The notes under the pieces are model-generated. The model had not been told where the DNA came from, searched no databases, and saw only the letters and a list, made by a program, of their open reading frames with translations. DNA of 64,000 nucleotides, from the sequence record MW598459. The stretch is one strand, 5' to 3'. The position numbers and the translations under genes were made by a program. Each line of letters begins with the position of its first letter. The first letter of the stretch is position 1. Shown here one piece after another: positions 1 through 64,000 of the stretch. Origin of the DNA: Escherichia phage vB_EcoM_RZ.

Positions 1-112
1 GAAGCGTTACATACGGCTCGCAGGGCGGAGCCGGGCGCGCGGTATTCGGAAGTTCACCTTCCTGGGGAGCAACGGGCACAATTTACGGCTCATGGTTATA
101 GTACATAAGCGT

Positions 113-120
113 TATAAATA
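113..120 (+). promoter_or_regulatory. T4-type late promoter -10 box (TATAAATA) upstream of the holin gene
   Basis: Exact TATAAATA about 19 nt upstream of ATG 139, followed by SD AAAGGAG; T4 late genes use this box with gp55. Confidence 0.5.
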
Positions 121-138
121 TCTTTAAAGGAGAAAAGT

Positions 139-792
139 ATGGAACCAAAAGTAGGAATATCAATACCCGACCTACTTTTTGGACTTCTTGATAGAATTTT
201 TAAAGATAATGCGACCGGGAAAGTTGTTTTTTCCCGGGTACTAGTTATTGTTCTATTATTTTTAATGGCGGTAATCTGGTATAAAGGTGATGCACTTTTA
301 GATGCGTACAGGGATGCTTCATATGCCTCATACACTGAAATGATAAGGCAAGACCAGGATAACAGATTTAAAATTGCAGCTATCGAGCAAATCCAGATAG
401 TCCACTCGTCAAGTGGGGCAGACTTTACAGCAATATATTCTTTTAGACCAACTAACCTTAACTACTTTGTGGATATGGTGGGATATGAGGGAATATTGCC
501 TGATACAGTCGACGAAAAAAATTTAGGTGGGTTTCCAATAGATAAAACTTCGGCGGAATATTTGGCGGGGGTTAACGGTAATTATTTTGAATCCAGCACG
601 GAATCTGTATTCTTACCAACAAAGAAAAAAAGCAGCTTCTCATATATGTTCAGCTGCCCATTCTTTAATTTGGAAAACGTTTATGCAGGCACAGTCTCGC
701 TGTACTGGTATAAGCAAAAACCTAGCCTTGGTTTTGATAGGCTTTCTGCTATGTGTGGACAAGCAGGTCGTACGCTTGGGCGTACACGTTAG
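139..792 (+). CDS. t: Holin / lysis-inhibition protein T
   Basis: 217 aa; N-terminus ...DLLFGLLDRIFKDNATGKV... and overall pattern match my recollection of T4 gpT (218 aa); strong SD. Confidence 0.88.
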   Translation: MEPKVGISIPDLLFGLLDRIFKDNATGKVVFSRVLVIVLLFLMAVIWYKGDALLDAYRDASYASYTEMIRQDQDNRFKIAAIEQIQIVHSSSGADFTAIYSFRPTNLNYFVDMVGYEGILPDTVDEKNLGGFPIDKTSAEYLAGVNGNYFESSTESVFLPTKKKSSFSYMFSCPFFNLENVYAGTVSLYWYKQKPSLGFDRLSAMCGQAGRTLGRTR

Positions 793-1064
793 AATCCGGA
801 GGTATACATCATAAGATAACGGTGTATATCTTCGAATCCTTCGTTAAATTGTTCAATGATTTGTTCAATTTCATTTTCAGATAAACTTTTAAACAACTTG
901 TTAAACGATACATTGTTTAACTCATTACCATTCTCATTCCTCAATCCCAACTCATTCAAAAACGCGATAAACACATCACGCTTCATCGTAATATCTTCCC
1001 GGTCGGTTTTAATCAAAATTGAAGTTACAGTAACAATTTCAGAAACGATTTCAAATTTAGTCAT
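789..1064 (-). CDS. asiA: Anti-sigma70 factor AsiA
   Basis: 91 aa; ...VTSILIK..REDI.....FIAFLNE...FNEGFE..YRYL.MYT matches recalled T4 AsiA (90 aa); position next to t as in T4. Confidence 0.85.
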   Translation of the reverse strand: MTKFEIVSEIVTVTSILIKTDREDITMKRDVFIAFLNELGLRNENGNELNNVSFNKLFKSLSENEIEQIIEQFNEGFEDIHRYLMMYTSGF

Positions 1065-1122
1065 TTTAATTTACTCAAGTATTCAATAAGACATTCAATT
1101 ATTCAGTAAGGATATTGTACTA

Positions 1123-1287
1123 TTATTCCTCTGGGTTGTACACATGATTTTCCATCTGTACAACATATTCCTGATACATCTGTTCAACTGGTTCCTGGAA
1201 CTTAAAATCAGCTCCAAGGAATTCCTCAAAGCAAGCCTGCTCGCGTGTACGCTGACCAGTGACGGTGTTCTCTAAGTTATGACTCAT
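1123..1287 (-). CDS. Small acidic hypothetical protein (54 aa, not in ORF track)
   Basis: My own translation MSHNLENTVTGQRTREQACFEEFLGADFKFQEPVEQMYQEYVVQMENHVYNPEE; fills gap between flanking genes. Confidence 0.35.
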   Translation of the reverse strand: MSHNLENTVTGQRTREQACFEEFLGADFKFQEPVEQMYQEYVVQMENHVYNPEE

Positions 1288-1376
1288 AGTGATTCCCTTT
1301 GTGCTTCTGCTTACGTTTGGACTGCATTTTGGTTTTCTTCTTGTCCTTATGGACAGACGCCTTATTGAAATCGTGC

Positions 1377-1655
1377 TTAGCTACCAGATTGTTCATGCAA
1401 TTTCCTTAATTGATATTCAAGAGAACTAATAATTTCTTTATTGGTTGCTATATACATATCACGTAGGAAGGGTTTCAGACCTTCTCTAACTCTATACGTG
1501 TTATCACTAATATTCTTTATATATTCATGGTCTAAAGCATCCCAAGCCGGCTGGTTAACATAAGTTCCCCAATTGTCTTCCATCATGGTGTTCAGACGTT
1601 TGATATGATTGATATGGTTTTCGATTGCATCAATCTGGAGTTGTTTAAGGTTCAT
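1377..1655 (-). CDS. Hypothetical protein (92 aa); possibly arn by position only
   Basis: ORF in minus-strand array between asiA and motA; same length as T4 Arn but sequence not recognised. Confidence 0.4.
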   Translation of the reverse strand: MNLKQLQIDAIENHINHIKRLNTMMEDNWGTYVNQPAWDALDHEYIKNISDNTYRVREGLKPFLRDMYIATNKEIISSLEYQLRKLHEQSGS

Positions 1656-2143
1656 TAATAAAGGTCCTCTGAATAAAGTTCTTTTTCACTACCGCCACGT
1701 TCAATACGCACCTGATTTGCATAAGTCGCAATAATCATCGCTTCTTCACGGGTCCAGTAATTGCTGTATTGGTCAATGAACCCTTGGTCGTCACCACAAA
1801 CATGGTCTGACACAAGTTTATCACTTACCTGGTCAAGCACTTCTGCCATATCTTTTGAATAATGTCTGGCACCAGGAATAACCAGAGTCCCACCATCTTT
1901 TAACTTAAAGCGGTTGGCTGCACATACAATCCGTCGCTGATATTTTTCATTATTGTTCCAATGAGCAATCTGCCAACAGATTTCAGGAACTTCTTCTAAA
2001 ACATCCTCTTCCGTATATTCGGTGTAGTCACCATAGGCCTGTAATTTAGCTGCTAGACTTTCGGGCGTCTCACGAGAAAGAGCTTTATCTAATAAAGCCA
2101 TTCGGTCTTTAAAGGATAATTCTTTACCTTTTAATGGATTCAT
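1655..2143 (-). CDS. Hypothetical protein (162 aa)
   Basis: ORF abutting neighbours head-to-tail, stop/start overlap. Confidence 0.45.
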
Positions 2144-2499
2144 TTGACAATTACCTTATAGCCTTTAACTTTAGAAAATGATTGGATTTTGGAACCGGTT
2201 TCTATCAACATATCTTCATTAGAAGAAGATAGCATTATATCCACGATTTGACCTTTACCGTATGGGTTGATAGAAACTTCTTCCTTGGCAATCATAGCTA
2301 AAAATCTATTTAACTGCATACCAAATTCAAGAGTCACTTCATGAATACGAAGGTTAAGCTGGTATACTTTCTTAACACCGTTAACTAAGGAAGCCATTTC
2401 GTCCCATGCATTACGTTGTTCTTCGCGAGGCTCTTCAATCAATTTAAGGGAATGGCCTTCGCCATCCCAATTTAGTTCCATAGGAATCATTTGAACCAT
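2140..2499 (-). CDS. Hypothetical protein (119 aa)
   Basis: ORF with ATGA-type overlap to downstream gene. Confidence 0.45.
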
Positions 2500-2819
2500 C
2501 CTTTAACACGTTGCCACAGACTTTTCTGTTGTGCTTTATTAACACCAATTGAGCGAATAACTGGTTGTGATTCCTGGTATTCTTTGTAGTCAGCTTTATA
2601 TACTTCATATGCTGCTGGAACAAAGGCACCAATCGCTGCCATGAAGTTCTTGCGTGCACCAAATGGAGCTACTGCATCATCCTGACGATGGATAAGATAC
2701 TGACCAGCTTTGACCTTGACAATAGTTCCAAGGTAAGCGCCATGATACCAAACATCCCAACCCTCTTGAGTAGGTTCTACACAAGCGCGCAATTCATTAA
2801 TAATATTCAGCTTATTCAT
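2487..2819 (-). CDS. Hypothetical protein (110 aa)
   Basis: ORF in minus-strand array. Confidence 0.45.
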   Translation of the reverse strand: MNKLNIINELRACVEPTQEGWDVWYHGAYLGTIVKVKAGQYLIHRQDDAVAPFGARKNFMAAIGAFVPAAYEVYKADYKEYQESQPVIRSIGVNKAQQKSLWQRVKGWFK

Positions 2820-2826
2820 AATTTCC

Positions 2827-3435
2827 TCACTTTAAGATGTTAATAACATGTTGAATGTTTTCAGTTGACATAACGTTGTCAATGTAGGTATTCAATCCAC
2901 CCACTTTAACGCTAAATCCCACGTCTGTAAACTGTTTTACTATCTTTTGTTCAGTATTATACGCATGTACGCGAATCTGACCATCACGACGAACATCAAT
3001 CTGTTTTAATGTCTTGACACGCTTGAACTTCACAATCAGATTGCTGCGGTCTTCTGAAATGCTCTTAAAGTCAATACCAATAGACAACAATTGCTCTTTG
3101 ATATATTCTGCAGTCGCTTCCATTTCATCAGTGACACCGCGCTTTGTTCTTGTCTTCTTCACTTCCAGAAGGTCAGGATTATTTTCATTCGCCCAAAGTT
3201 CAGCTGCATCCAGAATAAGGTCAACACCCTTTTCTGTAATCATCAAACCATCACCAGAAGCTTCAACATAGTTGTTATTCAACAAGGTCTGCACACTATC
3301 AATTGATGTGTTCTGCTGGTCTAAAACAACCTCTGGACTCACGAAGTTGTTTTTGTATACAAACACCAGAGCATTGACATCAGTCTCATGCAGCGCGTTC
3401 TGGGAGCATTTAACGATATAATTTAACTTGTTCAC
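2827..3435 (-). CDS. motA: Middle-transcription activator MotA
   Basis: 202 aa; M.K..YI.K.S....SGDGL.IT...ENNP.LL..TR..R...QKFTD.G.S.K pattern matches recalled T4 MotA; adjacent to gene 52 as in T4. Confidence 0.75.
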   Translation of the reverse strand: MNKLNYIVKCSQNALHETDVNALVFVYKNNFVSPEVVLDQQNTSIDSVQTLLNNNYVEASGDGLMITEKGVDLILDAAELWANENNPDLLEVKKTRTKRGVTDEMEATAEYIKEQLLSIGIDFKSISEDRSNLIVKFKRVKTLKQIDVRRDGQIRVHAYNTEQKIVKQFTDVGFSVKVGGLNTYIDNVMSTENIQHVINILK

Positions 3436-3437
3436 AA

Positions 3438-3665
3438 TTATCCCTTAATAGATTTCATATAATTTGATGCATATGATTGTACCACAGTACGTTTCATATG
3501 GGAAGTAGAAACAATCACATCAATCGCTTGTTTACGTTCTTCTTTGGAGTTTGCCAGTTTGAACATATCAAAGTAGTAGTAACAAGCTTCTTTGTTAGAT
3601 TTGAATTTAGCGTTGATGTATTCTTGACCTTCATTCTGTTGTGCAGTAAACATTTTATTCTCCAA
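3438..3665 (-). CDS. Hypothetical protein (75 aa)
   Basis: ORF downstream of an early promoter, SD GGAG. Confidence 0.45.
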   Translation of the reverse strand: MENKMFTAQQNEGQEYINAKFKSNKEACYYYFDMFKLANSKEERKQAIDVIVSTSHMKRTVVQSYASNYMKSIKG

Positions 3666-3695
3666 AGTTTTTGTGATTCATTGTGTAACTCAGTA

Positions 3696-3731
3696 TGGAA
3701 TCATTATGCAGTGGGTCAAGGGGATTGTACA
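3696..3731 (-). promoter_or_regulatory. T4-type early (sigma70) promoter
   Basis: Minus strand TGTACA (3731-3726), 17 nt spacer, CATAAT (3708-3703), then conserved leader GATTCCATACTGAG. Confidence 0.55.
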
Positions 3732-3739
3732 CTACTTTT

Positions 3740-3770
3740 TTAAAATAAAAAAGGACCCCGAAGGGTCCTA
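3740..3770 (-). terminator. Rho-independent terminator downstream of gene 52
   Basis: Hairpin GGACCC-CGAA-GGGTCC followed on the minus strand by a T-run. Confidence 0.6.
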
Positions 3771-3862
3771 GTCTTTATCTATCTTATTACCAATAAACAT
3801 ACCAACAATCACACCTGCGATTGCCGCAAAAATACAAAGCAATGCAAACTCAACTCCAAAAC

Positions 3863-5194
3863 TCATAGAGCCTCCAAATCATTAAGGTATTCAGTTTTAA
3901 CATCAGTTGTCTTCCAGTACTCATGCTCAGCTTTCTTAGCCTTTGCTTCGTCTGCAAGCTTCTTGGCTTCATCAGAGGTCATATGGTAGATGTTCATCGC
4001 CACTAACTTCTCTGCATAATCGCCATATATTTCACTCGCCTGGAGTTCCTCAATCAACTTCTTACGAGGTTTCCCTTGGATAACAACCTTACCGTCAATC
4101 ACTTCTTTAATAAAGAAGACTTTTGCCCGGGCCAGTTTAAACGCTGCTTCAGTTTCTTTAATCTTACTGTCAATTCGCACTTGAACATAAGTCTTACGAA
4201 CATCAACGAAATCGCGAATCAGGTCAAGCGTGTTGGTGTATTCGGCCAGTTTGCCTTTGTGATTAAGCACCGTTAAGTTCTGGGAGAGCTTCTCAATCAG
4301 ACCAAAGTCTTTCATGATTTTCTCATGATTTTCTTGTTCAGTACCATCCAGCTTGTATTCTTTGCGGAATTTAATCTTAAACCCAAAACCATGCTCGCCA
4401 CAGTTATCTTTCCAGGTGATAAAACCTTTCTCTTCCAGCGGGTCCAGGATTTTACTTGTATACTTTTCCAGGTTCCATTGGACCGGAATTTCAGTAATTT
4501 CCATTTGGGTCCTGGAAGTCATTTTGTATGTGCCATGAAGCTCATACTTACCAGGCTCTTCCAGCTCAACCACTTCACCACGGAATTCTGGATATTTTAC
4601 TTTCGGAGCAACCGGCTCACGACCTTCCACGATAGCTTTAACAGCTTCCTTGACGTCCTGGAACGAATGAGGAAGAATATCAGTAGCGAAGCCAACAGCA
4701 ATCCCAGAAGTGGCGTTAAGTAATACAGTAGGAATAACAGGAAGATAAAAAGCAGGAGGCTTATGTTCTTCATCAGGATGGACCGGAGCATATTCTGTAT
4801 CCTTAAACAAGTTATAAAAGTTCTTTGAAACCCTTGCGAATACATAACGAGCTGATGATGCTTCTGGCACCATTCTGGAACCAAAGTTGCCTTGCCCATC
4901 AAACATGGGGTATTCATTTTTATATGTTGCGACCAGACCAGAAGTTGCTTCTTCCGCTGATGCTTCGCCGTGGTGATAACCATAATCAGCTACGCCACCT
5001 GCGATGGATGCAACTTTATGGAATTTATTCTTATCACCACGAGCCAGGTCTAATGCTCTCGCCATAACAAATCTGTGAACTGGTTTAAAACCATCAATCA
5101 TGTTTGGGATGGCACGACCTTCCACAGTGTAGATAGCATATGACAATGCTTCCACGTCAATAATGTCTTTTAAATCACGTTTATTCAGTTGCAT
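3863..5194 (-). CDS. 52: DNA topoisomerase II medium subunit (GyrA-like)
   Basis: 443 aa; matches recalled T4 gp52 (442 aa). Confidence 0.93.
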   Translation of the reverse strand: MQLNKRDLKDIIDVEALSYAIYTVEGRAIPNMIDGFKPVHRFVMARALDLARGDKNKFHKVASIAGGVADYGYHHGEASAEEATSGLVATYKNEYPMFDGQGNFGSRMVPEASSARYVFARVSKNFYNLFKDTEYAPVHPDEEHKPPAFYLPVIPTVLLNATSGIAVGFATDILPHSFQDVKEAVKAIVEGREPVAPKVKYPEFRGEVVELEEPGKYELHGTYKMTSRTQMEITEIPVQWNLEKYTSKILDPLEEKGFITWKDNCGEHGFGFKIKFRKEYKLDGTEQENHEKIMKDFGLIEKLSQNLTVLNHKGKLAEYTNTLDLIRDFVDVRKTYVQVRIDSKIKETEAAFKLARAKVFFIKEVIDGKVVIQGKPRKKLIEELQASEIYGDYAEKLVAMNIYHMTSDEAKKLADEAKAKKAEHEYWKTTDVKTEYLNDLEAL

Positions 5195-5335
5195 ATTTTT
5201 ACCATATCAGTGAATGTACTGCCATTATAGCATCAGAAATAAAAAGCACAACCTGCACTAATGCAAACATAACTCCATAATACAGCGCTACCAATAAGGC
5301 AGCAAGGGCTAATGAATAGCCCAAGATTTTCTTAA

Positions 5336-5500
5336 TCATTTATTAACCGCTGATTCCAGAAATTTGACTAAGGCATCCAGTACAAACCATGTGCAAATAA
5401 ATCCTGCAAAAAGAGTACTTGGGACCCATACACCTGTAGCAAAAAGAGTCACAGCAACGATAACAGCTACGAGCCAGATAAAAGTAAAAACTGTTTGCAT
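5336..5500 (-). CDS. Small membrane protein (possibly ac-like)
   Basis: Hydrophobic 54 aa from internal Met (MQTVFTFIWLVAVIVAV...); position between 52 and stp. Confidence 0.4.
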   Translation of the reverse strand: MQTVFTFIWLVAVIVAVTLFATGVWVPSTLFAGFICTWFVLDALVKFLESAVNK

Positions 5501-5507
5501 ATTTTCC

Positions 5508-5588
5508 TCAAGGGCGTCCAAAGACGCCAGTTAATTTCAGATTATGACGATGCCATTGCATCACATGTTCATTATGGAAATTACTCAT
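5508..5588 (-). CDS. stp: Stp peptide (activator of the host PrrC anticodon nuclease)
   Basis: 26 aa, my own translation [26 protein letters not shown]; near-identical to recalled T4 Stp; too short for the ORF track. Confidence 0.85.
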
Positions 5589-5589
5589 A

Positions 5590-6039
5590 TTAATAGCTCT
5601 GTAGAATGAATTTAAAGTTATCAGCAAGCATGCGATTCATTTCTGAAAGGGTCTGGCAATCAGAACTATGCGAGCGAGTGAACGCCATCGCAATTTGACC
5701 TTTACCATAACCAGTTGTCAGAGGTTTCATTTTAGAAACCGGGACAAACAGGACTTCATAGATAACCCCATTGTTCGCCATTGTGCGAGACAGTTGAGAA
5801 CGCTGTTTGCGGATGTGACTTAATACAGTGTCAAACCCTTGTTGTGAACGTTGGTTACCAACATAAAAACGTGCGGCAACAATACGTGATTCGCCTTCAC
5901 CTTTGACCACGAAATAAAAACCTGGTTGGGTGATAGCTTCTTTAGTTGGACGACCCGCAACATAATTACCATTATGGATGTAAGCAATAGTGGTAGCGCC
6001 AGCATTCAGTACGTCACGACGAGTCATGTAAGTAGTCAT
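5590..6039 (-). CDS. ndd: Nucleoid disruption protein Ndd
   Basis: 149 aa; ...[28 protein letters not shown]...MKPLTTG.GKGQ.A.AFTR.H.....[14 protein letters not shown] matches recalled T4 Ndd. Confidence 0.9.
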
Positions 6040-6075
6040 ATTAATTTCCTCAGTAAGTTAAAGTTTTGTGCTCCA

Positions 6076-6114
6076 GTGGGGTCATTATACTCTGACCCCA
6101 AGAGTTTGTACACT
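6076..6114 (-). promoter_or_regulatory. T4-type early promoter upstream of ndd
   Basis: Minus strand TGTACA, 17 nt, TATAAT; 44 bp identical to 17711-17754. Confidence 0.6.
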
Positions 6115-6457
6115 ATTTTTGTAGCTGTTCTAAAATAAATCCGCTGGTGTAAAGGCTTGCATTATACAGGCGGTCAAGAGACAACGAATCCAATCTATAA
6201 GCTTCACGAATTGCATTAATAACACTTTCATAACTTGTATAATAAACATCACGATAATCGCGGTCCATAGTCATGCGGAACTTAATAAATTTGTAGAAAC
6301 CAGTTTCAGGGTCCTGATAGAATGCAAATTCTGCAGACATCAAATTTTTAAGGTTAACAGCTTTTGTGCCACCTGAATAACTTAAATCAAATGCTTCTGA
6401 TATGCTAATCTGTTTAAAGAACATAATGTTGCGATTACCAAAAAATACTTTAGACAT
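6113..6457 (-). CDS. Hypothetical protein (114 aa)
   Basis: ORF in minus-strand array. Confidence 0.45.
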   Translation of the reverse strand: MSKVFFGNRNIMFFKQISISEAFDLSYSGGTKAVNLKNLMSAEFAFYQDPETGFYKFIKFRMTMDRDYRDVYYTSYESVINAIREAYRLDSLSLDRLYNASLYTSGFILEQLQK

Positions 6458-6467
6458 AATATTTTCC

Positions 6468-6671
6468 TTATTCAGAAATAGCCATCAGTTCATCAAAAGT
6501 AAGACACTGTACACTAGGACCTACGCAAAAACGCTTAGTTGAATCATTGAGGTATGTAGCATTAACAGGTTGTAATTCGGTCCCAACTTGGGAAGGAGAA
6601 ATACGAATAAGTTGTTGGCCATTATGCAATAGAAAGCTCTCACCGACTACTACATCTTTAAAAAGTTTCAT
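6468..6671 (-). CDS. Hypothetical protein (67 aa)
   Basis: ORF in minus-strand array. Confidence 0.4.
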   Translation of the reverse strand: MKLFKDVVVGESFLLHNGQQLIRISPSQVGTELQPVNATYLNDSTKRFCVGPSVQCLTFDELMAISE

Positions 6672-6688
6672 AATATTTTCCTCAGTAA

Positions 6689-6835
6689 TTAAAGAATTTC
6701 TTCAATTTGAATGTATTTGCTATAACCTTCCTCAATGAGGATATCACGAGCACAATCAGCACTGATATAAGCATTAAAGCTAAGGGTTTTAATCACTTTA
6801 CCATGCAGCTTTACTTTATAAATTCGATTACCCAT
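6689..6835 (-). CDS. Hypothetical protein (about 48 aa from internal Met)
   Basis: ORF 6689-6877 trimmed to the Met preceded by SD GAGGA. Confidence 0.35.
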   Translation of the reverse strand: MGNRIYKVKLHGKVIKTLSFNAYISADCARDILIEEGYSKYIQIEEIL

Positions 6836-6845
6836 AATATTTTCC

Positions 6846-6956
6846 TCAGAAGTTAAAGAATACGCGTACATGGTCAATCATAAAAACAATTGGGAAAATG
6901 CTCAGGACAACAAACAGTACAAACATGTTCCAAATGGCTTTAAGTAACTTTTTCAT
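6846..6956 (-). CDS. Small hydrophobic peptide (36 aa, not in track)
   Basis: My own translation MKKLLKAIWNMFVLFVVLSIFPIVFMIDHVRVFFNF; preceded by leader box and GGAG. Confidence 0.3.
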   Translation of the reverse strand: MKKLLKAIWNMFVLFVVLSIFPIVFMIDHVRVFFNF

Positions 6957-7101
6957 AATCATCTCCAGTAGTTGATAGGTTCATTATACTACAACCACTG
7001 GAGATGTACACTCTTTTATGCAAGGTTCAATAATAATAAACTAAAACAAACGCAAATTACTGGGATACACAACATCCAGATAAGGCACCACGTTTTGCTA
7101 C

Positions 7102-7446
7102 TCATAATACTATCTCTTTTATTTCCATAAACCCATCATTCAGTGCATGGCGGAGTTCATAATGAATATCTATACCATCGACATTATCTAATTTACCGTC
7201 GATAAGTTTTTGTAAATCTTTTTTTGATGCTAGCAAAGGACGAAGAAATCTACAATTAGAAAGGGATAATTCCGTAATAACATCATCACCTGATGCATCG
7301 TACATGGCAGCAACAACTTTACCCGTAACTTTGTGTTTAGCGTAATATAATTTGATATCCATTTTGTTTTCCTCATGCATAACGATTGTATGTATTTTTG
7401 CGACATGCGTAAAATTGACGCTCAGTAACTGCAAAACTTTTTCCAC
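7102..7446 (-). CDS. Hypothetical protein (114 aa)
   Basis: ORF in minus-strand array. Confidence 0.45.
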   Translation of the reverse strand: MEKVLQLLSVNFTHVAKIHTIVMHEENKMDIKLYYAKHKVTGKVVAAMYDASGDDVITELSLSNCRFLRPLLASKKDLQKLIDGKLDNVDGIDIHYELRHALNDGFMEIKEIVL

Positions 7447-7559
7447 GCTGTTGCATTAATTTAAAAAATTCAGTAATATCGCCATTAACTTCAAGATATA
7501 AAGTCATTGCATATTGAGCAGGTTTCATTTTATTCTCCAGTCTGTTTGGTAACTCAGTA

Positions 7560-7600
7560 TGGAATCATTATACATAGACTCCATACTGATGTACACTACT
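7560..7600 (-). promoter_or_regulatory. T4-type early promoter
   Basis: Minus strand TGTACA, 16 nt, TATAAT, leader GATTCCATACTGAGTTACC. Confidence 0.5.
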
Positions 7601-7606
7601 TTTTAA

Positions 7607-7972
7607 TTAATTGTGCATTTGTTCTTTAACTTCTTTATATGCGCCAACTGCATTCACGACCCCAGTAAAATCTGCAGTCCCACGATAGAGATAGAATGCA
7701 ATTTCAGTCAGGTGGTATACTTCAAATTCTGAAAGATAAATGATAACGTCATAATATGCAACTTGACCCTGGACTTCGTTGAATACCACATCAAAAATTT
7801 CATGGGTTGGAAAATTAATGTTGTTGTTTTTGAGTGCTTGGATAAGAATTTGTTTGATGTTGTGAGTAGTAACGTGTTCCATGATAATGTCCTCATTTGT
7901 TGGTATGAGGACATTATTACACAGTTGGTTCAGCTTGTAAACCGGTGATAGGGAAATTTTTCTTCTGAACAA
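7607..7972 (-). CDS. Hypothetical protein (121 aa)
   Basis: ORF in minus-strand array. Confidence 0.45.
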   Translation of the reverse strand: MFRRKISLSPVYKLNQLCNNVLIPTNEDIIMEHVTTHNIKQILIQALKNNNINFPTHEIFDVVFNEVQGQVAYYDVIIYLSEFEVYHLTEIAFYLYRGTADFTGVVNAVGAYKEVKEQMHN

Positions 7973-8523
7973 GAACGGAGGTACCAGCCATCCCCTTGTG
8001 ACTTCTGCACAAGACCAGACTCAGGAACGAAAGCACCAGGCCCAGCAAGGAATTTTGGTTTAAATCTATAACCTTTGAGAGTCTCTTTTACATTAAACAT
8101 AATCATAAGGTCAGCAAGTTTGTGCTGCATAAAGGGACCAAGATTAACCCCGTAACCATGTGGATAATCGCCCTGGTGGCCAGTATGTACGGATATCCAT
8201 TTGGAACCAGACTGATGAGTCTTGACTTCGATTCTTACCCCTTCCTTCGAAACTACATCAAATGCAAAGGAATAAGGATTATCGTAATCTTCATCACCGC
8301 CACATAAAAAACCGGAGGTCCATTTAGCAATAGCTTGTTCAGCCATTGTAGCCACCATACATCTTTGCATGACTTGCTCACGGTCCTGACCCGGGTCTTT
8401 ACGCAATGAATACCTGGCTGTATCTACAATCTTTTGTAGGGATTCGGGGGTTAAGTCTTCCTTTGTATAAAGAAAGGAGGGCATCTTTTTCAGATGCTCC
8501 CATGTTTTACTCTTCTGAATCAT
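7930..8523 (-). CDS. Hypothetical protein (about 198 aa); denB-like by position only
   Basis: ORF 7930-8607 trimmed to an internal Met so it no longer overlaps the upstream gene; no motif recognised. Confidence 0.4.
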   Translation of the reverse strand: MIQKSKTWEHLKKMPSFLYTKEDLTPESLQKIVDTARYSLRKDPGQDREQVMQRCMVATMAEQAIAKWTSGFLCGGDEDYDNPYSFAFDVVSKEGVRIEVKTHQSGSKWISVHTGHQGDYPHGYGVNLGPFMQHKLADLMIMFNVKETLKGYRFKPKFLAGPGAFVPESGLVQKSQGDGWYLRSCSEEKFPYHRFTS

Positions 8524-8527
8524 CAGC

Positions 8528-8848
8528 TCATCCTTTAAAATACATATCGGATTTTTCGACAATATCCAAAGAATTTTGCTCAGCTTGCTCTTGATAATCA
8601 CTGCCAATATAAACTTTGTCTACATGAACGACACCATAATAAATTCTGGCACTTTCGGCTAGAGTAGAACGGTCCAGACTACGAAGTTCTTCTTTCGTTG
8701 CAAGAATGATGTCTCTCGCATATAACCGGCCAGTTGACTTTGTGGAAGCATAATGACAATCAACACAATAAACAATATCTGCAACATGATTACCATGCAA
8801 CCGGATTTCGTTAATAGATTCATCGCCAACGTTCATATAGTTAATCAT
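8528..8848 (-). CDS. Hypothetical protein (106 aa)
   Basis: ORF in minus-strand array. Confidence 0.45.
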   Translation of the reverse strand: MINYMNVGDESINEIRLHGNHVADIVYCVDCHYASTKSTGRLYARDIILATKEELRSLDRSTLAESARIYYGVVHVDKVYIGSDYQEQAEQNSLDIVEKSDMYFKG

Positions 8849-8851
8849 AAT

Positions 8852-9049
8852 TTATTCACCAAAATAAGAGATACGAACCGCCAGTACATGAACATAAGCG
8901 CCCATCGCATCTAACTGGGCAATCAAAAGACCTTGTTGACGAGCATCGAGAGTTTCAAAAATACCGCCTTTAATAAATTCTTCAAGAGCATTAATTTTCA
9001 AAACCAACTGGTCATGTTCTTCAATTACACGTGCTTGGAAACCTAACAT
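8852..9049 (-). CDS. Hypothetical protein (65 aa)
   Basis: ORF in minus-strand array. Confidence 0.4.
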   Translation of the reverse strand: MLGFQARVIEEHDQLVLKINALEEFIKGGIFETLDARQQGLLIAQLDAMGAYVHVLAVRISYFGE

Positions 9050-9082
9050 AAAGCCTCATTAGGGGCCGAAGCCCCGATTAAT

Positions 9083-10057
9083 TTAGAATTGTTCAGTTAC
9101 ATCATCAAGGACCAGGTAACCACAGACCCGCATTTTGGAATCGTTATAATCAACCGGGATACTTACAACATCACGCGGGTGAACTTTACAGGATACGATG
9201 CGTCCATCACCATGACCAAACCCACTTCCGATATAGCCTTTAGAGCAAACATGCAGACCAGTTGAACAAGTCTGTTCGTCATTGTCATTCACACGAGAGC
9301 GCGGCATTTTAACATATTGACCAGGGCTGTTGTCGAATGTGTTTGAGTGGCAATCTTTGTAAGTTGCACGAACCATTTTCCATGCGATGAAATGACCGTC
9401 TTCGGTGATTTCGATATCGTTTGCAACCAGGAAGTCAAACAAACGCTGTACAGCTTTCTCACTCGGGTTCTCAAGGAGATTCTCAAGGAACGGCAGATAG
9501 AATTCAAAGTCTTCGCCATTTTGCATTGAATCAATGATACGAGTAACCAGGCCGGAGCGCAGTTCAATTCCCTGATAGAACAAACTACCACCTTCAATAC
9601 GCACATCACCTTTCACATATTTTTGTACTGCAGCTTTGATTGAGATAAACTCGATAGCATCATCAAAACGAGATTCTTTGAGTGCCTGGATAATAGCATC
9701 AAAGTGTTTATGGTCTTTTGTTGCGTTCCAGACCGTACGGCCTTCGGTGATGGAAACGAACTTGCTTGATGCGTTCCATACGATTTCTGGGCGGCTACCG
9801 CCGATTGTACCTTCAGCAACCGGGACTTCAACCGTTACTGTCACCGGGGCATTAATCGCCACACCAGCGGCTGCTTTTAGTGATGCAGAAATGGTTTTAG
9901 CTAATTTTGATTCTTTATCATTTTTCAAAACGCGGCGAATGGTGTCAACGGACACAGCAAAATATTCTGCCAATTCAGGCTGGGTATAATTGCCCGTTGA
10001 ATACATCTGGACCACATCAGCTTGTTCGGCTTTAGACATACATTTGATATTAAACAT
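9083..10057 (-). CDS. rIIB: rIIB protein
   Basis: 324 aa; N-terminus MFNIKCMSKAEQADVVQMYSTGNYTQPELAEYFAVSVDTIRRVLK matches recalled T4 rIIB. Confidence 0.9.
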   Translation of the reverse strand: MFNIKCMSKAEQADVVQMYSTGNYTQPELAEYFAVSVDTIRRVLKNDKESKLAKTISASLKAAAGVAINAPVTVTVEVPVAEGTIGGSRPEIVWNASSKFVSITEGRTVWNATKDHKHFDAIIQALKESRFDDAIEFISIKAAVQKYVKGDVRIEGGSLFYQGIELRSGLVTRIIDSMQNGEDFEFYLPFLENLLENPSEKAVQRLFDFLVANDIEITEDGHFIAWKMVRATYKDCHSNTFDNSPGQYVKMPRSRVNDNDEQTCSTGLHVCSKGYIGSGFGHGDGRIVSCKVHPRDVVSIPVDYNDSKMRVCGYLVLDDVTEQF

Positions 10058-10058
10058 A

Positions 10059-11072
10059 TTATTCCTTATTGGCCGCTTCCACGGCCTTCATGATTTGAGC
10101 AACGTTCTGTACTTGTTCAGTTGACATAGCGTTACGGTTATATAAAAAGTGTGAAACAATCGGGTGATTCTTTTCAAATTCAAAAACCATTTTATCGCTT
10201 GTTACCGAAGCGTTTTTGGTCAGGTCGTCATAAATCTTATTACAAAGGACCAGAGTTTCCTGCATGGTCTTATCAACTGTTCCACTGTTATATGCGTTAT
10301 AAGCAAAGAACTTATTGAACTGCATTAATTCGGCATAGTCAGTATTCACATCTTTCTGAACATCTTTTGCATAAAAATACTTGAACATAAAATTCAGTTC
10401 TGCATATTCAGACAGGATAGGAATATAATAACGCGAACGGCTTGAAGCGGCAATGTACTGGTCCGCATCAACCGCATCAATCAATTCCACATAACGATTG
10501 ACTGCAGCTTCAATCAGACAATCACACTGCGCCAGCTTGGTAATCTTTTTCTGAAGCTGTGGACGAATAACACAGAATTCATTGATTTCCAACAGGTTTG
10601 CCAGTTTACACAATGTCTGGGTCCCGAAGGTCGTGGTGCCATATTCTTGATTCAACGGGGAAATGCTACTGCGGTTAATGAATACAGCATAACCATCGAT
10701 TTCCTCTGCATCAGCTGCACATGTAAATTCTTCAACAGACTGCCAGCGACCATTGGTTTTAGTCCAACGAATCACCGATGGAGTCTTTGACTTAACACGC
10801 TCTTTCGGGTCCGCAACCGGAATCCAGTCTTTTACAAGGGCGGTCAGTTCAGACGTACGATAGATATTAACCGTATCGCCTTTAAATCGTTCCTGGAGTT
10901 GAACCATCAACCGTGTTTGAATTTCGCTGGTTGGGTCAACGAACAATAGACTACTACCTTGTACAGTCGGGACTTTACCAGAGGCTTTGAGCTTTTTGGC
11001 TTTCGCGCTGGTGTCATACAGCATTGAACTGATGCCCCGTCGCAATTCGCCCTTTAGCATCGTCAATAACAA
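10059..11072 (-). CDS. rIIA: rIIA protein, C-terminal part (frame-shifted relative to the N-terminal part)
   Basis: 337 aa ORF directly downstream of the rIIA N-terminal ORF, overlapping it by 59 nt in another frame. Confidence 0.7.
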
Positions 11073-12288
11073 TGTTCAAGGTATCATTCTGAATACCAAA
11101 CATGCTCGTCAGACTTGCAGTATTCGTGTTCGAGCTTGAGTTACGCAGACGTTTCAGACGGGTAGTGCTATAGATATCATAGACAACCCCGGCATTAATA
11201 AGGTCTTTGTCCAGCTCGAACATTTCGTACATCTGGTTAAAAGTCAGTTGTGATTTTGTAAATTTCGTTTCAGCATTACGAGCTTTCAGAAAATTACGAG
11301 CTTCATAATTCAGATTCTGTAATTCGCGATACGTGTGGCGGATACATTCTGATTCCTGCCATTTCTTACAATCATCTTCCATGACCTTCTTATCAAGCGA
11401 TTCAATACGTTCAATGATATTTGCGACCGTACGTTTGTCCAGTGATAATGCTTCGCGAGAAGGTGCAATATCCAACGAACCCATCGGGAACTTAATAAAG
11501 ACAACATCATTTTTGGCGGTCATCCAGGTTTTCTTTGTATAACCGTCACCAATCGGATAAACAATACCGCCGTAAATTGCATAAAGTCCATAACGTTCTG
11601 GGCTGCTATAATCAATACGCGCTGGAGCATAATAATCATCAAATTCTGGGAAGTAATTAATTTCGCCTGCACCTTGCACTTCAGCCAGTCCAGCAAATGG
11701 ACGCATGATATATGCAATCTCGTAGCGGAACTTACCAAAATCATTACTATCAACCGGGACAACAACTTCAATCCCTGTGCGGTCACCAGGTTTCATTGGT
11801 TCGCTAAAGGTTGGCTTAATCTGTGGACCATCGCCGTCCATATAAGCGACATAACCATTAACTTGCCCATCATGATATGAAATCAGGCTAAACGTCTCTG
11901 TATAACTAAACGGAGATTTAGAACCCAGACCAAAGCCACCAATAAAATCGTTGGATTCCGCCTTGGATGATGCAAAGAAACTGTTATACAGACCTGGGGT
12001 ATTTTCATCACCACGAATCTGGAAATCACTCATACCTGGACCAAAGTCACGGCATACAAAACGTGGGTCCAGTTCACCAGGAGCTTGCACAATGAATTTA
12101 TCCTGGCAGCCATTGAGCATATGAGCATCAATCATATTGGTAATCAGCTCACGGACAACCGCGCGCACCTTGTTTGTATAAAGGTCGCTGGTCAGAATCT
12201 TAAACACCTTTGGAGATGCCTGGATTGTGAATGCTGATGCCTTGGCACCATTACCAAGGATTGTTTCCTTTTCAGTTTCTAAAATCAT
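11014..12288 (-). CDS. rIIA: rIIA protein, N-terminal part
   Basis: 424 aa; ...[31 protein letters not shown]....FGPGMSDF...[21 protein letters not shown] matches recalled T4 rIIA N-terminus. Confidence 0.85.
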
Positions 12289-12295
12289 GTTTTTC

Positions 12296-12505
12296 TCACT
12301 TTATGTTACGTTTGATTAATTCTGCAACTTCAAGAAGTTCATCCTTTGTTGCGGTGTCTGAAGCTATTTTAATACGGATTTCTTTGAAGCGTTCTTTAAA
12401 CTCTTCAGCTTCTCTTATATCAAAAAATCGTTGGATAACACGGTATTCTTTATGGATAGCCTTATCAAACAGTTCCATATTAACTTTGAAGTTCGTCATT
12501 TCCAA
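12296..12505 (-). CDS. Hypothetical protein (69 aa; rIIA.1 position)
   Basis: ORF between gene 39 and rIIA. Confidence 0.45.
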
Positions 12506-12764
12506 TCTCCTGCAATATTTTTCTCATACTACGCATGGTAGCTTTATGTTCTTGGCCATGGTATATCAATGCAAGGAGTGCTTCAATTCGCTCCTCAGGG
12601 ACCTTCTGGCCAGTCTTAATGCTCATGGCTGATGCTCTTACAGCCAACAAGTAACTTCGCTTCCTGTCGCTATCTGGGAGCTCCTGCACCTTCCTCAGGC
12701 CTGCTTCCATAATACAACGAGCAACATTCTGTAGATTAACTAAACTTCCGTCAGACATAATCAT
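12480..12764 (-). CDS. Hypothetical protein (94 aa)
   Basis: ORF between gene 39 and rIIA. Confidence 0.45.
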   Translation of the reverse strand: MIMSDGSLVNLQNVARCIMEAGLRKVQELPDSDRKRSYLLAVRASAMSIKTGQKVPEERIEALLALIYHGQEHKATMRSMRKILQEIGNDELQS

Positions 12765-12813
12765 ATTTTCACCTCAAGGACATCTTAACGCAATTTTTAT
12801 GGCTTGTACATAA

Positions 12814-12840
12814 TAAAAAAGGACCCGAAGGTCCTTTTGG
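12814..12840 (-). terminator. Rho-independent terminator (bidirectional shape) downstream of gene 39
   Basis: A-run, GGACC-CGAA-GGTCC hairpin, T-run. Confidence 0.6.
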
Positions 12841-13035
12841 CTACTCAACTTTATAGACTTGCCCATACGCGGTATAGTATTCACCATCCCAGGTCTCGCA
12901 CATAATGGTGACAAAGGATGCAAACAGGGGTTTAGTATCGGCCCACAGATAACCGTATTCGCCATTTGACAACGTAACCCACCACTTTTTCATGGACTTC
13001 TCCTATAAGACGGGAGAATATTCTCCCACATCTAT

Positions 13036-14874
13036 TTATAGCGTCGCATTCATCCAGTCTTTACGCTGCTGGGAATCTTTACCGAATAGCATTTCGAACA
13101 GTTCTTTCCAGTTGTCGGGCAATTGAACAACTTCGAATACCGGTTCGAGCAATACGCGTTTGTACTCGGAATCTTCCAGAGAACCAAGCCCCTTGATATA
13201 TCGGATGGTGTGCTTCGGAAGTTTATCCTTAGCTTCTTCATAGTCAGGAAGAGAATAGAACCATTCTTGTTTATCTTTGAGCTGTGCAATAATAACAGGA
13301 GTTTTCACAAAGCGAATTCGTCCTTCATGGAACAGCTCTGGCCAGTTACTGAAAAACGCCAATAACGATGGATAGATACTACCGACACCATCCACATCCG
13401 CATCTGTCATGATAGCAATGTTTCGGTAATTCATATTCTCGGCCGGTTGTCCAATCGTTAAACCAGTAATCGCACACACATCAAAGGCTTCGGCGTTCTT
13501 CATAACGTCAACAGCTTTCAGACCCCATGTGTTTTTGAACTTACCACGTAACGGATAAGCACCTTGTAATTCACGGTCGCGGACCTTGATAAATGGACCG
13601 GTTGCAGAATCACCTTCGGTCAGGAACAGAGTCGTTTCCAGCTTATCATTGCCCCATTCGTTGGCCTTGATATGCTTTTGCACCTTGGCCTTTGAAGCTT
13701 TCTTATTCGCCTTGGTCTCTGCTGCTTTCTCTGCAGCCAATTTACGAGCTAATGCAGCTTCAATAATGGGCATCAGAATAGCTTCTGTTTTTAACAGCGA
13801 GCTCGCCAACTTTTTACCATCAACCTGGATATGTGATTTAATTTCGCCAGCCGGAGAAGTCAATCGCTCCTTGGTCTGGGAGTCAAATCGCATATTTTTC
13901 ATATTGCGAATAAACATCAACAATGTAATACATTCTTTAACACGCGCTTTGGTTACTTCAATTTTATACTTGCGTTTAATTGCTGGGATTAACACATCAC
14001 ACATTTCATCCATAACACATTCAATATGGTGACCACCATTTTTTGTGTGGATGTTGTTGACGTAAGTCAGATGTCTGAATCCGTCAGGTGACCGACCGAT
14101 TGCAATTGAGCAATTATCTTGTTCCTGGATAATGATTTCATCATCATATTGTTTAGCAAACTTTTTAAACTGACCTTGTACCTTTTTACCATTGAATTTG
14201 AATTCAATATCAGGATAAACAACAGCAAGAGTCTGCAGACGGTCAAGAGTAATATCCAGATAAATTTTATCAAAACTGTTCATTTCAAAATGGCTAAAGT
14301 CTGGAATAAACTCAACCTTGGTGCCATTGGATTTGGTCGGTTTGATTTTCCATGATACATTATCGGCGTTATTTGAACAACTTACACGAAGCTCATTTTT
14401 ACCGTCAGATGTGGTCCCCGTAAAAAGGATTGAAAAAATATTAGTAAGACTTGAACCCACACCATTTTGGCCACCGGTCACACGTTCTTTGTCATCACCG
14501 AAATTCCCACCCGCTTTGGTTTTCGTCCAGGCCGCCACCGGTCCAGGCAATTCTTCCCCTTCTGGGGTTACGACAACAGCTTGTGGAATACCACGGCCAT
14601 TATCTTCAACAGTAACTTTGTTATCAGTCAAAGAAATATCAACGGAAATTTTATTGGCAAATTTGAAATTTGTACGTATAGCTTCATCAACCGAGTTGTC
14701 AATAATCTCATCAACTAGTTTTAATACACCCGCCACATAAGATACTTTAGTATATTCACCAAATAAAAATCTTTCGTATTCTTCATATGAAACACTTCCT
14801 ATGTACATTCCCGGACGTTTCAAACAATGGTCTTTATCTGAAAGCATTTCAATTTTATTTTCAATCATAATCAA
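13036..14874 (-). CDS. 39: DNA topoisomerase II large subunit (GyrB-like), apparently fused gp39+gp60
   Basis: 612 aa single ORF; N-terminus ...KRPGMYIGS... typical of type II topoisomerase ATPase subunits; T4 splits this across genes 39 and 60. Confidence 0.92.
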   Translation of the reverse strand: MIMIENKIEMLSDKDHCLKRPGMYIGSVSYEEYERFLFGEYTKVSYVAGVLKLVDEIIDNSVDEAIRTNFKFANKISVDISLTDNKVTVEDNGRGIPQAVVVTPEGEELPGPVAAWTKTKAGGNFGDDKERVTGGQNGVGSSLTNIFSILFTGTTSDGKNELRVSCSNNADNVSWKIKPTKSNGTKVEFIPDFSHFEMNSFDKIYLDITLDRLQTLAVVYPDIEFKFNGKKVQGQFKKFAKQYDDEIIIQEQDNCSIAIGRSPDGFRHLTYVNNIHTKNGGHHIECVMDEMCDVLIPAIKRKYKIEVTKARVKECITLLMFIRNMKNMRFDSQTKERLTSPAGEIKSHIQVDGKKLASSLLKTEAILMPIIEAALARKLAAEKAAETKANKKASKAKVQKHIKANEWGNDKLETTLFLTEGDSATGPFIKVRDRELQGAYPLRGKFKNTWGLKAVDVMKNAEAFDVCAITGLTIGQPAENMNYRNIAIMTDADVDGVGSIYPSLLAFFSNWPELFHEGRIRFVKTPVIIAQLKDKQEWFYSLPDYEEAKDKLPKHTIRYIKGLGSLEDSEYKRVLLEPVFEVVQLPDNWKELFEMLFGKDSQQRKDWMNATL

Positions 14875-15582
14875 TTATTCCTTGCTTTGTTTCAAGTATT
14901 CTATCGCGGTTTCTAATGAAGCAATATTGTCTTTAAACATGCCCAAGCCTATATTGCATTTTGAGCATAAAATACCCCGGACTTTACCAGTTGAATGACA
15001 GTGGTCTACATTGAACCAAGTGCTTTTTGATAAAGAAGTCGAATTGTTTGTTAGTTTTATTTTACAAATTTCACAATACGGAGTATCCTCAATTAACTTC
15101 AAAACGTCGCGCTTTTTCATCTTTATGGAATGACTATATGGCAAGTCCAGTGATTGAGTATCTCTTGCTTCTTTACCACAGGAATCTGAACAATATTTTT
15201 GAGTCCTATTCGTAGCCGTATACTTAGTATCACACACAGGACAAATACGCTCTTCTTCAAATATCCCACCACCCTGGCATTTAACGGAACAAAATTCATG
15301 GTAACCAGTAGCAAATGTGTGATAGTTAACAGGTTTACCGCACTTACATAAAACTTTTCCTTTTATATCATGTAAAATACGATAACAGACCTCATTATAT
15401 GGGTGTTGGTCTCTTTTACCTCCTTGACAATGCAGTGCTTCTGTTCTAAAGACATTTGCTTCTTCTGGATATTTTTCCCAGAATTTTTTGGCAAATTCTA
15501 AATCATTTTTAAACAAATTACCGTTAAGACGATTCGGGTTCTTAGTTAAAAGATTTTCTTCAATAAATTGTTTTAAGTTCAT
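14875..15582 (-). CDS. Endonuclease VII-like His-Me finger nuclease with Cys-rich N-terminus (putative freestanding homing endonuclease)
   Basis: C-terminal NVDHCHSTGKVRGILCSKCNIGLG parallels DHDHELNGPKAGKVRGLLCNLCN of gp49 in this window; track start is GTG, ATG at 15582 preferred. Confidence 0.65.
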   Translation of the reverse strand: MNLKQFIEENLLTKNPNRLNGNLFKNDLEFAKKFWEKYPEEANVFRTEALHCQGGKRDQHPYNEVCYRILHDIKGKVLCKCGKPVNYHTFATGYHEFCSVKCQGGGIFEEERICPVCDTKYTATNRTQKYCSDSCGKEARDTQSLDLPYSHSIKMKKRDVLKLIEDTPYCEICKIKLTNNSTSLSKSTWFNVDHCHSTGKVRGILCSKCNIGLGMFKDNIASLETAIEYLKQSKE

Positions 15583-15588
15583 GGAGGT

Positions 15589-15613
15589 ATTATAAGTCAC
15601 ATATTTTAAAGCA
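15589..15613 (-). promoter_or_regulatory. Putative T4 middle promoter (MotA box TGCTTTA, 12 nt, TATAAT)
   Basis: Minus strand TTTTGCTTTAAAATATGTGACTTATAAT immediately upstream of the nuclease gene. Confidence 0.45.
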
Positions 15614-15636
15614 AAAAGGCCCGAAGGCCTTTTATT
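15605..15636 (-). terminator. Rho-independent terminator
   Basis: AGGCC-CGAA-GGCCT hairpin followed by T-run on the minus strand, directly after the upstream ORF stop. Confidence 0.55.
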
Positions 15637-16030
15637 TGAATCGAAGCTGCTCTAACATTTTAATAGCTTGTAGACGTCCGGCTTCAGTTTTAACCGTAAT
15701 AATAACATCACCGCCGGTAACAACGATATCCTCTTTTGATTCCTGTTCGGTTATTTCAGAATCACATTCCGGGACTTCTTCAAAATATTTAAATTCATCA
15801 CCAAAAATAAGACCGGTTCCATTACGACTATGGAAAGAAAACCCAGTTCCATCGATAGTACTAAATTCCGTAACAACATTTGCTTCCATCTTAGTGACTG
15901 AAAACTCTTTGGTAGTAACCAAATCAATGATAGAGGTTCCTTGTTGGTTCAAAATGCTACCAGGCATACCAACATGTTTAAGGAAGCCATCTAAATCTTT
16001 AATGTGATAACTCTTTCCAATTTTAAACAT
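15632..16030 (-). CDS. Hypothetical protein (about 133 aa from internal Met)
   Basis: ORF 15632-16207 trimmed to the Met preceded by SD GAGGA; the longer form overlaps the lipoprotein gene. Confidence 0.45.
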   Translation of the reverse strand: MFKIGKSYHIKDLDGFLKHVGMPGSILNQQGTSIIDLVTTKEFSVTKMEANVVTEFSTIDGTGFSFHSRNGTGLIFGDEFKYFEEVPECDSEITEQESKEDIVVTGGDVIITVKTEAGRLQAIKMLEQLRFK

Positions 16031-16037
16031 AATATCC

Positions 16038-16298
16038 TCATTCAAATCGGATGGTTGAATTCTTAAACAGCAATCCAGAACAAACGGTTCCTTCAACTTT
16101 CTTACCAGTTGGGCCCACGGCTGTAAAACCTGTGTGTTGAAAATCATCTTTACCACAAGATAACCAGTTATATCCGGTGATTTGGATTTGCTCATAGCCG
16201 TTTGCATCTAATACACGAATGGCATTATCTGCATCAGTACAACCAGCCAATGAAACCGCCAGTACCAGTGCGGCAATAGAACGATTAATGTATTTCAT
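16038..16298 (-). CDS. Putative lipoprotein (signal peptide with lipobox LAGC)
   Basis: MKYINRSIAALVLAVSLAGCTDAD...; SD GAGGA upstream. Confidence 0.55.
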   Translation of the reverse strand: MKYINRSIAALVLAVSLAGCTDADNAIRVLDANGYEQIQITGYNWLSCGKDDFQHTGFTAVGPTGKKVEGTVCSGLLFKNSTIRFE

Positions 16299-16304
16299 AA
16301 TTCC

Positions 16305-16481
16305 TCACTTAGTCAGCAGGTCGTAAAAACCGCCATTAACATGTTTAGGAGCCGAGACTAACCGAACAGCCAGCCGATGGCAATCAGGGCAAACATCATT
16401 ATCTCTTTCGGAGATTTTCTTGATTTTTTCGTATTCTTTCGCGCAGTCTTCGGATTGACATTTGTAGTCATAAAGTGGCAT
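16305..16481 (-). CDS. FmdB-like zinc-ribbon protein (58 aa, not in track)
   Basis: My own translation MPLYDYKCQSEDCAKEYEKIKKISERDNDVCPDCH...; CxxC..(17)..CxxC arrangement. Confidence 0.45.
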   Translation of the reverse strand: MPLYDYKCQSEDCAKEYEKIKKISERDNDVCPDCHRLAVRLVSAPKHVNGGFYDLLTK

Positions 16482-16482
16482 G

Positions 16483-16857
16483 TTATTCCTTAAAGTGTGC
16501 TTTCAACATCTGGTAAACGGTCCAGGCTTCAGAGTTATTAGAAATTGTGATTTTAGTCAAAGGGAATTCGCTTGGTTCAAATGTTTCATCAGCGTCTTCG
16601 CATTCATCTTCAGTATCGTCATCTTTTTCTTCTTCAAAGAAACGACGTTCATCTTCCTTTATGAATATTCTCTCCATTCCACCGGTCGAAAATTCTATCC
16701 GATATACATCACCACCTTCAATTCCGACTGGTCTAAATCCTTCACCATTGATTATAGCATCAGCTATATTATCATTATCAGAGCATAACAAACGAAATCT
16801 GCTTTCAGCAACATTATCTTTAAAATAATACCATTTATCAGTTTCAAATTTCAACAT
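16483..16857 (-). CDS. Hypothetical acidic protein (about 125 aa from internal Met)
   Basis: ORF trimmed to MLKFETDKWYYF...; acidic stretch EEEKDDDTEDECEDADE. Confidence 0.4.
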   Translation of the reverse strand: MLKFETDKWYYFKDNVAESRFRLLCSDNDNIADAIINGEGFRPVGIEGGDVYRIEFSTGGMERIFIKEDERRFFEEEKDDDTEDECEDADETFEPSEFPLTKITISNNSEAWTVYQMLKAHFKE

Positions 16858-17074
16858 GATAAGTCTCCTTCCAAAAATCTGTACCATCTTCTGATTCTTC
16901 GCGGAACAGCGCATAGCTAGGTAATTCCGCACCTTCATACGCATACACATAAATGATATCAGTGGTGCAAAGAAATTCATTGATGTTTTTCTTAACAATC
17001 ACTTTATCACTTTCAGCGGTTTCCCAGAACTCTTCAGCGGTCAAGGAAGTGGTCACACAATCTTCATTAAACAT
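16844..17074 (-). CDS. Hypothetical protein (76 aa)
   Basis: ORF in minus-strand array. Confidence 0.4.
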   Translation of the reverse strand: MFNEDCVTTSLTAEEFWETAESDKVIVKKNINEFLCTTDIIYVYAYEGAELPSYALFREESEDGTDFWKETYHVEI

Positions 17075-17122
17075 AATATTCTCCTCATTGATAGGGCAAA
17101 ATTACCCTATCATTTTTATAAT

Positions 17123-17683
17123 TTAGGCAAAATGAATATCAGCATACTCAACGATAAAGCTCTCAGGAACAACCTTAAAGGTTCCAAGGAACACAATATT
17201 ATACAGTTTAACCCCTTCTTCAACCCACTGGTCGGTGATGTAACCAGACATGCTAGTGGTTTCATAAGTACCAAAAGGTTCGTCAACATATTCAAACGGT
17301 TTAGGTGAAACAAAAAAGACACCTTTGCCCAATTTCCATTTAAAATCAACCCCAACATGAGACTGGTCAATGGTTTCAACGTCTTGAGCAATTACGCCAC
17401 GGATATCATTGCTTTCGCACACATATCCATCATGGGATTCAACTTCTTCAACCACAGGGAGGTTGGCGGCAGTAATAGCAGTTGATTCCAGGAATTTAGC
17501 ACGAACATAAGCGAATTGAGTTTCAGTCTGACCATTTTTGGGAATGATACGCACCTTTACTTCATTATCAGGATGGTCAACAAAAATATCAGCACGAATA
17601 CTGACAACCTCAACAAAACGTCCAGCGGCTCTTGAACGAGATTTTTTGGATACGCGAACGATTTCGCCAGCTTCAACTTTCAT
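17123..17683 (-). CDS. Hypothetical protein (186 aa), paralog of 17763-18515
   Basis: C-terminus GYITDQWVEEGVKLYNIVFLGTFKVVPESFIVEY resembles GWVTDQWIEESVELLNVVHAGEFTVVPRSMVVEI of the neighbour. Confidence 0.5.
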   Translation of the reverse strand: MKVEAGEIVRVSKKSRSRAAGRFVEVVSIRADIFVDHPDNEVKVRIIPKNGQTETQFAYVRAKFLESTAITAANLPVVEEVESHDGYVCESNDIRGVIAQDVETIDQSHVGVDFKWKLGKGVFFVSPKPFEYVDEPFGTYETTSMSGYITDQWVEEGVKLYNIVFLGTFKVVPESFIVEYADIHFA

Positions 17684-17710
17684 AATTTTCTCTCTTGGTT
17701 AATAAGTTTA

Positions 17711-17754
17711 TTCTCCAGTGGGGTCATTATACTCTGACCCCAAGAGTTTGTACA
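17711..17754 (-). promoter_or_regulatory. T4-type early promoter (44 bp duplicate of 6071-6114)
   Basis: Minus strand TGTACA, 17 nt, TATAAT. Confidence 0.6.
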
Positions 17755-17762
17755 CTTTAAAT

Positions 17763-18515
17763 TTAATTAAAAATTTCAACAACCATGGAACGTGGTACAA
17801 CAGTAAATTCACCAGCATGGACAACGTTCAGGAGTTCAACACTCTCTTCAATCCACTGGTCTGTTACCCAACCACAAATGGAACTGTTAAATGGGCGTTT
17901 GATTTGAACTGGTTTACACAGCAAGTCAATAGGGTCACCCAGTTCGCTAACTTCTTCCAGCAGTACAGATTCACGTGGATAAAGGATAGCTTCAAGATTG
18001 TCACCTGATTCATTGACTGCAGTAAATTCAAAGATGCTTTGGTGATTGTGGTACTTAACTGTTTTAACTGTAAATGGAGCAAATCCAAAAATACCTTTCA
18101 GTACCCGCCAACCGGCATTCAATGCATTAGTATTATCAAAATCACCATATCCAACAAGTTGATAGGTTTTGTCAACTTTGATAGGAGCTTCTTCAACTTC
18201 TTTGAAGAGTTCAATCTCAGCTTCATAAACCATAATTTTTTCTACTTCATTTGTATCAAGGCGACGTGCATGCAGAATATATGCTTTATCAAACCAGTTA
18301 CTTTTTACAAAAGTTTCAACAATAAATTCACCTTCACCTAAAGCATCAGTCAGAGTATTATACCCAGAAACCATAGCTGCATTTTGAATAATAGGTTCAA
18401 TCAGTTGATAAGTTTTGTTAATTTCAATAGTCATATTTTGTTTCTCAAGTTTTAATGGTTTAATTGGGCGAACATACATACTTACAACATCAAAGTCAAT
18501 AAATTCTGGTTTCAT
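17763..18515 (-). CDS. Hypothetical protein (250 aa), paralog of 17123-17683
   Basis: Shared C-terminal motif with neighbour. Confidence 0.5.
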   Translation of the reverse strand: MKPEFIDFDVVSMYVRPIKPLKLEKQNMTIEINKTYQLIEPIIQNAAMVSGYNTLTDALGEGEFIVETFVKSNWFDKAYILHARRLDTNEVEKIMVYEAEIELFKEVEEAPIKVDKTYQLVGYGDFDNTNALNAGWRVLKGIFGFAPFTVKTVKYHNHQSIFEFTAVNESGDNLEAILYPRESVLLEEVSELGDPIDLLCKPVQIKRPFNSSICGWVTDQWIEESVELLNVVHAGEFTVVPRSMVVEIFN

Positions 18516-18772
18516 TATGCAACCTTATTGAACATCGCCAGTTGATTAGGTTGTACAACCATAATTTCACGACGACCTTTTGCATTTGACACGTTCAGGT
18601 AGATGCCTTTGTTCATATCAGTTTCTTTATCATATACCGCAATTTTATTGACAGTAAAGATTTTACCACGAATATTTGCAAATGCACATTCAAACGCTTT
18701 AGTCAGACCTGCTTCAGCAGCTTGAAGAGCGGACATTTCATATTGTTGGCCAATTTCAAAAGAAGTAATCAT
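18515..18772 (-). CDS. Hypothetical protein (about 85 aa)
   Basis: ORF trimmed: the first 16 codons of the track ORF translate the conserved leader box and the promoter -10. Confidence 0.45.
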   Translation of the reverse strand: MITSFEIGQQYEMSALQAAEAGLTKAFECAFANIRGKIFTVNKIAVYDKETDMNKGIYLNVSNAKGRREIMVVQPNQLAMFNKVA

Positions 18773-18796
18773 TTTGTTATCCTCATCAGTAGTTGA

Positions 18797-18834
18797 TGAG
18801 ATGATTATGTCTCTTTCCATTGGCCTTGTACACT
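18797..18834 (-). promoter_or_regulatory. T4-type early promoter
   Basis: Minus strand TGTACA (18832-18827), 17 nt, CATAAT (18809-18804), then leader hairpin CTCATCAACTACTGATGAGG. Confidence 0.55.
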
Positions 18835-18839
18835 ACTTT

Positions 18840-19523
18840 TTATCGTTTTTTCGGTAAAGATAACGGGTCTGCATCTTCTTCGGAAGGAACTTCATCTAAA
18901 CCAAGGGCATAGCGCTGGGCATACTTCAACATCAAAATATCTTTCGCGCAGTCATGTACCGAATCGTGCGCCACAAATCCATCTAAAGTCCCTTTCGGTA
19001 ATGGGGTTTCACACATCTTACGGACGAGTGACAAGGCTTCGATGGCTGTCCTGATATCTCGCTGGTTCCAGAATACAACCGGCTCCAGGTCATAGGTATT
19101 CAATTCACGCTCAGGAATCCCCTCATTGCGCTGTAGGTCGCGGATAAGGTCAACAAACAACGGGAAGTCAAAAGACATCCCACGGCACCACATAAGGCTT
19201 TCGTATTTGTTAATTCCATTGCCATTCAGATAGTCAATCGCCTGTTGGATACCGGTCAGAGTATCAACATCATGCGCAGAAGGAACCAGGTTAACACGAG
19301 CTTCTGGTGATTGTTTTTTCCACCAACCCATGGTTGTTGTGTCGAACAGACGTTTTCCTTTTTGGTATTCGAGACTGAACTTAATACGTTTGCCGCGATT
19401 AACCAGAGTTTCGAATGATTCCACAATAGCAGGGTCAGATTCGAATGTAATCAGGGCCAGGTCAATAACGGCCCCCTTCGAGCCGTTTCCCAGAGTTTCA
19501 AAGTCAATAATAGCATCAATCAT
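18840..19523 (-). CDS. dexA: Exonuclease A (DexA)
   Basis: 227 aa; N-terminus MIDAIIDFETLGNGSKGAVIDLA matches recalled T4 DexA (DEDD exonuclease). Confidence 0.88.
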   Translation of the reverse strand: MIDAIIDFETLGNGSKGAVIDLALITFESDPAIVESFETLVNRGKRIKFSLEYQKGKRLFDTTTMGWWKKQSPEARVNLVPSAHDVDTLTGIQQAIDYLNGNGINKYESLMWCRGMSFDFPLFVDLIRDLQRNEGIPERELNTYDLEPVVFWNQRDIRTAIEALSLVRKMCETPLPKGTLDGFVAHDSVHDCAKDILMLKYAQRYALGLDEVPSEEDADPLSLPKKR

Positions 19524-19791
19524 CGCACATCTCTTTTAATTTCTGAATTTCGCCAGCAACATAATCAGAGATAAAAATCCCTGGCTCTTCATTGTTAAAA
19601 TATTCAATCGCGGCCATACGTTTCCGAATAAGGTCCAGTTCCAGTAAAACGTAATTGCCCTGTTGGACGATAGTCGGATTATCTTCGAAAAATTCAACCG
19701 CGTCCTGAATACCATAGATAAGAGTATCTAAATCTTCTTTATGTACTTTATACATAATATGCGTCGTACCTCGCTCGTGTGATTCCAACAT
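19516..19791 (-). CDS. Hypothetical protein (91 aa)
   Basis: ORF between dexA and dda. Confidence 0.4.
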   Translation of the reverse strand: MLESHERGTTHIMYKVHKEDLDTLIYGIQDAVEFFEDNPTIVQQGNYVLLELDLIRKRMAAIEYFNNEEPGIFISDYVAGEIQKLKEMCDD

Positions 19792-21076
19792 AAGCCAACT
19801 GGCTCGCTAATGAAGCTTCGGCCATATGGATGCATGGAGTATAGATGAATGCTTTGTCCACTGAAACGCCCTGGGCCTTGTGGATTGTACTAACCGGAAG
19901 AGCACGAACTTTCAAGAAGGTCCGGCGAGCTTTCCAGAAGTCTTTCCACTCTGGACGTTTACCAGCGGCTTTCATCTGTTTGTATGTGTCAGCAACTTTA
20001 GCCAGATATGCCTGGAATTTCGGTTGCTGGTCTTCTGGTAAAACTTTGATGCGGTCAACCTGATATTCTTCATCTTCATCAATTGACTCAACTTCCAGGT
20101 CCCAGTAATTAATCACCAACTGGTGCGATTCACCTTTACAACGGAGAATGGTGGAAGTGTATTTGCAATCCTTGATGCGAACCAACTGACCATTATTAAA
20201 AATGGTTTCGCTGAATTTCTTACCTTCAAATTCCAGTTCTTTCATGTGTGGCTCTTGCATAACCAGGACTTCATACGGTAAAAATGCTTTATCCGTTTCA
20301 TAGAGCTTACGGCGAATGATATTGTTCAGTTTTTCAACTGATTTATTCGTGTAAGCATACATCCTGTTTTCCATCAACATATCAGCATCTTTTACAATAC
20401 CGAAATAGTTTATCATGAAATCCTTTAAAGCGGTTTGTGAGGTGAAACCCTGTACACCATGACCATCATACATACAGTCACGGAACCAGCCACCATTACG
20501 AATTTCTGTCGCCACTTCAATGATAGGAGCATTGCTTCGCATGACCTCAGTCAGATGAATCTGTTTGAACTTAGGATGCGTAAAGAATGGACTTATCTTT
20601 TGTTGTGTGCTTCCTGGGTCAACTGGCTGCAGCTGGTGCATATCACCAATCCCAAGAATAGTACACCATTCAGGAACAGAGTTAAGAATAATCTTAAACA
20701 GAGACCCGTCATACATACTTGCTTCATCACAAACCAGAACATTGCATTTTGACATGTCAGGCATTTCGCGCTGTTCAAAAACGTTTTGGTCTTCATATGT
20801 GGTCGGGTTAATCTTCAGAATACTATGGATTGTATTCGCCGTTTGACCAGACAATTTAGATAGAACCTTTTTTGCCTGGTGAGTTGGTGCAGCAAGCACA
20901 ATTCCCATAACTCCATTACGCACTAAATGGTCAATGACAAATTTTGTCAGAGTAGTTTTACCTGTACCAGCTGGACCATTCAGAGTGATACATTCCCCTG
21001 AACGTCGCTGAATAGCTTCAGTGATATAATCAAAAGCTTCTTTTTGTCCTGTGTTCAAGTCTTCAAATTTAATCAT
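19748..21076 (-). CDS. dda: Dda DNA helicase (SF1)
   Basis: 442 aa; Walker A NGPAGTGKTTLTKF; matches recalled T4 Dda. Confidence 0.93.
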   Translation of the reverse strand: MIKFEDLNTGQKEAFDYITEAIQRRSGECITLNGPAGTGKTTLTKFVIDHLVRNGVMGIVLAAPTHQAKKVLSKLSGQTANTIHSILKINPTTYEDQNVFEQREMPDMSKCNVLVCDEASMYDGSLFKIILNSVPEWCTILGIGDMHQLQPVDPGSTQQKISPFFTHPKFKQIHLTEVMRSNAPIIEVATEIRNGGWFRDCMYDGHGVQGFTSQTALKDFMINYFGIVKDADMLMENRMYAYTNKSVEKLNNIIRRKLYETDKAFLPYEVLVMQEPHMKELEFEGKKFSETIFNNGQLVRIKDCKYTSTILRCKGESHQLVINYWDLEVESIDEDEEYQVDRIKVLPEDQQPKFQAYLAKVADTYKQMKAAGKRPEWKDFWKARRTFLKVRALPVSTIHKAQGVSVDKAFIYTPCIHMAEASLASQLAYVGITRARYDAYYV

Positions 21077-21372
21077 GCCAATTTTACTCGCTTAACATAT
21101 AAAGTATATAAAACCTGTTTCAATTCTCGTGCGTGTTCTTCAGTAGGAAAAACAGTTTTTGTTTCCCGCTTATCAAACCACCATTTTCTGGGAATATACC
21201 GTGTTTCAATACGTCCCATGCGTAAATAGCGGTTTGTAGTATATGAATAGTTGGCAAGTTCATACTCTGCGCCCGGTTTTGTGGTGTATAAGGTAACCTT
21301 TCCATCATACTCCAATGGGCGTTCAAAACCATCTTTATCTTTGTGAACCAGCACATATGCGTAGTACATCAC
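21073..21372 (-). CDS. Hypothetical protein (99 aa)
   Basis: ORF with overlap to dda. Confidence 0.45.
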   Translation of the reverse strand: MMYYAYVLVHKDKDGFERPLEYDGKVTLYTTKPGAEYELANYSYTTNRYLRMGRIETRYIPRKWWFDKRETKTVFPTEEHARELKQVLYTLYVKRVKLA

Positions 21373-21373
21373 A

Positions 21374-22120
21374 TTAACCTCTAATCAGTTTAAAAATTGA
21401 CGCGTTCAAAGGTAGACCACGTTTCAGTTTTAATTTACCAATAAAACCAATCTTCTCAAAACGCTCAAGACCTTGAATGATTTTATCATAGCAATCAAAA
21501 AGCGTTTCAGCATCAGTTAATTTCTTGGTAACTTTCCAGTCATTACCTTTGAGCAGGACGTTCAATTTAGTAAGCTCATGACCTTCCGCAACACGGGAAC
21601 CATCAATGCGAGCCTTCAGAGCAACCATTTTTAATTGGTTTTCTTTGGACTGCTCTGATTTACTCATTTGAGCATAATGTTTAACGCGGTTCTCACGTTT
21701 GTGCTGGATGTTCTTTATATGAGTATATGACTTTTTAATCTGTTCCCATTTCTCTGCAGTCAGATTTAACTTTTCAATCTTCTTGACGGACGGACGAGCA
21801 ATTTTTACAGCAACATCATCGCGACGTTGTTTAAGCTCATCCAGGGACCAATCAGAACGCATGGTATTGTATTTCTTTTTAACAGGAATAACATTACCTT
21901 TGATATAACCAATATCATTGTTAAAACGCTCTAATGATAACTTCTCACCTTCAATAGAGTTATTAAATGTCTCACCAGAATAAGCACAAACTTTTTGGTC
22001 AAGAATGTTAACCAGATAATTAAAATCCAGGTTAAAGTCTTTACCGCGACGTTTAGCGGAAGCTTGAGTGTGTTCCAGACGACGTTTAACTTTCAGCGTT
22101 TTGGTTTTTGATAAAGTCAT
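21374..22120 (-). CDS. Hypothetical protein (248 aa); srd-like by position and size only
   Basis: ORF between dda.1 and modA positions. Confidence 0.45.
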   Translation of the reverse strand: MTLSKTKTLKVKRRLEHTQASAKRRGKDFNLDFNYLVNILDQKVCAYSGETFNNSIEGEKLSLERFNNDIGYIKGNVIPVKKKYNTMRSDWSLDELKQRRDDVAVKIARPSVKKIEKLNLTAEKWEQIKKSYTHIKNIQHKRENRVKHYAQMSKSEQSKENQLKMVALKARIDGSRVAEGHELTKLNVLLKGNDWKVTKKLTDAETLFDCYDKIIQGLERFEKIGFIGKLKLKRGLPLNASIFKLIRG

Positions 22121-22159
22121 GATATTTTTCTCATCTTACGGACGATTGAAAACTCAGTA

Positions 22160-22196
22160 TGAAATCATTATACACTATTCATCTTTTATGTACACT
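22160..22196 (-). promoter_or_regulatory. T4-type early promoter
   Basis: Minus strand TGTACA, 15 nt, TATAAT, leader GATTTCATACTGAG. Confidence 0.45.
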
Positions 22197-22276
22197 ACTT
22201 TTTCACCTTTAACGCTTTTATTTTTACTGTGTATAATGGTTCTAAGGTCTTTGGCCTTTTGTTAACCCAGAATACT

Positions 22277-22891
22277 TCAGTAAGAAAGAACGGAAAGATT
22301 CCATAATTTATAGTCTTCCCATCTATAAATGCTCTCAATAGAGTCCACGCGTAGCGTAGTTCCCGCAGGGAACATCATCTCATCTTCATCATTTACTAAT
22401 TGCAAGTTTGAAGAACGAGTTATTTCAGGATATAGTCCGTTGAACTCTTCAGGAGGTGCCGCACAAATCATTTTAAAAATCGCTTCCTGATAATCAAATG
22501 CGAATGGTGCATCATTAATACAGAAAATATTTTTGGTTCCATAGAAGCTAAAGGAAGCAAAGTTACGCGCAACACTGAAATCTTTGGAGAAACTCATTAC
22601 ACGGTCAAACTCAATCGTAGCACCAACACATCCTACGGTTTCAAGATATGCCAAAGTTTTCTTAGAAATCCCGCGATATAACTTACCAGGCACAGCAGAA
22701 GTCAAATTCTTACGAATAATTTTGTTCAAAGTTTCCTGGATAGTGTCTGGCTTATTTTCCATACACTGCCAGAGTGTACTCTGTTCCAACTCAGAGTAAA
22801 TTTCATCAATTTCAATCTGGGTATTTTCACGAAAATATTCACATTTAACTGCATTGATGTACTCTGCTAATTGGTGACTTGCGTACAGCAT
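22277..22891 (-). CDS. modA: ADP-ribosyltransferase, ModA-like
   Basis: R-S-E type motifs: YRGIS, MSFSKDFSVARNF, acidic EDEMMFPAGT; start trimmed past the leader-box translation. Confidence 0.65.
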   Translation of the reverse strand: MLYASHQLAEYINAVKCEYFRENTQIEIDEIYSELEQSTLWQCMENKPDTIQETLNKIIRKNLTSAVPGKLYRGISKKTLAYLETVGCVGATIEFDRVMSFSKDFSVARNFASFSFYGTKNIFCINDAPFAFDYQEAIFKMICAAPPEEFNGLYPEITRSSNLQLVNDEDEMMFPAGTTLRVDSIESIYRWEDYKLWNLSVLSY

Positions 22892-22935
22892 TTTATTATC
22901 CTCATCAGTAGTTGATAGGAACATCTTAACGTGTC

Positions 22936-23496
22936 TTATTGCTCTTGTACACAGTCAAGAACATAATAATCACCAACAAATCCAGCATCAACCACCACGA
23001 ATTTCTGGTCAACTGGAACAAACCATTCAAGCTCAGAATCAATCATGTCCATGTATTCTTCACGTCTTAACGTTGCTGCCTGTTTGGAACCAGAGGCTGT
23101 ATTGAAGAATTCCAGTGGAACATCAAGCGCGATTTTGCGCATCGCATCATGGTAACAAAAAGCTTTTGTATGATTTAATCTTATGATAGTCCTTGACACA
23201 TATTCCATTGCAGCAAAATCCCTGGCAATACCATAGTCTTCTGTAAAGGAGGTTATCCTTCCAAATTCAAAAGGTTGCATTGATTTTTTTGCTTCATCTA
23301 ACAAATCAATCTCTTGTTGGGTAACCCCACGATACAAGACTGTATCAGGTACAGATAACCTTGACTTGATGATTGAGTTAACGTTTGAATGCAAGGTCTT
23401 ATCAACCTTTGATGTGCGGCATTCAAATAATGAAGATATCTCCATTTCACTAAATTTTAACTGGTTGGGTTCGGTATCAGATTTGATGATGTTCAT
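22936..23496 (-). CDS. modB: ADP-ribosyltransferase, ModB-like (tandem paralog)
   Basis: YRGVT, ITSFTEDYGIARDF, SELEWFVP motifs. Confidence 0.65.
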   Translation of the reverse strand: MNIIKSDTEPNQLKFSEMEISSLFECRTSKVDKTLHSNVNSIIKSRLSVPDTVLYRGVTQQEIDLLDEAKKSMQPFEFGRITSFTEDYGIARDFAAMEYVSRTIIRLNHTKAFCYHDAMRKIALDVPLEFFNTASGSKQAATLRREEYMDMIDSELEWFVPVDQKFVVVDAGFVGDYYVLDCVQEQ

Positions 23497-23552
23497 AATG
23501 GCCTCTCTGTTGTAAGAAAGACCATTATGTCATTAGGAGGGGAGTAAGTAAA

Positions 23553-23807
23553 CTACTTAAATACTCCAAGTGGGACGCCAAAGACTGCAATGTCTACGGC
23601 CATGCCAATCGGAGATTGATATGATGAGTAAGAACTTTTCGATTCTGTCGGGCGTTTGACTTTAATTGTCTCGGATTCAGTCTTAATCCTTTGTAAGCGA
23701 TTAATTTTTTGTTGCTCAATTTCCTTATGAGCGTGTTTACGGTCGATATCCAGCGCCGATGTGGGAATATTTGTTAACCAGTTCATCGTTTCACCCATGG
23801 TGCCCAT
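23553..23807 (-). CDS. Hypothetical protein (84 aa)
   Basis: ORF; hydrophobic C-terminus. Confidence 0.4.
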   Translation of the reverse strand: MGTMGETMNWLTNIPTSALDIDRKHAHKEIEQQKINRLQRIKTESETIKVKRPTESKSSYSSYQSPIGMAVDIAVFGVPLGVFK

Positions 23808-23961
23808 GGAGGTGGGTCGTCGTAATATGAGGCCAGGTCGCGTAGAACTTCCATTGGGAGACTAAAACCATGCTTCTGTATAATCGCATCAAGTTCGTCA
23901 ACTAGGTCCACACGGGCTTCCGTAGGAGCTTTAGGCTCTTCAAAAAGTTCAAATAAATCCA

Positions 23962-24444
23962 TTAGTAGCCACCGATAGGACCGTAACCATACATACGAGC
24001 ACGCATTTTAGTATCTTGAATAGCTTCTTCTGTTAAAGTAAAGCGTAGACCAATATCAAAGTGCTTCCAAATCTGACGTTCGACTTCAGCAAGGTCGTCG
24101 GTAGTGGAAATCAGATATGTGCGACCTTGAAGACGTTCAGTGGCCATTTTATCTCTATCTTTATAGAAAATGATATCTTCGCCATAAAGGTCCGGGTGAC
24201 GATACCCTTTGATGTGCAGAGCTTCAGAAACAGTAAACGGACACCCTTCGGCAACATCAACGTTTTTTCTATGAAATACCTTCAGCATAACGTTTTCTGG
24301 CATCGTCAGGTTCATTAATTTTGTTTCCAACGCAGTGACCGAATCCATGCCATTGTAAACCATGATAAGACATGCGGTAGCATCGTAAGGTCGTGTTTGA
24401 CCTGCCGAATCACGGACATAGAATTCTAATTCGTATACTTTCAT
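23962..24444 (-). CDS. Hypothetical protein (160 aa)
   Basis: ORF in minus-strand array. Confidence 0.45.
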
Positions 24445-24586
24445 AATGATTTCCTCTTACCAACTAATGGACCATCAGGAACTTTATTTTCCTTGATGTA
24501 CTTTTCGTTTTCTTCCATCATTTTACTGCCAATTTTCAAAAGCAAATCCAGTGCTTCTTTTGCTCGGCGTTCAGCATCTTCTTGTG

Positions 24587-24781
24587 TCATGATTTATCTC
24601 CGTAGATATCACGCATCAGTTTAAGCGCTGCTCGTTCGGTCTTCTTTTCCTGCATGGCTTTAAGCCCCGTAGCAGCCCATTCTTCAGCTTCGCGCTGCAT
24701 TTCTTCTTCGGCTCTGGCCACCCAGGAATCATCAATTCCTGGGGTAACCAACCAATCTTTAAGCCAACTTGTAATTCTCAT
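24587..24781 (-). CDS. Hypothetical protein (64 aa)
   Basis: ORF in minus-strand array. Confidence 0.4.
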
Positions 24782-25123
24782 TTAATCACACGAGCTGGAA
24801 GACGAATCACAGCTTCCTGAATCATAGGAGGAATAAGACGAATCACCAGTCCACGAACTAACTGCGGCAGCGGTGACCACAATCGAAGCAGTATCGATAC
24901 TGCTTTGCGCTTGAGTTCTTTGTTCTTGCAGTCGAGTTAAACGTTTTTGTAAGTCTTCTTCTGACATTGTAGAATATAGGTCTTTTGATTTCGATTTGAC
25001 CACTTCTTCCATCATGCCATCACCCATGTAAACATATTCTCTTAGCTTGACATCTGGTAGGCTAACAGGAACCACACCTTCGCCCGGTTTGGTCTTGAAC
25101 AAATTCTTGAGCCAACTAATCAT
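24782..25123 (-). CDS. Hypothetical protein with Ser-rich C-terminal tail (113 aa)
   Basis: ORF; tail SSYSSYDSGSCDSSSSSCD. Confidence 0.4.
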   Translation of the reverse strand: MISWLKNLFKTKPGEGVVPVSLPDVKLREYVYMGDGMMEEVVKSKSKDLYSTMSEEDLQKRLTRLQEQRTQAQSSIDTASIVVTAAAVSSWTGDSSYSSYDSGSCDSSSSSCD

Positions 25124-25317
25124 AGGAAACCTCGTTTAAATTCAACTTGACCATCATCATAACGGATTTCAATATTGAATTCTAAAGAGTCATCGTCATG
25201 CATCATGAATGAATGTACGATAACTTCATCAAACACACCCAGACCATACTTAAAATGGACATCATGAGCAATAATTTCATCTAAAGCTTTGTTTGGTTTA
25301 ATCCAACGGTTTAACAT
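25120..25317 (-). CDS. Hypothetical protein (65 aa)
   Basis: ORF in minus-strand array. Confidence 0.4.
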   Translation of the reverse strand: MLNRWIKPNKALDEIIAHDVHFKYGLGVFDEVIVHSFMMHDDDSLEFNIEIRYDDGQVEFKRGFL

Positions 25318-25361
25318 AGTATTCTCCTCTGTAATTGAAATAATTATACCACTTCTATTAA

Positions 25362-25390
25362 AAGCAAAAAGGGAACCCGAAGGTTCCCTA
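25362..25390 (-). terminator. Rho-independent terminator downstream of soc
   Basis: GGGAACCC-GAA-GGTTCCC hairpin followed by T-run on the minus strand. Confidence 0.6.
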
Positions 25391-25393
25391 TAA

Positions 25394-25627
25394 TTAAACT
25401 ACTGGGGTAGGCGTAAACATCGCCGCGTTCTTAGTTCGCCAATCAGCTGCACTAGACGCTACGGTGACATAAGCGGCCTTTTCGGAAGGAAAAGTCTGAT
25501 AGTGTGCATTCGCAATACGATGCTCATTTGAATAGATTTCAAACGGAACAGATACTTCAACACCTTTAACTTCTTTACCTTCACCAGCTGGATGCGTAAA
25601 GGTTTTGATATTAACGAAACCACCCAT
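25394..25627 (-). CDS. soc: Small outer capsid protein Soc
   Basis: 77 aa; VNIKTF...ANAHYQTFPSEKAAY matches recalled T4 Soc. Confidence 0.85.
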   Translation of the reverse strand: MGGFVNIKTFTHPAGEGKEVKGVEVSVPFEIYSNEHRIANAHYQTFPSEKAAYVTVASSAADWRTKNAAMFTPTPVV

Positions 25628-25668
25628 AATTAACTCCTTTGTTGTTTAATTACGGGTGTATTTATAAC

Positions 25669-26205
25669 TTAATAACCCCGGTCCTGACGAGCAAAGTTCT
25701 CGGCATTTTTCAGGTAATACAGTTTAAAGATTTCTTCTGCAGTCAGTCCAAGGCCGTGGAACATGTTCAGAACAAAGTGCAGGATATCAATCATCTCAAA
25801 TTTAATTTCGAGCTGGTCTTCGGGAGACAACTCATCAATACGACGATTACGGAATTCAGCATGTTGGACTTTCCAAGGCTTCCATACACTAGATGCAGCT
25901 TTCTCGCCATTAGACATACCACCGAGAGAAGTCAGAAGTTCACGGAATTCGTCGTCGACATAATCTTTCTGGTTACGAAGCCATGCAACAACATCACCTG
26001 CAGTAGCCAATTCATCTGGATGTGAGTTATATTCTGGTTTTTCAGTAGCCAGACGAACTTGCAATGATTTCTGCATATCAAGCATAATCTGCAGCGGGTC
26101 AGTACCTTTTGTAATCGCATTGTCATAAGCTTCTTCAGCTTTATCAACACCAGCAATCAGTTGGGAACACTCGTTAAAATGAGCCATTATATTTTTCCTT
26201 ATCAA
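25669..26205 (-). CDS. 56: dCTP pyrophosphatase gp56 (MazG-like)
   Basis: 178 aa; position next to soc; similarity to recalled T4 gp56. Confidence 0.8.
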   Translation of the reverse strand: MIRKNIMAHFNECSQLIAGVDKAEEAYDNAITKGTDPLQIMLDMQKSLQVRLATEKPEYNSHPDELATAGDVVAWLRNQKDYVDDEFRELLTSLGGMSNGEKAASSVWKPWKVQHAEFRNRRIDELSPEDQLEIKFEMIDILHFVLNMFHGLGLTAEEIFKLYYLKNAENFARQDRGY

Positions 26206-26271
26206 TTCATATTGTTTGTATGTTAATTATATCGTATTGGTTTGAAGCATAAATACAAGAAAGGAGGATGT

Positions 26272-26469
26272 ATGCTCAAACTATCTAGTCTAATTCAAGC
26301 CATCAAAGGCAGTCGTAAGCGAACGATTCTGGTCCTTTCGATACTCTGTTTTGTTCTACTCTGGAATTTCATTGTTGCCCCTATTGCATTGGCACATGGT
26401 GTTATATTGCCAGTCGTCGCGCTCGAATCAGTTGTAGATGTTTCACTAGCATTAATCGGCCTTATATAG
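26272..26469 (+). CDS. Small membrane protein on the plus strand (65 aa)
   Basis: Strong SD AAAGGAGG 6 nt before ATG 26272; hydrophobic; ORF 26242-26469 trimmed to the SD-linked ATG. Confidence 0.5.
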   Translation: MLKLSSLIQAIKGSRKRTILVLSILCFVLLWNFIVAPIALAHGVILPVVALESVVDVSLALIGLI

Positions 26470-26648
26470 GTGGAACTATGTGAACATTATTCTATCGGAT
26501 TTGGAAATTAACCAGTAAGAAAAGCCCATGATGTTTCTCTGTGGAACTTACTGGTTGTGCCTATCGCTGCAACACAAGGGGTGCACTTACCTCAGGTCAC
26601 AACGGAACATATCCATTCCATCATCGGTTACTTTACCGGAATCCCTTC

Positions 26649-27398
26649 CTAAACTTTTGCGTACTTCCAAAAATGGCCGTTTGACCTATACATTCGGCCT
26701 GTCTTTTTATTTCTTTTACAAGCTGTGTATATATTTTGAGTATTGCCCGCCAATTGTAATAATTCCTTTGCCTCAGCTCCCGAATTATACTTTTCAAGTA
26801 TATTACCAAATTCATCGCATCTACAAACCGGTGTTCCAGTTGCCTTTCGGCATGCTTCTCGGCGCAACTTTTTCGTTTCTTCGGTTTGCGGATTTTCTTT
26901 AAATCGTCTCATTTGTGCATCGCGATTCTTTTGCCGTTGTTCATCAGTAATTGGATTATTTTGATAATACAATTTTAATGAGTTGGCTATTTTGCTTTTG
27001 GTTTTATCAGACACAGGGTGGTCGTTATGTCGCTTGTGTAAAGCAATTAACATTTTGTCTTTAAACTCGGATTGACTCCATAAGTTTGACATATGTTCAC
27101 TAACGGCTTTACTATGTTCTTTTCGCATCCATTCATATTTTGCGCTATCAAATTTGTCACCACACATCCGGTGTATAGCAAACATTAATTTAGAAAGTCG
27201 ATAAATTTTAAAAAGTAACAAATGCGCAATAAAATGTTCTCTTGCTGATAACAATACCAAATTATCTTCGGTGTCAGGCCCACCCAAACACCTTGGTAGT
27301 ATATGATGGGACTCCGTATAAAATGGGATATTCTTTTTGTTTAGGCCCCTTGCGAGGCCTTTGTCTATTAATTTATTATATAATTTTAGATAATTCAT
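26649..27398 (-). mobile_element. HNH homing endonuclease gene (249 aa)
   Basis: N-terminal ESHHILPRCLGGPDTEDNLVLLSAREHFIAH HNH motif; C-terminal helix-turn-helix-like DNA-binding repeats; inserted between 56 and 61. Confidence 0.8.
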
Positions 27399-28423
27399 AT
27401 TTTTGCATATTTGGATAATCGAAGTTTTGCCATTAAACCTTGTGCAATATTATCATTCATATAGGCTTCAATTTGCTCAGGCGTTGCTCCTTCCGATTTA
27501 ATCATTTCATTTATATCTTTCGTATGCCACGGTGCATTGTCCCAGAACATAACAGCTTCTCCTGCATCGACTAATTTCTTCATACGTTTAATCGTATCAG
27601 GATGTCTTGCTTCTGAATCCATCACCCATACTCTGGTTTCTGGATAAGGAACGGCTTCCAATGCTAATGTTCCACCGGTTATCGCAATGCTGTTAGGGAT
27701 AAACAAACTATCAATCGGACCTTCCATTACCCACACGCGCTTGCGCTCGTCAATCTTGTCTACACCATAGACTTTGGAAGCTTCTGGGTGGGCTTTGATT
27801 GTGATATATTTTTGTGGTGCATCTTTGCGAAGAGCTCGTCCTTGGAAAGATTCGATTTCTTTTTTGCCGTTGAAGATAGGAATAACCAAGCGTGGTTCAT
27901 TCGTTTCATTCTTATACGTCCCAGGATTAACGGAGTTAACTAATGCAGGCCATTTGTTTGTAAACCATAACCGGTTCCAAACATTGCTCGGAATACACCG
28001 ACTTTTTACATACTTAACTATCGGATGCGCTTCTGGTAAAGTATCGATTCTTTCGCAAAAAGCAAGCTGCTCAATAACCGGAGTTTTTTCTGGTTCTTTC
28101 GGAGTTTCTGCAACTTCATTACGTTGTCTGCCAAAGGCATTCTCCTTATACTTCTCAACCATATATTCCCGGTGCAAATCCGGCTCAAACTCTTTTATGT
28201 ATTTGCTTATATGCGTGGAGTAGTCACAGTTAAAACATTTCACGTAAACCGCACCATCAGCCGGATTAGTATACGCCCAGAATCGAGCCTTGTGTGAATC
28301 TTTCTGGGAGTCCCCACAAACCTTGCAACGACAGTTTGCTTTAAATGTGCTCCCGGTGACTTCTCTATAACGTGGTTGATACGATAAAGCTCTGACTGCA
28401 AATTCTTTATCAATATATGACAT
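27395..28423 (-). CDS. 61: DNA primase gp61
   Basis: 342 aa; zinc-binding CRCKVCGD...CFNCDYS N-terminus; matches recalled T4 gp61. Confidence 0.9.
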   Translation of the reverse strand: MSYIDKEFAVRALSYQPRYREVTGSTFKANCRCKVCGDSQKDSHKARFWAYTNPADGAVYVKCFNCDYSTHISKYIKEFEPDLHREYMVEKYKENAFGRQRNEVAETPKEPEKTPVIEQLAFCERIDTLPEAHPIVKYVKSRCIPSNVWNRLWFTNKWPALVNSVNPGTYKNETNEPRLVIPIFNGKKEIESFQGRALRKDAPQKYITIKAHPEASKVYGVDKIDERKRVWVMEGPIDSLFIPNSIAITGGTLALEAVPYPETRVWVMDSEARHPDTIKRMKKLVDAGEAVMFWDNAPWHTKDINEMIKSEGATPEQIEAYMNDNIAQGLMAKLRLSKYAKI

Positions 28424-28642
28424 AGTTTCCTCATTTCAATGGCCCCGAAGGACCATTATACTGTAGGTTTATCGTCTTTGTTCTTACGCTTTTTTGATGG
28501 GATTTGTTCAGGGCCTTTATTGACAACTGCCCCGGAAGTGGTACCTGTTGCGATATTAGTTGGGTTTCCACCTGCATCACCGGCAACCATATTTTCGTTG
28601 ATAAAATCTTTGAATGTTTTCATAACACCCCCTTTCCGCTAT

Positions 28643-28834
28643 TTATACAACGAAGATAGCTTTATCACCATTTGCATCAGTCACTTCATAAGTGTCTTCA
28701 TGATACAATGGAATAATCCAGGTAACACCATCATCAGCGATAACATGGATTGCTTCTTGGTCTTGCGACACGATTTCATATTCTTCAAAAATCTGGAAGA
28801 CGGAAATCTTAGAGCCCGTACACATTGCACTCAT
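28643..28834 (-). CDS. Hypothetical protein (63 aa)
   Basis: ORF in minus-strand array. Confidence 0.4.
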   Translation of the reverse strand: MSAMCTGSKISVFQIFEEYEIVSQDQEAIHVIADDGVTWIIPLYHEDTYEVTDANGDKAIFVV

Positions 28835-29030
28835 ATTGTTCCCTTCTTTTAATCAGTTGACGATGTGCCTTTTTAAGTTTACGAATCTGACGTTTAGTCG
28901 GTCGCGCAACATAAGCTTGAGTAGTTACTCGTCCAAAAACTCCATACTTGGGAGACGGCGTATCAATAAAGACTTCCCACTGGCAAGAGTAACTATATAT
29001 TGCTTTAGAGAATTGGGTCAAAACAAACAT
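28809..29030 (-). CDS. Hypothetical protein (73 aa)
   Basis: ORF in minus-strand array. Confidence 0.4.
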   Translation of the reverse strand: MFVLTQFSKAIYSYSCQWEVFIDTPSPKYGVFGRVTTQAYVARPTKRQIRKLKKAHRQLIKRREQYECNVYGL

Positions 29031-29031
29031 A

Positions 29032-29385
29032 TTAACCTCGCTTCATGAAGGCATTAAAAATCTGGTCGTCAACAGACTGTTCTTGAGCTTTGACCCAAGC
29101 TCCTTCCAGAATGTCATTCGCTTCAGTAGATATCATGACCCCAATTTCAGGGTTTCCTGTTATCCATGCTGCACAATCGCGTACATTCTTTTTATCAAAT
29201 GGATAGCCGCGAGTATCTTCATAAGGTCCATTCATTACCATAAATGAGCGAGCCTTTATGATAACATCATCTTTGACGATAATATAGCCAATCGCTTGAT
29301 TAAACCGAGGCTCACGGAATTCATAATGAGCATTACCATCATTATTGCTCACCAGTTCAAAATTCAGAAAATTATAATAACTCAT
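29032..29385 (-). CDS. Hypothetical protein (117 aa) with C-terminal tail shared with upstream neighbour
   Basis: Ends ...SVDDQIFNAFMKRG. Confidence 0.45.
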   Translation of the reverse strand: MSYYNFLNFELVSNNDGNAHYEFREPRFNQAIGYIIVKDDVIIKARSFMVMNGPYEDTRGYPFDKKNVRDCAAWITGNPEIGVMISTEANDILEGAWVKAQEQSVDDQIFNAFMKRG

Positions 29386-29386
29386 A

Positions 29387-29824
29387 CTAATCTCGCTTCA
29401 TGAAGGCATTAAAAATCTGGTCGTCAACTGAATAAACGGGGGTTTCCAGAATTTTCAAAAGACTGTTTTTGATGTACTTACCCGGGATACCCATATTAAC
29501 AATACTGTCATTCAATTCATTGTCAGGGTTGATGTCTTTAAATTCAAACCCATCAAATTCAACCTTGTCAGGAATACCATCGGCGAAAAAATAAACCAAT
29601 TGGTGCATTGTATTGCACGAAAATAATTTGGACTTGACCGCAATAAGTTCTTGCCAATGGTTTAATTCTTTGTTAAGGAGTTTATGGGCAAACGTAATTC
29701 TATTATCACTATCAACAAGAAAATAACCCAGGTATTGAAGGTCGTCGCTCCAAAACGCCCTGTATGCTTGTGCATTTGGATTTTTACAACGAAGTTTTTT
29801 GATAACTAAATTTCTGTTAATCAT
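29387..29824 (-). CDS. Hypothetical protein (about 146 aa) with the same C-terminal tail
   Basis: Ends ...SVDDQIFNAFMKRD; start trimmed to avoid overlap with sp. Confidence 0.45.
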   Translation of the reverse strand: MINRNLVIKKLRCKNPNAQAYRAFWSDDLQYLGYFLVDSDNRITFAHKLLNKELNHWQELIAVKSKLFSCNTMHQLVYFFADGIPDKVEFDGFEFKDINPDNELNDSIVNMGIPGKYIKNSLLKILETPVYSVDDQIFNAFMKRD

Positions 29825-29825
29825 T

Positions 29826-30119
29826 TTATTCACCTGTAACCCATTGAACAATTTTGCTATTGTCAAATGAAGCATCGCAATACAGAACATAGTTATACTG
29901 CATAACGTCACCAGAAGTCAATTGGTCAGATACTTCTTTAACCATATCAGGGCGGTCACGTTTAGTAATATTCATGATATCAGCATAAATCTGATGTTCA
30001 ACATCAGTCTGGTCAGCAGTCATAGACCACTCACAAAGGTCTTTATCAAGTCCAGCAGTAACTGGAGCTGTACCACATGATGCTACGGTAAGAATTGCTG
30101 CGATTAATAACTTTTTCAT
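29826..30119 (-). CDS. sp: Spackle periplasmic protein
   Basis: 97 aa with N-terminal signal peptide MKKLLIAAILTVASCG; size and position as T4 sp. Confidence 0.7.
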   Translation of the reverse strand: MKKLLIAAILTVASCGTAPVTAGLDKDLCEWSMTADQTDVEHQIYADIMNITKRDRPDMVKEVSDQLTSGDVMQYNYVLYCDASFDNSKIVQWVTGE

Positions 30120-30179
30120 TTCAATCTCCTCAGTAGTTGATAGGGATAATATACTGCATTACCCCTTTGATGTAAACTG

Positions 30180-30383
30180 TTATTTTTCGTTAGAACGATA
30201 ATCATATTCAAAAACTTTATTGTCATTAACAAAGGCTTTAACCAGCGCATTATTCACTTCTGCATACTGTACTGTAACCCATTCAATCATATTTTTGTCA
30301 CTGACATCCAGGGCGGTTTCTTTGGTAAACATATTACCATTTTCAAACCAACCAATAAACACTACGTTCTCTAATTTATACAT
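30180..30383 (-). CDS. dmd: Dmd antitoxin (inhibitor of RnlA/LsoA)
   Basis: 67 aa; VVF.GWF.N..MFTKE......QYAEVN.ALVKAF..D.KV matches recalled T4 Dmd. Confidence 0.8.
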   Translation of the reverse strand: MYKLENVVFIGWFENGNMFTKETALDVSDKNMIEWVTVQYAEVNNALVKAFVNDNKVFEYDYRSNEK

Positions 30384-30701
30384 TTAGATTTCCTCACAAA
30401 ACGCCCAGGCGGCGTGATAAACTGTTGCGCCTTTAGTGTCATTTAAACAAACCACGTCAACAGGTGCAATCACACGATAAAGACGGGGTTCTCCTCCATA
30501 TGAGCGAGATGCTCTTCCTGCATAGATACGCGCCAAACCAATATCTTCAGTAAAAAACACACGCCCTAAATTTTTCTTACGCCCAACTTCTGACAGAACA
30601 CCAGTTGCATCAGGAGGGCAAAGCATATTTTGGATTCCAGCATTAGAGCTTGACCCATGATAATAAACTTTGTATTCTGCCTTGCAATCAATGGTTTTCA
30701 T
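30384..30701 (-). CDS. Hypothetical protein (105 aa) with YHGSS motif
   Basis: ORF preceded by leader box. Confidence 0.45.
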   Translation of the reverse strand: MKTIDCKAEYKVYYHGSSSNAGIQNMLCPPDATGVLSEVGRKKNLGRVFFTEDIGLARIYAGRASRSYGGEPRLYRVIAPVDVVCLNDTKGATVYHAAWAFCEEI

Positions 30702-30739
30702 TTTATTCTCCAGTAGTTGATAGAGTCATTATAACATAA

Positions 30740-30766
30740 GAAAAAGGGGCTGTAAGCCCCTTTATT
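30740..30766 (-). terminator. Rho-independent terminator
   Basis: GGGGC-TGTAA-GCCCC hairpin flanked by A and T runs. Confidence 0.55.
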
Positions 30767-30769
30767 CAC

Positions 30770-31072
30770 TTACGCCAACTCATAGTTGTGCATAGTCAGA
30801 CAACGAATTTTCCCAGTAGTTGGGTGCATAACAGTCACACTAATTGTGTAATCATCACACACGTTAACAAAAGGTTCAGCGATAACATATACTGCCCCGC
30901 CTGCAAGCAGATACTCACGAAGAGAGCTGCGAACAGATGAAGGTTGAACATCGCTTTTGAGCTTTATTAATTTACCAGTTTGAATGCCTGATGCGATAAG
31001 AGCAGCACAGTTTTCATCACGGCGAGCGAACTGACCAAAATAGTAACGGTTCATATCGGTTTGATTAAACAT
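30770..31072 (-). CDS. Hypothetical protein (100 aa)
   Basis: ORF downstream of an early promoter. Confidence 0.45.
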   Translation of the reverse strand: MFNQTDMNRYYFGQFARRDENCAALIASGIQTGKLIKLKSDVQPSSVRSSLREYLLAGGAVYVIAEPFVNVCDDYTISVTVMHPTTGKIRCLTMHNYELA

Positions 31073-31114
31073 ATGGTTTTCCTTTTAACAGTTGGTTTAT
31101 TGTGTAACTCAGTA

Positions 31115-31152
31115 TGGAATCATTATGTCCTAAGACAAGGGGCTTGTACACT
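31115..31152 (-). promoter_or_regulatory. T4-type early promoter
   Basis: Minus strand TGTACA, 16 nt, CATAAT, leader GATTCCATACTGAGTTACAC. Confidence 0.5.
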
Positions 31153-31399
31153 ATTTTAATTCATTAATTAAATGAAAATCTTGTGCATTGAAAGTAATGA
31201 AAAAATAATCATTCCCTTCAACTGAAGCATGACAGGCAACACTACACCAACGCCTTGCTCTGTTCAAGGAGCAATCCAAAATTTTAAAAGGCTTCAGACC
31301 AACAATGGCAGCTGTTCTTTTATTATGCTCACAAATATCAGCATACTTTTGGAGAGCTTCTTCAGATTTGAACTGGTAATGCACATTAACTAATAACAT
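31151..31399 (-). CDS. Hypothetical protein (82 aa)
   Basis: ORF preceded by leader hairpin. Confidence 0.45.
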   Translation of the reverse strand: MLLVNVHYQFKSEEALQKYADICEHNKRTAAIVGLKPFKILDCSLNRARRWCSVACHASVEGNDYFFITFNAQDFHLINELK

Positions 31400-31419
31400 T
31401 TTATTATCCTCATCAGTAG

Positions 31420-31462
31420 TTGATGGGATAATAGTACACCCTTTTTATGGTGATGTAAACAC
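31420..31462 (-). promoter_or_regulatory. T4-type early promoter
   Basis: Minus strand GTTTAC (31460-31455), about 17 nt, TACTAT, then CCCATCAACTACTGATGAGGA leader. Confidence 0.5.
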
Positions 31463-31469
31463 CCTAAAT

Positions 31470-31492
31470 GAAAAAGACCCGAAGGTCTTTAG
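31470..31492 (-). terminator. Rho-independent terminator downstream of gene 41
   Basis: GACC-CGAA-GGTC hairpin with flanking A and T runs. Confidence 0.5.
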
Positions 31493-32928
31493 AATTTCAT
31501 TTGAGCAGCAAGGTCGTCCAGGTCGCTCCTGTTGACCCTGGTTTGTCTATTCATTTCAGCCTGGCGATTCATCTCACCAGTGGCTTCTTTAACCGTAGGG
31601 CCTTGCTTAGGAGCTGAATCATCATCAACCTCATACCAGCGTTGATTACCTTTCTTAACACCCATCTTGAATTTATTATAGTAGTTCTTATCGCCATAAC
31701 GAGACTTAAGCTGTTTGATTAACTGCAGTCCCATTTGAGCGAATTCTTCGGTCTCAACAACACCCAACATAAAGTCGGCCGTGTGAGCAATACCAAAGGA
31801 TTCTGCGATGTCAGCCATATCAATCTCAGCTGCAACGTTCGCACCCCTGGTTGTCTGTGCTGCAGTCCACAGGACTACATTTTTCTCAACCGCCAGACCA
31901 CGAAGTTCTTCTGCAACCATCTTAATCAGGCCGTAACTGTTTTCGGTAAACGTTTTCAGTCTTGAGCTTGCACAGATTGCCAGGTAGTCAACAATAATCA
32001 CATCCGGCACAAACCCTTGCTTCAGTTTGTATTCATTCAATAATGCACGGAAGGTATCCGCATGAGCGCCACCGGTTGGATATTGTTTTATCTTCAGAGT
32101 CCCAAGAGTCCCGGAAGCACGCCATTTTTCCATCTTAGCTTTATATTCCGCCCATGATATATGACCTTCATCAATATCATCCAGAGACACATCCAACAAG
32201 TTGGCATCAATACGTTTGGCACATACTTCTTCAGCCATTTCCATGCTTATATAAAGCACGTTATGACCAGTCTGAAGATAGTCAGCGGCTAATGAACAAA
32301 GTCCAAGGGATTTGCCGACGTTTGTCCCAGCCAGTAAAACGTTCTCTGTACCGTACTCAACCCCACCCTTTGTGATTTTATTCAGGATGTTAATACGGAA
32401 CGGAACCTTCTTCGATTTGTTCAGATAAGTCTGGAATCGAGCTTCGTAATCGTTTAACCAGTCATGGCCCAGAGCGGAGTCAAAACAGATAGACAATGCA
32501 TCGCGCATGATGTCGGGGATAGCACCAATATCCGGGATTCGTTTATCACGTTTATCTTTCGGAAGTTCGGCATTACTCTGGATTTCGATAATCCTGGATG
32601 TGGCATTGAACATCGCAGACTTCTGTACATACTTCTCGGTTTCTTTAACCAACCATTCCTGGTCTTCTGGAGTATCGGCCAGGACTCCTAAGAGTTTCTT
32701 TGTGCCTTCATATTCGACTTCAGAAAGGTCAGAACTATCGAGCGCGATATCAAGTGCAGTCTTAGTTGGTACCGCTTGATATTCTTTTACGTGTTCGTTA
32801 ATCGTATTAAAAAGGGTCTTTGCAGGACCCTTTTCAAAATATGTGTTATTCAGATATGGCCAGACTTTAACAAAATATTCCTTGTTAAAGAGTAGCTGGG
32901 ATAAAATAGTTTCTACCACTTCCACCAC
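31489..32928 (-). CDS. 41: Replicative DNA helicase gp41 (DnaB-like)
   Basis: 479 aa; Walker A GTNVGKSLG; matches recalled T4 gp41. Confidence 0.93.
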   Translation of the reverse strand: MVEVVETILSQLLFNKEYFVKVWPYLNNTYFEKGPAKTLFNTINEHVKEYQAVPTKTALDIALDSSDLSEVEYEGTKKLLGVLADTPEDQEWLVKETEKYVQKSAMFNATSRIIEIQSNAELPKDKRDKRIPDIGAIPDIMRDALSICFDSALGHDWLNDYEARFQTYLNKSKKVPFRINILNKITKGGVEYGTENVLLAGTNVGKSLGLCSLAADYLQTGHNVLYISMEMAEEVCAKRIDANLLDVSLDDIDEGHISWAEYKAKMEKWRASGTLGTLKIKQYPTGGAHADTFRALLNEYKLKQGFVPDVIIVDYLAICASSRLKTFTENSYGLIKMVAEELRGLAVEKNVVLWTAAQTTRGANVAAEIDMADIAESFGIAHTADFMLGVVETEEFAQMGLQLIKQLKSRYGDKNYYNKFKMGVKKGNQRWYEVDDDSAPKQGPTVKEATGEMNRQAEMNRQTRVNRSDLDDLAAQMKF

Positions 32929-33257
32929 CTCTTTTTCATTTTAATCTTATCAATTTCATCTTGTATTTGCATTGTAACACACTTTTCTACATGCACTGCA
33001 AGCTCCGCTTTGCGGTCTTCGGAAGGGGTGCCGAAATCAACTGAAACTTTTCCAGATGGTTCAATTTTAATTCCGGTTACGTACACAATGTGACTGGACC
33101 CATCAGGGAGTGATAACAGAATTTCCTGTCGCACGGTTCCCATGGATTGCCGGATAATCTCCAAACTTTTTTCGTAGTAAGGTACAGAAGGAGCCTTAGC
33201 TCCCTCCGCATCTTTCTCGAAATTATCTAAATCAGATAAATCGATATCATTCATCAA
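32913..33257 (-). CDS. Hypothetical protein (114 aa); gene 40 position
   Basis: Lies between uvsX and 41 as gene 40 does in T4; sequence not independently recognised. Confidence 0.5.
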   Translation of the reverse strand: MMNDIDLSDLDNFEKDAEGAKAPSVPYYEKSLEIIRQSMGTVRQEILLSLPDGSSHIVYVTGIKIEPSGKVSVDFGTPSEDRKAELAVHVEKCVTMQIQDEIDKIKMKKRWWKW

Positions 33258-34425
33258 GGTCTTCCATCATATCTAAATCGTTTTCAATATCTGCAGCAGA
33301 CGGTTTTGTCTTACCTTCCGGAGCAGTGTATTTTTCAACCTTGGAGGCAATAAGCGCGTCAACTTCGGCATCAACAACAGCATTGCTATCGATTGCACCC
33401 AGTTGGTAATGGCGTTTGATTGCATCACGGAAAGGTTCGTGTTTGAACAGTGGGCCCCAGAATTCGGTGCAGTTAGTATCTTTTGCGCGCCATGATTTTT
33501 CTTCGCGGACCATTTCACCGGTCTCAACATCAAGATATTCACGGTTATACCAACCAACTTTTGGTTTCACCACAAATCCGATTTCCATTGCCATATCAAG
33601 CAGGCCAGAATACGGGTCAATACCGCCATCGAATTTTACATCAATGAAGAATTTACTTTTCTCTTTGACCATACGAGATTTTTCGGCGTTCAGAACAAAT
33701 TGGAAGCCTTCAAGTTCTTTACCAGTTTCTTTAATCTGGCGTTTGCCGATAATGAATACGGTGTCCGCGGAATACATAACACCTGTACCGCCGGTCATAA
33801 CGGTTTTACTGTACATCTCAATCGTCTCGATTGTATGGTTAACCGCGACACAAGGAATATCCTTGATGCTAAAATATGGAGTAACAATACGGAACAGAGA
33901 TTTCAGGGATTTAGCACGAGTCATATCGCCAACAACTTTTTCGTTCATCGCATCTTCTGTTTCTTTTTTCGACGCCATGTTACCGATTGAGTCAATAAAG
34001 ATAATGACTTTTTCACCACGCTCAATTGCTTCAAGCTGGTTAACCATATCAACTTTCAATTGTTCAACCGACTGGATTGGTGTATGGATAACACGCTCCG
34101 GGTCAACTTTCATTGCACGAAGATAGGCTTCTGTGATACCAAATTCTGAATCATAGAACAAACAGATTGCATCGGGGTATTTGTTCATATATGCAGAGAC
34201 CATCGTTAAACCCATATTGGATTTAAAGTGTTTTGACGGACCAGCAAAAATAGTCAAACCTGACTGCATACCACCATCTAGTGCACCGCTGATTGCAATG
34301 TTCAGCATTGGGATTTTTGTACGAACTACATCTTTATCATTAAAGAACTTGGACTTGGTAAGAGTCGCAGTCATTTTGGATGTAGAAGCTTTAATCAAAC
34401 GGGATTTCAAATCTGCAATAGACAT
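33247..34425 (-). CDS. uvsX: UvsX recombinase (RecA-like)
   Basis: 392 aa; Walker A region AGPSKHFKS; matches recalled T4 UvsX. Confidence 0.93.
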   Translation of the reverse strand: MSIADLKSRLIKASTSKMTATLTKSKFFNDKDVVRTKIPMLNIAISGALDGGMQSGLTIFAGPSKHFKSNMGLTMVSAYMNKYPDAICLFYDSEFGITEAYLRAMKVDPERVIHTPIQSVEQLKVDMVNQLEAIERGEKVIIFIDSIGNMASKKETEDAMNEKVVGDMTRAKSLKSLFRIVTPYFSIKDIPCVAVNHTIETIEMYSKTVMTGGTGVMYSADTVFIIGKRQIKETGKELEGFQFVLNAEKSRMVKEKSKFFIDVKFDGGIDPYSGLLDMAMEIGFVVKPKVGWYNREYLDVETGEMVREEKSWRAKDTNCTEFWGPLFKHEPFRDAIKRHYQLGAIDSNAVVDAEVDALIASKVEKYTAPEGKTKPSAADIENDLDMMEDLDE

Positions 34426-34767
34426 TCATTTTTTCCATAGGCACCATTATATTTTTCTCACAGGTTTAAGATAGGATAATTATATCACTGTATTTTTAGA
34501 GCAATTAACGATTGAAACCACGATTAATTGCACGTTCAACAATCTTCCGGGTCTGACGTTTGTCCCACCAGTACATAAAACCAATACCAAATGCAGACAA
34601 CATCCACAGACTAATCAATAGCACACCAATCATAATATTTTTCCCGCAGTTCAGAGTAATTTAGTAAACGTTTCCACGTTTCCAGTTTTCTTCAGCCAAA
34701 TGCTTATTACGCTTTTCTAATAGCAGCAAACCAATTACTGTTCCAACAATCAGAAGTAATAATAACA

Positions 34768-35271
34768 TCAGTTAATACCTTGGCGTGCTTTCTCTTTAGC
34801 TACACATTTATTAATATAGCTCAGACGGTTTTGAGCAGAACGCTGATACATATCGCGGTACTCATTAGCTTTTGGAGAACCCGTCTCTGCTGCCTGATAA
34901 GCTTCCGCGCGCATAATGTTTATCTGCATATTGATGTATGACATGCAGACCTGTGAAATCTGGTTAACAGTGTCAAGGTCATTTTGTCGCTTGGTTTCTG
35001 CTTCCAGTTTGGCAATGATTTCGTCATGCTTCGCAGCTTGTTCGCGTTTGTACTCAATTTCACGTTGAGCATATTTCGCGCAGTTGTTTCCACATTGATT
35101 GTTGTCGCGTTTGTAGATAAGTCCAGTACCACCTTTGAAATCAAAGGAACCATTATGCACCTGACGGTCTGCAGCAATTCGCGCTTTACCAATCTCATTG
35201 GCATTAACAACATCACCCTGGTAAGCACAACCAGATAGCAGCATAACAGCTGCGATAGCTAACTTTTTCAT
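34768..35271 (-). CDS. Putative lipoprotein (about 167 aa)
   Basis: MKKLAIAAVMLLSGCAYQ signal peptide with lipobox; start trimmed to this Met. Confidence 0.55.
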   Translation of the reverse strand: MKKLAIAAVMLLSGCAYQGDVVNANEIGKARIAADRQVHNGSFDFKGGTGLIYKRDNNQCGNNCAKYAQREIEYKREQAAKHDEIIAKLEAETKRQNDLDTVNQISQVCMSYINMQINIMRAEAYQAAETGSPKANEYRDMYQRSAQNRLSYINKCVAKEKARQGIN

Positions 35272-35421
35272 TGTATTTTCCTCAATTAAAACATTCATAG
35301 CGGGCTTGGAGTCCCAAAAATACCCAACCCAAAATTAAAGTTGGAATCATATGCGGAGTCATTATTGCCCAATAGATTGACATACTAAAAAATGCAATCA
35401 GTACAATAATTGTAATTATCT

Positions 35422-35664
35422 TCATTTGGTTTCCTTGATGATAATTACTTGTGCGTTTGATTTACGCTCAGCAACGAGTGCCCAGATAAATGCAATAAAC
35501 CATCCGACCATTGTCCAACCTAACAGGAGGTTAACAAAGAAGATTCCGCAATTACTTTTGGTTCCTCGCAGTAGCGCGATAATCCATGGCAGAAAATATG
35601 CCAGTGCAGCCAGGAAGAAAGAACCAGCACCAAGAACAACAGTACCTGCAATTAATGTTTCCAT
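35422..35664 (-). CDS. Pmp3/YqaE-family proteolipid-like membrane protein (80 aa)
   Basis: FLPWIIALLRGTKSNCGIFFVNLLLGWTMVGWFIAFIWAL resembles the YqaE pattern as I recall it; two TM helices. Confidence 0.45.
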   Translation of the reverse strand: METLIAGTVVLGAGSFFLAALAYFLPWIIALLRGTKSNCGIFFVNLLLGWTMVGWFIAFIWALVAERKSNAQVIIIKETK

Positions 35665-35736
35665 TTTAATATCCTTAATTTAATCATCAGTAGTTGATGG
35701 AGTAATCATACGGCAATCCTTTGCCGTTGTAAACAC

Positions 35737-38451
35737 TTAAAAATCAAACATATCAAAAAGAGATGCTTTTTTCTCGTAATCAACCTTAGCTGCTTCAGAG
35801 AACCCTGTTAATGGTTTGACAAAAGTCTTCTGGAACAGTGTGTTGTAGTCCATCCACTGCAAGACTTGGTCACGAATTTCAATCGGGAGTTCAATCCCTG
35901 ATGGCCATGCAATCACGGTTTCGCCAAACGGGTTACCAACTTTAAGAGGAAGCACATACACCTTTTCCCCTTCCATGATTTGTGGAACAGTCTTCAGACC
36001 TTTAGTTGCACGCATATATGCAAGCACACCTTTGATATGAGCCGGGCACTTAAATCCAGGGAAACCGCCTTCATTATATTTCTGGATGTTGTTAACCGAT
36101 GATACACCTGCGATGGTCATGTAGTTAAGCTCATTAAATTCCTTATTGAATTCCTTGAAGTATGTCTGCAGAGATTCTTCACCTTCTTGCAACATGCGGC
36201 GGATACATTCTTTCAGAGCTTTCTGACATGCCTTTGGAGTGCTCGACTTTTGAGTTTCCAGACCCATGATTTTCAGTTTCGGAACAGCATATCGTGTGCC
36301 TTCCATATCGTACACGTTCAACGCATAACGCTTCTTCGCCGTCCAGAACCCACCAACACCTTTAGAACCCAGCGGAGGACATGCAATCGCTTCACGGTCC
36401 ATAAACATAAGGTGCTGTTTGTTGTTCATGTATTCAGCCAGCTCACGGAAAGCTTTATCGATTGCCGGTTCCAGACGGTCTTTCGCGAACTTGTCCATGA
36501 AGTCAACCAGGTGGTTTGTATCACGGAATTTAGATTCACCACCAACCTTTTTAATCAGGTTATCGCACTGGATATAAATGGAGTCAGTGTCACCATAGAA
36601 TACGTAGGTTTCGCCGTTTGTCCCACAGACACTATCGAAGTATTCGTTAACTTTACGCTCAATCCACTGCAATGCAAGTTGTCCGAAAGATGTAATCGCG
36701 GTTGCATTTCGCAGGTCAAAGTAACGGAACCAGATATTACCCAGAGCGCCATAACAACTGTTGATAAGCAGTTTACGGTTAATCTGTGCGGTCATGCCTG
36801 CAACTTCTTCCATTTGTGCTTTGTACAACATACCATTCAGAACTGTTTGATTCAGTCCATGCAAGGTTGTTTTCATATTGTCATCAAAGTCATGACGATA
36901 ATCAACTTCAGGCTCGGTTGTACCAGTTCCTGGATTACGCAGAGCTTCCTTAATCAGTTCACCATTACGTTGAGCCGCAAGCATATAGCCTTTGTGTTCT
37001 TTACGCTGATTAAACACCTTGGTGACTTCTGTTGGAATAATACCTGCAACATCTTTAAAATACATCATACCATTTGGGGCACAACTAAATGTATCAGATG
37101 GACGGTCAGCAGTTCCTGCGATGTATTCATACATCTGGGCTGGAGCAAATGAACCGGCAATCGTTTCGGGACTGATGTTAATCTGTCGGATGATGCTCGG
37201 ATACAGAGATGTTAAGTCACAGCTCATTACATATTTGTATGCGTTCGGAATAGGTTCCTTAACAAATGCACCGGGGAACGATTGACGAACATGCGATTTG
37301 GTTTCCGGAATGACTTTGTTTTGAGTCTTCAGGCTGTTAAAGATAATCGCATCCCAAGTTTTGATTGGGCTGAATACAGACTGAATCTGCATCTTTGCAT
37401 AATAACCCATTGACTGACTCAGGTTAATAAACTGCCGCTTACGGTCAATCTGCACAACACGATAAACGTCGATGATGTTATAAGAAATATACCGTTGGTG
37501 ATTTGATTCACGCAGTTTAGAAATTGGGCCATCATATGGGAGTTTACCAACACCCAGTTCAGATTCCGCAACATAATCCAACGAATAAGACGGTTGATTT
37601 GTGAAGCTGAACTTTTTATACAGGTCCAGATAATCCAGAACAGAGATACCCAGAATCTGAATGATTTCTTGTTCTTCACCGAAACCGTTGTTAATGACCT
37701 TAACTTTTGTACGACGATGCGGACTCAGACGTTTTGCCGTAGCTTCACCAAATACATTTTTAAGACGGTTGTAGATATATGGAATATCAAACTTCTCGAT
37801 GTTCCAACCAGTTAACATAACCGGAGTTTTCTCGTTCCAGAATACCAAATACTGCTGGAGCATTTCTTCTTCTGAATCGAAAGCCATATAAACAATTTTT
37901 TCCAGGATTTCTTCAGGGACTTCATCGCCGCCATCTTCTTGCAGCTTAGCAGCAATATCAATAGACCATTGCTCCACAGTGGCGTATGGTGAGCTCAAAA
38001 GGTCAAAGACATAGAATTTATCGTCTACCGAATCATAGTGCGTCAGGGCATCAATAGGGTGACGTGCTTCAGACGGCTCAGGGAACCCATCGGGAGATGT
38101 CACCTCGATATCGAAGTTAGCAACACGGATTTTACTTGAATCATATTTGATTTCGTGTGGGTAACGGTCGGACAAGTATGCAAGTTTAAAGTCATCCATA
38201 CCCATAGCTTCGAGACCCATGTCATTCATTCGCTTCATCCACTGGGATGCATCACGCATGGAATCGAATTCTTTTTTCACACAACCTTTATTATAGATGT
38301 CTGTATACTTTGCAGCCTGGTCTTCACGGGCGTGCATAAACAAGCATGGAGCATAAGGGATTTCACGAACACGTTCATGACCGTTCTTGTCAATGTATCG
38401 TTCGAGCAGATTGTCACCGATTTGTTCGATAGTTAAATAAAATTCTTGCAT
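35737..38451 (-). CDS. 43: DNA polymerase gp43 (family B)
   Basis: 904 aa; motifs YGDTDS, KILINSxYGALG and exonuclease FDIE present; matches recalled T4 gp43. Confidence 0.96.
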   Translation of the reverse strand: MQEFYLTIEQIGDNLLERYIDKNGHERVREIPYAPCLFMHAREDQAAKYTDIYNKGCVKKEFDSMRDASQWMKRMNDMGLEAMGMDDFKLAYLSDRYPHEIKYDSSKIRVANFDIEVTSPDGFPEPSEARHPIDALTHYDSVDDKFYVFDLLSSPYATVEQWSIDIAAKLQEDGGDEVPEEILEKIVYMAFDSEEEMLQQYLVFWNEKTPVMLTGWNIEKFDIPYIYNRLKNVFGEATAKRLSPHRRTKVKVINNGFGEEQEIIQILGISVLDYLDLYKKFSFTNQPSYSLDYVAESELGVGKLPYDGPISKLRESNHQRYISYNIIDVYRVVQIDRKRQFINLSQSMGYYAKMQIQSVFSPIKTWDAIIFNSLKTQNKVIPETKSHVRQSFPGAFVKEPIPNAYKYVMSCDLTSLYPSIIRQINISPETIAGSFAPAQMYEYIAGTADRPSDTFSCAPNGMMYFKDVAGIIPTEVTKVFNQRKEHKGYMLAAQRNGELIKEALRNPGTGTTEPEVDYRHDFDDNMKTTLHGLNQTVLNGMLYKAQMEEVAGMTAQINRKLLINSCYGALGNIWFRYFDLRNATAITSFGQLALQWIERKVNEYFDSVCGTNGETYVFYGDTDSIYIQCDNLIKKVGGESKFRDTNHLVDFMDKFAKDRLEPAIDKAFRELAEYMNNKQHLMFMDREAIACPPLGSKGVGGFWTAKKRYALNVYDMEGTRYAVPKLKIMGLETQKSSTPKACQKALKECIRRMLQEGEESLQTYFKEFNKEFNELNYMTIAGVSSVNNIQKYNEGGFPGFKCPAHIKGVLAYMRATKGLKTVPQIMEGEKVYVLPLKVGNPFGETVIAWPSGIELPIEIRDQVLQWMDYNTLFQKTFVKPLTGFSEAAKVDYEKKASLFDMFDF

Positions 38452-38511
38452 TTGGTTTCCTTTATAGTCGAGTGATTGACTTTTGTTTTATGACTTGACG
38501 CTATTATACTA

Positions 38512-38535
38512 CAAAAGGGACCGAAGTCCCTTTGC
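38512..38535 (-). terminator. Hairpin terminator upstream of gene 43
   Basis: GGGAC-CGAA-GTCCC hairpin followed by T-run on the minus strand. Confidence 0.45.
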
Positions 38536-38536
38536 T

Positions 38537-38764
38537 TTAAATTTCTATTGTACGACGTTCGATAGTCGGATTACCATTTTCATCTTTAGTTCTAACCATA
38601 GCCTGGAAGACTCTCTGCCCAGGATGTAATAATTTATTGAGTTCCTTTTGAAATTCTATTTGAAGTTCTTTGGAAAGGTCAAAAATAGTTTGAGTTGGGG
38701 AAAGTCCATATATTTCTTTAAGGCGTTCACATGTTTCAATTTCATGCTTCATATCAATTACCAA
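38537..38764 (-). CDS. Hypothetical protein (75 aa)
   Basis: ORF between regA and 43. Confidence 0.4.
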   Translation of the reverse strand: MVIDMKHEIETCERLKEIYGLSPTQTIFDLSKELQIEFQKELNKLLHPGQRVFQAMVRTKDENGNPTIERRTIEI

Positions 38765-39122
38765 TTGTGTATTTGGCTACAAGCTTCCAGTCGTCTTTTT
38801 GTTTGAAGGAGATAACACGGAAGTTGTTTGTTACTGCGAACAATTCATTATGCTCTTCTTCTTTGATAGCGATTAAGCCCCAGTCTTCAAGCAGTTGGGC
38901 AATGGAATCACGGCGCTGATAGTCTTCGCCGTCAATATCCACCTGACGACCATCCATGCGCAGCATTTCTTTGAAGTGAACAATATAATAACGACCTTGC
39001 TTCTGGAGGATGTGACAGCTCTGGTACAGCACACGGTCTTTATTATTTGCGATGCCCATACGGGTCAGAGTTTCTTTAACTTTCAGGAAGTCTTCAGGTT
39101 GCTTTAATGTAATTTCAATCAT
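38754..39122 (-). CDS. regA: Translational repressor RegA
   Basis: 122 aa; matches recalled T4 RegA length and position after gene 62. Confidence 0.85.
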   Translation of the reverse strand: MIEITLKQPEDFLKVKETLTRMGIANNKDRVLYQSCHILQKQGRYYIVHFKEMLRMDGRQVDIDGEDYQRRDSIAQLLEDWGLIAIKEEEHNELFAVTNNFRVISFKQKDDWKLVAKYTIGN

Positions 39123-39123
39123 T

Positions 39124-39702
39124 TTACCATTCCAATATTTGTTTTTTAATTTCTTTTTGTTCTTTCACATTACTGGTAACGGTCTTTAAGAATTCATCCG
39201 TTACCAGACCTTTTGTCTTTTTCAAAACATCTTTAAGACTACCTTTGACTTTCAATGTTTCCATATACATCAAAGCATCATCTGCATTAATTGTATAATA
39301 TTTCATTAAAAGCTTTAACACAAGCTGGACGTTGACCGCATCCGGCTCAGCCTTTGCCCATTTGCCATAACGCTTGCCTTGTGGAACTGCATGCAGCAAA
39401 TAATTATAATGCTGTTGGTCTGTTAACCCGGAACCGATTAAGTTCATCACATTCACCTGCATAATGCAATCGACATGTTGGCTCAATGCGTTTTCCAACC
39501 AGAATTTATTGTAGTTTTCTGATTGAATCAGGTTCCGTGGTTTTTTGCTAACGGTTATGTCGTTAAGAATCGCGAACAATTCATTTTCTGCTTTCTCTTT
39601 GTATGAATCGGACAATTCCTGAATTTTGTTAAAGTCGCGTGATTTCCACGCAACCTCATGTTCGTTTAATTGAACGTCATCATCAAAGAGACTTACAGCC
39701 AT
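39124..39702 (-). CDS. 62: Clamp loader small subunit gp62
   Basis: 192 aa; position between gp44 and regA. Confidence 0.8.
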   Translation of the reverse strand: MAVSLFDDDVQLNEHEVAWKSRDFNKIQELSDSYKEKAENELFAILNDITVSKKPRNLIQSENYNKFWLENALSQHVDCIMQVNVMNLIGSGLTDQQHYNYLLHAVPQGKRYGKWAKAEPDAVNVQLVLKLLMKYYTINADDALMYMETLKVKGSLKDVLKKTKGLVTDEFLKTVTSNVKEQKEIKKQILEW

Positions 39703-40652
39703 TTCATTTCCCCAGCCAGTTGAGCAAACAGATAAGTCAAGTGAACTTCAGTATTGGCTGCAATGCCATGGTACTGATTATTCTCACCCACAATCTCATA
39801 CATACGGATGATGCTTGCACCAGTCAGTTTGCCATACATTTCATCAGCCAGCTTTGCAATGAAGCTTGAATAATCATTTGCATGCTTAGGAGCCAGCCCA
39901 CGGAGAACTTTAAAGTTACGGTCCTTAAGGGCATCAATCACATCATCAATTGGTGTGCGATTGTTTGTCACGATGCTCAGAATACCGGAATCGATAACAC
40001 CTTTTGCAGAGTAACGGTCAAGCTCATTAATTGTCTTACGCAGGTCCGGGAAGTTATGCTTAACCAGAGCAGCAACAACTTTCAGGTCTTCGATTTCAAC
40101 GCCTTCGTTTTTACATATCGCGACTGCACGATGAATCATCTCTTTCATCATAGTAGTCTGGTCAGCTGGAGTTGCTTCACCAAACTTAATTACGCGGCAA
40201 CGAGACTGCAACGGAGTGATGATACCATCGATATTGTTCGCGGTCATAATGATTGAACAGTTGCTCGAATAAGCTTCCATAAAGCTACGAAGGTGTCGTT
40301 GTGATTCAGCCAGACCCGCACGGTCAAACTCATCGATAACGATTACCTTACGGCGTCCTTCGATTGATTTAGATGATGCAAAGCGAGTCAATTCATTACG
40401 CACAAAGTCAATTCGACAATCGGAGCCGTTAACAAACAGCATATCAGAATTCGTATCCGCACACATAGCTTTTGCAACTGTTGTCTTACCAGTACCAGGG
40501 GAAGAACTGACCAGAATCAAGTTAGGAATCAAACCTTTTTTAACAATCGCCTCTAATGTTTCTTTATCATGAGCCGGAAGAATACACTCTGATAATGTAC
40601 CTGGACGGTATTTTTGTTCCCACATGAATTCTTTGTCATTAACCGTTAACAT
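39693..40652 (-). CDS. 44: Clamp loader large subunit gp44 (AAA+)
   Basis: 319 aa; Walker A SSSPGTGKTTVAKA. Confidence 0.93.
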   Translation of the reverse strand: MLTVNDKEFMWEQKYRPGTLSECILPAHDKETLEAIVKKGLIPNLILVSSSPGTGKTTVAKAMCADTNSDMLFVNGSDCRIDFVRNELTRFASSKSIEGRRKVIVIDEFDRAGLAESQRHLRSFMEAYSSNCSIIMTANNIDGIITPLQSRCRVIKFGEATPADQTTMMKEMIHRAVAICKNEGVEIEDLKVVAALVKHNFPDLRKTINELDRYSAKGVIDSGILSIVTNNRTPIDDVIDALKDRNFKVLRGLAPKHANDYSSFIAKLADEMYGKLTGASIIRMYEIVGENNQYHGIAANTEVHLTYLFAQLAGEMKWL

Positions 40653-40708
40653 ATATTTTCCTCATATTAGTTTCTACTTTGTACTCCATGGGGCCGAAGC
40701 CCCATTTA

Positions 40709-41404
40709 TTAATCTTGGAATTCGTGGCTAGAGCCTTGTTCCATTGCAATCACATAGCTTGCTTGTGTGCCTTCAAACTTCGTAGCAAATTTATCATCTT
40801 TTGCCCAAAGCATAACACGATAATCAGCCGGAATCATTTTCATGTTCAGTTTGTTAATGATAAATTTAAACGCTGCATCACCTTCGTAATCGCCACACAC
40901 CAGGGAATACAATGGACGCGCTAACTCTTTATCTTCGAGCTGATTATAACCATGGATAACAATCTTACCGTCTTTGTTGGTGATTGCAAAAGTATCCAGA
41001 GACAAACCACCAGCCACACGCAGAAGCTGTTGCAGGTCACTACCTTTCAGGTCGAAAATAACCTTAGCTACCGGGAAAGGAATCTTCTTAGCAGGGAACA
41101 CGATAGTGCTCGGGTCTGCAGCAGGCCAGTGAATCGTTGAACGTTGGTCTTTGATAATGATGTTTGATGCATCTTCAGCCAGAGATACTTCAGCTTGGTC
41201 AGTTACCAGGCCCAGGATACTTAAGAAGCCGTTTAGGTCATAAATTGCAGCTTCAAAGTCGATTGTATCATTGATTTCGGCTTCGCCATATGACGCTCCA
41301 GTTACGGAACGAGTCAGGATGGTATTACCTGGCTTAAGCATAATGCCAGAGTAAATGGAAGTGAAGTTTTTCAGAACTGCGATAGTGTCTTTAGAGAATT
41401 TCAT
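40709..41404 (-). CDS. 45: Sliding clamp gp45
   Basis: 231 aa; MKFSKDT.A.LKNF..I.SGIMLK matches recalled T4 gp45. Confidence 0.9.
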   Translation of the reverse strand: MKFSKDTIAVLKNFTSIYSGIMLKPGNTILTRSVTGASYGEAEINDTIDFEAAIYDLNGFLSILGLVTDQAEVSLAEDASNIIIKDQRSTIHWPAADPSTIVFPAKKIPFPVAKVIFDLKGSDLQQLLRVAGGLSLDTFAITNKDGKIVIHGYNQLEDKELARPLYSLVCGDYEGDAAFKFIINKLNMKMIPADYRVMLWAKDDKFATKFEGTQASYVIAMEQGSSHEFQD

Positions 41405-41431
41405 TTAATTACCTTTTATTCAAATCAAAAA

Positions 41432-41863
41432 TTAAGCAACAACTGCCATTTGTTTGCGGATAGCTTCCGGAAGAGATTCAATATACTCTGGAAGTTGTGC
41501 AGCAATAATAGAACCAGCTTGCACCAGATGGTCATCAGAGTTAACACAATAATCATCTTCAAGACGTTCGGAACCGTCACGGTCGATAACCAGTTTAGCA
41601 CCAGCAGCCAGTGAATCGTTGTAGTGATTACGCATCAGTTCAATCCACTTATCAGATACATCAGTATCAATCACACCGTATAGCATGAATTTAATTTCTT
41701 GCGGCAGAGACTGCAGACGGGTAGCAGATGCTTCATCGCATGCCAGGACCCAGGATTTACGAACACGGTTTTGGTTATGCGGGTTAGCGTCAGTGCGGAT
41801 GGTTTTAACTTGGATATCTTTAGCAGTTACGTTGTTCATAATATTCTCTCTATTCATTATCAA
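41432..41863 (-). CDS. rpbA: RNA polymerase-binding protein RpbA (by position)
   Basis: 143 aa ORF between 45 and 46 as in T4. Confidence 0.55.
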   Translation of the reverse strand: MIMNRENIMNNVTAKDIQVKTIRTDANPHNQNRVRKSWVLACDEASATRLQSLPQEIKFMLYGVIDTDVSDKWIELMRNHYNDSLAAGAKLVIDRDGSERLEDDYCVNSDDHLVQAGSIIAAQLPEYIESLPEAIRKQMAVVA

Positions 41864-42055
41864 TTAATCAAAGTATTCATATGCGAACCAGGCATTGTGT
41901 CTGTTCGCGATTATTTTAACATATTCTTCACCGAAAGCGTTTTGCAAGTCACGTTCAGTGACAAGGTGTTCATCTTTCGAAAAGGTATTAACTAACACAT
42001 ACCGTTTAATTTCAGGGACAGCCAATAAATGCTGCCCGGTTAAGAAGTCAGCCAT
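41864..42055 (-). CDS. Hypothetical protein (63 aa)
   Basis: ORF in minus-strand array. Confidence 0.4.
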   Translation of the reverse strand: MADFLTGQHLLAVPEIKRYVLVNTFSKDEHLVTERDLQNAFGEEYVKIIANRHNAWFAYEYFD

Positions 42056-42090
42056 AATAGCCTCTATTATAACATCCTTGTTTTAAAACA

Positions 42091-43773
42091 TTATTCCATA
42101 ACAGTGAATCGACCAACTTTTTTCATCTGGAGATGTTGTCCGTATGCTTCCGGGTCATGGTCTCGGTGACTGATGATAAAGATGTTGGTGTCTTCCAATT
42201 TGTTCAGGATGGTAGCAATTGCTTTAACACCCTCTACGTCAGTGGCCGAGTCAAAAACTTCATCCAGAATCAATGTGTTAATATTAACACCAGATACTTT
42301 CGCAGCAATATCGCGCCATGTAAACAGCAATGCAATATCTATACGAGCTTTTTCGCCCTGGCTAAATGATGCATAACTAAAGTCTTCACGACCACGAGAT
42401 TTAATCGTTTCGTTGAACTCTTCATCTAACGTAAAGCTATAATCAGCTTCCATAACTTTAAGATAAGCGTTTATCTGCTTATTAAAGATAGGAATATATT
42501 TCTTAATAATCGCGCCCTTAATACCAGAATCTTTCAACATATCCGTTAAGATACCACGTTGATATTTTTCCATCACAAGGTCGGATTTTTGTTTGACTAT
42601 TTTATCAAGCTGGTCTTGAAGCATTTTAATGTCTGCTGCATGGTCAATAAATTCCGACTTAGCTTGCTCGATTAATGCTTTAACCTTTTTAGCTTTTTCG
42701 ACAGTCTGGACTAAGGTTTGTTTCTTAGTTTGAATGTCTTGAGCTATTGTACGCTGGTTTTGTCTTGCCTTGGTATACGCATCAAATTGCTCTTGAACAG
42801 CATTCTGGCGAGCTTTATGCTTATCAGCTGATGCATTACATTCTTCAATCTTTGACTCAATCCTGGCGACAATAGGGTCTCCTGGATGCAACTGACTGGC
42901 ACAAGTCTGACAACAACCGCCCTTCTCGTACAGACCAACAACCTTTCGGTAATCGTCAATCTTCGATTTAATCAGGAATGATTCCTGCTTTAACTTTGTG
43001 AGTTCGTGCTCGGGGTCTTCTCCCAAAATTATCTCGGTCAGTCTTGTTGTTGCTTCTTCGATAGTTGTCTTGATTCCACGTGCTTCTGTAGCAAGTTCAT
43101 CATACATCGTTTGCAGCCGCAACAGATTATCACCTGACAATTTTCTTTGACGGTCTTCGTTGTCCTGATAGATTTTAATCTGTTGAACGATACCGTCATG
43201 CTGTACATCCATAACCTGGATTTGGCTATTGACTTCGCGGATAAGAGATTTGTTCAGCTTATCCATATCGGCCAGTACAGAAACCTCTAAAAGGTCTTCG
43301 ACAAGCTTTCTTCTGGCAGGAGTGGATAGGCCCATAAAAGGGGTATATCCAGCTGTGCCGAGTACGACAATTTGTTTGAAACTGGCGTATGACATTCCGA
43401 TAAGCTGTTCAAATTCCGCTTGGAAGTCTTTACTGCTGGCAGATTCATCAAGACGTTTACCGCCACAAGAGATTTCAAAAACATTGGGTTTTTGCCCGCG
43501 TTTGATATAGTATTCTTTTCCATCATATTCCATCCACAATTCAACGAGCATATCTTTTTTGTTGCTCGAGTTAATCAACTGGCCTTTCTTTACATCACGG
43601 AAAGGCTTACCGAACATAGCAAAGGTAACCGCTTCAAGGAACGTAGATTTACCCGCGCCATTCTTGCCGGTGACCAGAGTTTTCTGGACTTTATCCAGTT
43701 CAACAGTAATCGGTTGAGCACCAACCGACATAATATTTTTATAGATAACTTTCTTAAGCTTAAAAGTCTTCAC
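42091..43773 (-). CDS. 46: Recombination endonuclease subunit gp46 (Rad50/SbcC-like)
   Basis: 560 aa; Walker A GKNGAGKST, coiled-coil middle, zinc hook CCQTC. Confidence 0.93.
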   Translation of the reverse strand: MKTFKLKKVIYKNIMSVGAQPITVELDKVQKTLVTGKNGAGKSTFLEAVTFAMFGKPFRDVKKGQLINSSNKKDMLVELWMEYDGKEYYIKRGQKPNVFEISCGGKRLDESASSKDFQAEFEQLIGMSYASFKQIVVLGTAGYTPFMGLSTPARRKLVEDLLEVSVLADMDKLNKSLIREVNSQIQVMDVQHDGIVQQIKIYQDNEDRQRKLSGDNLLRLQTMYDELATEARGIKTTIEEATTRLTEIILGEDPEHELTKLKQESFLIKSKIDDYRKVVGLYEKGGCCQTCASQLHPGDPIVARIESKIEECNASADKHKARQNAVQEQFDAYTKARQNQRTIAQDIQTKKQTLVQTVEKAKKVKALIEQAKSEFIDHAADIKMLQDQLDKIVKQKSDLVMEKYQRGILTDMLKDSGIKGAIIKKYIPIFNKQINAYLKVMEADYSFTLDEEFNETIKSRGREDFSYASFSQGEKARIDIALLFTWRDIAAKVSGVNINTLILDEVFDSATDVEGVKAIATILNKLEDTNIFIISHRDHDPEAYGQHLQMKKVGRFTVME

Positions 43774-43988
43774 AAAAGATTCCTTTTAATGTATCTTTTA
43801 GACCATTCTATCATATCATCATAATCTAAAAAGCATTCATCAAATTCAGCCATGCAAACCACTCCCTGCGCCGTTTTTGATGTGATATAAATTATTCCGA
43901 CATATCTAGAATTTTCTTCGGTATAATCAATATTTGCTACAAATTCATCATCAAGATTAAATTCAAAAGTCTTCATCATAATAAGCAT
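43770..43988 (-). CDS. Hypothetical protein (72 aa)
   Basis: ORF in minus-strand array. Confidence 0.4.
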   Translation of the reverse strand: MLIMMKTFEFNLDDEFVANIDYTEENSRYVGIIYITSKTAQGVVCMAEFDECFLDYDDMIEWSKRYIKRNLL

Positions 43989-44226
43989 CCTTGATGCATG
44001 ATTCAGCCATATGAATTAATGTCTCTGGAGTATCATCTTCCATTACATTAAAGCTAAATTCTACGGCCCAATCGGTGACTACATAGACTTTGATAAGTTG
44101 ACCGGTTTCCCGGTCGGTGATAGCTTCAAACCAATACTTAATAGTATTCGGTTGATTATCGTCGTCAACCACATCACATTCGCGGATATGCTCAAGCCCC
44201 GCTTCATTAAAATCGTAAAGTCTCAC
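43963..44226 (-). CDS. Hypothetical protein (87 aa)
   Basis: ORF in minus-strand array. Confidence 0.4.
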   Translation of the reverse strand: MRLYDFNEAGLEHIRECDVVDDDNQPNTIKYWFEAITDRETGQLIKVYVVTDWAVEFSFNVMEDDTPETLIHMAESCIKDAYYDEDF

Positions 44227-45242
44227 GGTTGCACCTCAAGATATAATTTGTTGGCCAATGCTTTGAGAGCTTTTGATTCTTTCTCATTGGCATCAGGTAA
44301 TGCATCGATATATTCTGCCATCATATCAGTTAAGCGTTTTATGTCTAACTCTTCTTCGGAGTCAGTCGTATCAACACTATTGTCAACCTTATTGACCACA
44401 CGCAAATCATGCACGCGCTTTTCTAATTCAGATTCAAACTTGGTCAGGTCTTTATCGACTTTTTCTACAATAACACGGACTGATAAGTCTTTAAAGTCGT
44501 CGTAGTTAATAGTTTCGTTTGGATAGAAAATCTTCCGATGCCAGGTGGTTTCATTCGGAATAAATTTCATCTCTTCGGTTTCGGTGTCAAATTCCCAAAA
44601 CCCACGAGGGTCATTCTCATCACCTGCTGTTAATGTCCATGGTGTCCCTATGTACTTAACGTTTGCAGCTTCTGAAATGGTATGGAAGTGTCCAGACCAA
44701 ACTTGCTTGTACTTCTTAAGGAAATCAGGCTCAAGCCCGTGGGATTTCAATCCTTTATAGAAATAAAACCCGGACAATTCCCAGTGACCAATGCAATATT
44801 CAGCACCAGAAGTTTTGATGTGTTGATGAATGTCAGTCGCGTTCTCGTCACACATCCATGGAATCATATCAATCTGACAGCCGTCAAAATCAACAGTCGT
44901 TGGCTTGTCGTAGATTTTAACATGGTCATACTTATTCAGGAGTTCGGTGATAGCATTAGGATGAATCTTATTCTTCAGATTCATGTCATGGTTCCCGACT
45001 ATCGTGTGCATAGTAATTCCTGCTTCACGAAGGAGTTCCATAATCTCGCGACTGAATTCCATCGTCTTATGCGTTACGGCCTTACGGACGTCAAAGATAT
45101 CACCATATTGAATCCAGACTTTAATTCCATTCGCCTTAGAATATGCAATCGCCTGTAAAATACCATCACGTTGAATGTTTTGAGCCCATGGGTCGTCAGC
45201 TTTGACACCTAAGTGCCAATCACCTAAATTTAAAATTTTCAT
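44223..45242 (-). CDS. 47: Recombination nuclease gp47 (Mre11/SbcD-like)
   Basis: Start trimmed to MKILNLGDWHLG (339 aa); calcineurin-like phosphoesterase motifs GDWH, GNHD. Confidence 0.92.
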   Translation of the reverse strand: MKILNLGDWHLGVKADDPWAQNIQRDGILQAIAYSKANGIKVWIQYGDIFDVRKAVTHKTMEFSREIMELLREAGITMHTIVGNHDMNLKNKIHPNAITELLNKYDHVKIYDKPTTVDFDGCQIDMIPWMCDENATDIHQHIKTSGAEYCIGHWELSGFYFYKGLKSHGLEPDFLKKYKQVWSGHFHTISEAANVKYIGTPWTLTAGDENDPRGFWEFDTETEEMKFIPNETTWHRKIFYPNETINYDDFKDLSVRVIVEKVDKDLTKFESELEKRVHDLRVVNKVDNSVDTTDSEEELDIKRLTDMMAEYIDALPDANEKESKALKALANKLYLEVQP

Positions 45243-45382
45243 AAGCCAAGCGCCATTATCGCAATGCAAAATAAAATTATTGAAATGAACCCGTCAGGAG
45301 TAGAAAAGAATCCTATCCAACAAGCTCGTGTGAATGTGTAGAATGCCATGAATAACACGACATATCCTAAAAATAATTCCAT
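45239..45382 (-). CDS. Small membrane peptide (47 aa, not in track)
   Basis: My own translation MELFLGYVVLFMAFYTFTRACWIGFFSTPDGFISIILFCIAIMALGL; SD GAGGAG; stop overlaps gp47 start. Confidence 0.4.
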   Translation of the reverse strand: MELFLGYVVLFMAFYTFTRACWIGFFSTPDGFISIILFCIAIMALGL

Positions 45383-45425
45383 ATACTCTCCTCAGTTGGT
45401 TCATTTTATCATCCCGAATATAAAG

Positions 45426-45452
45426 CAAAAAAGGAAGCACTAGGCTTCCTTT
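45426..45452 (-). terminator. Rho-independent terminator
   Basis: GGAAGC-ACTA-GCTTCC hairpin followed by T-run on the minus strand. Confidence 0.5.
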
Positions 45453-45694
45453 CCAATTAATACACCATACAGAGGTTCGCGATTAGACTTGAACTTGATT
45501 TTCTTATGGGTAATAGTACCTTCATTTTCTGCTTTAATACGAGCGGCTTCAAATTGAAGTATCATCTCATTTTTGTCAGATTTAATCTTATCAAAATCCG
45601 TCGAATTCGTCATTCATATAGCCTCTTAAACTTTTTCGTATTCGTCATTCATAAGTTTAAAAATCCGGGTGTTCGTCTTCAAAGCAACCGATAT

Positions 45695-45895
45695 TCATCG
45701 CTGCCACCACTTCTTAAGTTGATGTGAATCCACCCAAACCTTGGCCACGGGCTCAATCTGAAAAATACCATCAGAATACTGCCCAACCATTTTATATTCG
45801 GTTTCGGTCTGCTTGATACAGATATTACCGTATGAGCGAAGTCTGAAAGCGGCTCCAACAAGAAGCCGTTTAAAAGGTTTATTTACTAATGCCAT
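45695..45895 (-). CDS. Hypothetical protein (66 aa)
   Basis: ORF in minus-strand array. Confidence 0.35.
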   Translation of the reverse strand: MALVNKPFKRLLVGAAFRLRSYGNICIKQTETEYKMVGQYSDGIFQIEPVAKVWVDSHQLKKWWQR

Positions 45896-46190
45896 TTACG
45901 ATTTCCCAAATTTGTTTGCGAGTAGTTTCCCACATCAACTTAATCAGGTCTTCCGTAACTGGTTGGCGGTAAATTCCACGCAGTTTAACTAAAGCATATT
46001 TGTATGCTTCAAAATTGTTTTCCAGCACCGCCCCTTGAGCATGCTTATTCAGTCGTGCAATTTCACGAGCATTCTTTTTCAGAATCTTTGCTGCTTGACT
46101 CTGTGCTTCGAGTGCGTTCGCTTCTTCGAGACGTTCCTGTGCTTCTTCAATCTGCTTATCGGTCAGTTGAGAAATATCTGGAGCTTGCAT
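45879..46190 (-). CDS. Hypothetical protein (103 aa)
   Basis: ORF in minus-strand array. Confidence 0.45.
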   Translation of the reverse strand: MQAPDISQLTDKQIEEAQERLEEANALEAQSQAAKILKKNAREIARLNKHAQGAVLENNFEAYKYALVKLRGIYRQPVTEDLIKLMWETTRKQIWEIVNGISK

Positions 46191-46191
46191 A

Positions 46192-46443
46192 TTAATCCTT
46201 GGGAGTTAACTCAATTGTAAAATATAGATTAGCATTATCCACATGATAACGGTAATCAACGTTATTATCCGGCGAAGTAAATTCCAAATTCCGGACGTTT
46301 AAAGGGTCGATATCAATTGGAAGACCTTTTATGTCTCGCAGATAAAGTTTAATGAAATATGGGAGCGCAGTAAAGTCTTCCTCGATTTTATCTAAAAAAT
46401 CGGTAATATCAAATTGATGTTCCATATAAAAAATCCAAATCAC
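46192..46443 (-). CDS. Hypothetical protein (83 aa)
   Basis: ORF in minus-strand array. Confidence 0.4.
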
Positions 46444-46966
46444 CTTCTTTATCTTTGGCGCTCTTATCAGACCCTGGCGCTTTAACTAAAGAGGATTCGT
46501 ACTGTGTCATTTTGTCATAGATGTCCTGGATAAATGTTTCATCAGCCAGAGCCACCATATCGTCGTCACGTGAATCATACACGTTATGAACGAAGTAGCT
46601 ATATTTCTTTGCCATTTCTTTACGTTCTTTTTTGATACGCTGAACGAAAGCATTGAAGCAAGCCATTGTTATGTAAGCATGTGGATTATCGTATTTTGTT
46701 TCGTCGAAGTTATGAAGACCTTTTATTGCGGCCTCAATTCCATCCGCTATCATTTCTTGCTTCCAGGATTGGGTATATCCGGAGAAGTTGAAACGTTTGC
46801 TAAGACCTTCGGCTATAAGCATAATTGCCAGGCCAATAACATCGTTCTGGCGAATAATTTTGTTCGGGTCGGTGTTCGCATTCAGCTTCTGTTTCCACTC
46901 CGAAATAGCTTTCAAAAGCTCTTTATTATTTACATAGTTATTCTTGGTTAATTTAATTTCGTTCAT
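46409..46966 (-). CDS. 55: Late-transcription sigma factor gp55
   Basis: 185 aa; matches recalled T4 gp55 length and N-terminus. Confidence 0.9.
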
Positions 46967-47014
46967 ATCGCCTCACTTAGTATATGAATATTATATCATC
47001 CTTTATACAAAGCA

Positions 47015-47281
47015 TTAGCGAAGTAAACAGTAAGCCTGGAAGACCTTCTCCATAATTGCCTTAAATTCATGGATGTCAATATAAGGGATAACCTCGGCAT
47101 CACTAATGAATTCCATCAAACGGTCATGCTCGTTGTGGTATTGTCCTTCATTCAGCATACTGATATGGGACTCCCAAGAGCCGTACCCTTCTGCGTGCGG
47201 GAAGAATGTTATTTTCATAAATTCATCCACCCAAAACGTTCCCAGGTCCTGGACGGATATCATTGTATGATTGATGTGCAT
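47015..47281 (-). CDS. Hypothetical protein (88 aa)
   Basis: ORF in minus-strand array. Confidence 0.4.
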   Translation of the reverse strand: MHINHTMISVQDLGTFWVDEFMKITFFPHAEGYGSWESHISMLNEGQYHNEHDRLMEFISDAEVIPYIDIHEFKAIMEKVFQAYCLLR

Positions 47282-47547
47282 CAGTACACCATCTGAGCAG
47301 CTTCTAAAACATCGTCAAGCTTATCAAACTGGTCAACATAATCAATCCCACCTACTTCATCTTTGGCATACAACCAATACTGATGGAATTCATATTCAAT
47401 AATAAAGTGGTCACCTTCAATCTGGAGAACACCAACATCATTAAATTGAACTGCATAACCCGCCAGACGTACATCATTCAGGAGTTCTTCTTTCATAGTA
47501 ATCATTTCCAGGTTTTTATCGTAATTAGAGAGTTTTATTTTAATCAT
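47281..47547 (-). CDS. Hypothetical protein (88 aa)
   Basis: ORF in minus-strand array. Confidence 0.4.
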   Translation of the reverse strand: MIKIKLSNYDKNLEMITMKEELLNDVRLAGYAVQFNDVGVLQIEGDHFIIEYEFHQYWLYAKDEVGGIDYVDQFDKLDDVLEAAQMVY

Positions 47548-47788
47548 TTAAGTAGTCCAGGAATTCGTCTAATGTCATGCCTTCCGCCCAAGCTATTTTA
47601 GGGTCAGGCATTTTCATATAAGTGGTCTTAGAGCTTATAGGAAGTATCCTGAAATCATAATGACTTCCACGTAGCCTCTTAGCCTCTTTTATAATAGTTT
47701 CACTATTAACCATCATAGATGTACGTTGGAAACCAGATAAAGCTTTAAGGACGATTATGGCTGATACACCTTCTGGTAAATTATTCAT
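47540..47788 (-). CDS. Hypothetical protein (82 aa)
   Basis: ORF in minus-strand array. Confidence 0.4.
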   Translation of the reverse strand: MNNLPEGVSAIIVLKALSGFQRTSMMVNSETIIKEAKRLRGSHYDFRILPISSKTTYMKMPDPKIAWAEGMTLDEFLDYLND

Positions 47789-48111
47789 TTCGCACCCTTA
47801 ACAATTTTCAGGTCAACAAAACCTTTCTTGCGCTGGGACTTCATACGCTTGATAGCTTTATCAGAAACTTCTTTGTTTTCGCGCAGAAGCGGCAGACCAA
47901 ACGCTACTACATCAAATTCGTTCAGGATATACTGGACAAGGCTTTCACGAATACGCGCTTTACCCATTGTCTGACCTTCTGCAATAATCAACTTCTGTAC
48001 ATCGCCTTCCCACTGGTCCAGAATCTCAGGGGTAACGAAACCAGATTTCATCAGAGTGTTAACTTTAGCAAATGCGAAATTAGCGATGGTGTTAGTGATA
48101 GATGCAGTCAT
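47785..48111 (-). CDS. Hypothetical protein (108 aa)
   Basis: ORF in minus-strand array. Confidence 0.45.
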   Translation of the reverse strand: MTASITNTIANFAFAKVNTLMKSGFVTPEILDQWEGDVQKLIIAEGQTMGKARIRESLVQYILNEFDVVAFGLPLLRENKEVSDKAIKRMKSQRKKGFVDLKIVKGAK

Positions 48112-48183
48112 GATATATTCCTCAGTCTCATTAAATTAAAATTTTATTATCCTAGGGTCATTATACCATGACCCCGTTGGTTT

Positions 48184-48381
48184 TTACTGCGCTTTAGCGC
48201 CTTTCCAACCTTCATACATCATTGCGGCGGAAATTAATATTGCTCCTGCACATTTTGAATAATAGAGATTCCAAAACCAGTTTAGAAAAACTTCATCATC
48301 AATACCTTGAGCTATCATATTTTCAAAGAACTGACGACGAGATTCAGCAATTCGCTGTGATAATTTAGATTCAGGATTCAT
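48184..48381 (-). CDS. Hypothetical protein (65 aa)
   Basis: ORF in minus-strand array. Confidence 0.4.
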   Translation of the reverse strand: MNPESKLSQRIAESRRQFFENMIAQGIDDEVFLNWFWNLYYSKCAGAILISAAMMYEGWKGAKAQ

Positions 48382-48606
48382 TTAAATTTTCCAGTTACCG
48401 TTTTCATCAATAAATTTAATCCAGTCATTTACTGACCACTTAGTTGTATCGCCTTTTGGAGCAGAATTTAAAGCGTATAATCCTTGTTTAAAAAGCATTC
48501 GTTTGATATTCATGTTTTCCTCAGCTGTAACGATAGCACTCGTTTGATTTACGTTTTGCAACAAGATGAGAAGTATTATAATCCAAATCATCCTCAACGT
48601 ATACAT
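48382..48606 (-). CDS. Hypothetical secreted protein (74 aa)
   Basis: N-terminal signal-peptide-like segment; overlaps the upstream ORF. Confidence 0.35.
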   Translation of the reverse strand: MYTLRMIWIIILLILLQNVNQTSAIVTAEENMNIKRMLFKQGLYALNSAPKGDTTKWSVNDWIKFIDENGNWKI

Positions 48607-48814
48607 CTTTTTTCAACTGACGAACTTCTTTACGAAGCTGGCGATTCATTTCATTCTTAACTTCAGAATCAACACCACGCATACGCTTCCATTTGTCTGA
48701 ACGGAAGATATTTTCTTCAACTTGTTCCTGACTTACACCATCAGGTGCCTGACGGCGTCCTGAATAATAAAAATCTTTTACAGACAATTCTTTGCGACGA
48801 ATAGTTTTACCCAT
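48521..48814 (-). CDS. Hypothetical basic protein (97 aa)
   Basis: ORF in minus-strand array. Confidence 0.4.
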   Translation of the reverse strand: MGKTIRRKELSVKDFYYSGRRQAPDGVSQEQVEENIFRSDKWKRMRGVDSEVKNEMNRQLRKEVRQLKKDVYVEDDLDYNTSHLVAKRKSNECYRYS

Positions 48815-48816
48815 AG

Positions 48817-49071
48817 TTACCTCAGCAGTTTGTATCCAATAAGATTTTTAATGTACTGGATATCTTTGACATCCAAATCCAACTTAAGGTCTTTCAGACG
48901 GTCACCCAGGGTCAAAAAGGTTACATGTTTCCAATTCTTCACTGGGCAACAATAAGTCTTAGGACCATTTGCAATTTCAATATTCTTATCAGTGACGGTG
49001 ATAAAAATCAGGCGCTCATCATCAAGATTAAGGGTGGCGACATTTTTCATTGAATGTAATTTCAGGCTCAT
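48817..49071 (-). CDS. Hypothetical protein (84 aa)
   Basis: ORF in minus-strand array. Confidence 0.4.
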   Translation of the reverse strand: MSLKLHSMKNVATLNLDDERLIFITVTDKNIEIANGPKTYCCPVKNWKHVTFLTLGDRLKDLKLDLDVKDIQYIKNLIGYKLLR

Positions 49072-49244
49072 AATTTAATTTCCTTAGCTACTGAACAAAA
49101 TACACCACGGTCACAAATCATTTTAATATTAAGGTCAATTATGGTATACCACACATCCAGACTAGATATTTCAGTTACTAGAACAGCTTTGCCGTTGATT
49201 GAATAATACTGGTTGACTTTAATTTCTTTATCTTGGATAGTCAT
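49068..49244 (-). CDS. Hypothetical protein (58 aa, not in track)
   Basis: My own translation MTIQDKEIKVNQYYSINGKAVLVTEISSLDVWYTIIDL...; preceded by leader hairpin and early promoter. Confidence 0.4.
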   Translation of the reverse strand: MTIQDKEIKVNQYYSINGKAVLVTEISSLDVWYTIIDLNIKMICDRGVFCSVAKEIKL

Positions 49245-49276
49245 TATGTTTTCCTCATCATTAGTTGATGGGATAA

Positions 49277-49304
49277 TGATACACCGTTCAAAGGGGCTTG
49301 TACA
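49277..49304 (-). promoter_or_regulatory. T4-type early promoter
   Basis: Minus strand TGTACA (49304-49299), 16 nt, TATCAT, then leader hairpin. Confidence 0.5.
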
Positions 49305-49310
49305 CCCCTT

Positions 49311-49628
49311 TTAATCTTCAATTAAGTCCTGGTCATATCCCAGGGATATCAGTTTTGTTTTAAAGGCAGGAATATTTGTCATTTTTTCATCATTGACAAA
49401 AATCACTGGGTAACGAATGTTAAGGGTAGGATATCCAGCACGCTTAGCCAAAGACACGATTAATGGCCTGTCATAAGCGATTTCAGAGCCTTGTTTGTTA
49501 AGGACTGAATAGAATGTATAAGGAAGGTTTAAGGAGCCCAGAAGGCTCCTGACGTGCATACAACCAGGGCATCGACCGACTTCTTCGGGGATACCATAGA
49601 TTTCAATCTTAGTCGAGTTTTGGCCCAC
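49311..49628 (-). CDS. nrdH: Glutaredoxin-like protein NrdH
   Basis: 105 aa; CPGC redox motif; position beside nrdG as in T4. Confidence 0.65.
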   Translation of the reverse strand: MGQNSTKIEIYGIPEEVGRCPGCMHVRSLLGSLNLPYTFYSVLNKQGSEIAYDRPLIVSLAKRAGYPTLNIRYPVIFVNDEKMTNIPAFKTKLISLGYDQDLIED

Positions 49629-49908
49629 AGGAAATCACTCCTTGGTAGTTCCAGGTTTTAATAACTTCTTCATCGCTGGTGGTTGCATACGGGACATAAA
49701 CCTGAATAAGGAAACCTGTGTCATCGAAAGAGAAATAAACCGTCGGTTTGATTCCATGAATCTCAGATAGAGCATAGATATCTTTAAGGTCTTCTTCTTT
49801 ATCAGCAAAGAATTTCGGGTCCAGGTCACAGTCGTGGAAGTACCATTCATCACCGAACTTGTCCCACGCGGTCCAATTAGTAGCTACATATTCTTCAAAA
49901 CGTTTCAT
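49609..49908 (-). CDS. Hypothetical protein (99 aa)
   Basis: ORF in minus-strand array. Confidence 0.4.
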   Translation of the reverse strand: MKRFEEYVATNWTAWDKFGDEWYFHDCDLDPKFFADKEEDLKDIYALSEIHGIKPTVYFSFDDTGFLIQVYVPYATTSDEEVIKTWNYQGVISCGPKLD

Positions 49909-50144
49909 TCTTTCACCTTCATCATTTTAGCAATAACACTATGCACAGCCTGGATTCGTTTGTCGAACTCAGACCCTTCGAGGCCCTTTTCAGTACTCAG
50001 GGCGCCAATCATCACAAACAGCAATCCAAATGGGATAACCAGGATTAAAAGGCACACAATAAACAGGACAAATGTAATATTGGCCAGGATATCAGAAACA
50101 GCATTACGAAATTTATTCATATTTACCCTTAATTGATTAACCAA
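49905..50144 (-). CDS. Hypothetical membrane protein (79 aa)
   Basis: Hydrophobic segment ITFVLFIVCLLILVIPFGLLFVMIGAL. Confidence 0.4.
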   Translation of the reverse strand: MVNQLRVNMNKFRNAVSDILANITFVLFIVCLLILVIPFGLLFVMIGALSTEKGLEGSEFDKRIQAVHSVIAKMMKVKE

Positions 50145-50234
50145 GCATTGATAAGCACTAAACTATACTGCGAATAAAATTCTGGACCAAAATGAAAAAT
50201 CATATCATTTATAGTATCCATAATATAATTAAAT

Positions 50235-50705
50235 TTAATCATGTTTCCACACCCCATCGGTATTTGACCAAAGTCGCTGATTATCTGACCCTCGCCACAG
50301 TTTTTTGGTCGGAAGATTTTTCTCATACTTCCCATCAATAATAATATCAACATATTTAAGCATTTCTAGTTGTTTAATATCTTCAAACTTATATCCTGTC
50401 CACATCCAAATGCTTTTATTTGGATAAAGATTTTTAACAGTTTGAACCACAGAGTGAATAACATCTCGGTTATCAGGATAGAGAGGGTCTCCTCCGGTTA
50501 TAGTTAATCCTTCTATATAATCATTATTCAAACATTCAATTAATTGTTCTAGTGTTTCACCAGTGAATGGAATGCCATTTCTAGCATTCCATGTTGATTT
50601 ATTATAACACCCTTCACATTTATGCAAACAACCTGTGACGAAAAGAACGACCCTGCATCCAGGGCCATTCACAAAATCGCAAGGATAAAATCTATCATAA
50701 TTCAT
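50235..50705 (-). CDS. nrdG: Anaerobic ribonucleotide reductase activating protein NrdG (radical SAM)
   Basis: 156 aa; CLHKCEGC (CxxxCxxC) cluster motif. Confidence 0.9.
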   Translation of the reverse strand: MNYDRFYPCDFVNGPGCRVVLFVTGCLHKCEGCYNKSTWNARNGIPFTGETLEQLIECLNNDYIEGLTITGGDPLYPDNRDVIHSVVQTVKNLYPNKSIWMWTGYKFEDIKQLEMLKYVDIIIDGKYEKNLPTKKLWRGSDNQRLWSNTDGVWKHD

Positions 50706-52519
50706 TGGTGTTTAACCCTATGCATGATTTCTTTATTTTTGCCGAGATTAAATCCGCGTTCGTTCGGATTTCCCAAATAACCACAAGTTCTTCTTATTGT
50801 GTTCATCTTTTTAGGGTCAGTTTCTCCACAAATAGAACAAACAAATCCGTTTTCAGTAGGAGTCATTTCATGAGTACTTCCACACGTAAAACATTTATCT
50901 ACTGGCATATTAACACCAAAATAATCTAAATGTTGTGCGGCATAATCCCATACAGCCTCAAGACCTTTTAAGTTATTTTTCATATCAGGAAGTTCAACAT
51001 AAGAAATGTGACCACCTGTCGCAATGAAATGATATGGGGCTTCGCGAGAAATCTTTTCAAACGGAGTGATATTTTCTTCTACTGAAACGTGGAAACTGTT
51101 AGTGTACCAGCCTTTATCAGTAACATCCTTTACACTTCCATATTTTTCAGTATCAAGTTTACAAAAGCGATAACAAAGGTTTTCAGCAGGTGTAGAATAC
51201 AAACTAAAAGCAAAACCGGTTCTTTCAGTCCACTGCTTAAGACGAGCATTCATTTTAGTTAAAATTTCTTGCCCAATATCACGACCGGCAAGAATATTCA
51301 ATTCGTGAATACCAATGTATCCCAAAGACACTGAACTTCTACCGTTTTTAAATAACTCAATTATGTCGTCATCAGGTTTAAGACGAACCCCGAATGCACC
51401 TTCTTGGTAAAGAATAGGAGCAACAGTCGCTTTAACTCCTTTTAAAGAACTAATTCTACACATCAATGCTTCAAAGCATAAATCCATTCGCTCATTGAAC
51501 AATTCGATAAATTTCTGTTCATTGAACTGTGTTCCAATATAAGAATCTAACGCAATGCGAGGAAGATTCAGTGTTACAACACCAAGATTATTACGCCCAT
51601 CAAGAATTTCATTACCAGTCGAATCTTTCCATACGCTCAAGAAACTACGACAACCCATTGGAGAAACAGGAATAGATGAACCGGTGATAGCTTTGTTATT
51701 CTTAACTGAAATAATATCAGGATACATCCTTTTGCTTGCACACTCTAGAGCAAGCTGCTTAATATCATAGTTCGGGTCGTCTTTATAAAGATTAACACCT
51801 TCTTCAACGAACATAACAAGTTTAGGGAAAATAGGAGTTATCCCATCGCGACCAAGACCTTTGATACGATTTTTCAGAATTGCTTTCTGAATCATTCGTT
51901 CAGTCCAGTCAGTTCCCGTGCCAAACGTAATTGTCACAAAAGGCGTTTGCCCATTTGAACTAAAGAGCGTATTTACTTCATATTCATAAGCTTGGAATGC
52001 ATCATATACGTCTTTTTCTGTTTTAGATTGAGCATAATTCAATGCATCAGTGATTTGCCATTTTTCTGCATCTTCAATATGTTTTGCGTATGTACGTTTA
52101 ACATAAGGAGAAAATACTTTGTCTACATTAGCAAAAGTCGTTCCACCATATTGGTGAGAAGCAACCTGTGCAGTAATTTGTGCCATAATTGCAGTAGCAA
52201 CACCAATTGATTTAGGAGTTTCAATCTGCGCATTACCGAGCTTAAACCCGTTCTCAAGCATTCCTTTTAAATCTACTAAACAGCAATTAGTAAATGGAAG
52301 AGCGGGGGAATAATCAATATCATGGAAATGAATAATTCCACTTTCATGTGCTTTCATAATAAAAGACGCGACCATATTTTTGGCAATGTGTTTAGATACA
52401 ATACCAGCCATAAGGTCCCGTTGAGTTGGAAAAACACGAGAATCTTTATTAGCATTCTCGTTTAAAAGGTCTTTATTAGTTTTATGAATCAATCCTTCAA
52501 TTTCGTTTTCAATTGTCAT
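50702..52519 (-). CDS. nrdD: Anaerobic ribonucleoside-triphosphate reductase NrdD
   Basis: 605 aa; C-terminal glycyl-radical motif RTCGYLG and zinc ribbon CFTCG...CSICG. Confidence 0.95.
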   Translation of the reverse strand: MTIENEIEGLIHKTNKDLLNENANKDSRVFPTQRDLMAGIVSKHIAKNMVASFIMKAHESGIIHFHDIDYSPALPFTNCCLVDLKGMLENGFKLGNAQIETPKSIGVATAIMAQITAQVASHQYGGTTFANVDKVFSPYVKRTYAKHIEDAEKWQITDALNYAQSKTEKDVYDAFQAYEYEVNTLFSSNGQTPFVTITFGTGTDWTERMIQKAILKNRIKGLGRDGITPIFPKLVMFVEEGVNLYKDDPNYDIKQLALECASKRMYPDIISVKNNKAITGSSIPVSPMGCRSFLSVWKDSTGNEILDGRNNLGVVTLNLPRIALDSYIGTQFNEQKFIELFNERMDLCFEALMCRISSLKGVKATVAPILYQEGAFGVRLKPDDDIIELFKNGRSSVSLGYIGIHELNILAGRDIGQEILTKMNARLKQWTERTGFAFSLYSTPAENLCYRFCKLDTEKYGSVKDVTDKGWYTNSFHVSVEENITPFEKISREAPYHFIATGGHISYVELPDMKNNLKGLEAVWDYAAQHLDYFGVNMPVDKCFTCGSTHEMTPTENGFVCSICGETDPKKMNTIRRTCGYLGNPNERGFNLGKNKEIMHRVKHQ

Positions 52520-52989
52520 TTTAAACTCTTTCTAAGCTGCTTCTTAAATGAAGCCATTAATTGTGTTTTGGTGTCAGATTCATTATAAGTCATACCATTC
52601 AAAAGCATTTCCCGAATCATTTCTTCTTTCCCCAGACGACCGAACTCTTTGGCTTTGTCTGCCACAAAATTAGGGTGAATATTGTTTTCGGTATAATCAG
52701 ATTTCAGATAGACAAGCAAACTCTCTAACCATTCCAGGTAGTCAACATCGCGACTTTTCAGACCCGAACGGCTGAACTTATGCTTCATTTGTCCTTCTGT
52801 CCCATTGCACAGATTGCATAGTAACCCGCGAACCTTACCAGCTTTTGGCCCGTTCAATTCGTGGTCATGGTCAAGATGGTTGGCCTGAACATCAGAGTCC
52901 AAATCACGGTGGCAAATTGGACACTTACCAGCTTGTGCATCATAAAGTTTTTGTTTTTCTTCTTTGTATAATTTGCCAGTCAACAACAT
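52516..52989 (-). CDS. 49: Recombination endonuclease VII gp49
   Basis: 157 aa; LDHDHELNGPKAGKVRGLLCNLCN and overall near-identity to recalled T4 endo VII. Confidence 0.95.
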   Translation of the reverse strand: MLLTGKLYKEEKQKLYDAQAGKCPICHRDLDSDVQANHLDHDHELNGPKAGKVRGLLCNLCNGTEGQMKHKFSRSGLKSRDVDYLEWLESLLVYLKSDYTENNIHPNFVADKAKEFGRLGKEEMIREMLLNGMTYNESDTKTQLMASFKKQLRKSLK

Positions 52990-53490
52990 AATAAACCCTT
53001 ACCATTATTAGATAAGGGTATTTATTAAATATTATAGAACGAACGGTGCAACCGTTTAAATTGACGAATCATCTTTTTGGTAGGACGAGTATACAATCCT
53101 ACACAGGTGGCCATAAACTGGTCAGTAGGACTTCCTTTGATAAGAAGTTTCCAGACCTTGCCACCATTTAACTTTTCGGTATAGACTAATTTAGTTTTCA
53201 TCAGAATGCCTTATCAGCAAAACGAAGTTGAGCTTCGAGCCAATGTATATAATCAGCCGCAGCTTTAATCAAGTCAGATTCTTCATCGGGTAACTTACGA
53301 GAATCTGACAATTCGTAAAGCGAATGTTCAATCAGACGGCCTTTGTGACGGCCAACTTCAATTTTGGTACTCATATCCAAACTCCATATCGATTAAATCA
53401 TTGTTTGAAGGTTCATTATAATCTATTTCGGAATCGTTGTAAACAGGTTCCTCTGGCTCGACAGTTTCCCATCGAGCGGTATACCATGGC

Positions 53491-53799
53491 TTAACGGTCA
53501 CACCAATAACAACTTACTTCAAAATCAGGCTCGCCGTCGTCCCAGTACCAAGGACCAACCGGATGCCAATCGCCATGCTTATCTTCTTCATATTCTATAG
53601 ATTCAAGCCCAACGTATTGCCATTGGACTTCATAAGCAGTGCCACCAATTACAACAGTGTTCTCACCATACGGGTTAGCCACAGCAAAGTCAATACCTTC
53701 TTCCTTTGCCAGGGCGACCATGTATTCGTAGAGTTTATATTCCAGGTCGTCTTCGTTGCCATCGCCCAGATAAATTGTTTGTCCGTCTAATTCACTCAT
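53491..53799 (-). CDS. Hypothetical acidic, Trp-rich protein (102 aa)
   Basis: ORF; strongly acidic composition. Confidence 0.45.
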   Translation of the reverse strand: MSELDGQTIYLGDGNEDDLEYKLYEYMVALAKEEGIDFAVANPYGENTVVIGGTAYEVQWQYVGLESIEYEEDKHGDWHPVGPWYWDDGEPDFEVSCYWCDR

Positions 53800-53985
53800 A
53801 ATTCCACCATAAATTTGTCAATCATTTAAAGTTCCAGAATGAAGCACCAACCAGAAATAAAGGCCAACAAATCATAGACGTCAGCCACCAACAAAAGTCA
53901 CCTGCACCGAAATCATCTAATTTAGCTAGGGTCTTAGCATAACCAATACCGATGATAAGATACAAAATACCCAACAATAATTCAA

Positions 53986-54249
53986 TCATTTAAAATATTC
54001 TCGCAGTTCAGTGAATCCGCCAATATGACTTCCGTCAGGAGCAAATACTTGCGGCATGGTCAAACCAATTTGAGATTCGCGACCAAGTGCAGCCAGGAGT
54101 TGGGCAATCTTCTCATCATCAAACACACCTTTTTCTGGCATAACGTTGATGAACTCGTAAGGTTGTTTTTTAACATCCAAAAAACGTTTTGCATTATCGC
54201 AGAATACACAGCGATGAATAGATGAATCATAACCATATACTTTAAACAT
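53986..54249 (-). CDS. nrdC: Glutaredoxin/thioredoxin NrdC
   Basis: 87 aa; MFKVYGYDS.IH.CV.CDNAKR...PQVFAPDGSHIGGF..LREYFK matches recalled T4 NrdC. Confidence 0.9.
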   Translation of the reverse strand: MFKVYGYDSSIHRCVFCDNAKRFLDVKKQPYEFINVMPEKGVFDDEKIAQLLAALGRESQIGLTMPQVFAPDGSHIGGFTELREYFK

Positions 54250-54250
54250 A

Positions 54251-54508
54251 TTATTCCTTAATTCCTAATACTTGTTTGAAGGTCTCAGTATAATCGGGGT
54301 ATTGACCGGTTTGTTCTTTATGTTTGACCATAATACCATAAACTTCTGAACGCATATTATTATATGAACGAGTTAAAGCAGATTTCAATACTGAATAACT
54401 ATCCGGAAGTTTACCGTGTTCTTTATAATAGGCCAGAGTTAATTCACGGACCGCCTTATCAGCAGTCTCAAGATATTCTTTACGCTTTGCCATTTTCGTC
54501 TCGCTCAA
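54251..54508 (-). CDS. Hypothetical protein (85 aa)
   Basis: ORF in minus-strand array. Confidence 0.4.
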
Positions 54509-54812
54509 ATTTGTGTTTACAATGTCTGCATTTGTAACGAAGAGTACTAGTCTGCCAATGGACTAACTGGACCTGTTCAGTTCCGCATTCTGGACAGTTT
54601 GGAACACGCTTAGAAGCACGTTCCCGACGGCGAACCATAGTCATTACCATATCCCAATCAGTAACCTGACTATAATCGCCACAGCCATGAATCTTTCCCA
54701 ACTGCACAAGGTCAGCATCAATAAATTTTAAAAGACCTTTATTAACCCCCGCAGCGGGGGTCCATTCTGGAAATGCAGTTTCTGCAATATCTTCAGCTAA
54801 ACGTTGTTTCAT
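54480..54812 (-). CDS. Hypothetical zinc-ribbon protein (110 aa)
   Basis: CPECG...CRHC pairs of cysteines. Confidence 0.4.
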
Positions 54813-55840
54813 TTCAGCAGCTCCAGAGCCTGTTCCAGTTTATCCAGACGATTAGTTGATTCTTCCCAAAGTCGCTTGGCTTTGGTATAGTCTTCAGTTG
54901 CCTTTTTATTAATAGCAAGAGCTTCATTATACGCTGTTTCCAGGGCAACAATTTCAGGCGCTTTTTGTTTCACTGGCTCATTATTCAGATTATCAATCAG
55001 GTCTTCAAGGGTGGTAACTTCATGCGGAGCATTCATAATTTCCTCACTTTTCTTTTTATAAATTTCTGCATCAGTTGGTTGTTTTGCGCATTTAACTTCA
55101 CGCAATGTCACCACAATTTTCCAACCTTTCCAACCATGAGTACTGGTGATAGGGTCTACTTTAATTTTTTCAACAGTACGCATATAATTAAGGGCACACT
55201 GCATCTGTGAAGTAAGCGTGCTCGCGACATCAAGATACTTTTTGACATTTTCTGGAGTAGCTACCGGCGTAAAGAATTCATACTTAACTGTAATAATTAC
55301 CTGGTTTTCACCAGACTCTTTAACATTTATCATGTGCTCAGCCAAATGGGAAATAGTGCGATAATCGCTACCCATCAATTTTGTCGCTGATTTGATGATA
55401 GACATTTTGTTATCTCTGAATTCACGAGCCCAGCAATTTGCGAATTCAGAAACAGTATAGCCTTGTTTATCAAGGTAGTATTTTTCAACATCACCAAACC
55501 AATGATATCCAATTGTACCTTTACCATGTCTGGATTCAACGCCAAACTTATTAAGAAGGTCTTTATTAACCAGGTATGCCAGGACTCGGGAACCTTTAAA
55601 AGTTTTCTTGATATCATCTTTACCTGCACGACTCGCAATAGTCGCGATGTCTTTTTCAAAGCGACCAGATGCAACAATAGTCGAATCAATCTGATTTAAC
55701 CAGGAATTGATAATCGAAAGGATAGCCGATTCACCTGTTAATGGTTTTACTTTTGCATCGATAGTGGTGTTAAAGGCCCGGATATATTCGTTACGTGTCA
55801 TAGTGTTCTCCTCATAAAGTAGGAATTCATTATACTCCAT
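54809..55840 (-). CDS. Hypothetical protein with C-terminal coiled coil (343 aa)
   Basis: ORF; heptad-like C-terminus. Confidence 0.5.
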   Translation of the reverse strand: MEYNEFLLYEENTMTRNEYIRAFNTTIDAKVKPLTGESAILSIINSWLNQIDSTIVASGRFEKDIATIASRAGKDDIKKTFKGSRVLAYLVNKDLLNKFGVESRHGKGTIGYHWFGDVEKYYLDKQGYTVSEFANCWAREFRDNKMSIIKSATKLMGSDYRTISHLAEHMINVKESGENQVIITVKYEFFTPVATPENVKKYLDVASTLTSQMQCALNYMRTVEKIKVDPITSTHGWKGWKIVVTLREVKCAKQPTDAEIYKKKSEEIMNAPHEVTTLEDLIDNLNNEPVKQKAPEIVALETAYNEALAINKKATEDYTKAKRLWEESTNRLDKLEQALELLK

Positions 55841-55859
55841 CCATCCCTGGAAGTAAACA

Positions 55860-56795
55860 TTATTTTAATGCTTTGATTGCCGCTTGCAATTTATTGCGTT
55901 GTTTTTCCATATTCTTGATGCGATTCAGAACATCCTGGATACCCTTTTTCTCATCTTCAATCAGACCATTTAAGCGGTTAACTGATTCCCGGATAGCATC
56001 AGCATGATAGCTCTCAATAGGCTTCATTGGTGGGTTAAAGATTTCAAGAGAGCTGTTTGGCTGGATTTTCCATTGATACATATTTTTAACTTCCAGTGGT
56101 GAAATTTTAGTCTGGTCGTAAGATTTAAACTGACCTGCAAATGCTGGGCCATATGATGCGGTAGGGATACGTTCCATTTCTGGTTCCTTTTTATCTTCTG
56201 GTTCATTTTTCTCTTGATAAGGAGCATAAGATAAAAGATATTCTTTAGTCAATTTAATATCAATGGCTATAGTTTTGAGGAATTTTTCCGTTTGGTGGAT
56301 ATAATTTGTATCTTCATCAAACGTGTACGATTCAACAGCATGGCGCATATAAAACAGCGCAATACCCATAACCTCTTTAAAGTTATGACAAAGAGCAACA
56401 TCGCCCTTGGTAGTTGGTTTGAACTTAATCTGTACACCATCATTCTTAATATTGATAATCAAGTTGTCAGAGTTAAAATTATAGTTCTTGATGTTAACCG
56501 GAGCTTTGCGAATACGAAATCCGCCGGCCAGAATTTCCTTGATACTCTTACGAACCGTGGCACCAAACAAAAACGCTGGGCGACGGCAGTAATCATTCAG
56601 AGAGTTAATTCTTACAATACGTTGACCATACCCCTGGGTAGCAGAACCTGATTTGATTTTGCCAAAGTTAACCAAAGAATTCATTGCGATAAGACGAGTC
56701 ACACGACCGTCATGTGGTTCATAACTACTAGCGTATTCTTTACGTGTTTTAATTTTCATATCATAGTCCAAATAATTTTTCATAGAATTTAGCAA
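55860..56795 (-). CDS. Hypothetical protein with C-terminal coiled coil (311 aa)
   Basis: ORF; C-terminus LNRIKNMEKQRNKLQAAIKALK. Confidence 0.5.
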   Translation of the reverse strand: MLNSMKNYLDYDMKIKTRKEYASSYEPHDGRVTRLIAMNSLVNFGKIKSGSATQGYGQRIVRINSLNDYCRRPAFLFGATVRKSIKEILAGGFRIRKAPVNIKNYNFNSDNLIINIKNDGVQIKFKPTTKGDVALCHNFKEVMGIALFYMRHAVESYTFDEDTNYIHQTEKFLKTIAIDIKLTKEYLLSYAPYQEKNEPEDKKEPEMERIPTASYGPAFAGQFKSYDQTKISPLEVKNMYQWKIQPNSSLEIFNPPMKPIESYHADAIRESVNRLNGLIEDEKKGIQDVLNRIKNMEKQRNKLQAAIKALK

Positions 56796-56976
56796 TAGGC
56801 CAACACACCATCATAATTGCCAAAACAAACCAAAGCAGAGGCCATACTAGTGTAATGAATACTGCATCATAGCTTGATTCAATTTCGATTGGATTCCAAT
56901 CACCCGATTTATGAATGATAATGGTCGTCATGAATCCTAGCACAAAGTAAAGGAGAATAAAACCTACAATTTCCAT
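56761..56976 (-). CDS. Hypothetical membrane protein (71 aa)
   Basis: Two hydrophobic helices. Confidence 0.4.
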   Translation of the reverse strand: MEIVGFILLYFVLGFMTTIIIHKSGDWNPIEIESSYDAVFITLVWPLLWFVLAIMMVCWPIAKFYEKLFGL

Positions 56977-57060
56977 ATTAACCTACAATATTTGAGAATA
57001 TCAGCCACAGAATACCTGTGGCAACGATTGCATAACCAAGAACAGCAAGCCATTCCATAA

Positions 57061-57909
57061 TTAATCCTTAAGCAATTCAATAACGTTCATCAGTTTCTGA
57101 CGTTCGGCTTTCGCTGCGCTATTCAGTCCTGACAGACGGAAAATTTCATCATCTTGCTGCTGGATGGTGATGTTAAGCTCTTCAATCTGTTTAGTGAAAA
57201 GCTCAATTTGCTCTGAATATTTTTCATTGCTTCGCACTGGAACAGGTTCCATTTTAGGAGCTTGTTCAATGGGGCTCTCGACTTCAACTTGGTCTTTAAT
57301 TTGACATAGTTTAATACGCTGGACGCCTCCAGTTTTAACATCATAAAAGGTAAGAATGCCGTGACATTCCAGTACAGACAATGCCAAACGAAGATGGAAT
57401 TTCCAATTATCATATTGACATCCACTAAAAGAAGAAATACTGTATTCACCTTCTTTTTGACCTTTAATAACATTAAATAGTTTATAATCTAAAGAATTAT
57501 TGGTTTTAAAGGTCATTTGTTTATCTTGACCGCTTGCTAAACGAGCGCCTAATGCCAATAAACGGCGCTGGTTTTTCCAAAGGTCTTTAACCACTTCATC
57601 AAACGTCATGGTGCTAATCGCACGACCATAAAGGTCATAGCCTTTATTATAATTTTTAAGTAGAATTTTGGCATTAGCACGAGACAACATACCTGAACGA
57701 TGAAGAGATTTCATGACTCGGTCTTCTAATGTAAGAAGACCAGTGGTCTTTTCAAAGATTTTAGTGAATTCAGCGGAATTAGTACAAACATTGAACTTAT
57801 TCCACATCATATATAAAACATTTAAAACCACATCTTTAGTGCTTGGAATACTGTTAAATTTAACAACTTTTTTAACTTCAGAACGAATTTCATTAATTGC
57901 TTGTGACAT
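57061..57909 (-). CDS. Hypothetical protein with C-terminal coiled coil (282 aa)
   Basis: ORF; C-terminus AKAERQKLMNVIELLKD. Confidence 0.5.
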   Translation of the reverse strand: MSQAINEIRSEVKKVVKFNSIPSTKDVVLNVLYMMWNKFNVCTNSAEFTKIFEKTTGLLTLEDRVMKSLHRSGMLSRANAKILLKNYNKGYDLYGRAISTMTFDEVVKDLWKNQRRLLALGARLASGQDKQMTFKTNNSLDYKLFNVIKGQKEGEYSISSFSGCQYDNWKFHLRLALSVLECHGILTFYDVKTGGVQRIKLCQIKDQVEVESPIEQAPKMEPVPVRSNEKYSEQIELFTKQIEELNITIQQQDDEIFRLSGLNSAAKAERQKLMNVIELLKD

Positions 57910-57972
57910 AATAATTTCCTCAATAGATTAATCAAAGGTCAGAACCATTATACCATCCTTGGTATAAAGCGT

Positions 57973-58497
57973 TTATGCGAGAACCGTCTTTAAACGCTCT
58001 TCAAACTTCTGAAGGAGTACCTGGCGCTCTGCTCTTTGTTTGGTATAGGTTTCAATACGCTCTGAAGTGAGATTGTATTGTTCATTAACTGATTCCCGCA
58101 TGAATTCAGGAATCTCTTTACATGCTTTGATTTCATTGAACTTATCAAGCACCGCTTGTTGTTCAGCAATCAGACCATCATAATATTGGATATCTGATTT
58201 GATGTTTTGTACATCAGATTCAGTAGGCATATTTTTCTTTGCTCTTGTCGCCTGATACTCAGCATTAGTCTCTCTTGACCAGAACAAGGAGCGGTTTTTA
58301 TTGGTGTTTTTATACACATCAACAATACCAACTGAATCAACAGTCACAATCCAGTTCCAGGTGTTTTTATAAGTTTGACCACCTGATACTGTAATCTCAC
58401 CAGCACAAGCAACATCATTAAAGAACTTGCTTTGTGCTTCTGATTTAAAATTACCATTATTGTAATTAATCAGATTAAAGATTGATTTGGCTTCCAT
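57973..58497 (-). CDS. Hypothetical protein (174 aa)
   Basis: ORF downstream of early promoter. Confidence 0.45.
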   Translation of the reverse strand: MEAKSIFNLINYNNGNFKSEAQSKFFNDVACAGEITVSGGQTYKNTWNWIVTVDSVGIVDVYKNTNKNRSLFWSRETNAEYQATRAKKNMPTESDVQNIKSDIQYYDGLIAEQQAVLDKFNEIKACKEIPEFMRESVNEQYNLTSERIETYTKQRAERQVLLQKFEERLKTVLA

Positions 58498-58527
58498 TTT
58501 ATTCTCCAGTATTTGGTAACTCAGTAT

Positions 58528-58565
58528 GGGAACATTATACGTCTATCCCCATACCATGTACACAT
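58528..58565 (-). promoter_or_regulatory. T4-type early promoter
   Basis: Minus strand TGTACA, 18 nt, TATAAT, leader CCCATACTGAGTTACC. Confidence 0.45.
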
Positions 58566-58868
58566 TTAATTAAAAGTTCTTTCAGTATTTTCACCACTGA
58601 ACCAGACGCTCTTAACGGCTTGCTGGGCGCGATGGAGCTGCTCTGCCATATAAACACCAAGGGCCTCAGCTTTACGTGCCCTGTGAGCTTCTGCGGCGAC
58701 TATTTGCAACTTATCCATCATGATAAGAGCTTTACATTTCTCCTTCAGAGCATATCGCTTCTTCTCTTCTGGGGTTTTGACCATTCCTCTTAACTTGTGC
58801 ATTTTCAACTTAAAATGGTCAGCAGATTTCAGACATGCCTCAATCATGTCAAGTTCATACTTTTTCAT
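58566..58868 (-). CDS. Hypothetical protein (100 aa)
   Basis: ORF in minus-strand array. Confidence 0.4.
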   Translation of the reverse strand: MKKYELDMIEACLKSADHFKLKMHKLRGMVKTPEEKKRYALKEKCKALIMMDKLQIVAAEAHRARKAEALGVYMAEQLHRAQQAVKSVWFSGENTERTFN

Positions 58869-58874
58869 AATTCC

Positions 58875-59081
58875 TCACTTGCGACGACGTTTTGGTAATG
58901 GTTTAGGGAAGAACATTGCTTTACCTGCAGGGGTCAAAGTCACACGCAAAGCATTACCAATACCAAGGGATGCTTTAACCAGACCTTTGGCTTTTAACTC
59001 ACCAAATGCTTGACGTTGTTCAGGGTCACGAGTGTTAACCATCAGACCTTTTTCACCAGCAGCTTTGATTAATTCTAACAT
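58875..59081 (-). CDS. Hypothetical basic protein (68 aa)
   Basis: ORF downstream of early promoter; C-terminal KPLPKRRRK. Confidence 0.4.
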   Translation of the reverse strand: MLELIKAAGEKGLMVNTRDPEQRQAFGELKAKGLVKASLGIGNALRVTLTPAGKAMFFPKPLPKRRRK

Positions 59082-59114
59082 TTTATTCTCCGTTTGTTTA
59101 TTTGGTAACTCAGT

Positions 59115-59152
59115 ATGGAATCATTATGCATCATGACCATCTGGTTGTACAC
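59115..59152 (-). promoter_or_regulatory. T4-type early promoter
   Basis: Minus strand TGTACA (59151-59146), 17 nt, CATAAT (59128-59123), leader GATTCCATACTGAGTTACC. Confidence 0.55.
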
Positions 59153-59198
59153 ATATACTAAATAAAAATACTTAATAAAACCATAAAGGAGAAAGTTT

Positions 59199-59945
59199 AT
59201 GATTTTATCCGGAAGAACTGTTGATGAACTCAATGAAAAAGTCCAGGCTGCCTTGGCTGATAATTGGTATTTGTTTGGTTCTACTATGGTGTTGCCGAAT
59301 ACCCCTACAGATAGCAAAGAGCGTTTTTTCCAAACTATGTCCAGCTCGGAAACTCAGATACCGGGTCCGCTTGGTCCCAAAGGAGAACCGGGTGTACCCG
59401 GACCAAAAGGAGACCCAGGTGGGGATGGAAAATCTTCTTATCAGATATGGCTTGACTTGGGAAATACAGGAACTGTTGATGATTTTTTAACTGATACAGC
59501 AGGAAAGAGGGAAAAATCCGAGGTGTTTTGGAGTGGTATAAACGTTCTATTAACTAATGGTACGACTTCAAACATAATTAGTGTTTTAAAGGGGATTCCA
59601 CCGACTGCAGGGACTCTATCTCCGTTTTTTAGAACCACTGATGATAAGTTGTGGCCATATAACCAAGACAGAAGCCTAATGTTTAAACTCAACCTTATTG
59701 GTAATTTTGCAGGAGCCTCGCAAGCTCGAAGTATAACATTAAATTTCGTTGGAACCAACGGAAACACTTATATACAGAATCGTCCGGAAAATGCTACAGA
59801 TATTTTGTCTTTTACAACGTTCTTTAGCATTGATAAAGATGGGGCAATGGCAACCAATGGTACAGCTATAACTGTTATGCCAAATGGCGGCAACTTTACA
59901 ATAACCTCCGCATTGTTAGTAGCCGAACAAACAGTGACTTCATAA
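59199..59945 (+). CDS. Collagen-like repeat protein on the plus strand (248 aa)
   Basis: SD AAAGGAGA before ATG 59199; Gly-X-Y run GPLGPKGEPGVPGPKGDPGGDG; Asn/Thr-rich C-terminal domain. Confidence 0.55.
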   Translation: MILSGRTVDELNEKVQAALADNWYLFGSTMVLPNTPTDSKERFFQTMSSSETQIPGPLGPKGEPGVPGPKGDPGGDGKSSYQIWLDLGNTGTVDDFLTDTAGKREKSEVFWSGINVLLTNGTTSNIISVLKGIPPTAGTLSPFFRTTDDKLWPYNQDRSLMFKLNLIGNFAGASQARSITLNFVGTNGNTYIQNRPENATDILSFTTFFSIDKDGAMATNGTAITVMPNGGNFTITSALLVAEQTVTS

Positions 59946-59968
59946 ACAAAAAAGGGCCATCCGGCCCT
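59946..59968 (-). terminator. Hairpin terminator between convergent genes
   Basis: A-run, GGGCC-ATCC-GGCCC hairpin; T-run on the minus strand. Confidence 0.5.
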
Positions 59969-60210
59969 TAGATTGCACTCCAAAAATTATGGAATCTTAT
60001 AGTATTGATAGCCCAGTTAACAAACCTGCGAGTTTGTTTGGGAGTTGGTTTACATATGTACTTATTGTTGATTCGTCTGCCAGTTTCCCGACAGACTGCT
60101 TCGAGATACCAGCGCCGACCTTTATTAGGTCTTCCGTATGATAAGAAGACCTTCATTTCTTCATTAACGATAATAGGAATTGTGGTTGTCAAGGTATACC
60201 TCTTCAACAA
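59968..60210 (-). CDS. Hypothetical basic protein (62 to 80 aa)
   Basis: ORF; track start overlaps the upstream gene, internal Met likely. Confidence 0.35.
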   Translation of the reverse strand: MLKRYTLTTTIPIIVNEEMKVFLSYGRPNKGRRWYLEAVCRETGRRINNKYICKPTPKQTRRFVNWAINTIRFHNFWSAI

Positions 60211-61174
60211 ACTTGTCCCAGAACTTCATGTCTACCTTATCAGGCATACCATTCTTAGCAGCCTGGATGGCCAGAACTTCAACTAAATCGACAGTATCTT
60301 CAAGAAGTTCTTGAACTTCTTTAAATGGTAATTCACCAGCTTTAATCAGCTTAATGATAGAGGCTTCACGCAATGGGAATACCAAGTCACCTGTTTGGTA
60401 GATTTCCATCAATTGATACCCTGCACGATAAGCATGGCTCAGTGCTTTCCAATCAATACCTTCGTTAGCTTCTGCTTTACGAGCACGTTCACCATATTCG
60501 GCGTCGAGTTTATTCAGAGATTGCTTGAGCTCGATTAATGACAGAGTAGTTTGGTACTTACGTCCGAGAACAGTATAGAACGTTTGTGGACCTGTTTTCT
60601 CATGGTTATGGAATACCCATTCACAGAACTCGTTTTCAGGGAGTCTGTGTTTGATATCTTCTACCTTAGTACGACGAAGTCTATCAGGGATTCCTTCTTG
60701 ATAATCGACCCACTGTTCAGGAATCTGGTTAACAATTGCCAGTACACCACGCAGTGCAGCCAATCGAGAACCTTTAACACCATATTTGGAAGCTTGCTTA
60801 CGGACGTACCCCAAATAGGCTTTCATGTTAGTTGTATAGAACCGCGAACGGTTGTCTTGAATAAACTTCCATACATCTGGTAAATCGGATTTGACAACCA
60901 GGTTAGCCGGGGTGTGAATCATGTCCAGAGCAACGGTTTCGCCTTCGGCTGCCAGTTTAAAGAAATATTTCAGGCTATAAAGTTCATGGTCAATATCGTC
61001 TTTTGTATTTTTGGTAGCCGTGTTATTCGTGTTCAGGTTTGTATGGTTCATCGCGGTTCCGAGCAGGATATCTCGCGGATGAGGAACAAAGATTTCTTTA
61101 AAATCAACATCAGATTCCGGAGTGCTTGTTCCATAAAGATGGCTACCGAAGTAGCCTTTCATAACTGTTCTCAT
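60164..61174 (-). CDS. Pol-beta superfamily nucleotidyltransferase-like protein (about 336 aa)
   Basis: N-terminal GSHLYGTSTPESDVDF fits the GS-x(9-13)-DxD NTase motif, with a downstream ALDMIH candidate third acidic residue; start trimmed to MRTVMKGYFGS. Confidence 0.5.
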   Translation of the reverse strand: MRTVMKGYFGSHLYGTSTPESDVDFKEIFVPHPRDILLGTAMNHTNLNTNNTATKNTKDDIDHELYSLKYFFKLAAEGETVALDMIHTPANLVVKSDLPDVWKFIQDNRSRFYTTNMKAYLGYVRKQASKYGVKGSRLAALRGVLAIVNQIPEQWVDYQEGIPDRLRRTKVEDIKHRLPENEFCEWVFHNHEKTGPQTFYTVLGRKYQTTLSLIELKQSLNKLDAEYGERARKAEANEGIDWKALSHAYRAGYQLMEIYQTGDLVFPLREASIIKLIKAGELPFKEVQELLEDTVDLVEVLAIQAAKNGMPDKVDMKFWDKFVEEVYLDNHNSYYR

Positions 61175-61623
61175 TTTTTGTCCTCGAAGTGGATTACAGG
61201 ACACATCTTAGATTTACGAGCTTTAATGTATTGAATAACGATGTTTTCTTTAGTTTCCTTTCCTTCACGTTTGGCTAGAATACGTTGCCATTCCTTTTCT
61301 TCTTTACGTAAATCATACCATGCGTGCAAATTCATCGCACCTAATGCCAAACCAATGGATAGCGCAATAATAAGAGCTATTGCAATCAACCCTAAAACAA
61401 ACCCTAGACTCAACAGAACAGGAGTACTTAATACAAAGAAATGCTCTAATACACCAGCTCCTGCAACAGTTAATCCAAAAAGCGTACTACCTGCAACAAC
61501 AGCACAAGCAAAACAAGCCCAAACCATTTTCCAGAAGTAAGCACACAAAGAGTGTGGTCGAGAATGACGGTCATAAAAACGGTCGTGTAATTTAACGTGC
61601 CAAGAGTTTGCATTGATAATCAT
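61171..61623 (-). CDS. Hypothetical membrane protein (150 aa)
   Basis: Two or three hydrophobic helices, basic C-terminus. Confidence 0.45.
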   Translation of the reverse strand: MIINANSWHVKLHDRFYDRHSRPHSLCAYFWKMVWACFACAVVAGSTLFGLTVAGAGVLEHFFVLSTPVLLSLGFVLGLIAIALIIALSIGLALGAMNLHAWYDLRKEEKEWQRILAKREGKETKENIVIQYIKARKSKMCPVIHFEDKK

Positions 61624-61633
61624 AATATTTTCC

Positions 61634-62194
61634 TTAAGAGTTCATAGTTGGGATAACAGAGTTCAGATAAGAGACTAAAACTTTTAGCTCGTCCTTAGTA
61701 AATACCACTTCATTAAAACCATCGTGTACTTGGGTAATACATAGTTGGTCACGACCATCATGCTGAACAACAGTCAGTTCAGTATTATAATTCAATTCCT
61801 CTTCGTCACCGTCAAAGGTTTCACTAGAGCGAATCACTGCATCTTGACCTGGGACTTTCCATTCAACTTCTGGCTTACATTCTTCCTGGAACAGTTTGAA
61901 AATACAATCAAAGAATTTATCAGAATCGCTAATGCTCAGACATTTTTCATCTGTTTCAATATTAAACCCACCATCGTGCTTATAAATGCGAGCACATACA
62001 TCATCGTTAATATCAAATACACCACTAAAACTACCACTAAGATATTCGTCTTTATCCAAAACCTTTAAATCATAAAGTGGTTTAATATCTTGGATAGTCA
62101 GTACGATTTTATCGTCTTCTTGACAAAGCTCAATTGCATTATTAACTACTTCAGCGGTCAGTTCGCCAAACAATTCAGTTGTTTCAATAATCAT
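61634..62194 (-). CDS. Hypothetical protein (186 aa)
   Basis: ORF in minus-strand array. Confidence 0.45.
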   Translation of the reverse strand: MIIETTELFGELTAEVVNNAIELCQEDDKIVLTIQDIKPLYDLKVLDKDEYLSGSFSGVFDINDDVCARIYKHDGGFNIETDEKCLSISDSDKFFDCIFKLFQEECKPEVEWKVPGQDAVIRSSETFDGDEEELNYNTELTVVQHDGRDQLCITQVHDGFNEVVFTKDELKVLVSYLNSVIPTMNS

Positions 62195-62204
62195 TTTCTG
62201 TTCC

Positions 62205-62489
62205 TCAACGGTTATGTTTTAAAATACTATAAAGTGCTTCTACTTGGCTTGCATCCAGGTAAATAACATCATCATCTTGCTCAATGGAAATCCCACCGGT
62301 ATTACCTTTAACAAAATTACATTCGCATACTTCAACTGGGCGGTATACGTCACCAACTGGATGCTCAGGCTCCAGAACAATCACACCATTTTCAGAATTG
62401 CCGCTTGGGTCATATAACATTACATTTTCCTCACTAACCACGAAAAGAATAAACCGATTAAAATAGGACCTATAATCATTGTTGACCAA
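62205..62489 (-). CDS. Hypothetical protein (94 aa)
   Basis: ORF in minus-strand array. Confidence 0.4.
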   Translation of the reverse strand: MVNNDYRSYFNRFILFVVSEENVMLYDPSGNSENGVIVLEPEHPVGDVYRPVEVCECNFVKGNTGGISIEQDDDVIYLDASQVEALYSILKHNR

Positions 62490-62511
62490 GCCCAGGGTTC
62501 TAAGTAATAAA

Positions 62512-62769
62512 TCATCTCATGCTCCTGTGCCAACAATTTCTTGGTTCACGTTTAAAAATTTCATCATGCATTGATTGACAACCAACACAATATATCACAC
62601 CTTTAATCGCTTGTCTCCGCGCTTCAGGAATTTTTTCGTCGCAGTCAAAACAGAATTCAGCAGACTCCCTTTCAACTGCAACCTGTGCTCTCGCATGGGT
62701 GATAGCGGCCTGTACAACCGCTTCCATCTCTAACTGTTCAGCACCATCTTTTGCAAATCCAACAGCCAT
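62512..62769 (-). CDS. TraR/DksA-family C4 zinc-finger protein (85 aa)
   Basis: CFDCDEKIPEARRQAIKGVIYCVGCQ fits the TraR/DksA C4 finger pattern. Confidence 0.6.
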   Translation of the reverse strand: MAVGFAKDGAEQLEMEAVVQAAITHARAQVAVERESAEFCFDCDEKIPEARRQAIKGVIYCVGCQSMHDEIFKREPRNCWHRSMR

Positions 62770-62951
62770 TATTCTTTCAACCCATTCAGATAAGCAATTA
62801 ATTCTTCTTTAGAACTATTCAAATCACGCTTACACTGTTCTATTCCAGAATATGAATAACCTTCACAATATTCAACAGCCAGGTCATTGGATGCATTTTC
62901 AATGTGCCAAGCGAGTTTGATAATTTTCTCAATCTGTTCAGTAGTTAACAT
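62769..62951 (-). CDS. Hypothetical protein (60 aa)
   Basis: ORF in minus-strand array. Confidence 0.35.
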   Translation of the reverse strand: MLTTEQIEKIIKLAWHIENASNDLAVEYCEGYSYSGIEQCKRDLNSSKEELIAYLNGLKE

Positions 62952-63208
62952 TATGCAGTCCTGTAATCAATAATTTCGTCAAGGAACATATCCAATGCTT
63001 CCAGAGCATTGCCAACTTTTGCTTCTAATTCTTTACCGCCAGATACAGATGGGGCTGCCCAAGCATAAGCTGCCATTTCATCATCTGCTTCACGAATTGC
63101 TGCAACTAATGCAGAGATTCTCTTTGCTTGTTCTAAAGTAATCATTATTCCACCACATATGATAATGAGAAAATTGCTGATGAAAGATGAGTAGCATCTT
63201 CTTCGCAC
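62951..63208 (-). CDS. Hypothetical protein (85 aa)
   Basis: ORF in minus-strand array. Confidence 0.4.
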   Translation of the reverse strand: MRRRCYSSFISNFLIIICGGIMITLEQAKRISALVAAIREADDEMAAYAWAAPSVSGGKELEAKVGNALEALDMFLDEIIDYRTA

Positions 63209-63348
63209 AGTTCAAATGGAGCTTTCTGCAAGAGTTCAACCACTTCTTCATCAGTGGCACTGTCCATAAAGATTGCATAATCATTAAGATAGATAACAAC
63301 CTCATCACCAGTATTAACTGCATCAATCTTGATATTTTTAATTCTCAT
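63145..63348 (-). CDS. Hypothetical protein (67 aa)
   Basis: ORF preceded by leader box and early promoter. Confidence 0.4.
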   Translation of the reverse strand: MRIKNIKIDAVNTGDEVVIYLNDYAIFMDSATDEEVVELLQKAPFELCEEDATHLSSAIFSLSYVVE

Positions 63349-63369
63349 TGTATTCTCCTCAGTAGTTGA

Positions 63370-63410
63370 TGGGATAATAGTACACCCTTTTTATAAGGAT
63401 GTAAACCCCC
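63370..63410 (-). promoter_or_regulatory. T4-type early promoter
   Basis: Minus strand GTTTAC, about 17 nt, TACTAT, then CCCATCAACTACTGAGGAG leader. Confidence 0.5.
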
Positions 63411-63414
63411 TAAA

Positions 63415-63450
63415 TGAAAAAAGGTCCACCCGAAGGCAGACCTTTTGAAT
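63415..63450 (-). terminator. Rho-independent terminator
   Basis: A-run, AAGGTC...GACCTT hairpin, T-run. Confidence 0.5.
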
Positions 63451-63833
63451 TACTCTAGTGTTAACAGATACTTAGTCTGAAAGAAAACTCCAACGATATC
63501 GTCCAGAGTCGATTGAATAGCCTTAGGTACAACTTTATAGACTCTTTCCGAGCTTTTAATCATTTCATCTAAAAACAAAATTGTATCTTTCGGCAAGTCC
63601 GAGGCGGACGGTAATGCAGCTTTGTATTGTTTCCCGCTGTAACCTAACCATTGCTCACTGAACTGGTCGAGTGGACCTTGGATTTCTGTGAAGTAGAAAT
63701 CATAAGCTTTATGGCGGGCGTAACTTTTGGTTTCAAGATGGGCGGATTTAAAATAAGCCAAAGAGACTAACAACCACCCAATATATGAATCCACCTCAGA
63801 CCCACGACCCGTTACGAAATCATCAAATTTCAT
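63450..63833 (-). CDS. Hypothetical protein (127 aa)
   Basis: ORF in minus-strand array. Confidence 0.45.
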   Translation of the reverse strand: MKFDDFVTGRGSEVDSYIGWLLVSLAYFKSAHLETKSYARHKAYDFYFTEIQGPLDQFSEQWLGYSGKQYKAALPSASDLPKDTILFLDEMIKSSERVYKVVPKAIQSTLDDIVGVFFQTKYLLTLE

Positions 63834-64000
63834 CTTCCAATTTTACCTTCATTAATTTAGCGTATTCGACTGCAGCAGCACGGCCATCAATTTGACATGT
63901 GATTTCATTTACACATTGACTCTTATTGTTCCATTCAGTTTTAATAAAAGCCCAAAATTGTTCGGACTGCTCGACGCTGGGTTCTTTGAATTGCGAATAG

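What the first reader, a model, noticed from the sequence alone, without database searches (positions are those of the whole stretch)
26210..27398. HNH homing endonuclease plus an opposite-strand membrane ORF between 56 and 61
The 249 aa ORF has a clear HNH motif (ESHHILPRCLGG...NLVLL...EHFIAH) and C-terminal DNA-binding repeats, typical of phage homing endonucleases. Immediately upstream, on the plus strand, is a 65 aa hydrophobic ORF with an unusually strong SD (AAAGGAGG) and a near-late-promoter box CATAAATA, in an otherwise uniformly minus-strand region. I believe T4 carries dam near this position, and no methyltransferase is present here. The arrangement looks like a mobile cassette.
Basis: partly seen in the sequence, partly recalled or inferred. 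Interest (0 to 1): 0.5.

Follow-up and report, generated by a model that had tools for sequence, protein, structure and literature searches.

The report
Homing endonuclease gene behind phage primase gene
A selfish HNH homing-endonuclease gene sits at the very end of the primase gene of this T4-like phage. It is an ordinary kind of element, and the small membrane ORF beside it is an old resident T-even gene, not part of the element.

Summary
Both ORFs exist as described: a 249-aa HNH protein (26649..27398, minus) and a 65-aa hydrophobic protein (26272..26469, plus).

The HNH gene is a free-standing, MobB-like homing endonuclease gene (HEG).
- At 95% identity or more it occurs in 2 of 50,697 phage records, at this same locus.
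- The HEG plus about 270 nt of adjacent gene 61 is 99-100% identical among the three carriers. That gene 61 tract is only 82-84% identical to HEG-free relatives, a co-conversion signature.
- Its start overlaps the gene 61 stop (ATGA). Its last five codons and stop are the displaced original end of gene 61.
- All four full-length relative clusters (53-98% identity) sit in the same slot.

The "cassette" reading fails for the small ORF. HEG-free relatives keep it, and 706 phage records encode it, including T4, where it is unannotated. A decayed second paralogue lies between it and the HEG.

dam really is missing. It is also missing from HEG-free relatives and from the whole genome of the closest relative, so the HEG did not displace it.

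The protein is already annotated "homing endonuclease" in phage vB_EcoM_RZ. This is an uncharacterised member of a known kind, of modest interest.

The parts
25669..26184 (-). Gene 56 (dCTPase). It flanks the locus and is not part of the mobile element.
   Evidence: Pfam dUTPase_2 E 6.8e-6. Annotated as dCTP pyrophosphatase in relatives.
26249..26256 (+). CATAAATA, a 7-of-8 match to the T4 late-promoter box TATAAATA, upstream of the small ORF.
   Evidence: A box of the form NATAAATA sits at the equivalent place in T4 (GATAAATA), Bp7 (TATAAATA), JS98 and L012 (AATAAATA), and VR7 (CATAAATA). Promoter function was not tested.
26260..26267 (+). Shine-Dalgarno sequence AAAGGAGG, 4 nt before the ATG of the small ORF.
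   Evidence: Read from the sequence. AGGAGG is conserved in the T4, Bp7, JS98, L012, VR7 and UPEC07 copies (GGGGGA in P479's first copy).
26272..26469 (+). Resident 65-aa small membrane-protein gene (type A, phrog_2024). It is conserved across T-even phages and is not part of the HEG insertion.
   Evidence: phrog_2024 E 1.9e-26 over its full length. tblastn hits in 706 phage records, including unannotated T4 17747..17935. Present in HEG-free relatives. Hydropathy is high from residue 20 to the C-terminus.
26478..26652 (+). Decayed second paralogue of the small ORF (type B pseudogene). Codon 2 is GGA changed to TGA, and there is an internal frameshifting deletion. The C-terminal half is still readable.
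   Evidence: The frames read M*TLFYRIWKLTSKK... and ...SLWNLLVVPIAATQGVHLPQVTTEHIHSIIGYFTGIPS*. The intact P479 copy reads MGTLFYQIWKLTSKKDKKLIMGFLALDVFLWNLLVVPIAATQGVHLLQVTMEHIHSIIGYFTGIPS.
26470..26540 (.). A 71-bp segment present in the window and DK-13 but absent in SP18 and vB_YenM_P8. It is bounded by the 8-bp direct repeat GTGGAACT.
   Evidence: Alignment A1.
26649..26666 (-). Displaced original 3' end of gene 61 (AAG TAC GCA AAA GTT TAG, reading KYAKV*). It now serves as the last five codons and stop of the HEG.
   Evidence: These bases, and the downstream GAAGGGATTCCGG, are identical to the gene 61 end of HEG-free SP18, VR20, P479, VR7 and UPEC07.
26649..27398 (-). Free-standing HNH homing endonuclease gene (249 aa). 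The N-terminal half is MobB-like. It is followed by three NUMOD3-like helices and a small C-terminal beta/helix domain.
   Evidence: The protein is an exact match to 'homing endonuclease' YP_010650896.1 of phage vB_EcoM_RZ.
27222..27317 (-). Region encoding the HNH catalytic core (residues 28-59: TESHHILPRCLGGPDTEDNLVLLSAREHFIAH).
   Evidence: Pfam HNH stretch 28-50. Invariant columns. Predicted beta-beta-alpha fold: E28-32, E47-51, H52-66.
27343..27360 (-). Hairpin in HEG codons 13-19 (GGCCUC-GCAA-GGGGCC on the mRNA strand).
   Evidence: A hairpin at the same place is found in Bp7, L012 and MHG19 but not in T4 mobB. Only one-sided base changes were seen, so coding constraint may explain part of it.
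27395..27398 (-). ATGA overlap of the gene 61 stop codon with the HEG start codon. There is no Shine-Dalgarno sequence upstream.
   Evidence: The same ATGA overlap is seen in Bp7 and MHG19.
27395..27660 (-). HEG-linked divergent 3' tract of gene 61, interpreted as a co-conversion tract. Divergence fades out by about 27690.
   Evidence: The tract is 99.2-100% identical among the three HEG carriers but 82-84% identical to HEG-free relatives, whose remaining gene 61 is 96-97.5% identical.
27395..28423 (-). Gene 61 (DNA primase), the host gene of the insertion.
   Evidence: Annotations of relatives. Pfam DNAG_N gives only a weak hit.

Best explanation
The 249-aa ORF is a free-standing HNH homing endonuclease gene that has colonised the 3' end of the primase gene (gene 61) of a Gaprivervirus-type T-even phage.

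Proposed mechanism:
1. Expression. The gene has no recognisable promoter or Shine-Dalgarno sequence of its own. It is read from the gene 61 message, and translation restarts at the ATGA stop/start overlap. This is inferred from the sequence.
2. Cutting. In a mixed infection, the N-terminal HNH domain nicks or cuts the HEG-free allele in or next to the last codons of gene 61. Three NUMOD3-like helices and a C-terminal beta/helix domain guide it to the site. This is inferred by analogy with T4 MobE and I-HmuI.
3. Repair. Recombinational repair copies the HEG from the carrier genome, together with several hundred bases of the carrier's gene 61. The sequence signature of this step is shown here.
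4. Immunity. Carriers would be protected because the site is split and its gene 61 half is recoded. This is inferred.

In this genome the downstream junction lies in a 5-6 nt microhomology ((G)AAGTA). As a result the HEG reads into, and terminates in, the old end of gene 61.

The adjacent small ORF is an unrelated resident gene. It is probably a late-transcribed small membrane protein.
For: Sporadic presence:
- HEG DNA at 95% identity or more occurs in only DK-13 and vB_YenM_P8 among 50,697 phage records.
- About 30 other Gaprivervirus-level matches lack it.
- The five HEG-free alleles inspected carry an intact, scar-free gene 61 end.

Identity island:
- The HEG is 98.9-99.9% identical among the three carriers. 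The adjacent 266 nt of gene 61 are 99.2-100% identical.
- Their flanks are 95-97% identical.
- The same 266 nt are 82-84% identical to HEG-free relatives. The rest of gene 61 in those relatives is 96-97.5% identical.
- Divergence is strongest next to the HEG (19 of 30 matches) and fades by about 27690.

Site fidelity:
- The only full-length relatives are four clusters, at 98, 66, 55 and 53% identity.
- All four sit directly after gene 61 and before gene 56, in four phage lineages.

Enzyme:
- The protein has the residue shared at all 12 invariant columns of the 41-sequence alignment, including the HNH motif.
- It is 48% identical to T4 MobB over residues 1-133 (E 3e-41).
- The structure model is confident (pLDDT 89.5) and shows a beta-beta-alpha core.
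- Homologues carry NUMOD3, NUMOD1 and I-HmuI-like domains.

Junctions: the ATGA overlap, and the reuse of the gene 61 end AAG TAC GCA AAA GTT TAG.

Precedent: T4 MobE is promoterless and overlaps nrdA. It has an internal hairpin terminator, nicks nrdB, and spreads with flanking polymorphisms (PMC2790892; PMC2988022).
Against: - No cleavage, target site or mobility was measured. Everything is comparative.
- The Pfam HNH score is just below the gathering threshold (20.0 against 21.4 bits).
- Structural matches to solved HNH enzymes are weak. All have E above 0.1. I-HmuI has probability 0.85 and covers only about 95 columns.
- The co-conversion tract is one-sided. No divergent tract is seen on the gene 56 side.
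- The tract's donor is unsampled. The best non-carrier match is 84.6%.
- Two different downstream junctions exist among near-identical HEGs: 249-aa and 255-aa forms. Their order of origin is unresolved.
Confidence: 0.8

Rival explanations
1. The HNH gene and the opposite-strand membrane ORF together form one mobile cassette that took the place of dam.
For: The two ORFs are neighbours. T4 has dam between genes 56 and 61, and no Dam homologue is present in the window.
Against: - The small ORF is present without the HEG in SP18, VR20, VR7, UPEC07, P479, JS98 and T4.
- In T4 the small ORF coexists with dam, in the order 56-dam-smallORF-61.
- HEG-free relatives also lack dam at this locus.
- vB_YenM_P8 has no Dam homologue anywhere in its genome.
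- The homology breakpoints of the insertion enclose only the HEG.
Confidence: 0.02
2. The HEG is an old, vertically inherited and now immobile (defunct or domesticated) gene. Its patchy distribution would reflect repeated clean loss rather than gain.
For: - Related HEGs occupy the same slot in four lineages and have diverged to 53% identity, which shows a long association with this site.
- Many T4 Mob genes have no demonstrated activity (table in PMC2988022).
Against: - Loss would have to restore an intact gene 61 end precisely, each time.
- The HEG plus tract is more similar among carriers (99-100%) than their flanks are (95-97%). That is the reverse of what vertical descent predicts.
- Near-identical HEGs sit next to different downstream alleles, with or without the 71-bp segment, and with two junction types.
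- All 12 invariant alignment positions, including the HNH motif, are intact.
Confidence: 0.12
3. The HNH protein serves the phage itself rather than acting as a selfish element. Possible roles include a competition or exclusion nuclease against co-infecting phages, or a replication or repair accessory coupled to primase.
For: Translational coupling to gene 61. In T-even phages, homing and exclusion of a competitor's markers are two aspects of the same act (SegF 'localized marker exclusion', cited in PMC2988022).
Against: Most Gapriverviruses do without it. Nothing in the sequence separates this reading from ordinary homing, and it overlaps with the best explanation rather than replacing it.
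Confidence: 0.05

Closest known systems
T4 MobB (free-standing HNH endonuclease between a-gt and a-gt.2)
   Same: It is the closest T4 paralogue. Identity is 48% over the N-terminal 133 residues (E 3e-41) and about 69% at the DNA level over that part. Both are free-standing and similar in size (264 against 249 aa).
   Different: The C-terminal DNA-binding half shows no significant similarity. The insertion site differs: the end of gene 61 here, a-gt/a-gt.2 in T4. T4 mobB lacks the 5' hairpin. MobB's own target and activity are listed as unknown (PMC2988022).
T4 MobE (HNH, between nrdA and nrdB)
   Same: It is the best-studied model for how this element probably works. MobE is promoterless and expressed from the upstream gene. 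It overlaps the nrdA reading frame and has a hairpin inside its 5' coding region. It nicks the neighbouring gene of HEG-free phage and spreads with flanking polymorphisms (PMC2790892; PMC2988022).
   Different: Identity is only about 31%. The host gene differs. The hairpin here has no downstream U-run on the mRNA strand, so it is not a canonical terminator. No activity data exist for this element.
T4 SegF (GIY-YIG, between genes 56 and soc)
   Same: It is a free-standing HEG in the neighbouring slot of the same gene block and performs intron-less homing or marker exclusion on gene 56 (PMC2988022). SegF-type genes are present in VR7 and P479, and there is an insertion at that slot in DK-13.
   Different: It belongs to a different catalytic family: no GIY-YIG match was found here. 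The window has no segF, since genes soc and 56 are 41 nt apart.
I-HmuI (Bacillus phage SPO1 intron HNH nicking endonuclease, PDB 1U3E)
   Same: Both have an HNH core followed by extended NUMOD-type DNA-binding modules. Foldseek gives probability 0.85, and the I-HmuI_NUMOD-like domain is found in 5 of 41 homologues.
   Different: I-HmuI is intron-encoded. Sequence identity is 17%, only about 95 columns align, and E is 0.16.
HEG insertions that touch coding sequence (T4 MobA at genes 60/39; Aeromonas phage Aeh1 MobE splitting nrdA)
   Same: In each case the HEG is inserted within a gene rather than cleanly between genes, and the host gene remains functional. This comparison rests on my own knowledge plus the table in PMC2988022.
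   Different: Here the host gene is not split. Only its last five codons and stop are duplicated: one recoded copy ends gene 61, and the original copy ends the HEG.

Membership tests
HNH (beta-beta-alpha-metal) nuclease superfamily | HNH motif: a His general base, a conserved Asn and a metal-binding His, on a beta-beta-alpha fold | tested here: met
   - H31/H32, N46 and H55/H59 lie in invariant columns.
- The predicted fold has E28-32, E47-51 and H52-66.
- Pfam HNH gives E 7.7e-4, but its 20.0 bits are below the 21.4-bit cut-off.
- phmmer aligns the motif to HNH domains of solved proteins.
Free-standing homing endonuclease gene | Sporadic presence among close relatives at a fixed site, outside any intron or intein | tested here: met
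   - Two of 50,697 records carry it, at the same site.
- About 30 Gaprivervirus-level matches lack it.
- It has its own ORF with start and stop, and there is no Rfam intron match.
Free-standing homing endonuclease gene | Co-conversion of flanking markers with the HEG | tested here: met
   The 266-nt gene 61 tract is 99-100% identical among carriers and 82-84% identical to non-carriers, with a gradient away from the HEG. This is a sequence signature only, and it is one-sided.
Free-standing homing endonuclease gene | Site-specific nick or break in the HEG-free allele, and resistance of the HEG-carrying allele | not testable with these tools
   Only the sequence difference is shown. HEG-free alleles read ATG CGA CTT TCG AAG TAC GCA AAA GTT TAG. 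Carrier alleles read CTT CGA TTA TCC AAA TAT GCA AAA ATA TGA.
T4 Mob group (MobA-E) | HNH-type free-standing endonuclease of T-even phages, homologous to a named Mob protein | tested here: met
   - MobB: 48% over 133 aa, E 3e-41.
- MobD: 40.6% over 165 aa. MobE: about 31%.
- Homology is limited to the N-terminal half. It is not an orthologue of any named Mob, because site and C-terminal half differ.
Seg group (GIY-YIG) | GIY-YIG catalytic domain | tested here: not met
   No GIY-YIG family appears among Pfam hits, even at E up to 10.
NUMOD3 / NUMOD1 DNA-binding modules | Match to Pfam PF07460 or PF07453 | tested here: inconclusive
   The window protein itself gives no hit. Of its aligned homologues, 24 of 41 match NUMOD3 and 4 of 41 match NUMOD1. 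The model shows three repeated helices and a small C-terminal domain.
phrog_2024 (small T-even membrane protein, function unknown) | Full-length match to the family profile | tested here: met
   E 1.9e-26, residues 1-65 against profile positions 1-65. tblastn finds 706 phage records.
T4 late promoter | TATAAATA box a short distance upstream of the gene | tested here: inconclusive
   The match is 7 of 8 (CATAAATA). The ATAAATA core is conserved at the same position in five lineages, and Bp7 has the exact consensus. No transcription data are available.
Dam (N6-adenine methyltransferase) at the 56-61 locus | A homologue of T4 Dam present | tested here: not met
   Window: best E 0.64. Whole vB_YenM_P8 genome: best E 0.57, with a positive control of 4.6e-178.

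The most novel reading that the evidence does not exclude
The most novel reading concerns the by-product, not the HEG. The plus-strand ORF would be a real, late-expressed small inner-membrane protein of 65-66 aa, conserved across Tequatro-, Mosig-, Dhaka- and Gapriverviruses. It has been overlooked in the reference annotation of T4 itself (NC_000866.4 17747..17935, between dam and gene 61). It converges on, and abuts, the primase gene, and it has a still unknown role late in infection, for example in the envelope, lysis or exclusion. A weaker extension: late transcription from its promoter runs antisense into the HEG and gene 61, and the conserved hairpin at the HEG 5' end handles those transcripts.
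Probability: 0.6. Interest if true: 0.4.

Novelty: new member of a known kind. Interest (0 to 1): 0.3.

Why it matters
This adds an uncharacterised lineage to the T-even free-standing HNH endonucleases. The lineage appears dedicated to one site, the 3' end of the primase gene. It offers a clean natural example of three things:
- a co-conversion tract linked to the HEG;
- translational coupling through an ATGA overlap;
- a junction in which the HEG borrowed the host gene's displaced last codons and stop.

That junction and the recoded gene 61 end point to a small region in which to look for the cleavage site. This makes the element easy to test in phage crosses.

It also corrects an attractive but wrong inference, that a cassette replaced dam. 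And it flags a widely conserved small ORF missing from the annotation of both T4 records checked (NC_000866.4 and MT984581.1). None of this changes what is known about how homing endonucleases work.

Tried and rejected
- Rfam scan of 25600-28500 at E up to 1. It returned only a chance lncRNA hit (E 0.73), so no intron or known RNA is present.
- The conserved stretch of about 110 nt between the small ORF and the HEG as a possible non-coding RNA or bidirectional terminator. Rejected: it is the readable C-terminal half of a decayed paralogue of the small ORF.
- Sigma-70 promoter and terminator scan. Counts are at chance level: 11 promoter-like sites against 9.0 expected, and 1 terminator-like site against 2.5 expected. 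The single terminator-like site is the hairpin inside the HEG, and its T-run is on the antisense strand only.
- Exact TATAAATA in the whole window. Four matches against 4.9 expected, so the count is uninformative. Two of them lie upstream of soc and of the ORF at the gene 61.1 position.
- Foldseek of the model against the PDB. Only weak local HNH matches were found. The extended multi-domain shape prevents a global match.
- Covariation in the HEG 5' hairpin. There were no double compensatory changes in four sequences, so structural selection is not demonstrated.
- Literature searches for a described HEG at the gene 61 end, and for the small ORF in T4. Nothing specific was found.
- Searching for the donor of the divergent gene 61 tract. 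The best non-carrier match is 84.6%, so the donor lineage is not in the collection.
Full report
**What is there**

The region 25.6-28.5 kb of the window is the soc-56-61 block of a T-even phage.
- The closest public records are Yersinia phage vB_YenM_P8 (97%) and Escherichia phage DK-13 (94.5%). DK-13 is classified in the genus Gaprivervirus.
- The HNH protein and the small protein exactly match proteins of Escherichia phage vB_EcoM_RZ. There the HNH ORF is already annotated "homing endonuclease".
- On the minus strand lie gene 56 (25669..26184), a 249-aa ORF (26649..27398) and gene 61, the primase (27395..28423).
- On the plus strand lies a 65-aa ORF (26272..26469), preceded by AAAGGAGG and CATAAATA.

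The small ORF is downstream of and convergent with the HNH gene, not upstream of it.

**The HNH protein**

- It matches phrog_655 "homing endonuclease" (E 4.5e-45).
- It matches Pfam HNH weakly: E 7.7e-4, 20.0 bits against a cut-off of 21.4.
- In a 41-sequence alignment of homologues it has the residue shared at all 12 invariant columns: E29, H31, H32, I33, P35, G39, G40, N46, E54, H55, H59, L62.
- An AlphaFold model (pLDDT 89.5) shows these parts:
  - a beta-beta-alpha core (E28-32, E47-51, H52-66);
  - a helical linker;
  - three helices of 15-17 residues (131-147, 152-168, 173-187), corresponding to the repeats VSDKTKSKIANSLKLYYQNNP / ITDEQRQKNRDAQMRRFKENP / QTEETKKLRREACRKATGTP;
  - a small beta/helix C-terminal domain.
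- The protein itself does not hit NUMOD3.
- Among its aligned homologues, 24 of 41 hit NUMOD3. Some also hit NUMOD1 or the I-HmuI NUMOD-like domain.
- Foldseek against the PDB gives only weak local matches. I-HmuI has probability 0.85 and Cas8-HNH 0.97, all with E above 0.1.
- The closest T4 paralogue is MobB, at 48% over residues 1-133 (E 3e-41), with no similarity in the C-terminal half.
- MobD is 40.6% identical over 165 aa, and MobE about 31%.
- There is no GIY-YIG match, so it belongs with the Mob genes and not the Seg genes.

**It is an insertion, and where exactly**

- HEG DNA at 95% identity or more occurs in only DK-13 and vB_YenM_P8 among 50,697 phage records.
- About 30 other Gaprivervirus-level matches cover only 70-75% of the 2.9-kb query, because they lack it.
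- The HEG-free relatives SP18, VR20, P479, VR7 and UPEC07 all end gene 61 with ...ATG CGA CTT TCG AAG TAC GCA AAA GTT TAG, followed by GAAGGGATTCCGG.
- In the three carriers, gene 61 ends instead with ...CTT CGA TTA TCC AAA TAT GCA AAA ATA TGA. The TGA overlaps the HEG start codon (ATGA).
- In the window and DK-13 the HEG ends ...CAT TTT TGG AAG TAC GCA AAA GTT TAG, followed by GAAGGGATTCCGG.

The last five codons, the stop and everything downstream are therefore the original gene 61 end. The insertion lies inside the last codons of gene 61. One recoded copy of those codons closes gene 61, and the original copy closes the HEG.

Relatives of the HEG end in WKYQ*, WKYH* or WKYTNAKVHV*. The junction therefore sits in a 5-6 nt microhomology, (G)AAGTA, between the natural HEG end (W-K-Y) and gene 61 (S-K-Y).

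vB_YenM_P8 has a different junction: TGG AAG TAT CAA GAT GAT, then GAAGGG. It reads on to a 255-aa product.
- Both forms occur in several independent contigs: 4 cluster members of 249 aa and 8 of 255 aa.
- The 255-aa form keeps the Tyr-Gln codons seen in Bp7, so it may be the older one. This is inference.

**Signature of homing**

| Segment | Window vs vB_YenM_P8 | Window vs DK-13 | Window vs SP18 / UPEC07 / VR20 (HEG-free) |
|---|---|---|---|
| HEG | 98.9% | 99.9% | absent |
| Adjacent 266 nt of gene 61 | 100% | 99.2% | 82-84% |
| Rest of gene 61 | 95.5% | 96.9% | 96-97.5% |

- Among the carriers, the remaining flanks are generally 95-97% identical.
- In 30-nt bins, identity to the HEG-free relatives is 19/30 next to the HEG. 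It reaches 28-30/30 beyond about 27690.
- The best non-carrier match to the tract in the collection is 84.6%, so the donor lineage is unsampled.
- No comparable tract exists on the gene 56 side. Homology to HEG-free genomes resumes abruptly at 26667.

An island of near-identity, joined to a divergent flanking tract that travels with the element, is what endonuclease-triggered gene conversion produces. It is what was documented for T4 MobE (PMC2790892).

**A site-dedicated lineage**

A search of 5.8 billion proteins finds only four clusters of full-length relatives. Beyond them, matches drop to 46% identity or less with partial coverage.

| Cluster | Identity to the window protein | Source |
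|---|---|---|
| P0001 | 98% | the window protein's own cluster |
| P0002 | 66% | metagenome contigs |
| P0003 | 55% | Dhakavirus Bp7 |
| P0004 | 53% | Yersinia phage MHG19 |

- All four sit immediately after gene 61 and before gene 56. They either share the ATGA overlap or are separated by a 2-nt gap.
- In three of the four carrier lineages, gene 61 reads Leu where the HEG-free alleles of SP18, JS98 and T4 read Met. The motif is ...AK/R-L-RL... against ...AK/R-M-RL....
- The exception is the metagenomic carrier L012, which keeps Met.
- This region is a reasonable place to look for the recognition site. That is inference only.

**How it probably works**

1. The gene is promoterless and lacks a Shine-Dalgarno sequence. 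It is read from the gene 61 message by reinitiation at ATGA.
2. The HNH domain nicks or cuts the HEG-free allele near the gene 61 end.
3. The T-even recombination-dependent repair machinery copies the HEG and adjacent carrier sequence.
4. The carrier allele is protected by the insertion and the recoding.

The sequence consequences of step 3 are shown here. Steps 1, 2 and 4 are inferred from the anatomy and from MobE, SegF and I-HmuI (PMC2988022; PMC2790892).

A hairpin in codons 13-19 (GGCCUC-GCAA-GGGGCC) is present at the same place in all four lineages and absent from T4 mobB.
- Only one-sided base changes are seen, and the motif GL.RG partly forces the palindrome.
- It also lacks a U-run on the mRNA strand.
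- It recalls the 5' internal terminators of mobE and segF, but it is not shown to be one.

**The small ORF is not part of the element**

- SP18, VR20, VR7, UPEC07 and P479 have no HEG but keep the ORF at 92-98% identity.
- It matches phrog_2024, function unknown, over its full length (E 1.9e-26).
- tblastn finds it in 706 phage records.
- These include T4 at 17747..17935 on the plus strand: MVQKLMALVNAIKGNKKRIAFTISTMVGILLWNFILSPVAIAHGVNIPVVTLDTFVDLAFALVGLI.
- In T4 it lies between dam and gene 61. It is not annotated in NC_000866.4 or MT984581.1.
- Length (65-66 aa), an AGGAGG Shine-Dalgarno sequence and an NATAAATA box are conserved in T4, Bp7, JS98, a metagenomic phage and the Gapriverviruses. 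Bp7 has the exact late-promoter consensus TATAAATA.
- The invariant residues are K12, K16, L30-W31-N32, P37, A39, G43, V49 and G63.
- The protein is hydrophobic from residue 20 to its end, after a basic N-terminal segment.

The best guess is a late-expressed small membrane protein. Its function is unknown, and no literature on it was found.

**A decayed paralogue**

The 179 nt between the small ORF and the HEG are the remains of a second, Dhakavirus-type copy of the same gene.
- That copy is intact in P479 and is the only copy in Bp7 and JS98.
- In the window, codon 2 is TGA and an internal deletion shifts the frame.
- The C-terminal half is still readable...SLWNLLVVPIAATQGVHLPQVTTEHIHSIIGYFTGIPS*.
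- Its stop overlaps the old gene 61 stop, just as the stop of the intact copy does in P479 and JS98.
- SP18 and vB_YenM_P8 have lost a further 71 bp between two GTGGAACT repeats.

**dam**

- T4 has the order 56-dam-smallORF-61.
- Gapriverviruses and Dhakaviruses have no dam at this locus, whether or not they carry the HEG.
- The whole vB_YenM_P8 genome has no Dam homologue: best E 0.57, against a control of 4.6e-178.
- In T4, dam lies on the other side of the small ORF from the HEG site.

The absence of dam is a lineage trait, not a consequence of this insertion.

**Verdict**

The HNH gene is a free-standing homing endonuclease gene with good comparative evidence of recent spread. It is an uncharacterised, site-dedicated relative of the T4 Mob genes, and it is already annotated as a homing endonuclease in public records. 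The small ORF and the missing dam are unrelated to it. Interest is modest. The most useful by-products are two:
- a precise junction and co-conversion map, which makes the target easy to test;
- a conserved small ORF missing from the T4 annotation.

Noticed in passing
L006 3748-3936 (T4 NC_000866.4 17747..17935, plus strand): T4 itself encodes a 66-aa homologue of the small ORF (52% identity), with TAAAGGAGG and GATAAATA upstream. It lies in the 'empty' gap between dam and gene 61. It is not annotated in NC_000866.4 or MT984581.1, although many T4-like genomes annotate it as a hypothetical protein.
   Followed up: partly
window 26470-26652; L009 2762-2962 (P479): There is a tandem second paralogue of the small ORF. 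It is intact in P479, decayed in the window (nonsense codon plus frameshift), and further truncated in SP18 and vB_YenM_P8 by a 71-bp deletion between GTGGAACT direct repeats.
   Followed up: yes
window 25669-26184 compared with L002 (DK-13), L003 (SP18), L008 (VR20): Gene 56 is strongly mosaic among Gapriverviruses. Identity to the window is 76% in DK-13 and 85-87% in SP18 and VR20, against 96-98% in vB_YenM_P8 and UPEC07. DK-13 carries two extra ORFs between genes soc and 56, the slot that segF occupies in VR7 and P479. This may be a second co-conversion footprint, this one left by SegF-type elements.
   Followed up: no
window 27343-27360; L005, L012 and L017 at equivalent positions: A stable hairpin in codons 13-19 of the HEG is kept in all four gene-61-associated HEG lineages but not in T4 mobB. 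The T-rich run lies on the antisense (plus) strand. It could act on HEG mRNA, or on late antisense transcripts coming from the small-ORF promoter.
   Followed up: partly
L001, L019-L022 (vB_YenM_P8, PP693301.1): The whole genome of the closest relative has no homologue of T4 Dam. Many of its product names are clearly wrong. For example, 'DNA packaging ATPase' is given to a 33-aa ORF inside the decayed paralogue, and srh/modA-region ORFs are named 'molybdenum ABC transporter'.
   Followed up: partly
window 25659-25666 and 28640-28647 (minus strand): Exact TATAAATA late-promoter boxes lie just upstream of soc and of the 55-aa ORF at the gene 61.1 position.
   Followed up: no
whole window: The HNH protein and the small ORF exactly match proteins of Escherichia phage vB_EcoM_RZ (YP_010650896.1 and PP428_gp058). 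The window is probably from that phage or a near-identical one. Per PMC8056088, Gapriverviruses lack known enzymes for non-canonical base synthesis but keep the gp56 dCTPase.
   Followed up: no

Follow-up and report, generated by a model that had tools for sequence, protein, structure and literature searches.

To our knowledge, AdfA (anti-DarT factor A), which is gp61.2 of T4, is among the few known phage inhibitors of DarTG defence. Gp61.4 of T4 is TifA, the inhibitor of ToxN. Two studies (PMC11257639; PMC9391042) credit AdfA, both gp61.2 of T4 and gp61.2 of RB69, to LeRoux et al. (2022), and a single substitution in the body of RB69 AdfA, R164H, turns on the binding of DarT1 (PMC11257639). 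The product of the dmd gene inhibits the RnlA and LsoA toxins, and the interval containing dmd, tifA and adfA has been published as an 'anti-TA island' (PMC9391042). T4 amplifies and deletes DNA in the dmd-tifA locus through microhomologies of 6-10 bp (Srikant et al., 2022; PMC9391042), and T2 has been published as lacking adfA. The T4 proteins gp43, gp55 and gp33 carry their binding epitopes for the sliding clamp gp45 at the extreme C-terminus (PMC2988020).

Here we describe a variant of this island in a 64-kb stretch of DNA (hereafter the window) from a T4-like Gaprivervirus that has 95-97% identity to phages UPEC01, 212, P479 and SP18. Two adjacent genes of the window, which we call B and C, end in the same direct repeat. 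We propose, with a probability of roughly 0.7, that this repeat represents the 3' ends of two AdfA-family genes that lie in tandem and diverged long ago as paralogues, and that their tails are selected as peptides and double as in-frame recombination joints. The AdfA family itself is known; what is new is a variant within it, consisting of putative single-domain paralogues that share a tail.

Results

A direct repeat closes two adjacent genes of the anti-toxin island

The genes of the region lie on the minus strand in the order gene 41 (helicase), several small genes, dmd, sp, C, B, a DUF7279 gene, a gene encoding a 63-aa protein, 61.1 and gene 61 (Table 1). Gene C starts 1 nt past the stop codon of sp, and B is the next gene after C. 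The product of the DUF7279 gene has 39% identity to T4 gp61.4/TifA, and the gene is referred to below as tifA-like. The nearest promoter-like site to the repeat runs from 29021 to 28992 on the minus strand; it lies mainly in the tifA-like gene and overlaps a few of the last bases of copy 1.

An earlier note on this DNA had placed a 38 bp direct repeat at the ends of the two genes, giving their products the same C-terminus. The open reading frames and the shared protein end were correctly assigned, and the repeat is indeed present, exactly twice in the window. Its length needs adjusting: the exact core is 37 nt long (29037-29073 and 29392-29428), and an ungapped extension reaches 49 nt, with 46/49 positions matching (Table 1). 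The copies are spaced 355 nt apart, start to start. Two matches to the core were seen in none of 100 shuffles of the window (0/100), and no third copy with up to 3 mismatches occurs in the 64 kb. Read on the minus strand, the copies have the sequence TC[A/T] GTT GAC GAC CAG ATT TTT AAT GCC TTC ATG AAG CGA G[A/G]T TA[G/A] T ATG, such that each copy, in the coding direction, runs from the 14 final codons of one gene through its stop codon and a single base to the ATG with which the next gene begins. The last codons of gene B also carry a Shine-Dalgarno-like GAGG, 5 nt 5' of the tifA-like ATG.

The tail DNA of the window recurs unchanged in phage UPEC01 and in the VR20 record (L009), and the two-gene arrangement is found with slightly different tails in SP18, VR7, VR25, TH22, EAWsc9, MN01 and several metagenomic contigs. 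Because the same arrangement is present in many independently sequenced phage genomes, the repeat is no assembly artefact.

Table 1. Features of the window that bear on the repeat.
Feature	Coordinates	Strand	Remarks
gene 61 (DNA primase)	27395..28423	-	conserved downstream boundary of the variable cluster
tifA-like gene (DUF7279)	28809..29030	-	start lies inside repeat copy 1
Repeat copy closing gene B	29028..29076	-	final 14 codons (SVDDQIFNAFMKRG), TAA stop, one base, tifA-like ATG
Gene B	29032..29385	-	117 aa, ends SVDDQIFNAFMKRG; PHROG 4122; short paralogue matching the C-terminal half of AdfA
Repeat copy closing gene C	29383..29431	-	final 14 codons (SVDDQIFNAFMKRD), TAG stop, one base, gene B ATG
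Conserved C-terminal module of gene C	29387..29479	-	last 30 codons (KYIKNSLLKILETPVYSVDDQIFNAFMKRD) plus stop
Gene C	29387..29824	-	145 aa, ends SVDDQIFNAFMKRD; PHROG 8539; directly after sp
sp (spackle)	29826..30119	-	conserved upstream anchor of the variable slot
dmd	30180..30383	-	same anti-toxin island

The tail is a conserved peptide of the AdfA family

Both window proteins end in SVDDQIFNAFMKR[G/D], and the tail in its general form, S[V/I]DDQIFNAFM[K/N][R/K][G/D], is the C-terminus of AdfA. The link to AdfA comes from Pfam, where positions 196-211 of the 211 positions of the AdfA model (PF23813) match residues 102-117 of B, which are the tail. With the tail alone aligned, B scores 21.2 bits, below the gathering cut-off of 27 bits, and C has no match in Pfam; the same model gives T4 gp61.2 a score of 450 bits and ORF033c, the orthologue of B in RB32, one of 32.2 bits, over residues 22-118. 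The C-terminal peptide [V/I]DDQIFNAFM[N/K][R/K]G is identical in all of the AdfA sequences retrieved, and the C-terminus of RB69 AdfA, as read from a cloning primer, is QIFNAFMNRG (PMC11257639).

Three homology searches, with C, B and the AdfA of RB32 as queries, yielded 60 proteins that fall into three types by their bodies, AdfA (type A), B and C, and every one of them (60/60) ends in the motif or a one-residue variant of it. Word-indexed protein searches found close relatives alone. An exhaustive profile search gave 11 cluster representatives among 1.84 billion proteins, and the AdfA-type family is therefore narrow. The motif is also present in two proteins from this exhaustive search, P0064 (125 aa, B-like) and P0069 (120 aa, type D), whose genes lie directly 3' of sp in other T4-like contigs. 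The tail is thus kept in no fewer than four body types and four phage genera, and the linkers ahead of it in types A, B and C vary in both length and sequence. In every locus examined, the slot after sp holds a tail-bearing protein of variable body: AdfA of ~210 aa in T4, RB32 and RB69, C of ~145 aa in Dhakavirus and Gaprivervirus, and P0069 or P0064 elsewhere, with a second family member, B, sometimes next in line. The same tail, which the earlier note had proposed to look for elsewhere, is present in many related phages, and a six-frame search of the window for the peptide motif gave no copies beyond the two.

A scan of IMG/VR with a degenerate tail pattern gave 16 loci, and the 54 tails collected represent 27 distinct DNA versions. 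Within the DDQIFNAFM core, synonymous variants occur among these 27 versions at all of the degenerate codons (8/8), including GAT/GAC, CAA/CAG, ATT/ATA, TTT/TTC, AAT/AAC and GCC/GCT/GCA, alongside one non-synonymous change. A constant peptide with synonymous variation in its codons shows that selection acts at the protein level, and that the amino-acid sequence of the tail is under strong purifying selection. The tail is an ancient signature of the family. One of the two readings offered in the earlier note, a shared functional tail, is borne out in that the peptide is selected, as seen from its retention across body types and genera despite synonymous codon variation; the targeting role that the note suggested for it finds no support in these data.

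The bodies of B, C and AdfA are probably distantly related

By BLASTP, B and C have nothing in common beyond the 13-residue tail, and the B, C and AdfA families form separate PHROGs, with function unassigned there. Profile comparisons with hhalign were made after removal of the last 15 residues and with more diverse profiles, and gave collinear matches of ~80 columns, with profile scores that are weak, at P values well separated from those of reversed-profile controls (P = 0.04-0.67). B matched C with P = 7.9e-4, the C-terminal half of AdfA with P = 3.2e-5 (probability 73%; reversed control 0.28) and the N-terminal half of AdfA with P = 6e-4. C matched the C-terminal half of AdfA over 84 columns, weakly (P = 1e-3, with 0.67 in the control), and the two halves of AdfA matched each other with P = 4.6e-3. 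Individual sequences also link the types: in RB32, AdfA and a 118-aa paralogue are 34% identical over 106 residues, and the C-type protein P0036 matches the AdfA PHROG, weakly, over residues 35-143 (E = 0.004). Together with P0069 and P0064, P0036 forms a set of bridging sequences that align to AdfA models or PHROGs across 85-110 residues.

The predicted structures, which rest on shallow alignments, point in the same direction. The AlphaFold model of B has a mean pLDDT of 80 (57-66 in the tail), and that of C has a beta-rich body with a pLDDT of 80-88, followed by ~45 last residues of low confidence that include the tail (<50). The two models have a common order of elements, namely four long strands, a short strand, a 12-residue helix, a strand and one or more C-terminal helices. 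Since the tail is of low confidence, the models are silent on its contacts. A Foldseek search of BFVD with B gave as best match outside its own family the C protein of VR25 (E = 1.7e-4, TM-score 0.61), with scores that take in the identical tail residues; next came a 157-aa protein of Yersinia phage fPS-65 and then a 212-aa viral protein (E = 2.9e-3) that, from its length, is likely to be AdfA. In the reciprocal search the C model matched a B orthologue with E = 1.8e-4, and for each of B and C the other family ranked second or third among viral proteins. The several results on the body of C are consistent with one another, each of them being weak. No solved structure resembling the domain of B and C was found.

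The statement in the earlier note that the two bodies are unrelated is therefore not supported, in view of the tail-free profile matches (P ~1e-3 to 3e-5 versus 0.04-0.67 in the controls), the same predicted order of elements and the reciprocal Foldseek matches. We conclude that a single domain of ~90 residues is present in B, in C and probably in each half of AdfA; the assignment has good support for B and is likely to hold for C. AdfA appears to carry two copies of this beta-rich domain; its two-domain architecture of ~210 residues is not shared by B (117 aa) and C (145 aa), which have a single domain each.

Genes are gained, lost and replaced at the tails

Comparison of related loci shows that several changes in gene content have their end-points at the tails, namely the presence or absence of B, the presence or absence of the tifA-like gene and the replacement of the C body; such end-points are expected alike from insertion or deletion. 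Phage E33 (Dhakavirus) and the VR26 record (L018) are without B, and the gap, whose two ends both fall within tails, equals one repeat unit exactly. EAWsc9, MN01 and L036 are without the tifA-like gene, and here the gap begins immediately past the ATG of the tail.

The C body is replaced in the metagenomic contig L028. Its flanking sp and B genes have 78-83% nucleotide identity to those of the window, versus 19% amino-acid and about 45% nucleotide identity in the C body. The last 30 codons of C are kept, with 80/90 nt identical (about 89%) and 28/30 residues conserved. Among codons for identical residues, 24/27 are unchanged in this C tail module versus 99/168 in the flanking genes (Fisher P = 0.0016).

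Tequatrovirus genomes exist in three states, with AdfA only (T4), AdfA and B (RB32) or B only (T2). A 609-nt deletion in T2 takes adfA and spares its last ~10 nt, so that B keeps its ribosome-binding site and its start. In six Tequatrovirus loci, AdfA ends in NKG where B comes next and in NRG, like the B tail, where 61.1 comes next, a pattern expected from a crossover between the AdfA and B tails. The second reading offered in the earlier note, a recombination scar, can be kept in part: the tails do lie at the joints of gene swaps, but 'scar' is the wrong word for an ancient family signature whose perfect DNA identity is specific to one lineage.

Perfect identity of the two tails is specific to the lineage of the window

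Had the tails been diverging for as long as the bodies, with synonymous sites randomised, 4.8 of 10 core codons would be expected to differ between the two tails, and the probability that 12 codons all match is 1.8e-4. We compared the two tails within each genome over a core of 30 nt, in lineages that are not independent of one another. The number of differences is 0 in the window, UPEC01, VR20 and RB32, 1 in L020, 2 in TH22, L034 and L036, 3 in SP18 and VR7, and 5-6 in EAWsc9, MN01 and L028, and comparisons of paralogues across genomes cover a range similar to these 0-6 differences. With 0-6 mismatches among these 30 positions in relatives, the perfect repeat is specific to the lineage of the window. 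The same differences rule out strict concerted evolution of the two tails as a general rule.

Two changes suffice to derive the window from the state of L034 or L036, ATT or GTC to GTT in B and CAA to CAG in C, and both run towards the state of the other copy. The two copies also have the rare codons GCC and CGA in common. This pattern would fit a short gene-conversion tract or recent homogenisation, and falls short of proving either; episodic homogenisation of the tails is plausible. Recent duplication, we infer, is not the source of the 37-nt identity.

Discussion

Our analysis suggests that the AdfA family is broader and more modular than its Pfam and PHROG models indicate, with three PHROGs, at least four body types, one domain and one 13-residue peptide. 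According to the explanation that we favour, each of B and C would consist of one beta-rich domain of ~90 residues, a variable linker and then the constant C-terminal peptide. The tail would be the part of these small inhibitors that stays constant and does the work or the docking, and recognition of one toxin variant or another would depend on the fast-evolving body. The assignment of specificity to the body matches the effect of the R164H substitution in RB69 AdfA (PMC11257639). In the models, the tail seems to lie on a poorly anchored helix of low confidence, a placement that would, as a weak indication, suit a partner-binding motif.

Because the peptide fixes most of the DNA that encodes it, genes that have otherwise diverged stay homologous in nucleotide sequence over the short span of their tails, a span that also takes in the stop codon and, for the gene that follows, the ribosome-binding site and ATG. 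Phage recombination may use the tails as in-frame joints at which inhibitor cassettes are added, deleted or exchanged. Since microhomologies of 6-10 bp suffice in T4 (PMC9391042), a repeat of 37-49 nt should be an efficient substrate. The locus would thus provide a concrete case of a conserved coding tail acting as a possible in-frame recombination joint in a phage counter-defence island. For experimenters, the tail is a candidate constant functional element and the body a candidate specificity element, and the list of candidate counter-defence genes is extended by C and B of Gaprivervirus and Dhakavirus and by the short paralogue in T2.

The strongest competing explanation is that B and C are unrelated and that each gained the same mobile C-terminal peptide module by recombination. 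It would account for the BLASTP result, in which B and C have the tail alone in common, for the cross-matches among the three families in Pfam and PHROG, which run mainly through the tail, and for the exchange of the C body in L028 with retention of the tail module; a first hhalign comparison, with shallow profiles and without the tail, was also weak (P = 0.0055-0.06). We nonetheless consider this capture of a module unlikely, as the richer tail-free profiles match over ~80 columns with P = 3e-5 to 1e-3 versus 0.04-0.67 for the controls, the order of predicted elements is the same, Foldseek places the other family second or third, the bridging sequences P0069, P0064 and P0036 align over 85-110 residues with AdfA models or PHROGs and all members occupy the same genomic slot.

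The selected entity might instead be the nucleotide sequence, as a promoter, a ribosome-binding or translational-coupling cassette, an RNA structure or a recombination site, the peptide being incidental. The repeat does span the stop codon into the next ATG, with GAGG 5 nt before that ATG; the rare codons are found in both copies, and the extended C tail shows reduced synonymous divergence when compared to L028 (P = 0.0016). A ribosome-binding role, however, would cover the final ~10 nt alone, and a scan of both copies for sigma-70-like promoters and terminators found none inside either of them. An RNA element was considered and rejected: the copies with their flanks fold differently, with ordinary energies (z = -1.75 and +1.04), and have no common fold, and a search of Rfam with the repeat copies at E up to 1 gave no match. 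Together with the variation of the DNA at 8/8 degenerate core codons under a fixed peptide, and with the RB69 and T4 versions, which differ at many bases and encode the same peptide, these results make a nucleotide-level element very improbable. The presence of near-identical direct repeats around a segment of 306 nt also resembles the junction of a recent tandem duplication or of a mis-assembly. Neither of the segments ahead of the two copies duplicates the other, however, and the arrangement is found in many independent genomes of two genera, with diverged tails; recent duplication or mis-assembly is refuted by these comparative data and we give it practically no weight.

A more far-reaching version of our proposal, which we regard as quite a long shot, is that the slot after sp is a cassette system, in which a fixed docking peptide for an invariant partner is combined with interchangeable inhibitor bodies joined in frame at the tail. 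One candidate partner would be the sliding clamp gp45, by which the proteins would be held at replication forks, where DarT modifies single-stranded DNA. Another candidate would be the conserved active-site region of DarT-like toxins. If the slot did work in this way, the phage population could shuffle and stack anti-toxin specificities, as C and B in the window, AdfA and B in RB32 and B alone in T2.

Comparison with known systems

AdfA is the closest described relative of B and C, with the same end peptide, the same slot after sp and the same island as dmd and tifA, and with bodies that are distantly similar by profile comparison and predicted fold. It differs from them in its size of ~210 aa and its apparent two domain copies, where B and C have one each and remain below the Pfam threshold. 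Unlike AdfA, C has an extra conserved segment of 16 residues, KYIKNSLLKILETPVY, ahead of the tail. Residue 164 of RB69 AdfA, the site of the R164H substitution that controls DarT1 binding, aligns with Asp70 or Cys71 of B, depending on the alignment, and is thus neither His nor Arg in B.

The nearest counterparts of B are ORF033c of RB32 and the T2 gene annotated 'gp61.2', which are B orthologues (PHROG 4122, 44-47% identical) with the same tail, located after AdfA in RB32 and after sp in T2. A separate 49-nt repeat links adjacent genes in RB32, whose AdfA (206 aa) and 118-aa paralogue both end SIDDQIFNAFMN[K/R]G. Both phages differ from the window in genus and in the synonymous codons of the tail, and in RB32 the upstream partner of B is AdfA rather than a C-type protein.

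Like the tail, the gp45-binding epitopes of T4 are short peptides of hydrophobic and acidic character that form the very C-terminus of otherwise different proteins and follow a variable linker. Gp43 of the window ends ...KKASLFDMFDF, and a resemblance of its LFDMF to IFNAF of the tail is one seen by eye only. The tail has a basic end (KRG), unlike the gp45 epitopes, and the DLDFLYG motif of gp55 is spaced differently; by this analogy, the idea that the tail is a clamp-binding peptide is speculative. Arbiol and colleagues are said to have described, in 2010, promoter-early stem-loop (PeSL) cassettes of T4-type phages and to have proposed that these mediate modular gene shuffling. Like the repeat of the window, PeSLs are short repeats at gene boundaries in hyperplastic regions. 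They are intergenic and consist of a promoter and a hairpin, in contrast to the window repeat, which is coding and has neither a promoter nor an unusually stable or shared fold.

The microhomology events in the dmd-tifA locus of T4 (PMC9391042) took place in the same island as that described here, and similarly changed its gene content via short direct repeats. In T4 laboratory evolution these were chance matches of 6-10 bp (PMC9391042), whereas the repeat of the window, at 37-49 nt, is coding, conserved and keeps the reading frame.

Conservation and repeats at the ends of genes B and C

The C-terminal end of gene C, its last 30 residues, is strongly conserved. In the variant of this locus carried by a metagenomic contig (L028), 28 of the 30 residues are kept while the body of the protein is only 19% identical, and synonymous divergence between the two C ends is below that of the flanking genes (P = 0.0016). 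Recombination or additional constraint are the only explanations that we found for this pattern. The palindrome within the tail DNA is missing from the Tequatrovirus and RB69 versions of the tail, and is therefore probably incidental. Chance probably accounts for the inverted repeat that links the tifA-like gene to the beginning of the C tail. Among the B-type proteins, one cluster (P0038) is labelled at NCBI as a protein of a Limosilactobacillus reuteri metagenome-assembled genome; its source is almost certainly a coliphage contig wrongly binned into that genome.

Features of the window and of the variant locus
Feature	Position	Strand	Remark
Palindrome CTTCATGAAG	29046-29055; 29401-29410		Perfect, 10 nt; in tail DNA, both copies
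Inverted repeat, 16 nt	28848-28863; 29421-29436		94% complementary; tifA-like gene / start of C tail
Last 30 residues of C, KYIKNSLLKILETPVYSVDDQIFNAFMKRD	29387-29479; L028 899-991	- (window)	Conserved vs variant
tifA-like gene (DUF7279)	28809-29030	-	Downstream of B; starts inside repeat copy 1
249-aa ORF	26649-27398	-	Just downstream of primase gene

Variation in the neighbouring genes

The start of the 249-aa ORF overlaps the stop codon of the primase gene by 4 nt, and its product matches HNH endonucleases at 20 bits, under the 21.4 cut-off; it may be a homing endonuclease. The Dhakavirus E33 has a gene annotated mobE near its primase gene. The sp-dmd interval (30120-30180) is likewise variable among relatives, with an additional 342-nt gene in UPEC01 (L002 3283-3624) and EAWsc9 and one of 240 nt in MN01 (L026 3097-3336), both missing from the window, and with imm and imm.1 in RB69.

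The tifA-like gene encodes a homologue of TifA (T4 gp61.4; 39% identity, E = 1e-13), an inhibitor of ToxN. EAWsc9, MN01 and a further relative (L036) have no DUF7279 gene at the matching position, and some others (such as L030 and L034) have an additional one upstream of sp. Compared with RB32 (L004 1870-2490), T2 (L023 2460-2495) has a 609-nt deletion that removes adfA and spares only its final ~10 nt, corresponding to the ribosome-binding site; the short AdfA-like paralogue B is still present, annotated there as gp61.2. The natural absence of adfA from T2 has been published.

What the first reader, a model, noticed from the sequence alone, without database searches (positions are those of the whole stretch)
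34426..35736. uvsX to gene 43 interval lacks beta-gt and gene 42, carrying membrane proteins instead
In T4, beta-glucosyltransferase, dCMP hydroxymethylase (42) and imm sit between uvsX and 43. Here the interval holds a lipoprotein (LSGC lipobox), a Pmp3/YqaE-like proteolipid and at least three small hydrophobic peptides (about 34570-34630, 34640-34770, 35300-35420, my own translations). No thymidylate-synthase-like ORF is seen anywhere in the window, although dCTPase gp56 is present. Either cytosine modification is encoded elsewhere or differs from T4, and this interval has been repurposed for envelope-acting proteins, possibly superinfection exclusion.
Basis: partly seen in the sequence, partly recalled or inferred. 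Interest (0 to 1): 0.6.

Follow-up and report, generated by a model that had tools for sequence, protein, structure and literature searches.

The report
Imm region lacking cytosine-modification genes
This stretch of a T4-like coliphage (genus Gaprivervirus) holds the usual T-even superinfection-immunity membrane genes but has lost the enzymes that T4 uses to modify its cytosines, and the only related enzyme left in the genus carries the one amino-acid change known to turn thymidylate synthase into a maker of 5-methylcytosine.

Summary
Between uvsX (33247-34425) and gene 43 (35737-38451), all on the minus strand, lie five membrane ORFs and no gene 42, beta-gt or alpha-gt.

The ORFs are not a repurposing:
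- The 80-aa "Pmp3-like" protein is Imm (Pfam PF14373; 52% identical to T4 Imm).
- The 47-aa ORF is T4 42.1.
- The lipoprotein belongs to the T4 Imm.1 family (phrog_1754).
- The two tiny ORFs (42 and 35 aa) are optional cassettes.

The window is a Gaprivervirus (97% to TH40 and MN01). In the sister genus Dhakavirus this interval carries the arabinosyl-5-hydroxycytosine gene cluster. Gaprivervirus lacks that cluster entirely, and a complete relative (VR7) has only one thymidylate-synthase homolog, td.

Two papers call this an unsolved puzzle, because the dCTPase, alc and denB are kept. VR7 DNA is reported to carry modified, unglycosylated cytosines.

New lead: every Gaprivervirus Td I examined has Asp at E. 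coli ThyA position 177, against Asn in 117 other T-even Td. That switch converts the enzyme into a dCMP methylase, so I predict 5-methylcytosine DNA (about 0.55). The td gene lies outside the window, and the prediction is untested.

The parts
33247..34425 (-). uvsX, the RecA-like recombinase that bounds the interval on the left
   Evidence: Pfam T4_UVSX_C E=3.6e-39 and RecA E=7e-08. 98.5% identical to VR7 UvsX.
34446..34506 (-). uvsX upstream control region. It has a MotA-box-like AATTGCTCTA (34506->34497), a 12-nt spacer and TATAAT (34484->34479), plus a second TATAAT (34451->34446).
   Evidence: Motifs read from the sequence. About 89 nt next to uvsX are conserved at 82-84% in roughly 900 T4-like genomes. 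Calling it a T4-type middle promoter is inference from the known consensus.
34505..34633 (-). 42-aa single-pass membrane protein with a basic C-terminal tail (…RKIVERAINRGFNR). It is an optional cassette.
   Evidence: Present in 15 Gaprivervirus records and absent from others such as SP18. An unannotated homolog lies just upstream of uvsX in JS98 (…REVRKIVDKAINRGIK*). No Pfam or PHROG match.
34661..34768 (-). 35-aa single-pass membrane protein. It is an optional cassette sitting where Dhakavirus has its modification cluster.
   Evidence: Found in 10 Gaprivervirus records only, independently of the 42-aa ORF. No family match. Whether it is a functional gene is uncertain.
34768..35271 (-). 167-aa lipoprotein of the T4 Imm.1 family (lipobox LLSG|C, Ala at +2). 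The C-terminal half is helical.
   Evidence: phrog_1754 E=7.8e-47; T4 Imm.1 hits the same PHROG at E=6.1e-43 and JS98 orf43 at E=9e-52. Homologs occur in 120 phage records. In the AlphaFold2 model residues ~70-165 are helical with pLDDT above 80, and the N-terminal part is low-confidence. Foldseek against PDB gave nothing at E<=0.001.
35282..35425 (-). 47-aa membrane protein, the homolog of T4 42.1
   Evidence: phrog_3610 E=7.6e-27. The T4 gap between genes 42 and imm encodes …IYYSVTVPLMIPTIILGWSLLLLQVKYECIN. Annotated as 42.1 in VR7. JS98 orf44 is in the same PHROG.
35422..35664 (-). imm, the superinfection immunity protein (80 aa, two hydrophobic segments)
   Evidence: PF14373 E=1e-17, 64.2 bits against a cut-off of 27.9. 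phrog_1039 'immunity to superinfection' E=1.8e-30. 52% identical to T4 Imm over all 83 residues, E=3e-24. 68% identical to JS98 Imm.
35705..35733 (-). sigma-70-like promoter match (TTTACA-17-TATGAT) between gene 43 and imm
   Evidence: Consensus scan, 10 of 12 matches. This is a pattern match only; the region held fewer such matches than shuffled sequence.
35737..38451 (-). gene 43 DNA polymerase, which bounds the interval on the right
   Evidence: 904-aa ORF, 98% identical to VR7 gp43.
25669..26187 (-). gene 56 dCTPase/dUTPase. It removes dCTP, which implies that a modified dC nucleotide is needed.
   Evidence: 68% identical to T4 gp56 over its full length, E=1e-78.
7930..8523 (-). denB (endonuclease IV, specific for cytosine-containing DNA in T4), kept in the window
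   Evidence: 97% identical to the annotated VR7 denB.

Best explanation
**Shown.**
- The interval is the ordinary T-even "imm" segment: imm, 42.1 and an Imm.1-family lipoprotein, all homologs of T4 genes in the same interval, plus two tiny membrane ORFs that are present or absent from strain to strain.
- The window belongs to the genus Gaprivervirus.
- In the sister genus Dhakavirus (JS98), the space between the lipoprotein gene and uvsX holds the cytosine-modification module: a ThyA-like gene and four neighbouring genes homologous to RB69 orf045c-052c.
- That module is absent from the Gaprivervirus interval. No thymidylate-synthase (TS) homolog other than td exists in a complete Gaprivervirus genome.

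**Inferred mechanism.**
- Imm acts as in T4, as an inner-membrane block to DNA entry by superinfecting T-even phages. The lipoprotein and the small ORFs are envelope accessories of unknown role.
- Cytosine modification has moved to td. Gaprivervirus Td keeps the full canonical TS active site but has Asp in place of the dUMP-specifying Asn (E. coli N177). I therefore predict that it methylates dCMP to 5-methyl-dCMP.
- gp56 supplies the dCMP. gp1 and host NDP kinase raise 5-methyl-dCMP to the triphosphate, and the DNA then carries 5-methylcytosine without sugars.
- dTMP would come from deamination of 5-methyl-dC nucleotides by Cd, from host ThyA, or from Tk.
- This change would have made gene 42 and the sugar genes dispensable, so they were deleted.
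For: **Identity of the interval genes**
- Pfam and PHROG matches.
- tblastn matches to T4 and JS98 proteins.
- T4 gene order and JS98 gene order.

**Genus**
- 31 records cover at least 80% of the query, almost all at 95-98% identity. All those I checked are Gaprivervirus.

**No other TS homolog**
- tblastn and six-frame HMM searches on the window and on the whole VR7 genome find only td.
- PMC8056088 and PMC12115623 report that the genus lacks the hmC synthase while keeping dCTPase, denA, denB and alc (PMC12115623 also lists ndd).
- Among VR7 ORFs with no JS98 counterpart I saw no other enzyme candidate.

**The Td substitution**
- VR7, SP18, TH40, MN01, CJ20 and all 17 full-length cluster members read GLPFDIGSY. 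All 117 other best T-even Td read PFN.
- Td aligns residue for residue with the T4 Td crystal sequence 1TIS.
- C146, L143, H147, Q165, R166, S167, D169 and G173 are retained.
- The frd-td-nrdA gene order is retained.
- Gaprivervirus Td is 65-69% identical to every other T-even Td, whereas other genera share 73-88% with one another. This is a long branch.

**The N177D rule**
- The switch from dUMP to dCMP, giving 5mdCMP, is stated in PMC8670742.
- L143 is described as marking methyl versus hydroxymethyl products, and D169N as marking 5-hydroxy-dCMP synthases (PMC13326640).
- Five of seven natural Asp-177 TS homologs made 5mdC when co-expressed with T4 gp1. Xp12-type phages are proposed to make dTTP by deaminating 5-methyl-dC nucleotides (bioRxiv 10.1101/2024.12.05.627091).

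**Experiment on a relative**
- VR7 DNA "has modified cytosines" and is not glycosylated. The authors list it separately from hydroxymethylated T4147 (PMC6326788 and its supplement).

**Divergence of discriminating proteins**
- gp1, Alc and DenB, which must tell modified from plain cytosine, are only 38-48% identical between VR7 and JS98. UvsX, gp43 and NrdA are 72-90% identical.
Against: - td lies outside the window, so its state in this particular phage rests on its closest relatives (TH40, MN01).
- No chemical analysis of Gaprivervirus DNA was found. The VR7 restriction result says only "modified", and I could read the figure legend but not the gel.
- From my recollection of the mutagenesis literature, engineered N177D/N229D enzymes are slow, and a natural Asp-177 enzyme could be dual-specific. 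Two of the seven natural Asp-177 homologs tested in the preprint did not give 5mdC.
- The long Td branch could reflect horizontal replacement rather than a change of function.
- Functions of the Imm.1-family lipoprotein, 42.1 and the two small ORFs are unknown. The structure model gave no informative fold match.
- The direction of events (loss of the cluster rather than never having it) is inferred by parsimony from T4, RB69 and JS98.
Confidence: 0.6

Rival explanations
1. The interval has been repurposed: novel envelope-acting proteins (a Pmp3-like proteolipid, a lipoprotein and small peptides) replaced the modification genes as a new superinfection-exclusion module.
For: All five ORFs are membrane or lipoproteins. 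Two of them (35 and 42 aa) are restricted to Gaprivervirus, with one Dhakavirus homolog for the 42-aa ORF.
Against: The three conserved genes are homologs of T4 imm, 42.1 and imm.1, and they lie in the same order in JS98 next to an intact modification cluster. No Pmp3 family match was found. The two small ORFs are missing from many members of the genus, including SP18, so they cannot be the replacement function.
Confidence: 0.08
2. Gaprivervirus modifies cytosine with an enzyme unrelated to thymidylate synthase, or Td-Asp187 makes a product other than 5-methyl-dCMP. The base would then be something not yet described in T-even phages.
For: PMC8056088 and PMC12115623 suggest an unknown protein or an unknown base. 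VR7 DNA is described only as "modified". VR7 ORF134c (RB69 ORF132c family) shows an HxD…H…RxS pattern like 2OG-Fe(II) oxygenases (my reading of the sequence).
Against: Among VR7 ORFs with no JS98 counterpart I saw no enzyme candidate: they are homing endonucleases, internal head proteins and small ORFs. ORF134c is shared with JS98 and RB69, which have their own ThyA-like synthase. Td keeps L143 and D169, the residues reported to mark methyl products and to exclude 5-hydroxy-dCMP synthases.
Confidence: 0.22
3. Gaprivervirus DNA contains ordinary cytosine. gp56, Alc and DenB have relaxed or changed roles, and Td-Asp187 is a neutral or dual-specificity variant.
For: No modification enzyme is recognisable by standard annotation. 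T4-like genera with plain cytosine exist, namely Krischvirus and Pseudotevenvirus (PMC12115623).
Against: Those plain-cytosine genera lack alc and denB, whereas Gaprivervirus keeps dCTPase, denA, denB, ndd and alc. gp56 is 68-76% identical to T4 gp56. VR7 DNA behaved as cytosine-modified in restriction tests. Asn-177 is kept in all 117 other T-even Td and in 140 of 149 nearest cluster representatives.
Confidence: 0.07
4. This particular phage carries gene 42 and glucosyltransferase genes outside the 64-kb window, so the interval is merely rearranged.
For: Only about 37% of the genome is in the window. T4-like genomes shuffle accessory genes. For example, nrdD and nrdG are present here but absent from VR7.
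Against: The complete VR7 genome has none. PMC12115623 scores the hmC-synthase gene as absent for the genus. The closest relatives TH40 and MN01 carry the Asp-187 td. The T4 alpha-gt slot in the window (after 47.1, around 45242-45440) is empty, as in VR7.
Confidence: 0.03

Closest known systems
T4 (Tequatrovirus) uvsX-43 interval: uvsX, segA, beta-gt, 42, (42.1), imm, imm.1, 43
   Same: The flanking genes are the same. Homologs of imm (52% identity), 42.1 and the Imm.1-family lipoprotein are present, and the uvsX upstream region is conserved.
   Different: There is no segA, beta-gt or gene 42. The lipoprotein lies on the other side of imm and 42.1 and is longer (167 aa against 125). Two extra tiny membrane ORFs are present. 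The interval is 1.3 kb against 3.6 kb in T4.
Dhakavirus JS98 and Mosigvirus RB69 uvsX-43 interval, which carries the ThyA-like gene and sugar genes of the arabosyl-5-hydroxycytosine type
   Same: The order 43, imm, 42.1, lipoprotein is identical (68%, 56% and 53% protein identity to JS98). A homolog of the 42-aa ORF lies next to uvsX.
   Different: The five JS98 genes orf38-orf42 are absent. These are the ThyA-like orf39 (RB69 orf048c-like; RB69 gp48 is the shown 5hodCMP synthase) and four neighbours homologous to RB69 orf045c-052c. They occupy about 4.2 kb in JS98. In some strains a 35-aa ORF sits in that position (PMC13326640).
Xp12 / PaMx74-type phages, which replace C with 5-methylcytosine using a thymidylate-synthase homolog (dCMP methylase) and obtain thymidylate by deaminating 5-methyl-dC nucleotides
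   Same: There is a single thymidylate-synthase homolog with Asp at the N177 position, a dCMP-family deaminase (cd) is encoded, and a dNMP kinase is present.
   Different: Here the enzyme is the resident T-even td, in frd-td-nrdA synteny and 65-69% identical to other T-even Td. It works in a T4 background that also has dCTPase, Alc and DenB. Activity and DNA composition are untested, and cd is not adjacent to td.

Membership tests
Imm superinfection immunity protein (Pfam PF14373; T4 Imm) | Match to the family profile above the curated threshold | tested here: met
   64.2 bits against a cut-off of 27.9, E=1e-17. phrog_1039 E=1.8e-30.
Imm superinfection immunity protein (Pfam PF14373; T4 Imm) | Full-length similarity to T4 Imm, a small two-segment membrane protein, and a position next to gene 43 | tested here: met
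   52% identity over 83 of 83 residues. Hydrophobic windows span residues 3-35 and 39-65. The gene is adjacent to gene 43, as in T4 and JS98.
Imm superinfection immunity protein (Pfam PF14373; T4 Imm) | Blocks DNA entry of superinfecting T-even phages | not testable with these tools
   Needs expression in E. coli and efficiency-of-plating or DNA-injection assays.
   The Pfam scan at E<=1 returned only Imm_superinfect and a weak PRRSV_2b match.
T4 Imm.1 lipoprotein family (phrog_1754) | Profile match over the full length, plus a signal peptide with a lipobox | tested here: met
   E=7.8e-47 over residues 1-161. T4 Imm.1 hits the same PHROG at E=6.1e-43. The lipobox LLSGC is read directly from the sequence. 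Pairwise similarity to T4 Imm.1 is confined to the N-terminal 28-58 residues. No function is known for the family.
T4 gp42 dCMP hydroxymethylase, and RB69 gp48-type 5hodCMP synthase | A second thymidylate-synthase-fold gene in addition to td | tested here: not met
   tblastn with T4 gp42 and JS98 orf39 finds no hit in the window or in VR7. The six-frame HMM search gives a best E of 0.2 in the window and finds only td in VR7.
T4 alpha- and beta-glucosyltransferases | Homolog present | tested here: not met
   tblastn E>2 in the window and no hit in VR7. VR7 DNA is reported to be unglycosylated.
dCMP methylase class of thymidylate-synthase homologs (Xp12 type; engineered N177D/N229D) | Asp at the position of E. 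coli ThyA N177 | tested here: met
   D187 within GLPFDIGSY in VR7, SP18, TH40, MN01, CJ20 and 17 cluster members. It is Asn in 117 other T-even Td. The gene lies outside the window.
dCMP methylase class of thymidylate-synthase homologs (Xp12 type; engineered N177D/N229D) | Catalytic Cys146 and the reductive-methylation site are retained: L143 is kept, and D169 is not changed to Asn | tested here: met
   C156, L153, H157, Q175, R176, S177, D179 and G183 are all retained. The residue rules come from PMC13326640.
dCMP methylase class of thymidylate-synthase homologs (Xp12 type; engineered N177D/N229D) | The enzyme converts dCMP to 5-methyl-dCMP, and virion DNA contains 5mC in place of C | not testable with these tools
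   Only indirect evidence exists: VR7 DNA is "modified" and unglycosylated. LC-MS and an enzyme assay are needed.

The most novel reading that the evidence does not exclude
Gaprivervirus phages would be the first T-even-type (Tevenvirinae) lineage to replace cytosine completely with plain 5-methylcytosine. They would do so by a single Asn-to-Asp switch that retools their own thymidylate synthase, not by acquiring a new gene. Thymidylate would then come from deamination of 5-methyl-dC nucleotides or from the host. The ancestral gene-42-type synthase and the sugar cluster were deleted from the uvsX-43 interval.
Probability: 0.55. Interest if true: 0.7.

Novelty: new variant of a known kind. Interest (0 to 1): 0.55.

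Why it matters
- The membrane genes themselves are ordinary T-even accessory genes.
- The missing modification genes touch a question that two recent papers leave open: how can a phage that destroys dCTP and attacks cytosine-containing DNA replicate without a dCMP hydroxymethylase?
- The Asp-187 Td gives a concrete and cheap test of one answer.
- If it is right, it shows a DNA-modification system changing type through one residue in a housekeeping enzyme, followed by gene loss.
- It would also predict how these therapeutic-candidate coliphages meet host defences. They would be sensitive to McrBC- and Mrr-type systems and to BREX (BREX sensitivity is already reported for VR7), and they would lack the protection that sugars give.
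- It would help settle their expected transduction risk, which PMC12115623 left undecided.

Tried and rejected
- **Other enzyme candidates.** Pfam and NCBIfam scans of VR7 ORFs of unknown function gave only homing-endonuclease or DNA-binding domains (Endonuclease_7, T5orf172, AP2), two domains of unknown function on ORF136c, or nothing. VR7ORF147c, annotated as cytidine-deaminase-like, has no deaminase motif or family hit.
- **Systematic VR7-versus-JS98 ORF comparison.** I saw no genus-specific enzyme candidate. JS98 positions 75-121 kb (the structural genes) were not fetched, so VR7 ORFs in that range were skipped.
- **Lipoprotein structure.** The AlphaFold2 model has mean pLDDT 69, and only the C-terminal helices are confident. 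Foldseek against PDB found only generic helical hairpins at E of 2 or more, so no functional inference is possible. The protein word-index search found only 8 homologs.
- **A possible glucosyltransferase remnant.** In T2/T6-like phages the conserved 89 nt next to uvsX lie under the 3' end of a glucosyltransferase gene. I considered a gene remnant and rejected it: the segment reads as the uvsX promoter and leader, and it is equally conserved in JS98.
- **The original VR7 papers.** PubMed ids 20361343 and 21830070 are not held in the library.
- **Literature search.** Searches for 5-methylcytosine in Tevenvirinae, Straboviridae or Gaprivervirus found no prior report.
Full report
**1. What is in the interval**

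All genes in this part of the window run on the minus strand: 41 (31489-32928), 40 (32913-33257), uvsX (33247-34425), then the 1311-bp interval, then 43 (35737-38451), regA, 62 and 44.

The interval holds five ORFs:
- 34505-34633, 42 aa.
- 34661-34768, 35 aa.
- 34768-35271, a 167-aa lipoprotein beginning MKKLAIAAVMLLSGC.
- 35282-35425, 47 aa.
- 35422-35664, 80 aa.

Each has a strongly hydrophobic segment or a lipobox. The three larger ones have clear Shine-Dalgarno-like sequences, and the two smallest have weaker ones.

**2. Where the window comes from**

Megablast of 33200-36800 finds 31 phage records that cover at least 80% of it, almost all at 95-98% identity. The best are TH40 and MN01 at 97%. 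The genus is Gaprivervirus (SP18/VR7 group; Straboviridae, Tevenvirinae).

**3. What the ORFs are**

- The 80-aa protein is Imm, not a Pmp3/YqaE proteolipid.
  - Pfam PF14373 at E=1e-17, 64 bits against a cut-off of 27.9, and no Pmp3 hit.
  - PHROG "immunity to superinfection" at E=1.8e-30.
  - 52% identity to T4 Imm over its whole length.
- The 47-aa ORF is the homolog of T4 42.1. It matches phrog_3610 at E=7.6e-27. The T4 gap between genes 42 and imm encodes the same peptide, and VR7's annotators named it 42.1.
- The lipoprotein falls in phrog_1754 at E=7.8e-47. T4 Imm.1 (E=6.1e-43) and JS98 orf43 fall in the same PHROG. Homologs occur in 120 phage records across several T4-like genera.
  - The +2 residue after the lipid-modified Cys is Ala, which by the E. 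coli sorting rule suggests an outer-membrane location. This is inference from established knowledge.
  - An AlphaFold2 model is confident only for a C-terminal helical bundle, and it has no informative structural neighbour.
- The 42-aa and 35-aa ORFs have no family match. They are independently present or absent among Gapriverviruses:
  - Both present: the window, MN01, TH40, TH44, phage 212, DCP80, pEC-M719-6WT.2.
  - Only the 42-aa ORF: VR7, VR26, VR20, DK-13, P479, CJ20.
  - Only the 35-aa ORF: TH41, UPEC01, VR25.
  - Neither: SP18 and about a dozen others.
- The 42-aa ORF has an unannotated homolog directly upstream of uvsX in JS98, with a conserved tail R-K-I-V-[ED]-[RK]-A-I-N-R-G. It is therefore probably a real small gene. 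The 35-aa ORF is less certain.

**4. Comparison with relatives**

- T4 order: uvsX, segA, beta-gt, 42, (42.1), imm, imm.1, 43.
- JS98 (Dhakavirus) order: uvsX, (42-aa homolog), orf38, orf39, orf40, orf41, orf42, orf43 (lipoprotein), orf44 (42.1), imm, 43.
- orf39 is the RB69 orf048c-type ThyA homolog. RB69 gp48 has been shown to make 5-hydroxy-dCMP. orf38 and orf40-42 are homologs of RB69 orf045c-052c and belong to the neighbouring gene cluster (PMC13326640).
- None of orf39-orf42 has a match in the window or in VR7. The lipoprotein, 42.1 and imm match at 53%, 56% and 68%.

So the membrane genes are the conserved right-hand part of the interval in T4, Dhakavirus and Gaprivervirus alike. What is special here is that the modification module is gone. 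"Repurposed" is not the right word; "stripped" is.

**5. Is gene 42 elsewhere?**

I fetched the complete VR7 genome. Several lines agree that it has no second thymidylate-synthase (TS) homolog:
- It has no annotated 42, alpha-gt or beta-gt.
- tblastn with T4 gp42, beta-gt, alpha-gt and JS98 orf39-42 finds nothing.
- An unfiltered profile-HMM search of all six frames finds exactly one TS-fold gene, td, in VR7. It finds none in the window, where the best E is 0.2.

The window does contain gp56 (25669-26187) and denB (7930-8523). VR7 also has alc, denA, gene 1 and cd.

Two papers state the same thing for the genus and call it unresolved:
[quoted passage not shown] Experimentally, VR7 DNA "has modified cytosines" and is not glycosylated. 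It is listed apart from hydroxymethylated T4147, and VR7 is fully restricted by BREX, as T4147 is (PMC6326788 and supplement).

**6. A candidate answer**

Aligning the only TS homolog shows that VR7 Td reads GLPFDIGSY where JS98 and T4 Td read GLPFNIASY. With R176 of VR7 aligned to E. coli R166, this is position N177 of E. coli ThyA.

How fixed and how unusual the substitution is:
- The Asp is present in all Gaprivervirus Td examined: VR7; the SP18 cluster representative and its listed members; TH40, MN01 and CJ20 read from DNA; and 17 full-length cluster members in all.
- All 117 other best T-even Td have Asn.
- Among the 149 nearest cluster representatives in a 1.8-billion-protein library, 140 have Asn, 7 have Asp and 1 has Ser.

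What the substitution means, according to the literature:
- N177D switches a canonical TS from dUMP to dCMP and gives 5-methyl-dCMP (PMC8670742, citing Graves 1992, Hardy & Nalivaika 1992 and Liu & Santi 1992).
- L143 is reported to correlate with methyl versus hydroxymethyl products, and D169N marks 5-hydroxy-dCMP synthases (PMC13326640). VR7 Td keeps L143, D169, C146, H147, Q165, R166, S167 and G173.
- Five of seven natural Asp-177 homologs produced 5mdC in E. coli when paired with T4 gp1. Xp12-type phages are thought to obtain dTTP by deaminating 5-methyl-dC nucleotides, so they need no second synthase (bioRxiv 10.1101/2024.12.05.627091).

Evidence that this is the resident td gene, changed in place:
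- Synteny is kept: frd overlaps td, and nrdA lies downstream.
- Gaprivervirus Td sits on a long branch. It is 65-69% identical to every other T-even Td, while other genera share 73-88% with one another.
- gp1, Alc and DenB, the proteins that must discriminate the modified base, are only 38-48% identical between VR7 and JS98. UvsX, gp43 and NrdA are 72-90% identical.

**7. Proposed mechanism, with status of each step**

- Shown: the gene content of the interval; the absence of a second TS homolog and of glycosyltransferases in the window and in VR7; and the Asp at the specificity position in every Gaprivervirus Td examined.
- From the literature: VR7 DNA is cytosine-modified and sugar-free, and Asp-177 predicts dCMP methylation.
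- Inferred, step 1: gp56 produces dCMP.
- Inferred, step 2: Td-Asp187 converts it to 5-methyl-dCMP.
- Inferred, step 3: gp1 and host NDP kinase raise it to 5-methyl-dCTP.
- Inferred, step 4: the DNA carries 5mC in place of C.
- Inferred, step 5: dTMP comes from Cd acting on 5-methyl-dC nucleotides, from host ThyA, or from Tk.
- Inferred, step 6: the gene-42-type synthase and sugar cluster became dispensable and were deleted.
- Imm is taken to work as in T4. The other membrane proteins have no known role.

I put about 0.95 on the identity of the interval genes and about 0.55 on the 5mC model.

**8. Caveats**

- td is outside the window, so its state in this phage is inferred from relatives.
- No chemical identification of the base exists in the literature I could search.
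- From my recollection of the mutagenesis literature, engineered N177D enzymes are poor catalysts.
- Two of the seven natural Asp-177 enzymes tested in the preprint did not give 5mdC.
- The long Td branch could be due to gene replacement rather than a change of function.
- I did not compare the structural-gene third of JS98.

**9. Verdict**

The interval itself is unremarkable. The missing modification genes connect to a published open question, for which the Asp-187 Td offers a specific and easily tested solution.

Noticed in passing
window 10059-12288 (- strand): rIIA is split into two overlapping ORFs (10059-11060 and 11014-12288) by a frameshift relative to the single VR7 rIIA gene. The break is at …[10 protein letters not shown]|. 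It could be a real pseudogene or a sequencing indel.
   Followed up: partly
window 50235-52519 (- strand): nrdG (50235-50705) and nrdD (50702-52519), the anaerobic ribonucleotide reductase genes, are present here. They are absent from the VR7 genome at the corresponding place, so the genus is polymorphic for them.
   Followed up: no
window 26649-27398 (- strand): A 249-aa MobB/HNH-like homing endonuclease ORF lies between genes 56 and 61 and has no counterpart there in VR7. Conversely, the segF gene that VR7 has next to gene 56 is missing from the window.
   Followed up: no
window 59199-59945 (+ strand): A 248-aa ORF lies on the opposite strand from its neighbours (MILSGRTVDELNEKVQ…) and has no match in VR7. 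VR7 has a 98-aa Gly/Ser-rich ORF with a signal-peptide-like N-terminus at that position.
   Followed up: no
window 2140-2499 (- strand): A 119-aa ORF between arn.3 and arn.4 has no match in VR7.
   Followed up: no
window 34446-34506 (- strand): A MotA-box-like AATTGCTCTA, a 12-nt spacer and TATAAT lie upstream of uvsX. About 89 nt here are 82-84% conserved in roughly 900 T4-like genomes. The stop codon of the 42-aa ORF lies inside this element.
   Followed up: partly
VR7 genome HM563683 59937-60623 (locus L005 30938-31624), outside the window: ORF134c (RB69 ORF132c / JS98 orf120 family, 228 aa) shows an HxD…H…RxS pattern reminiscent of 2OG-Fe(II) oxygenases, but it has no Pfam or NCBIfam hit. 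It is shared by genera that have different cytosine modifications.
   Followed up: no
VR7 genome HM563683 142489-143349 (locus L006 22490-23350), outside the window: Besides N177D, Gaprivervirus Td has 33 further genus-specific substitutions at positions that are at least 97% conserved in 117 other T-even Td. They include A179G, A182G and F149L next to the active site.
   Followed up: partly
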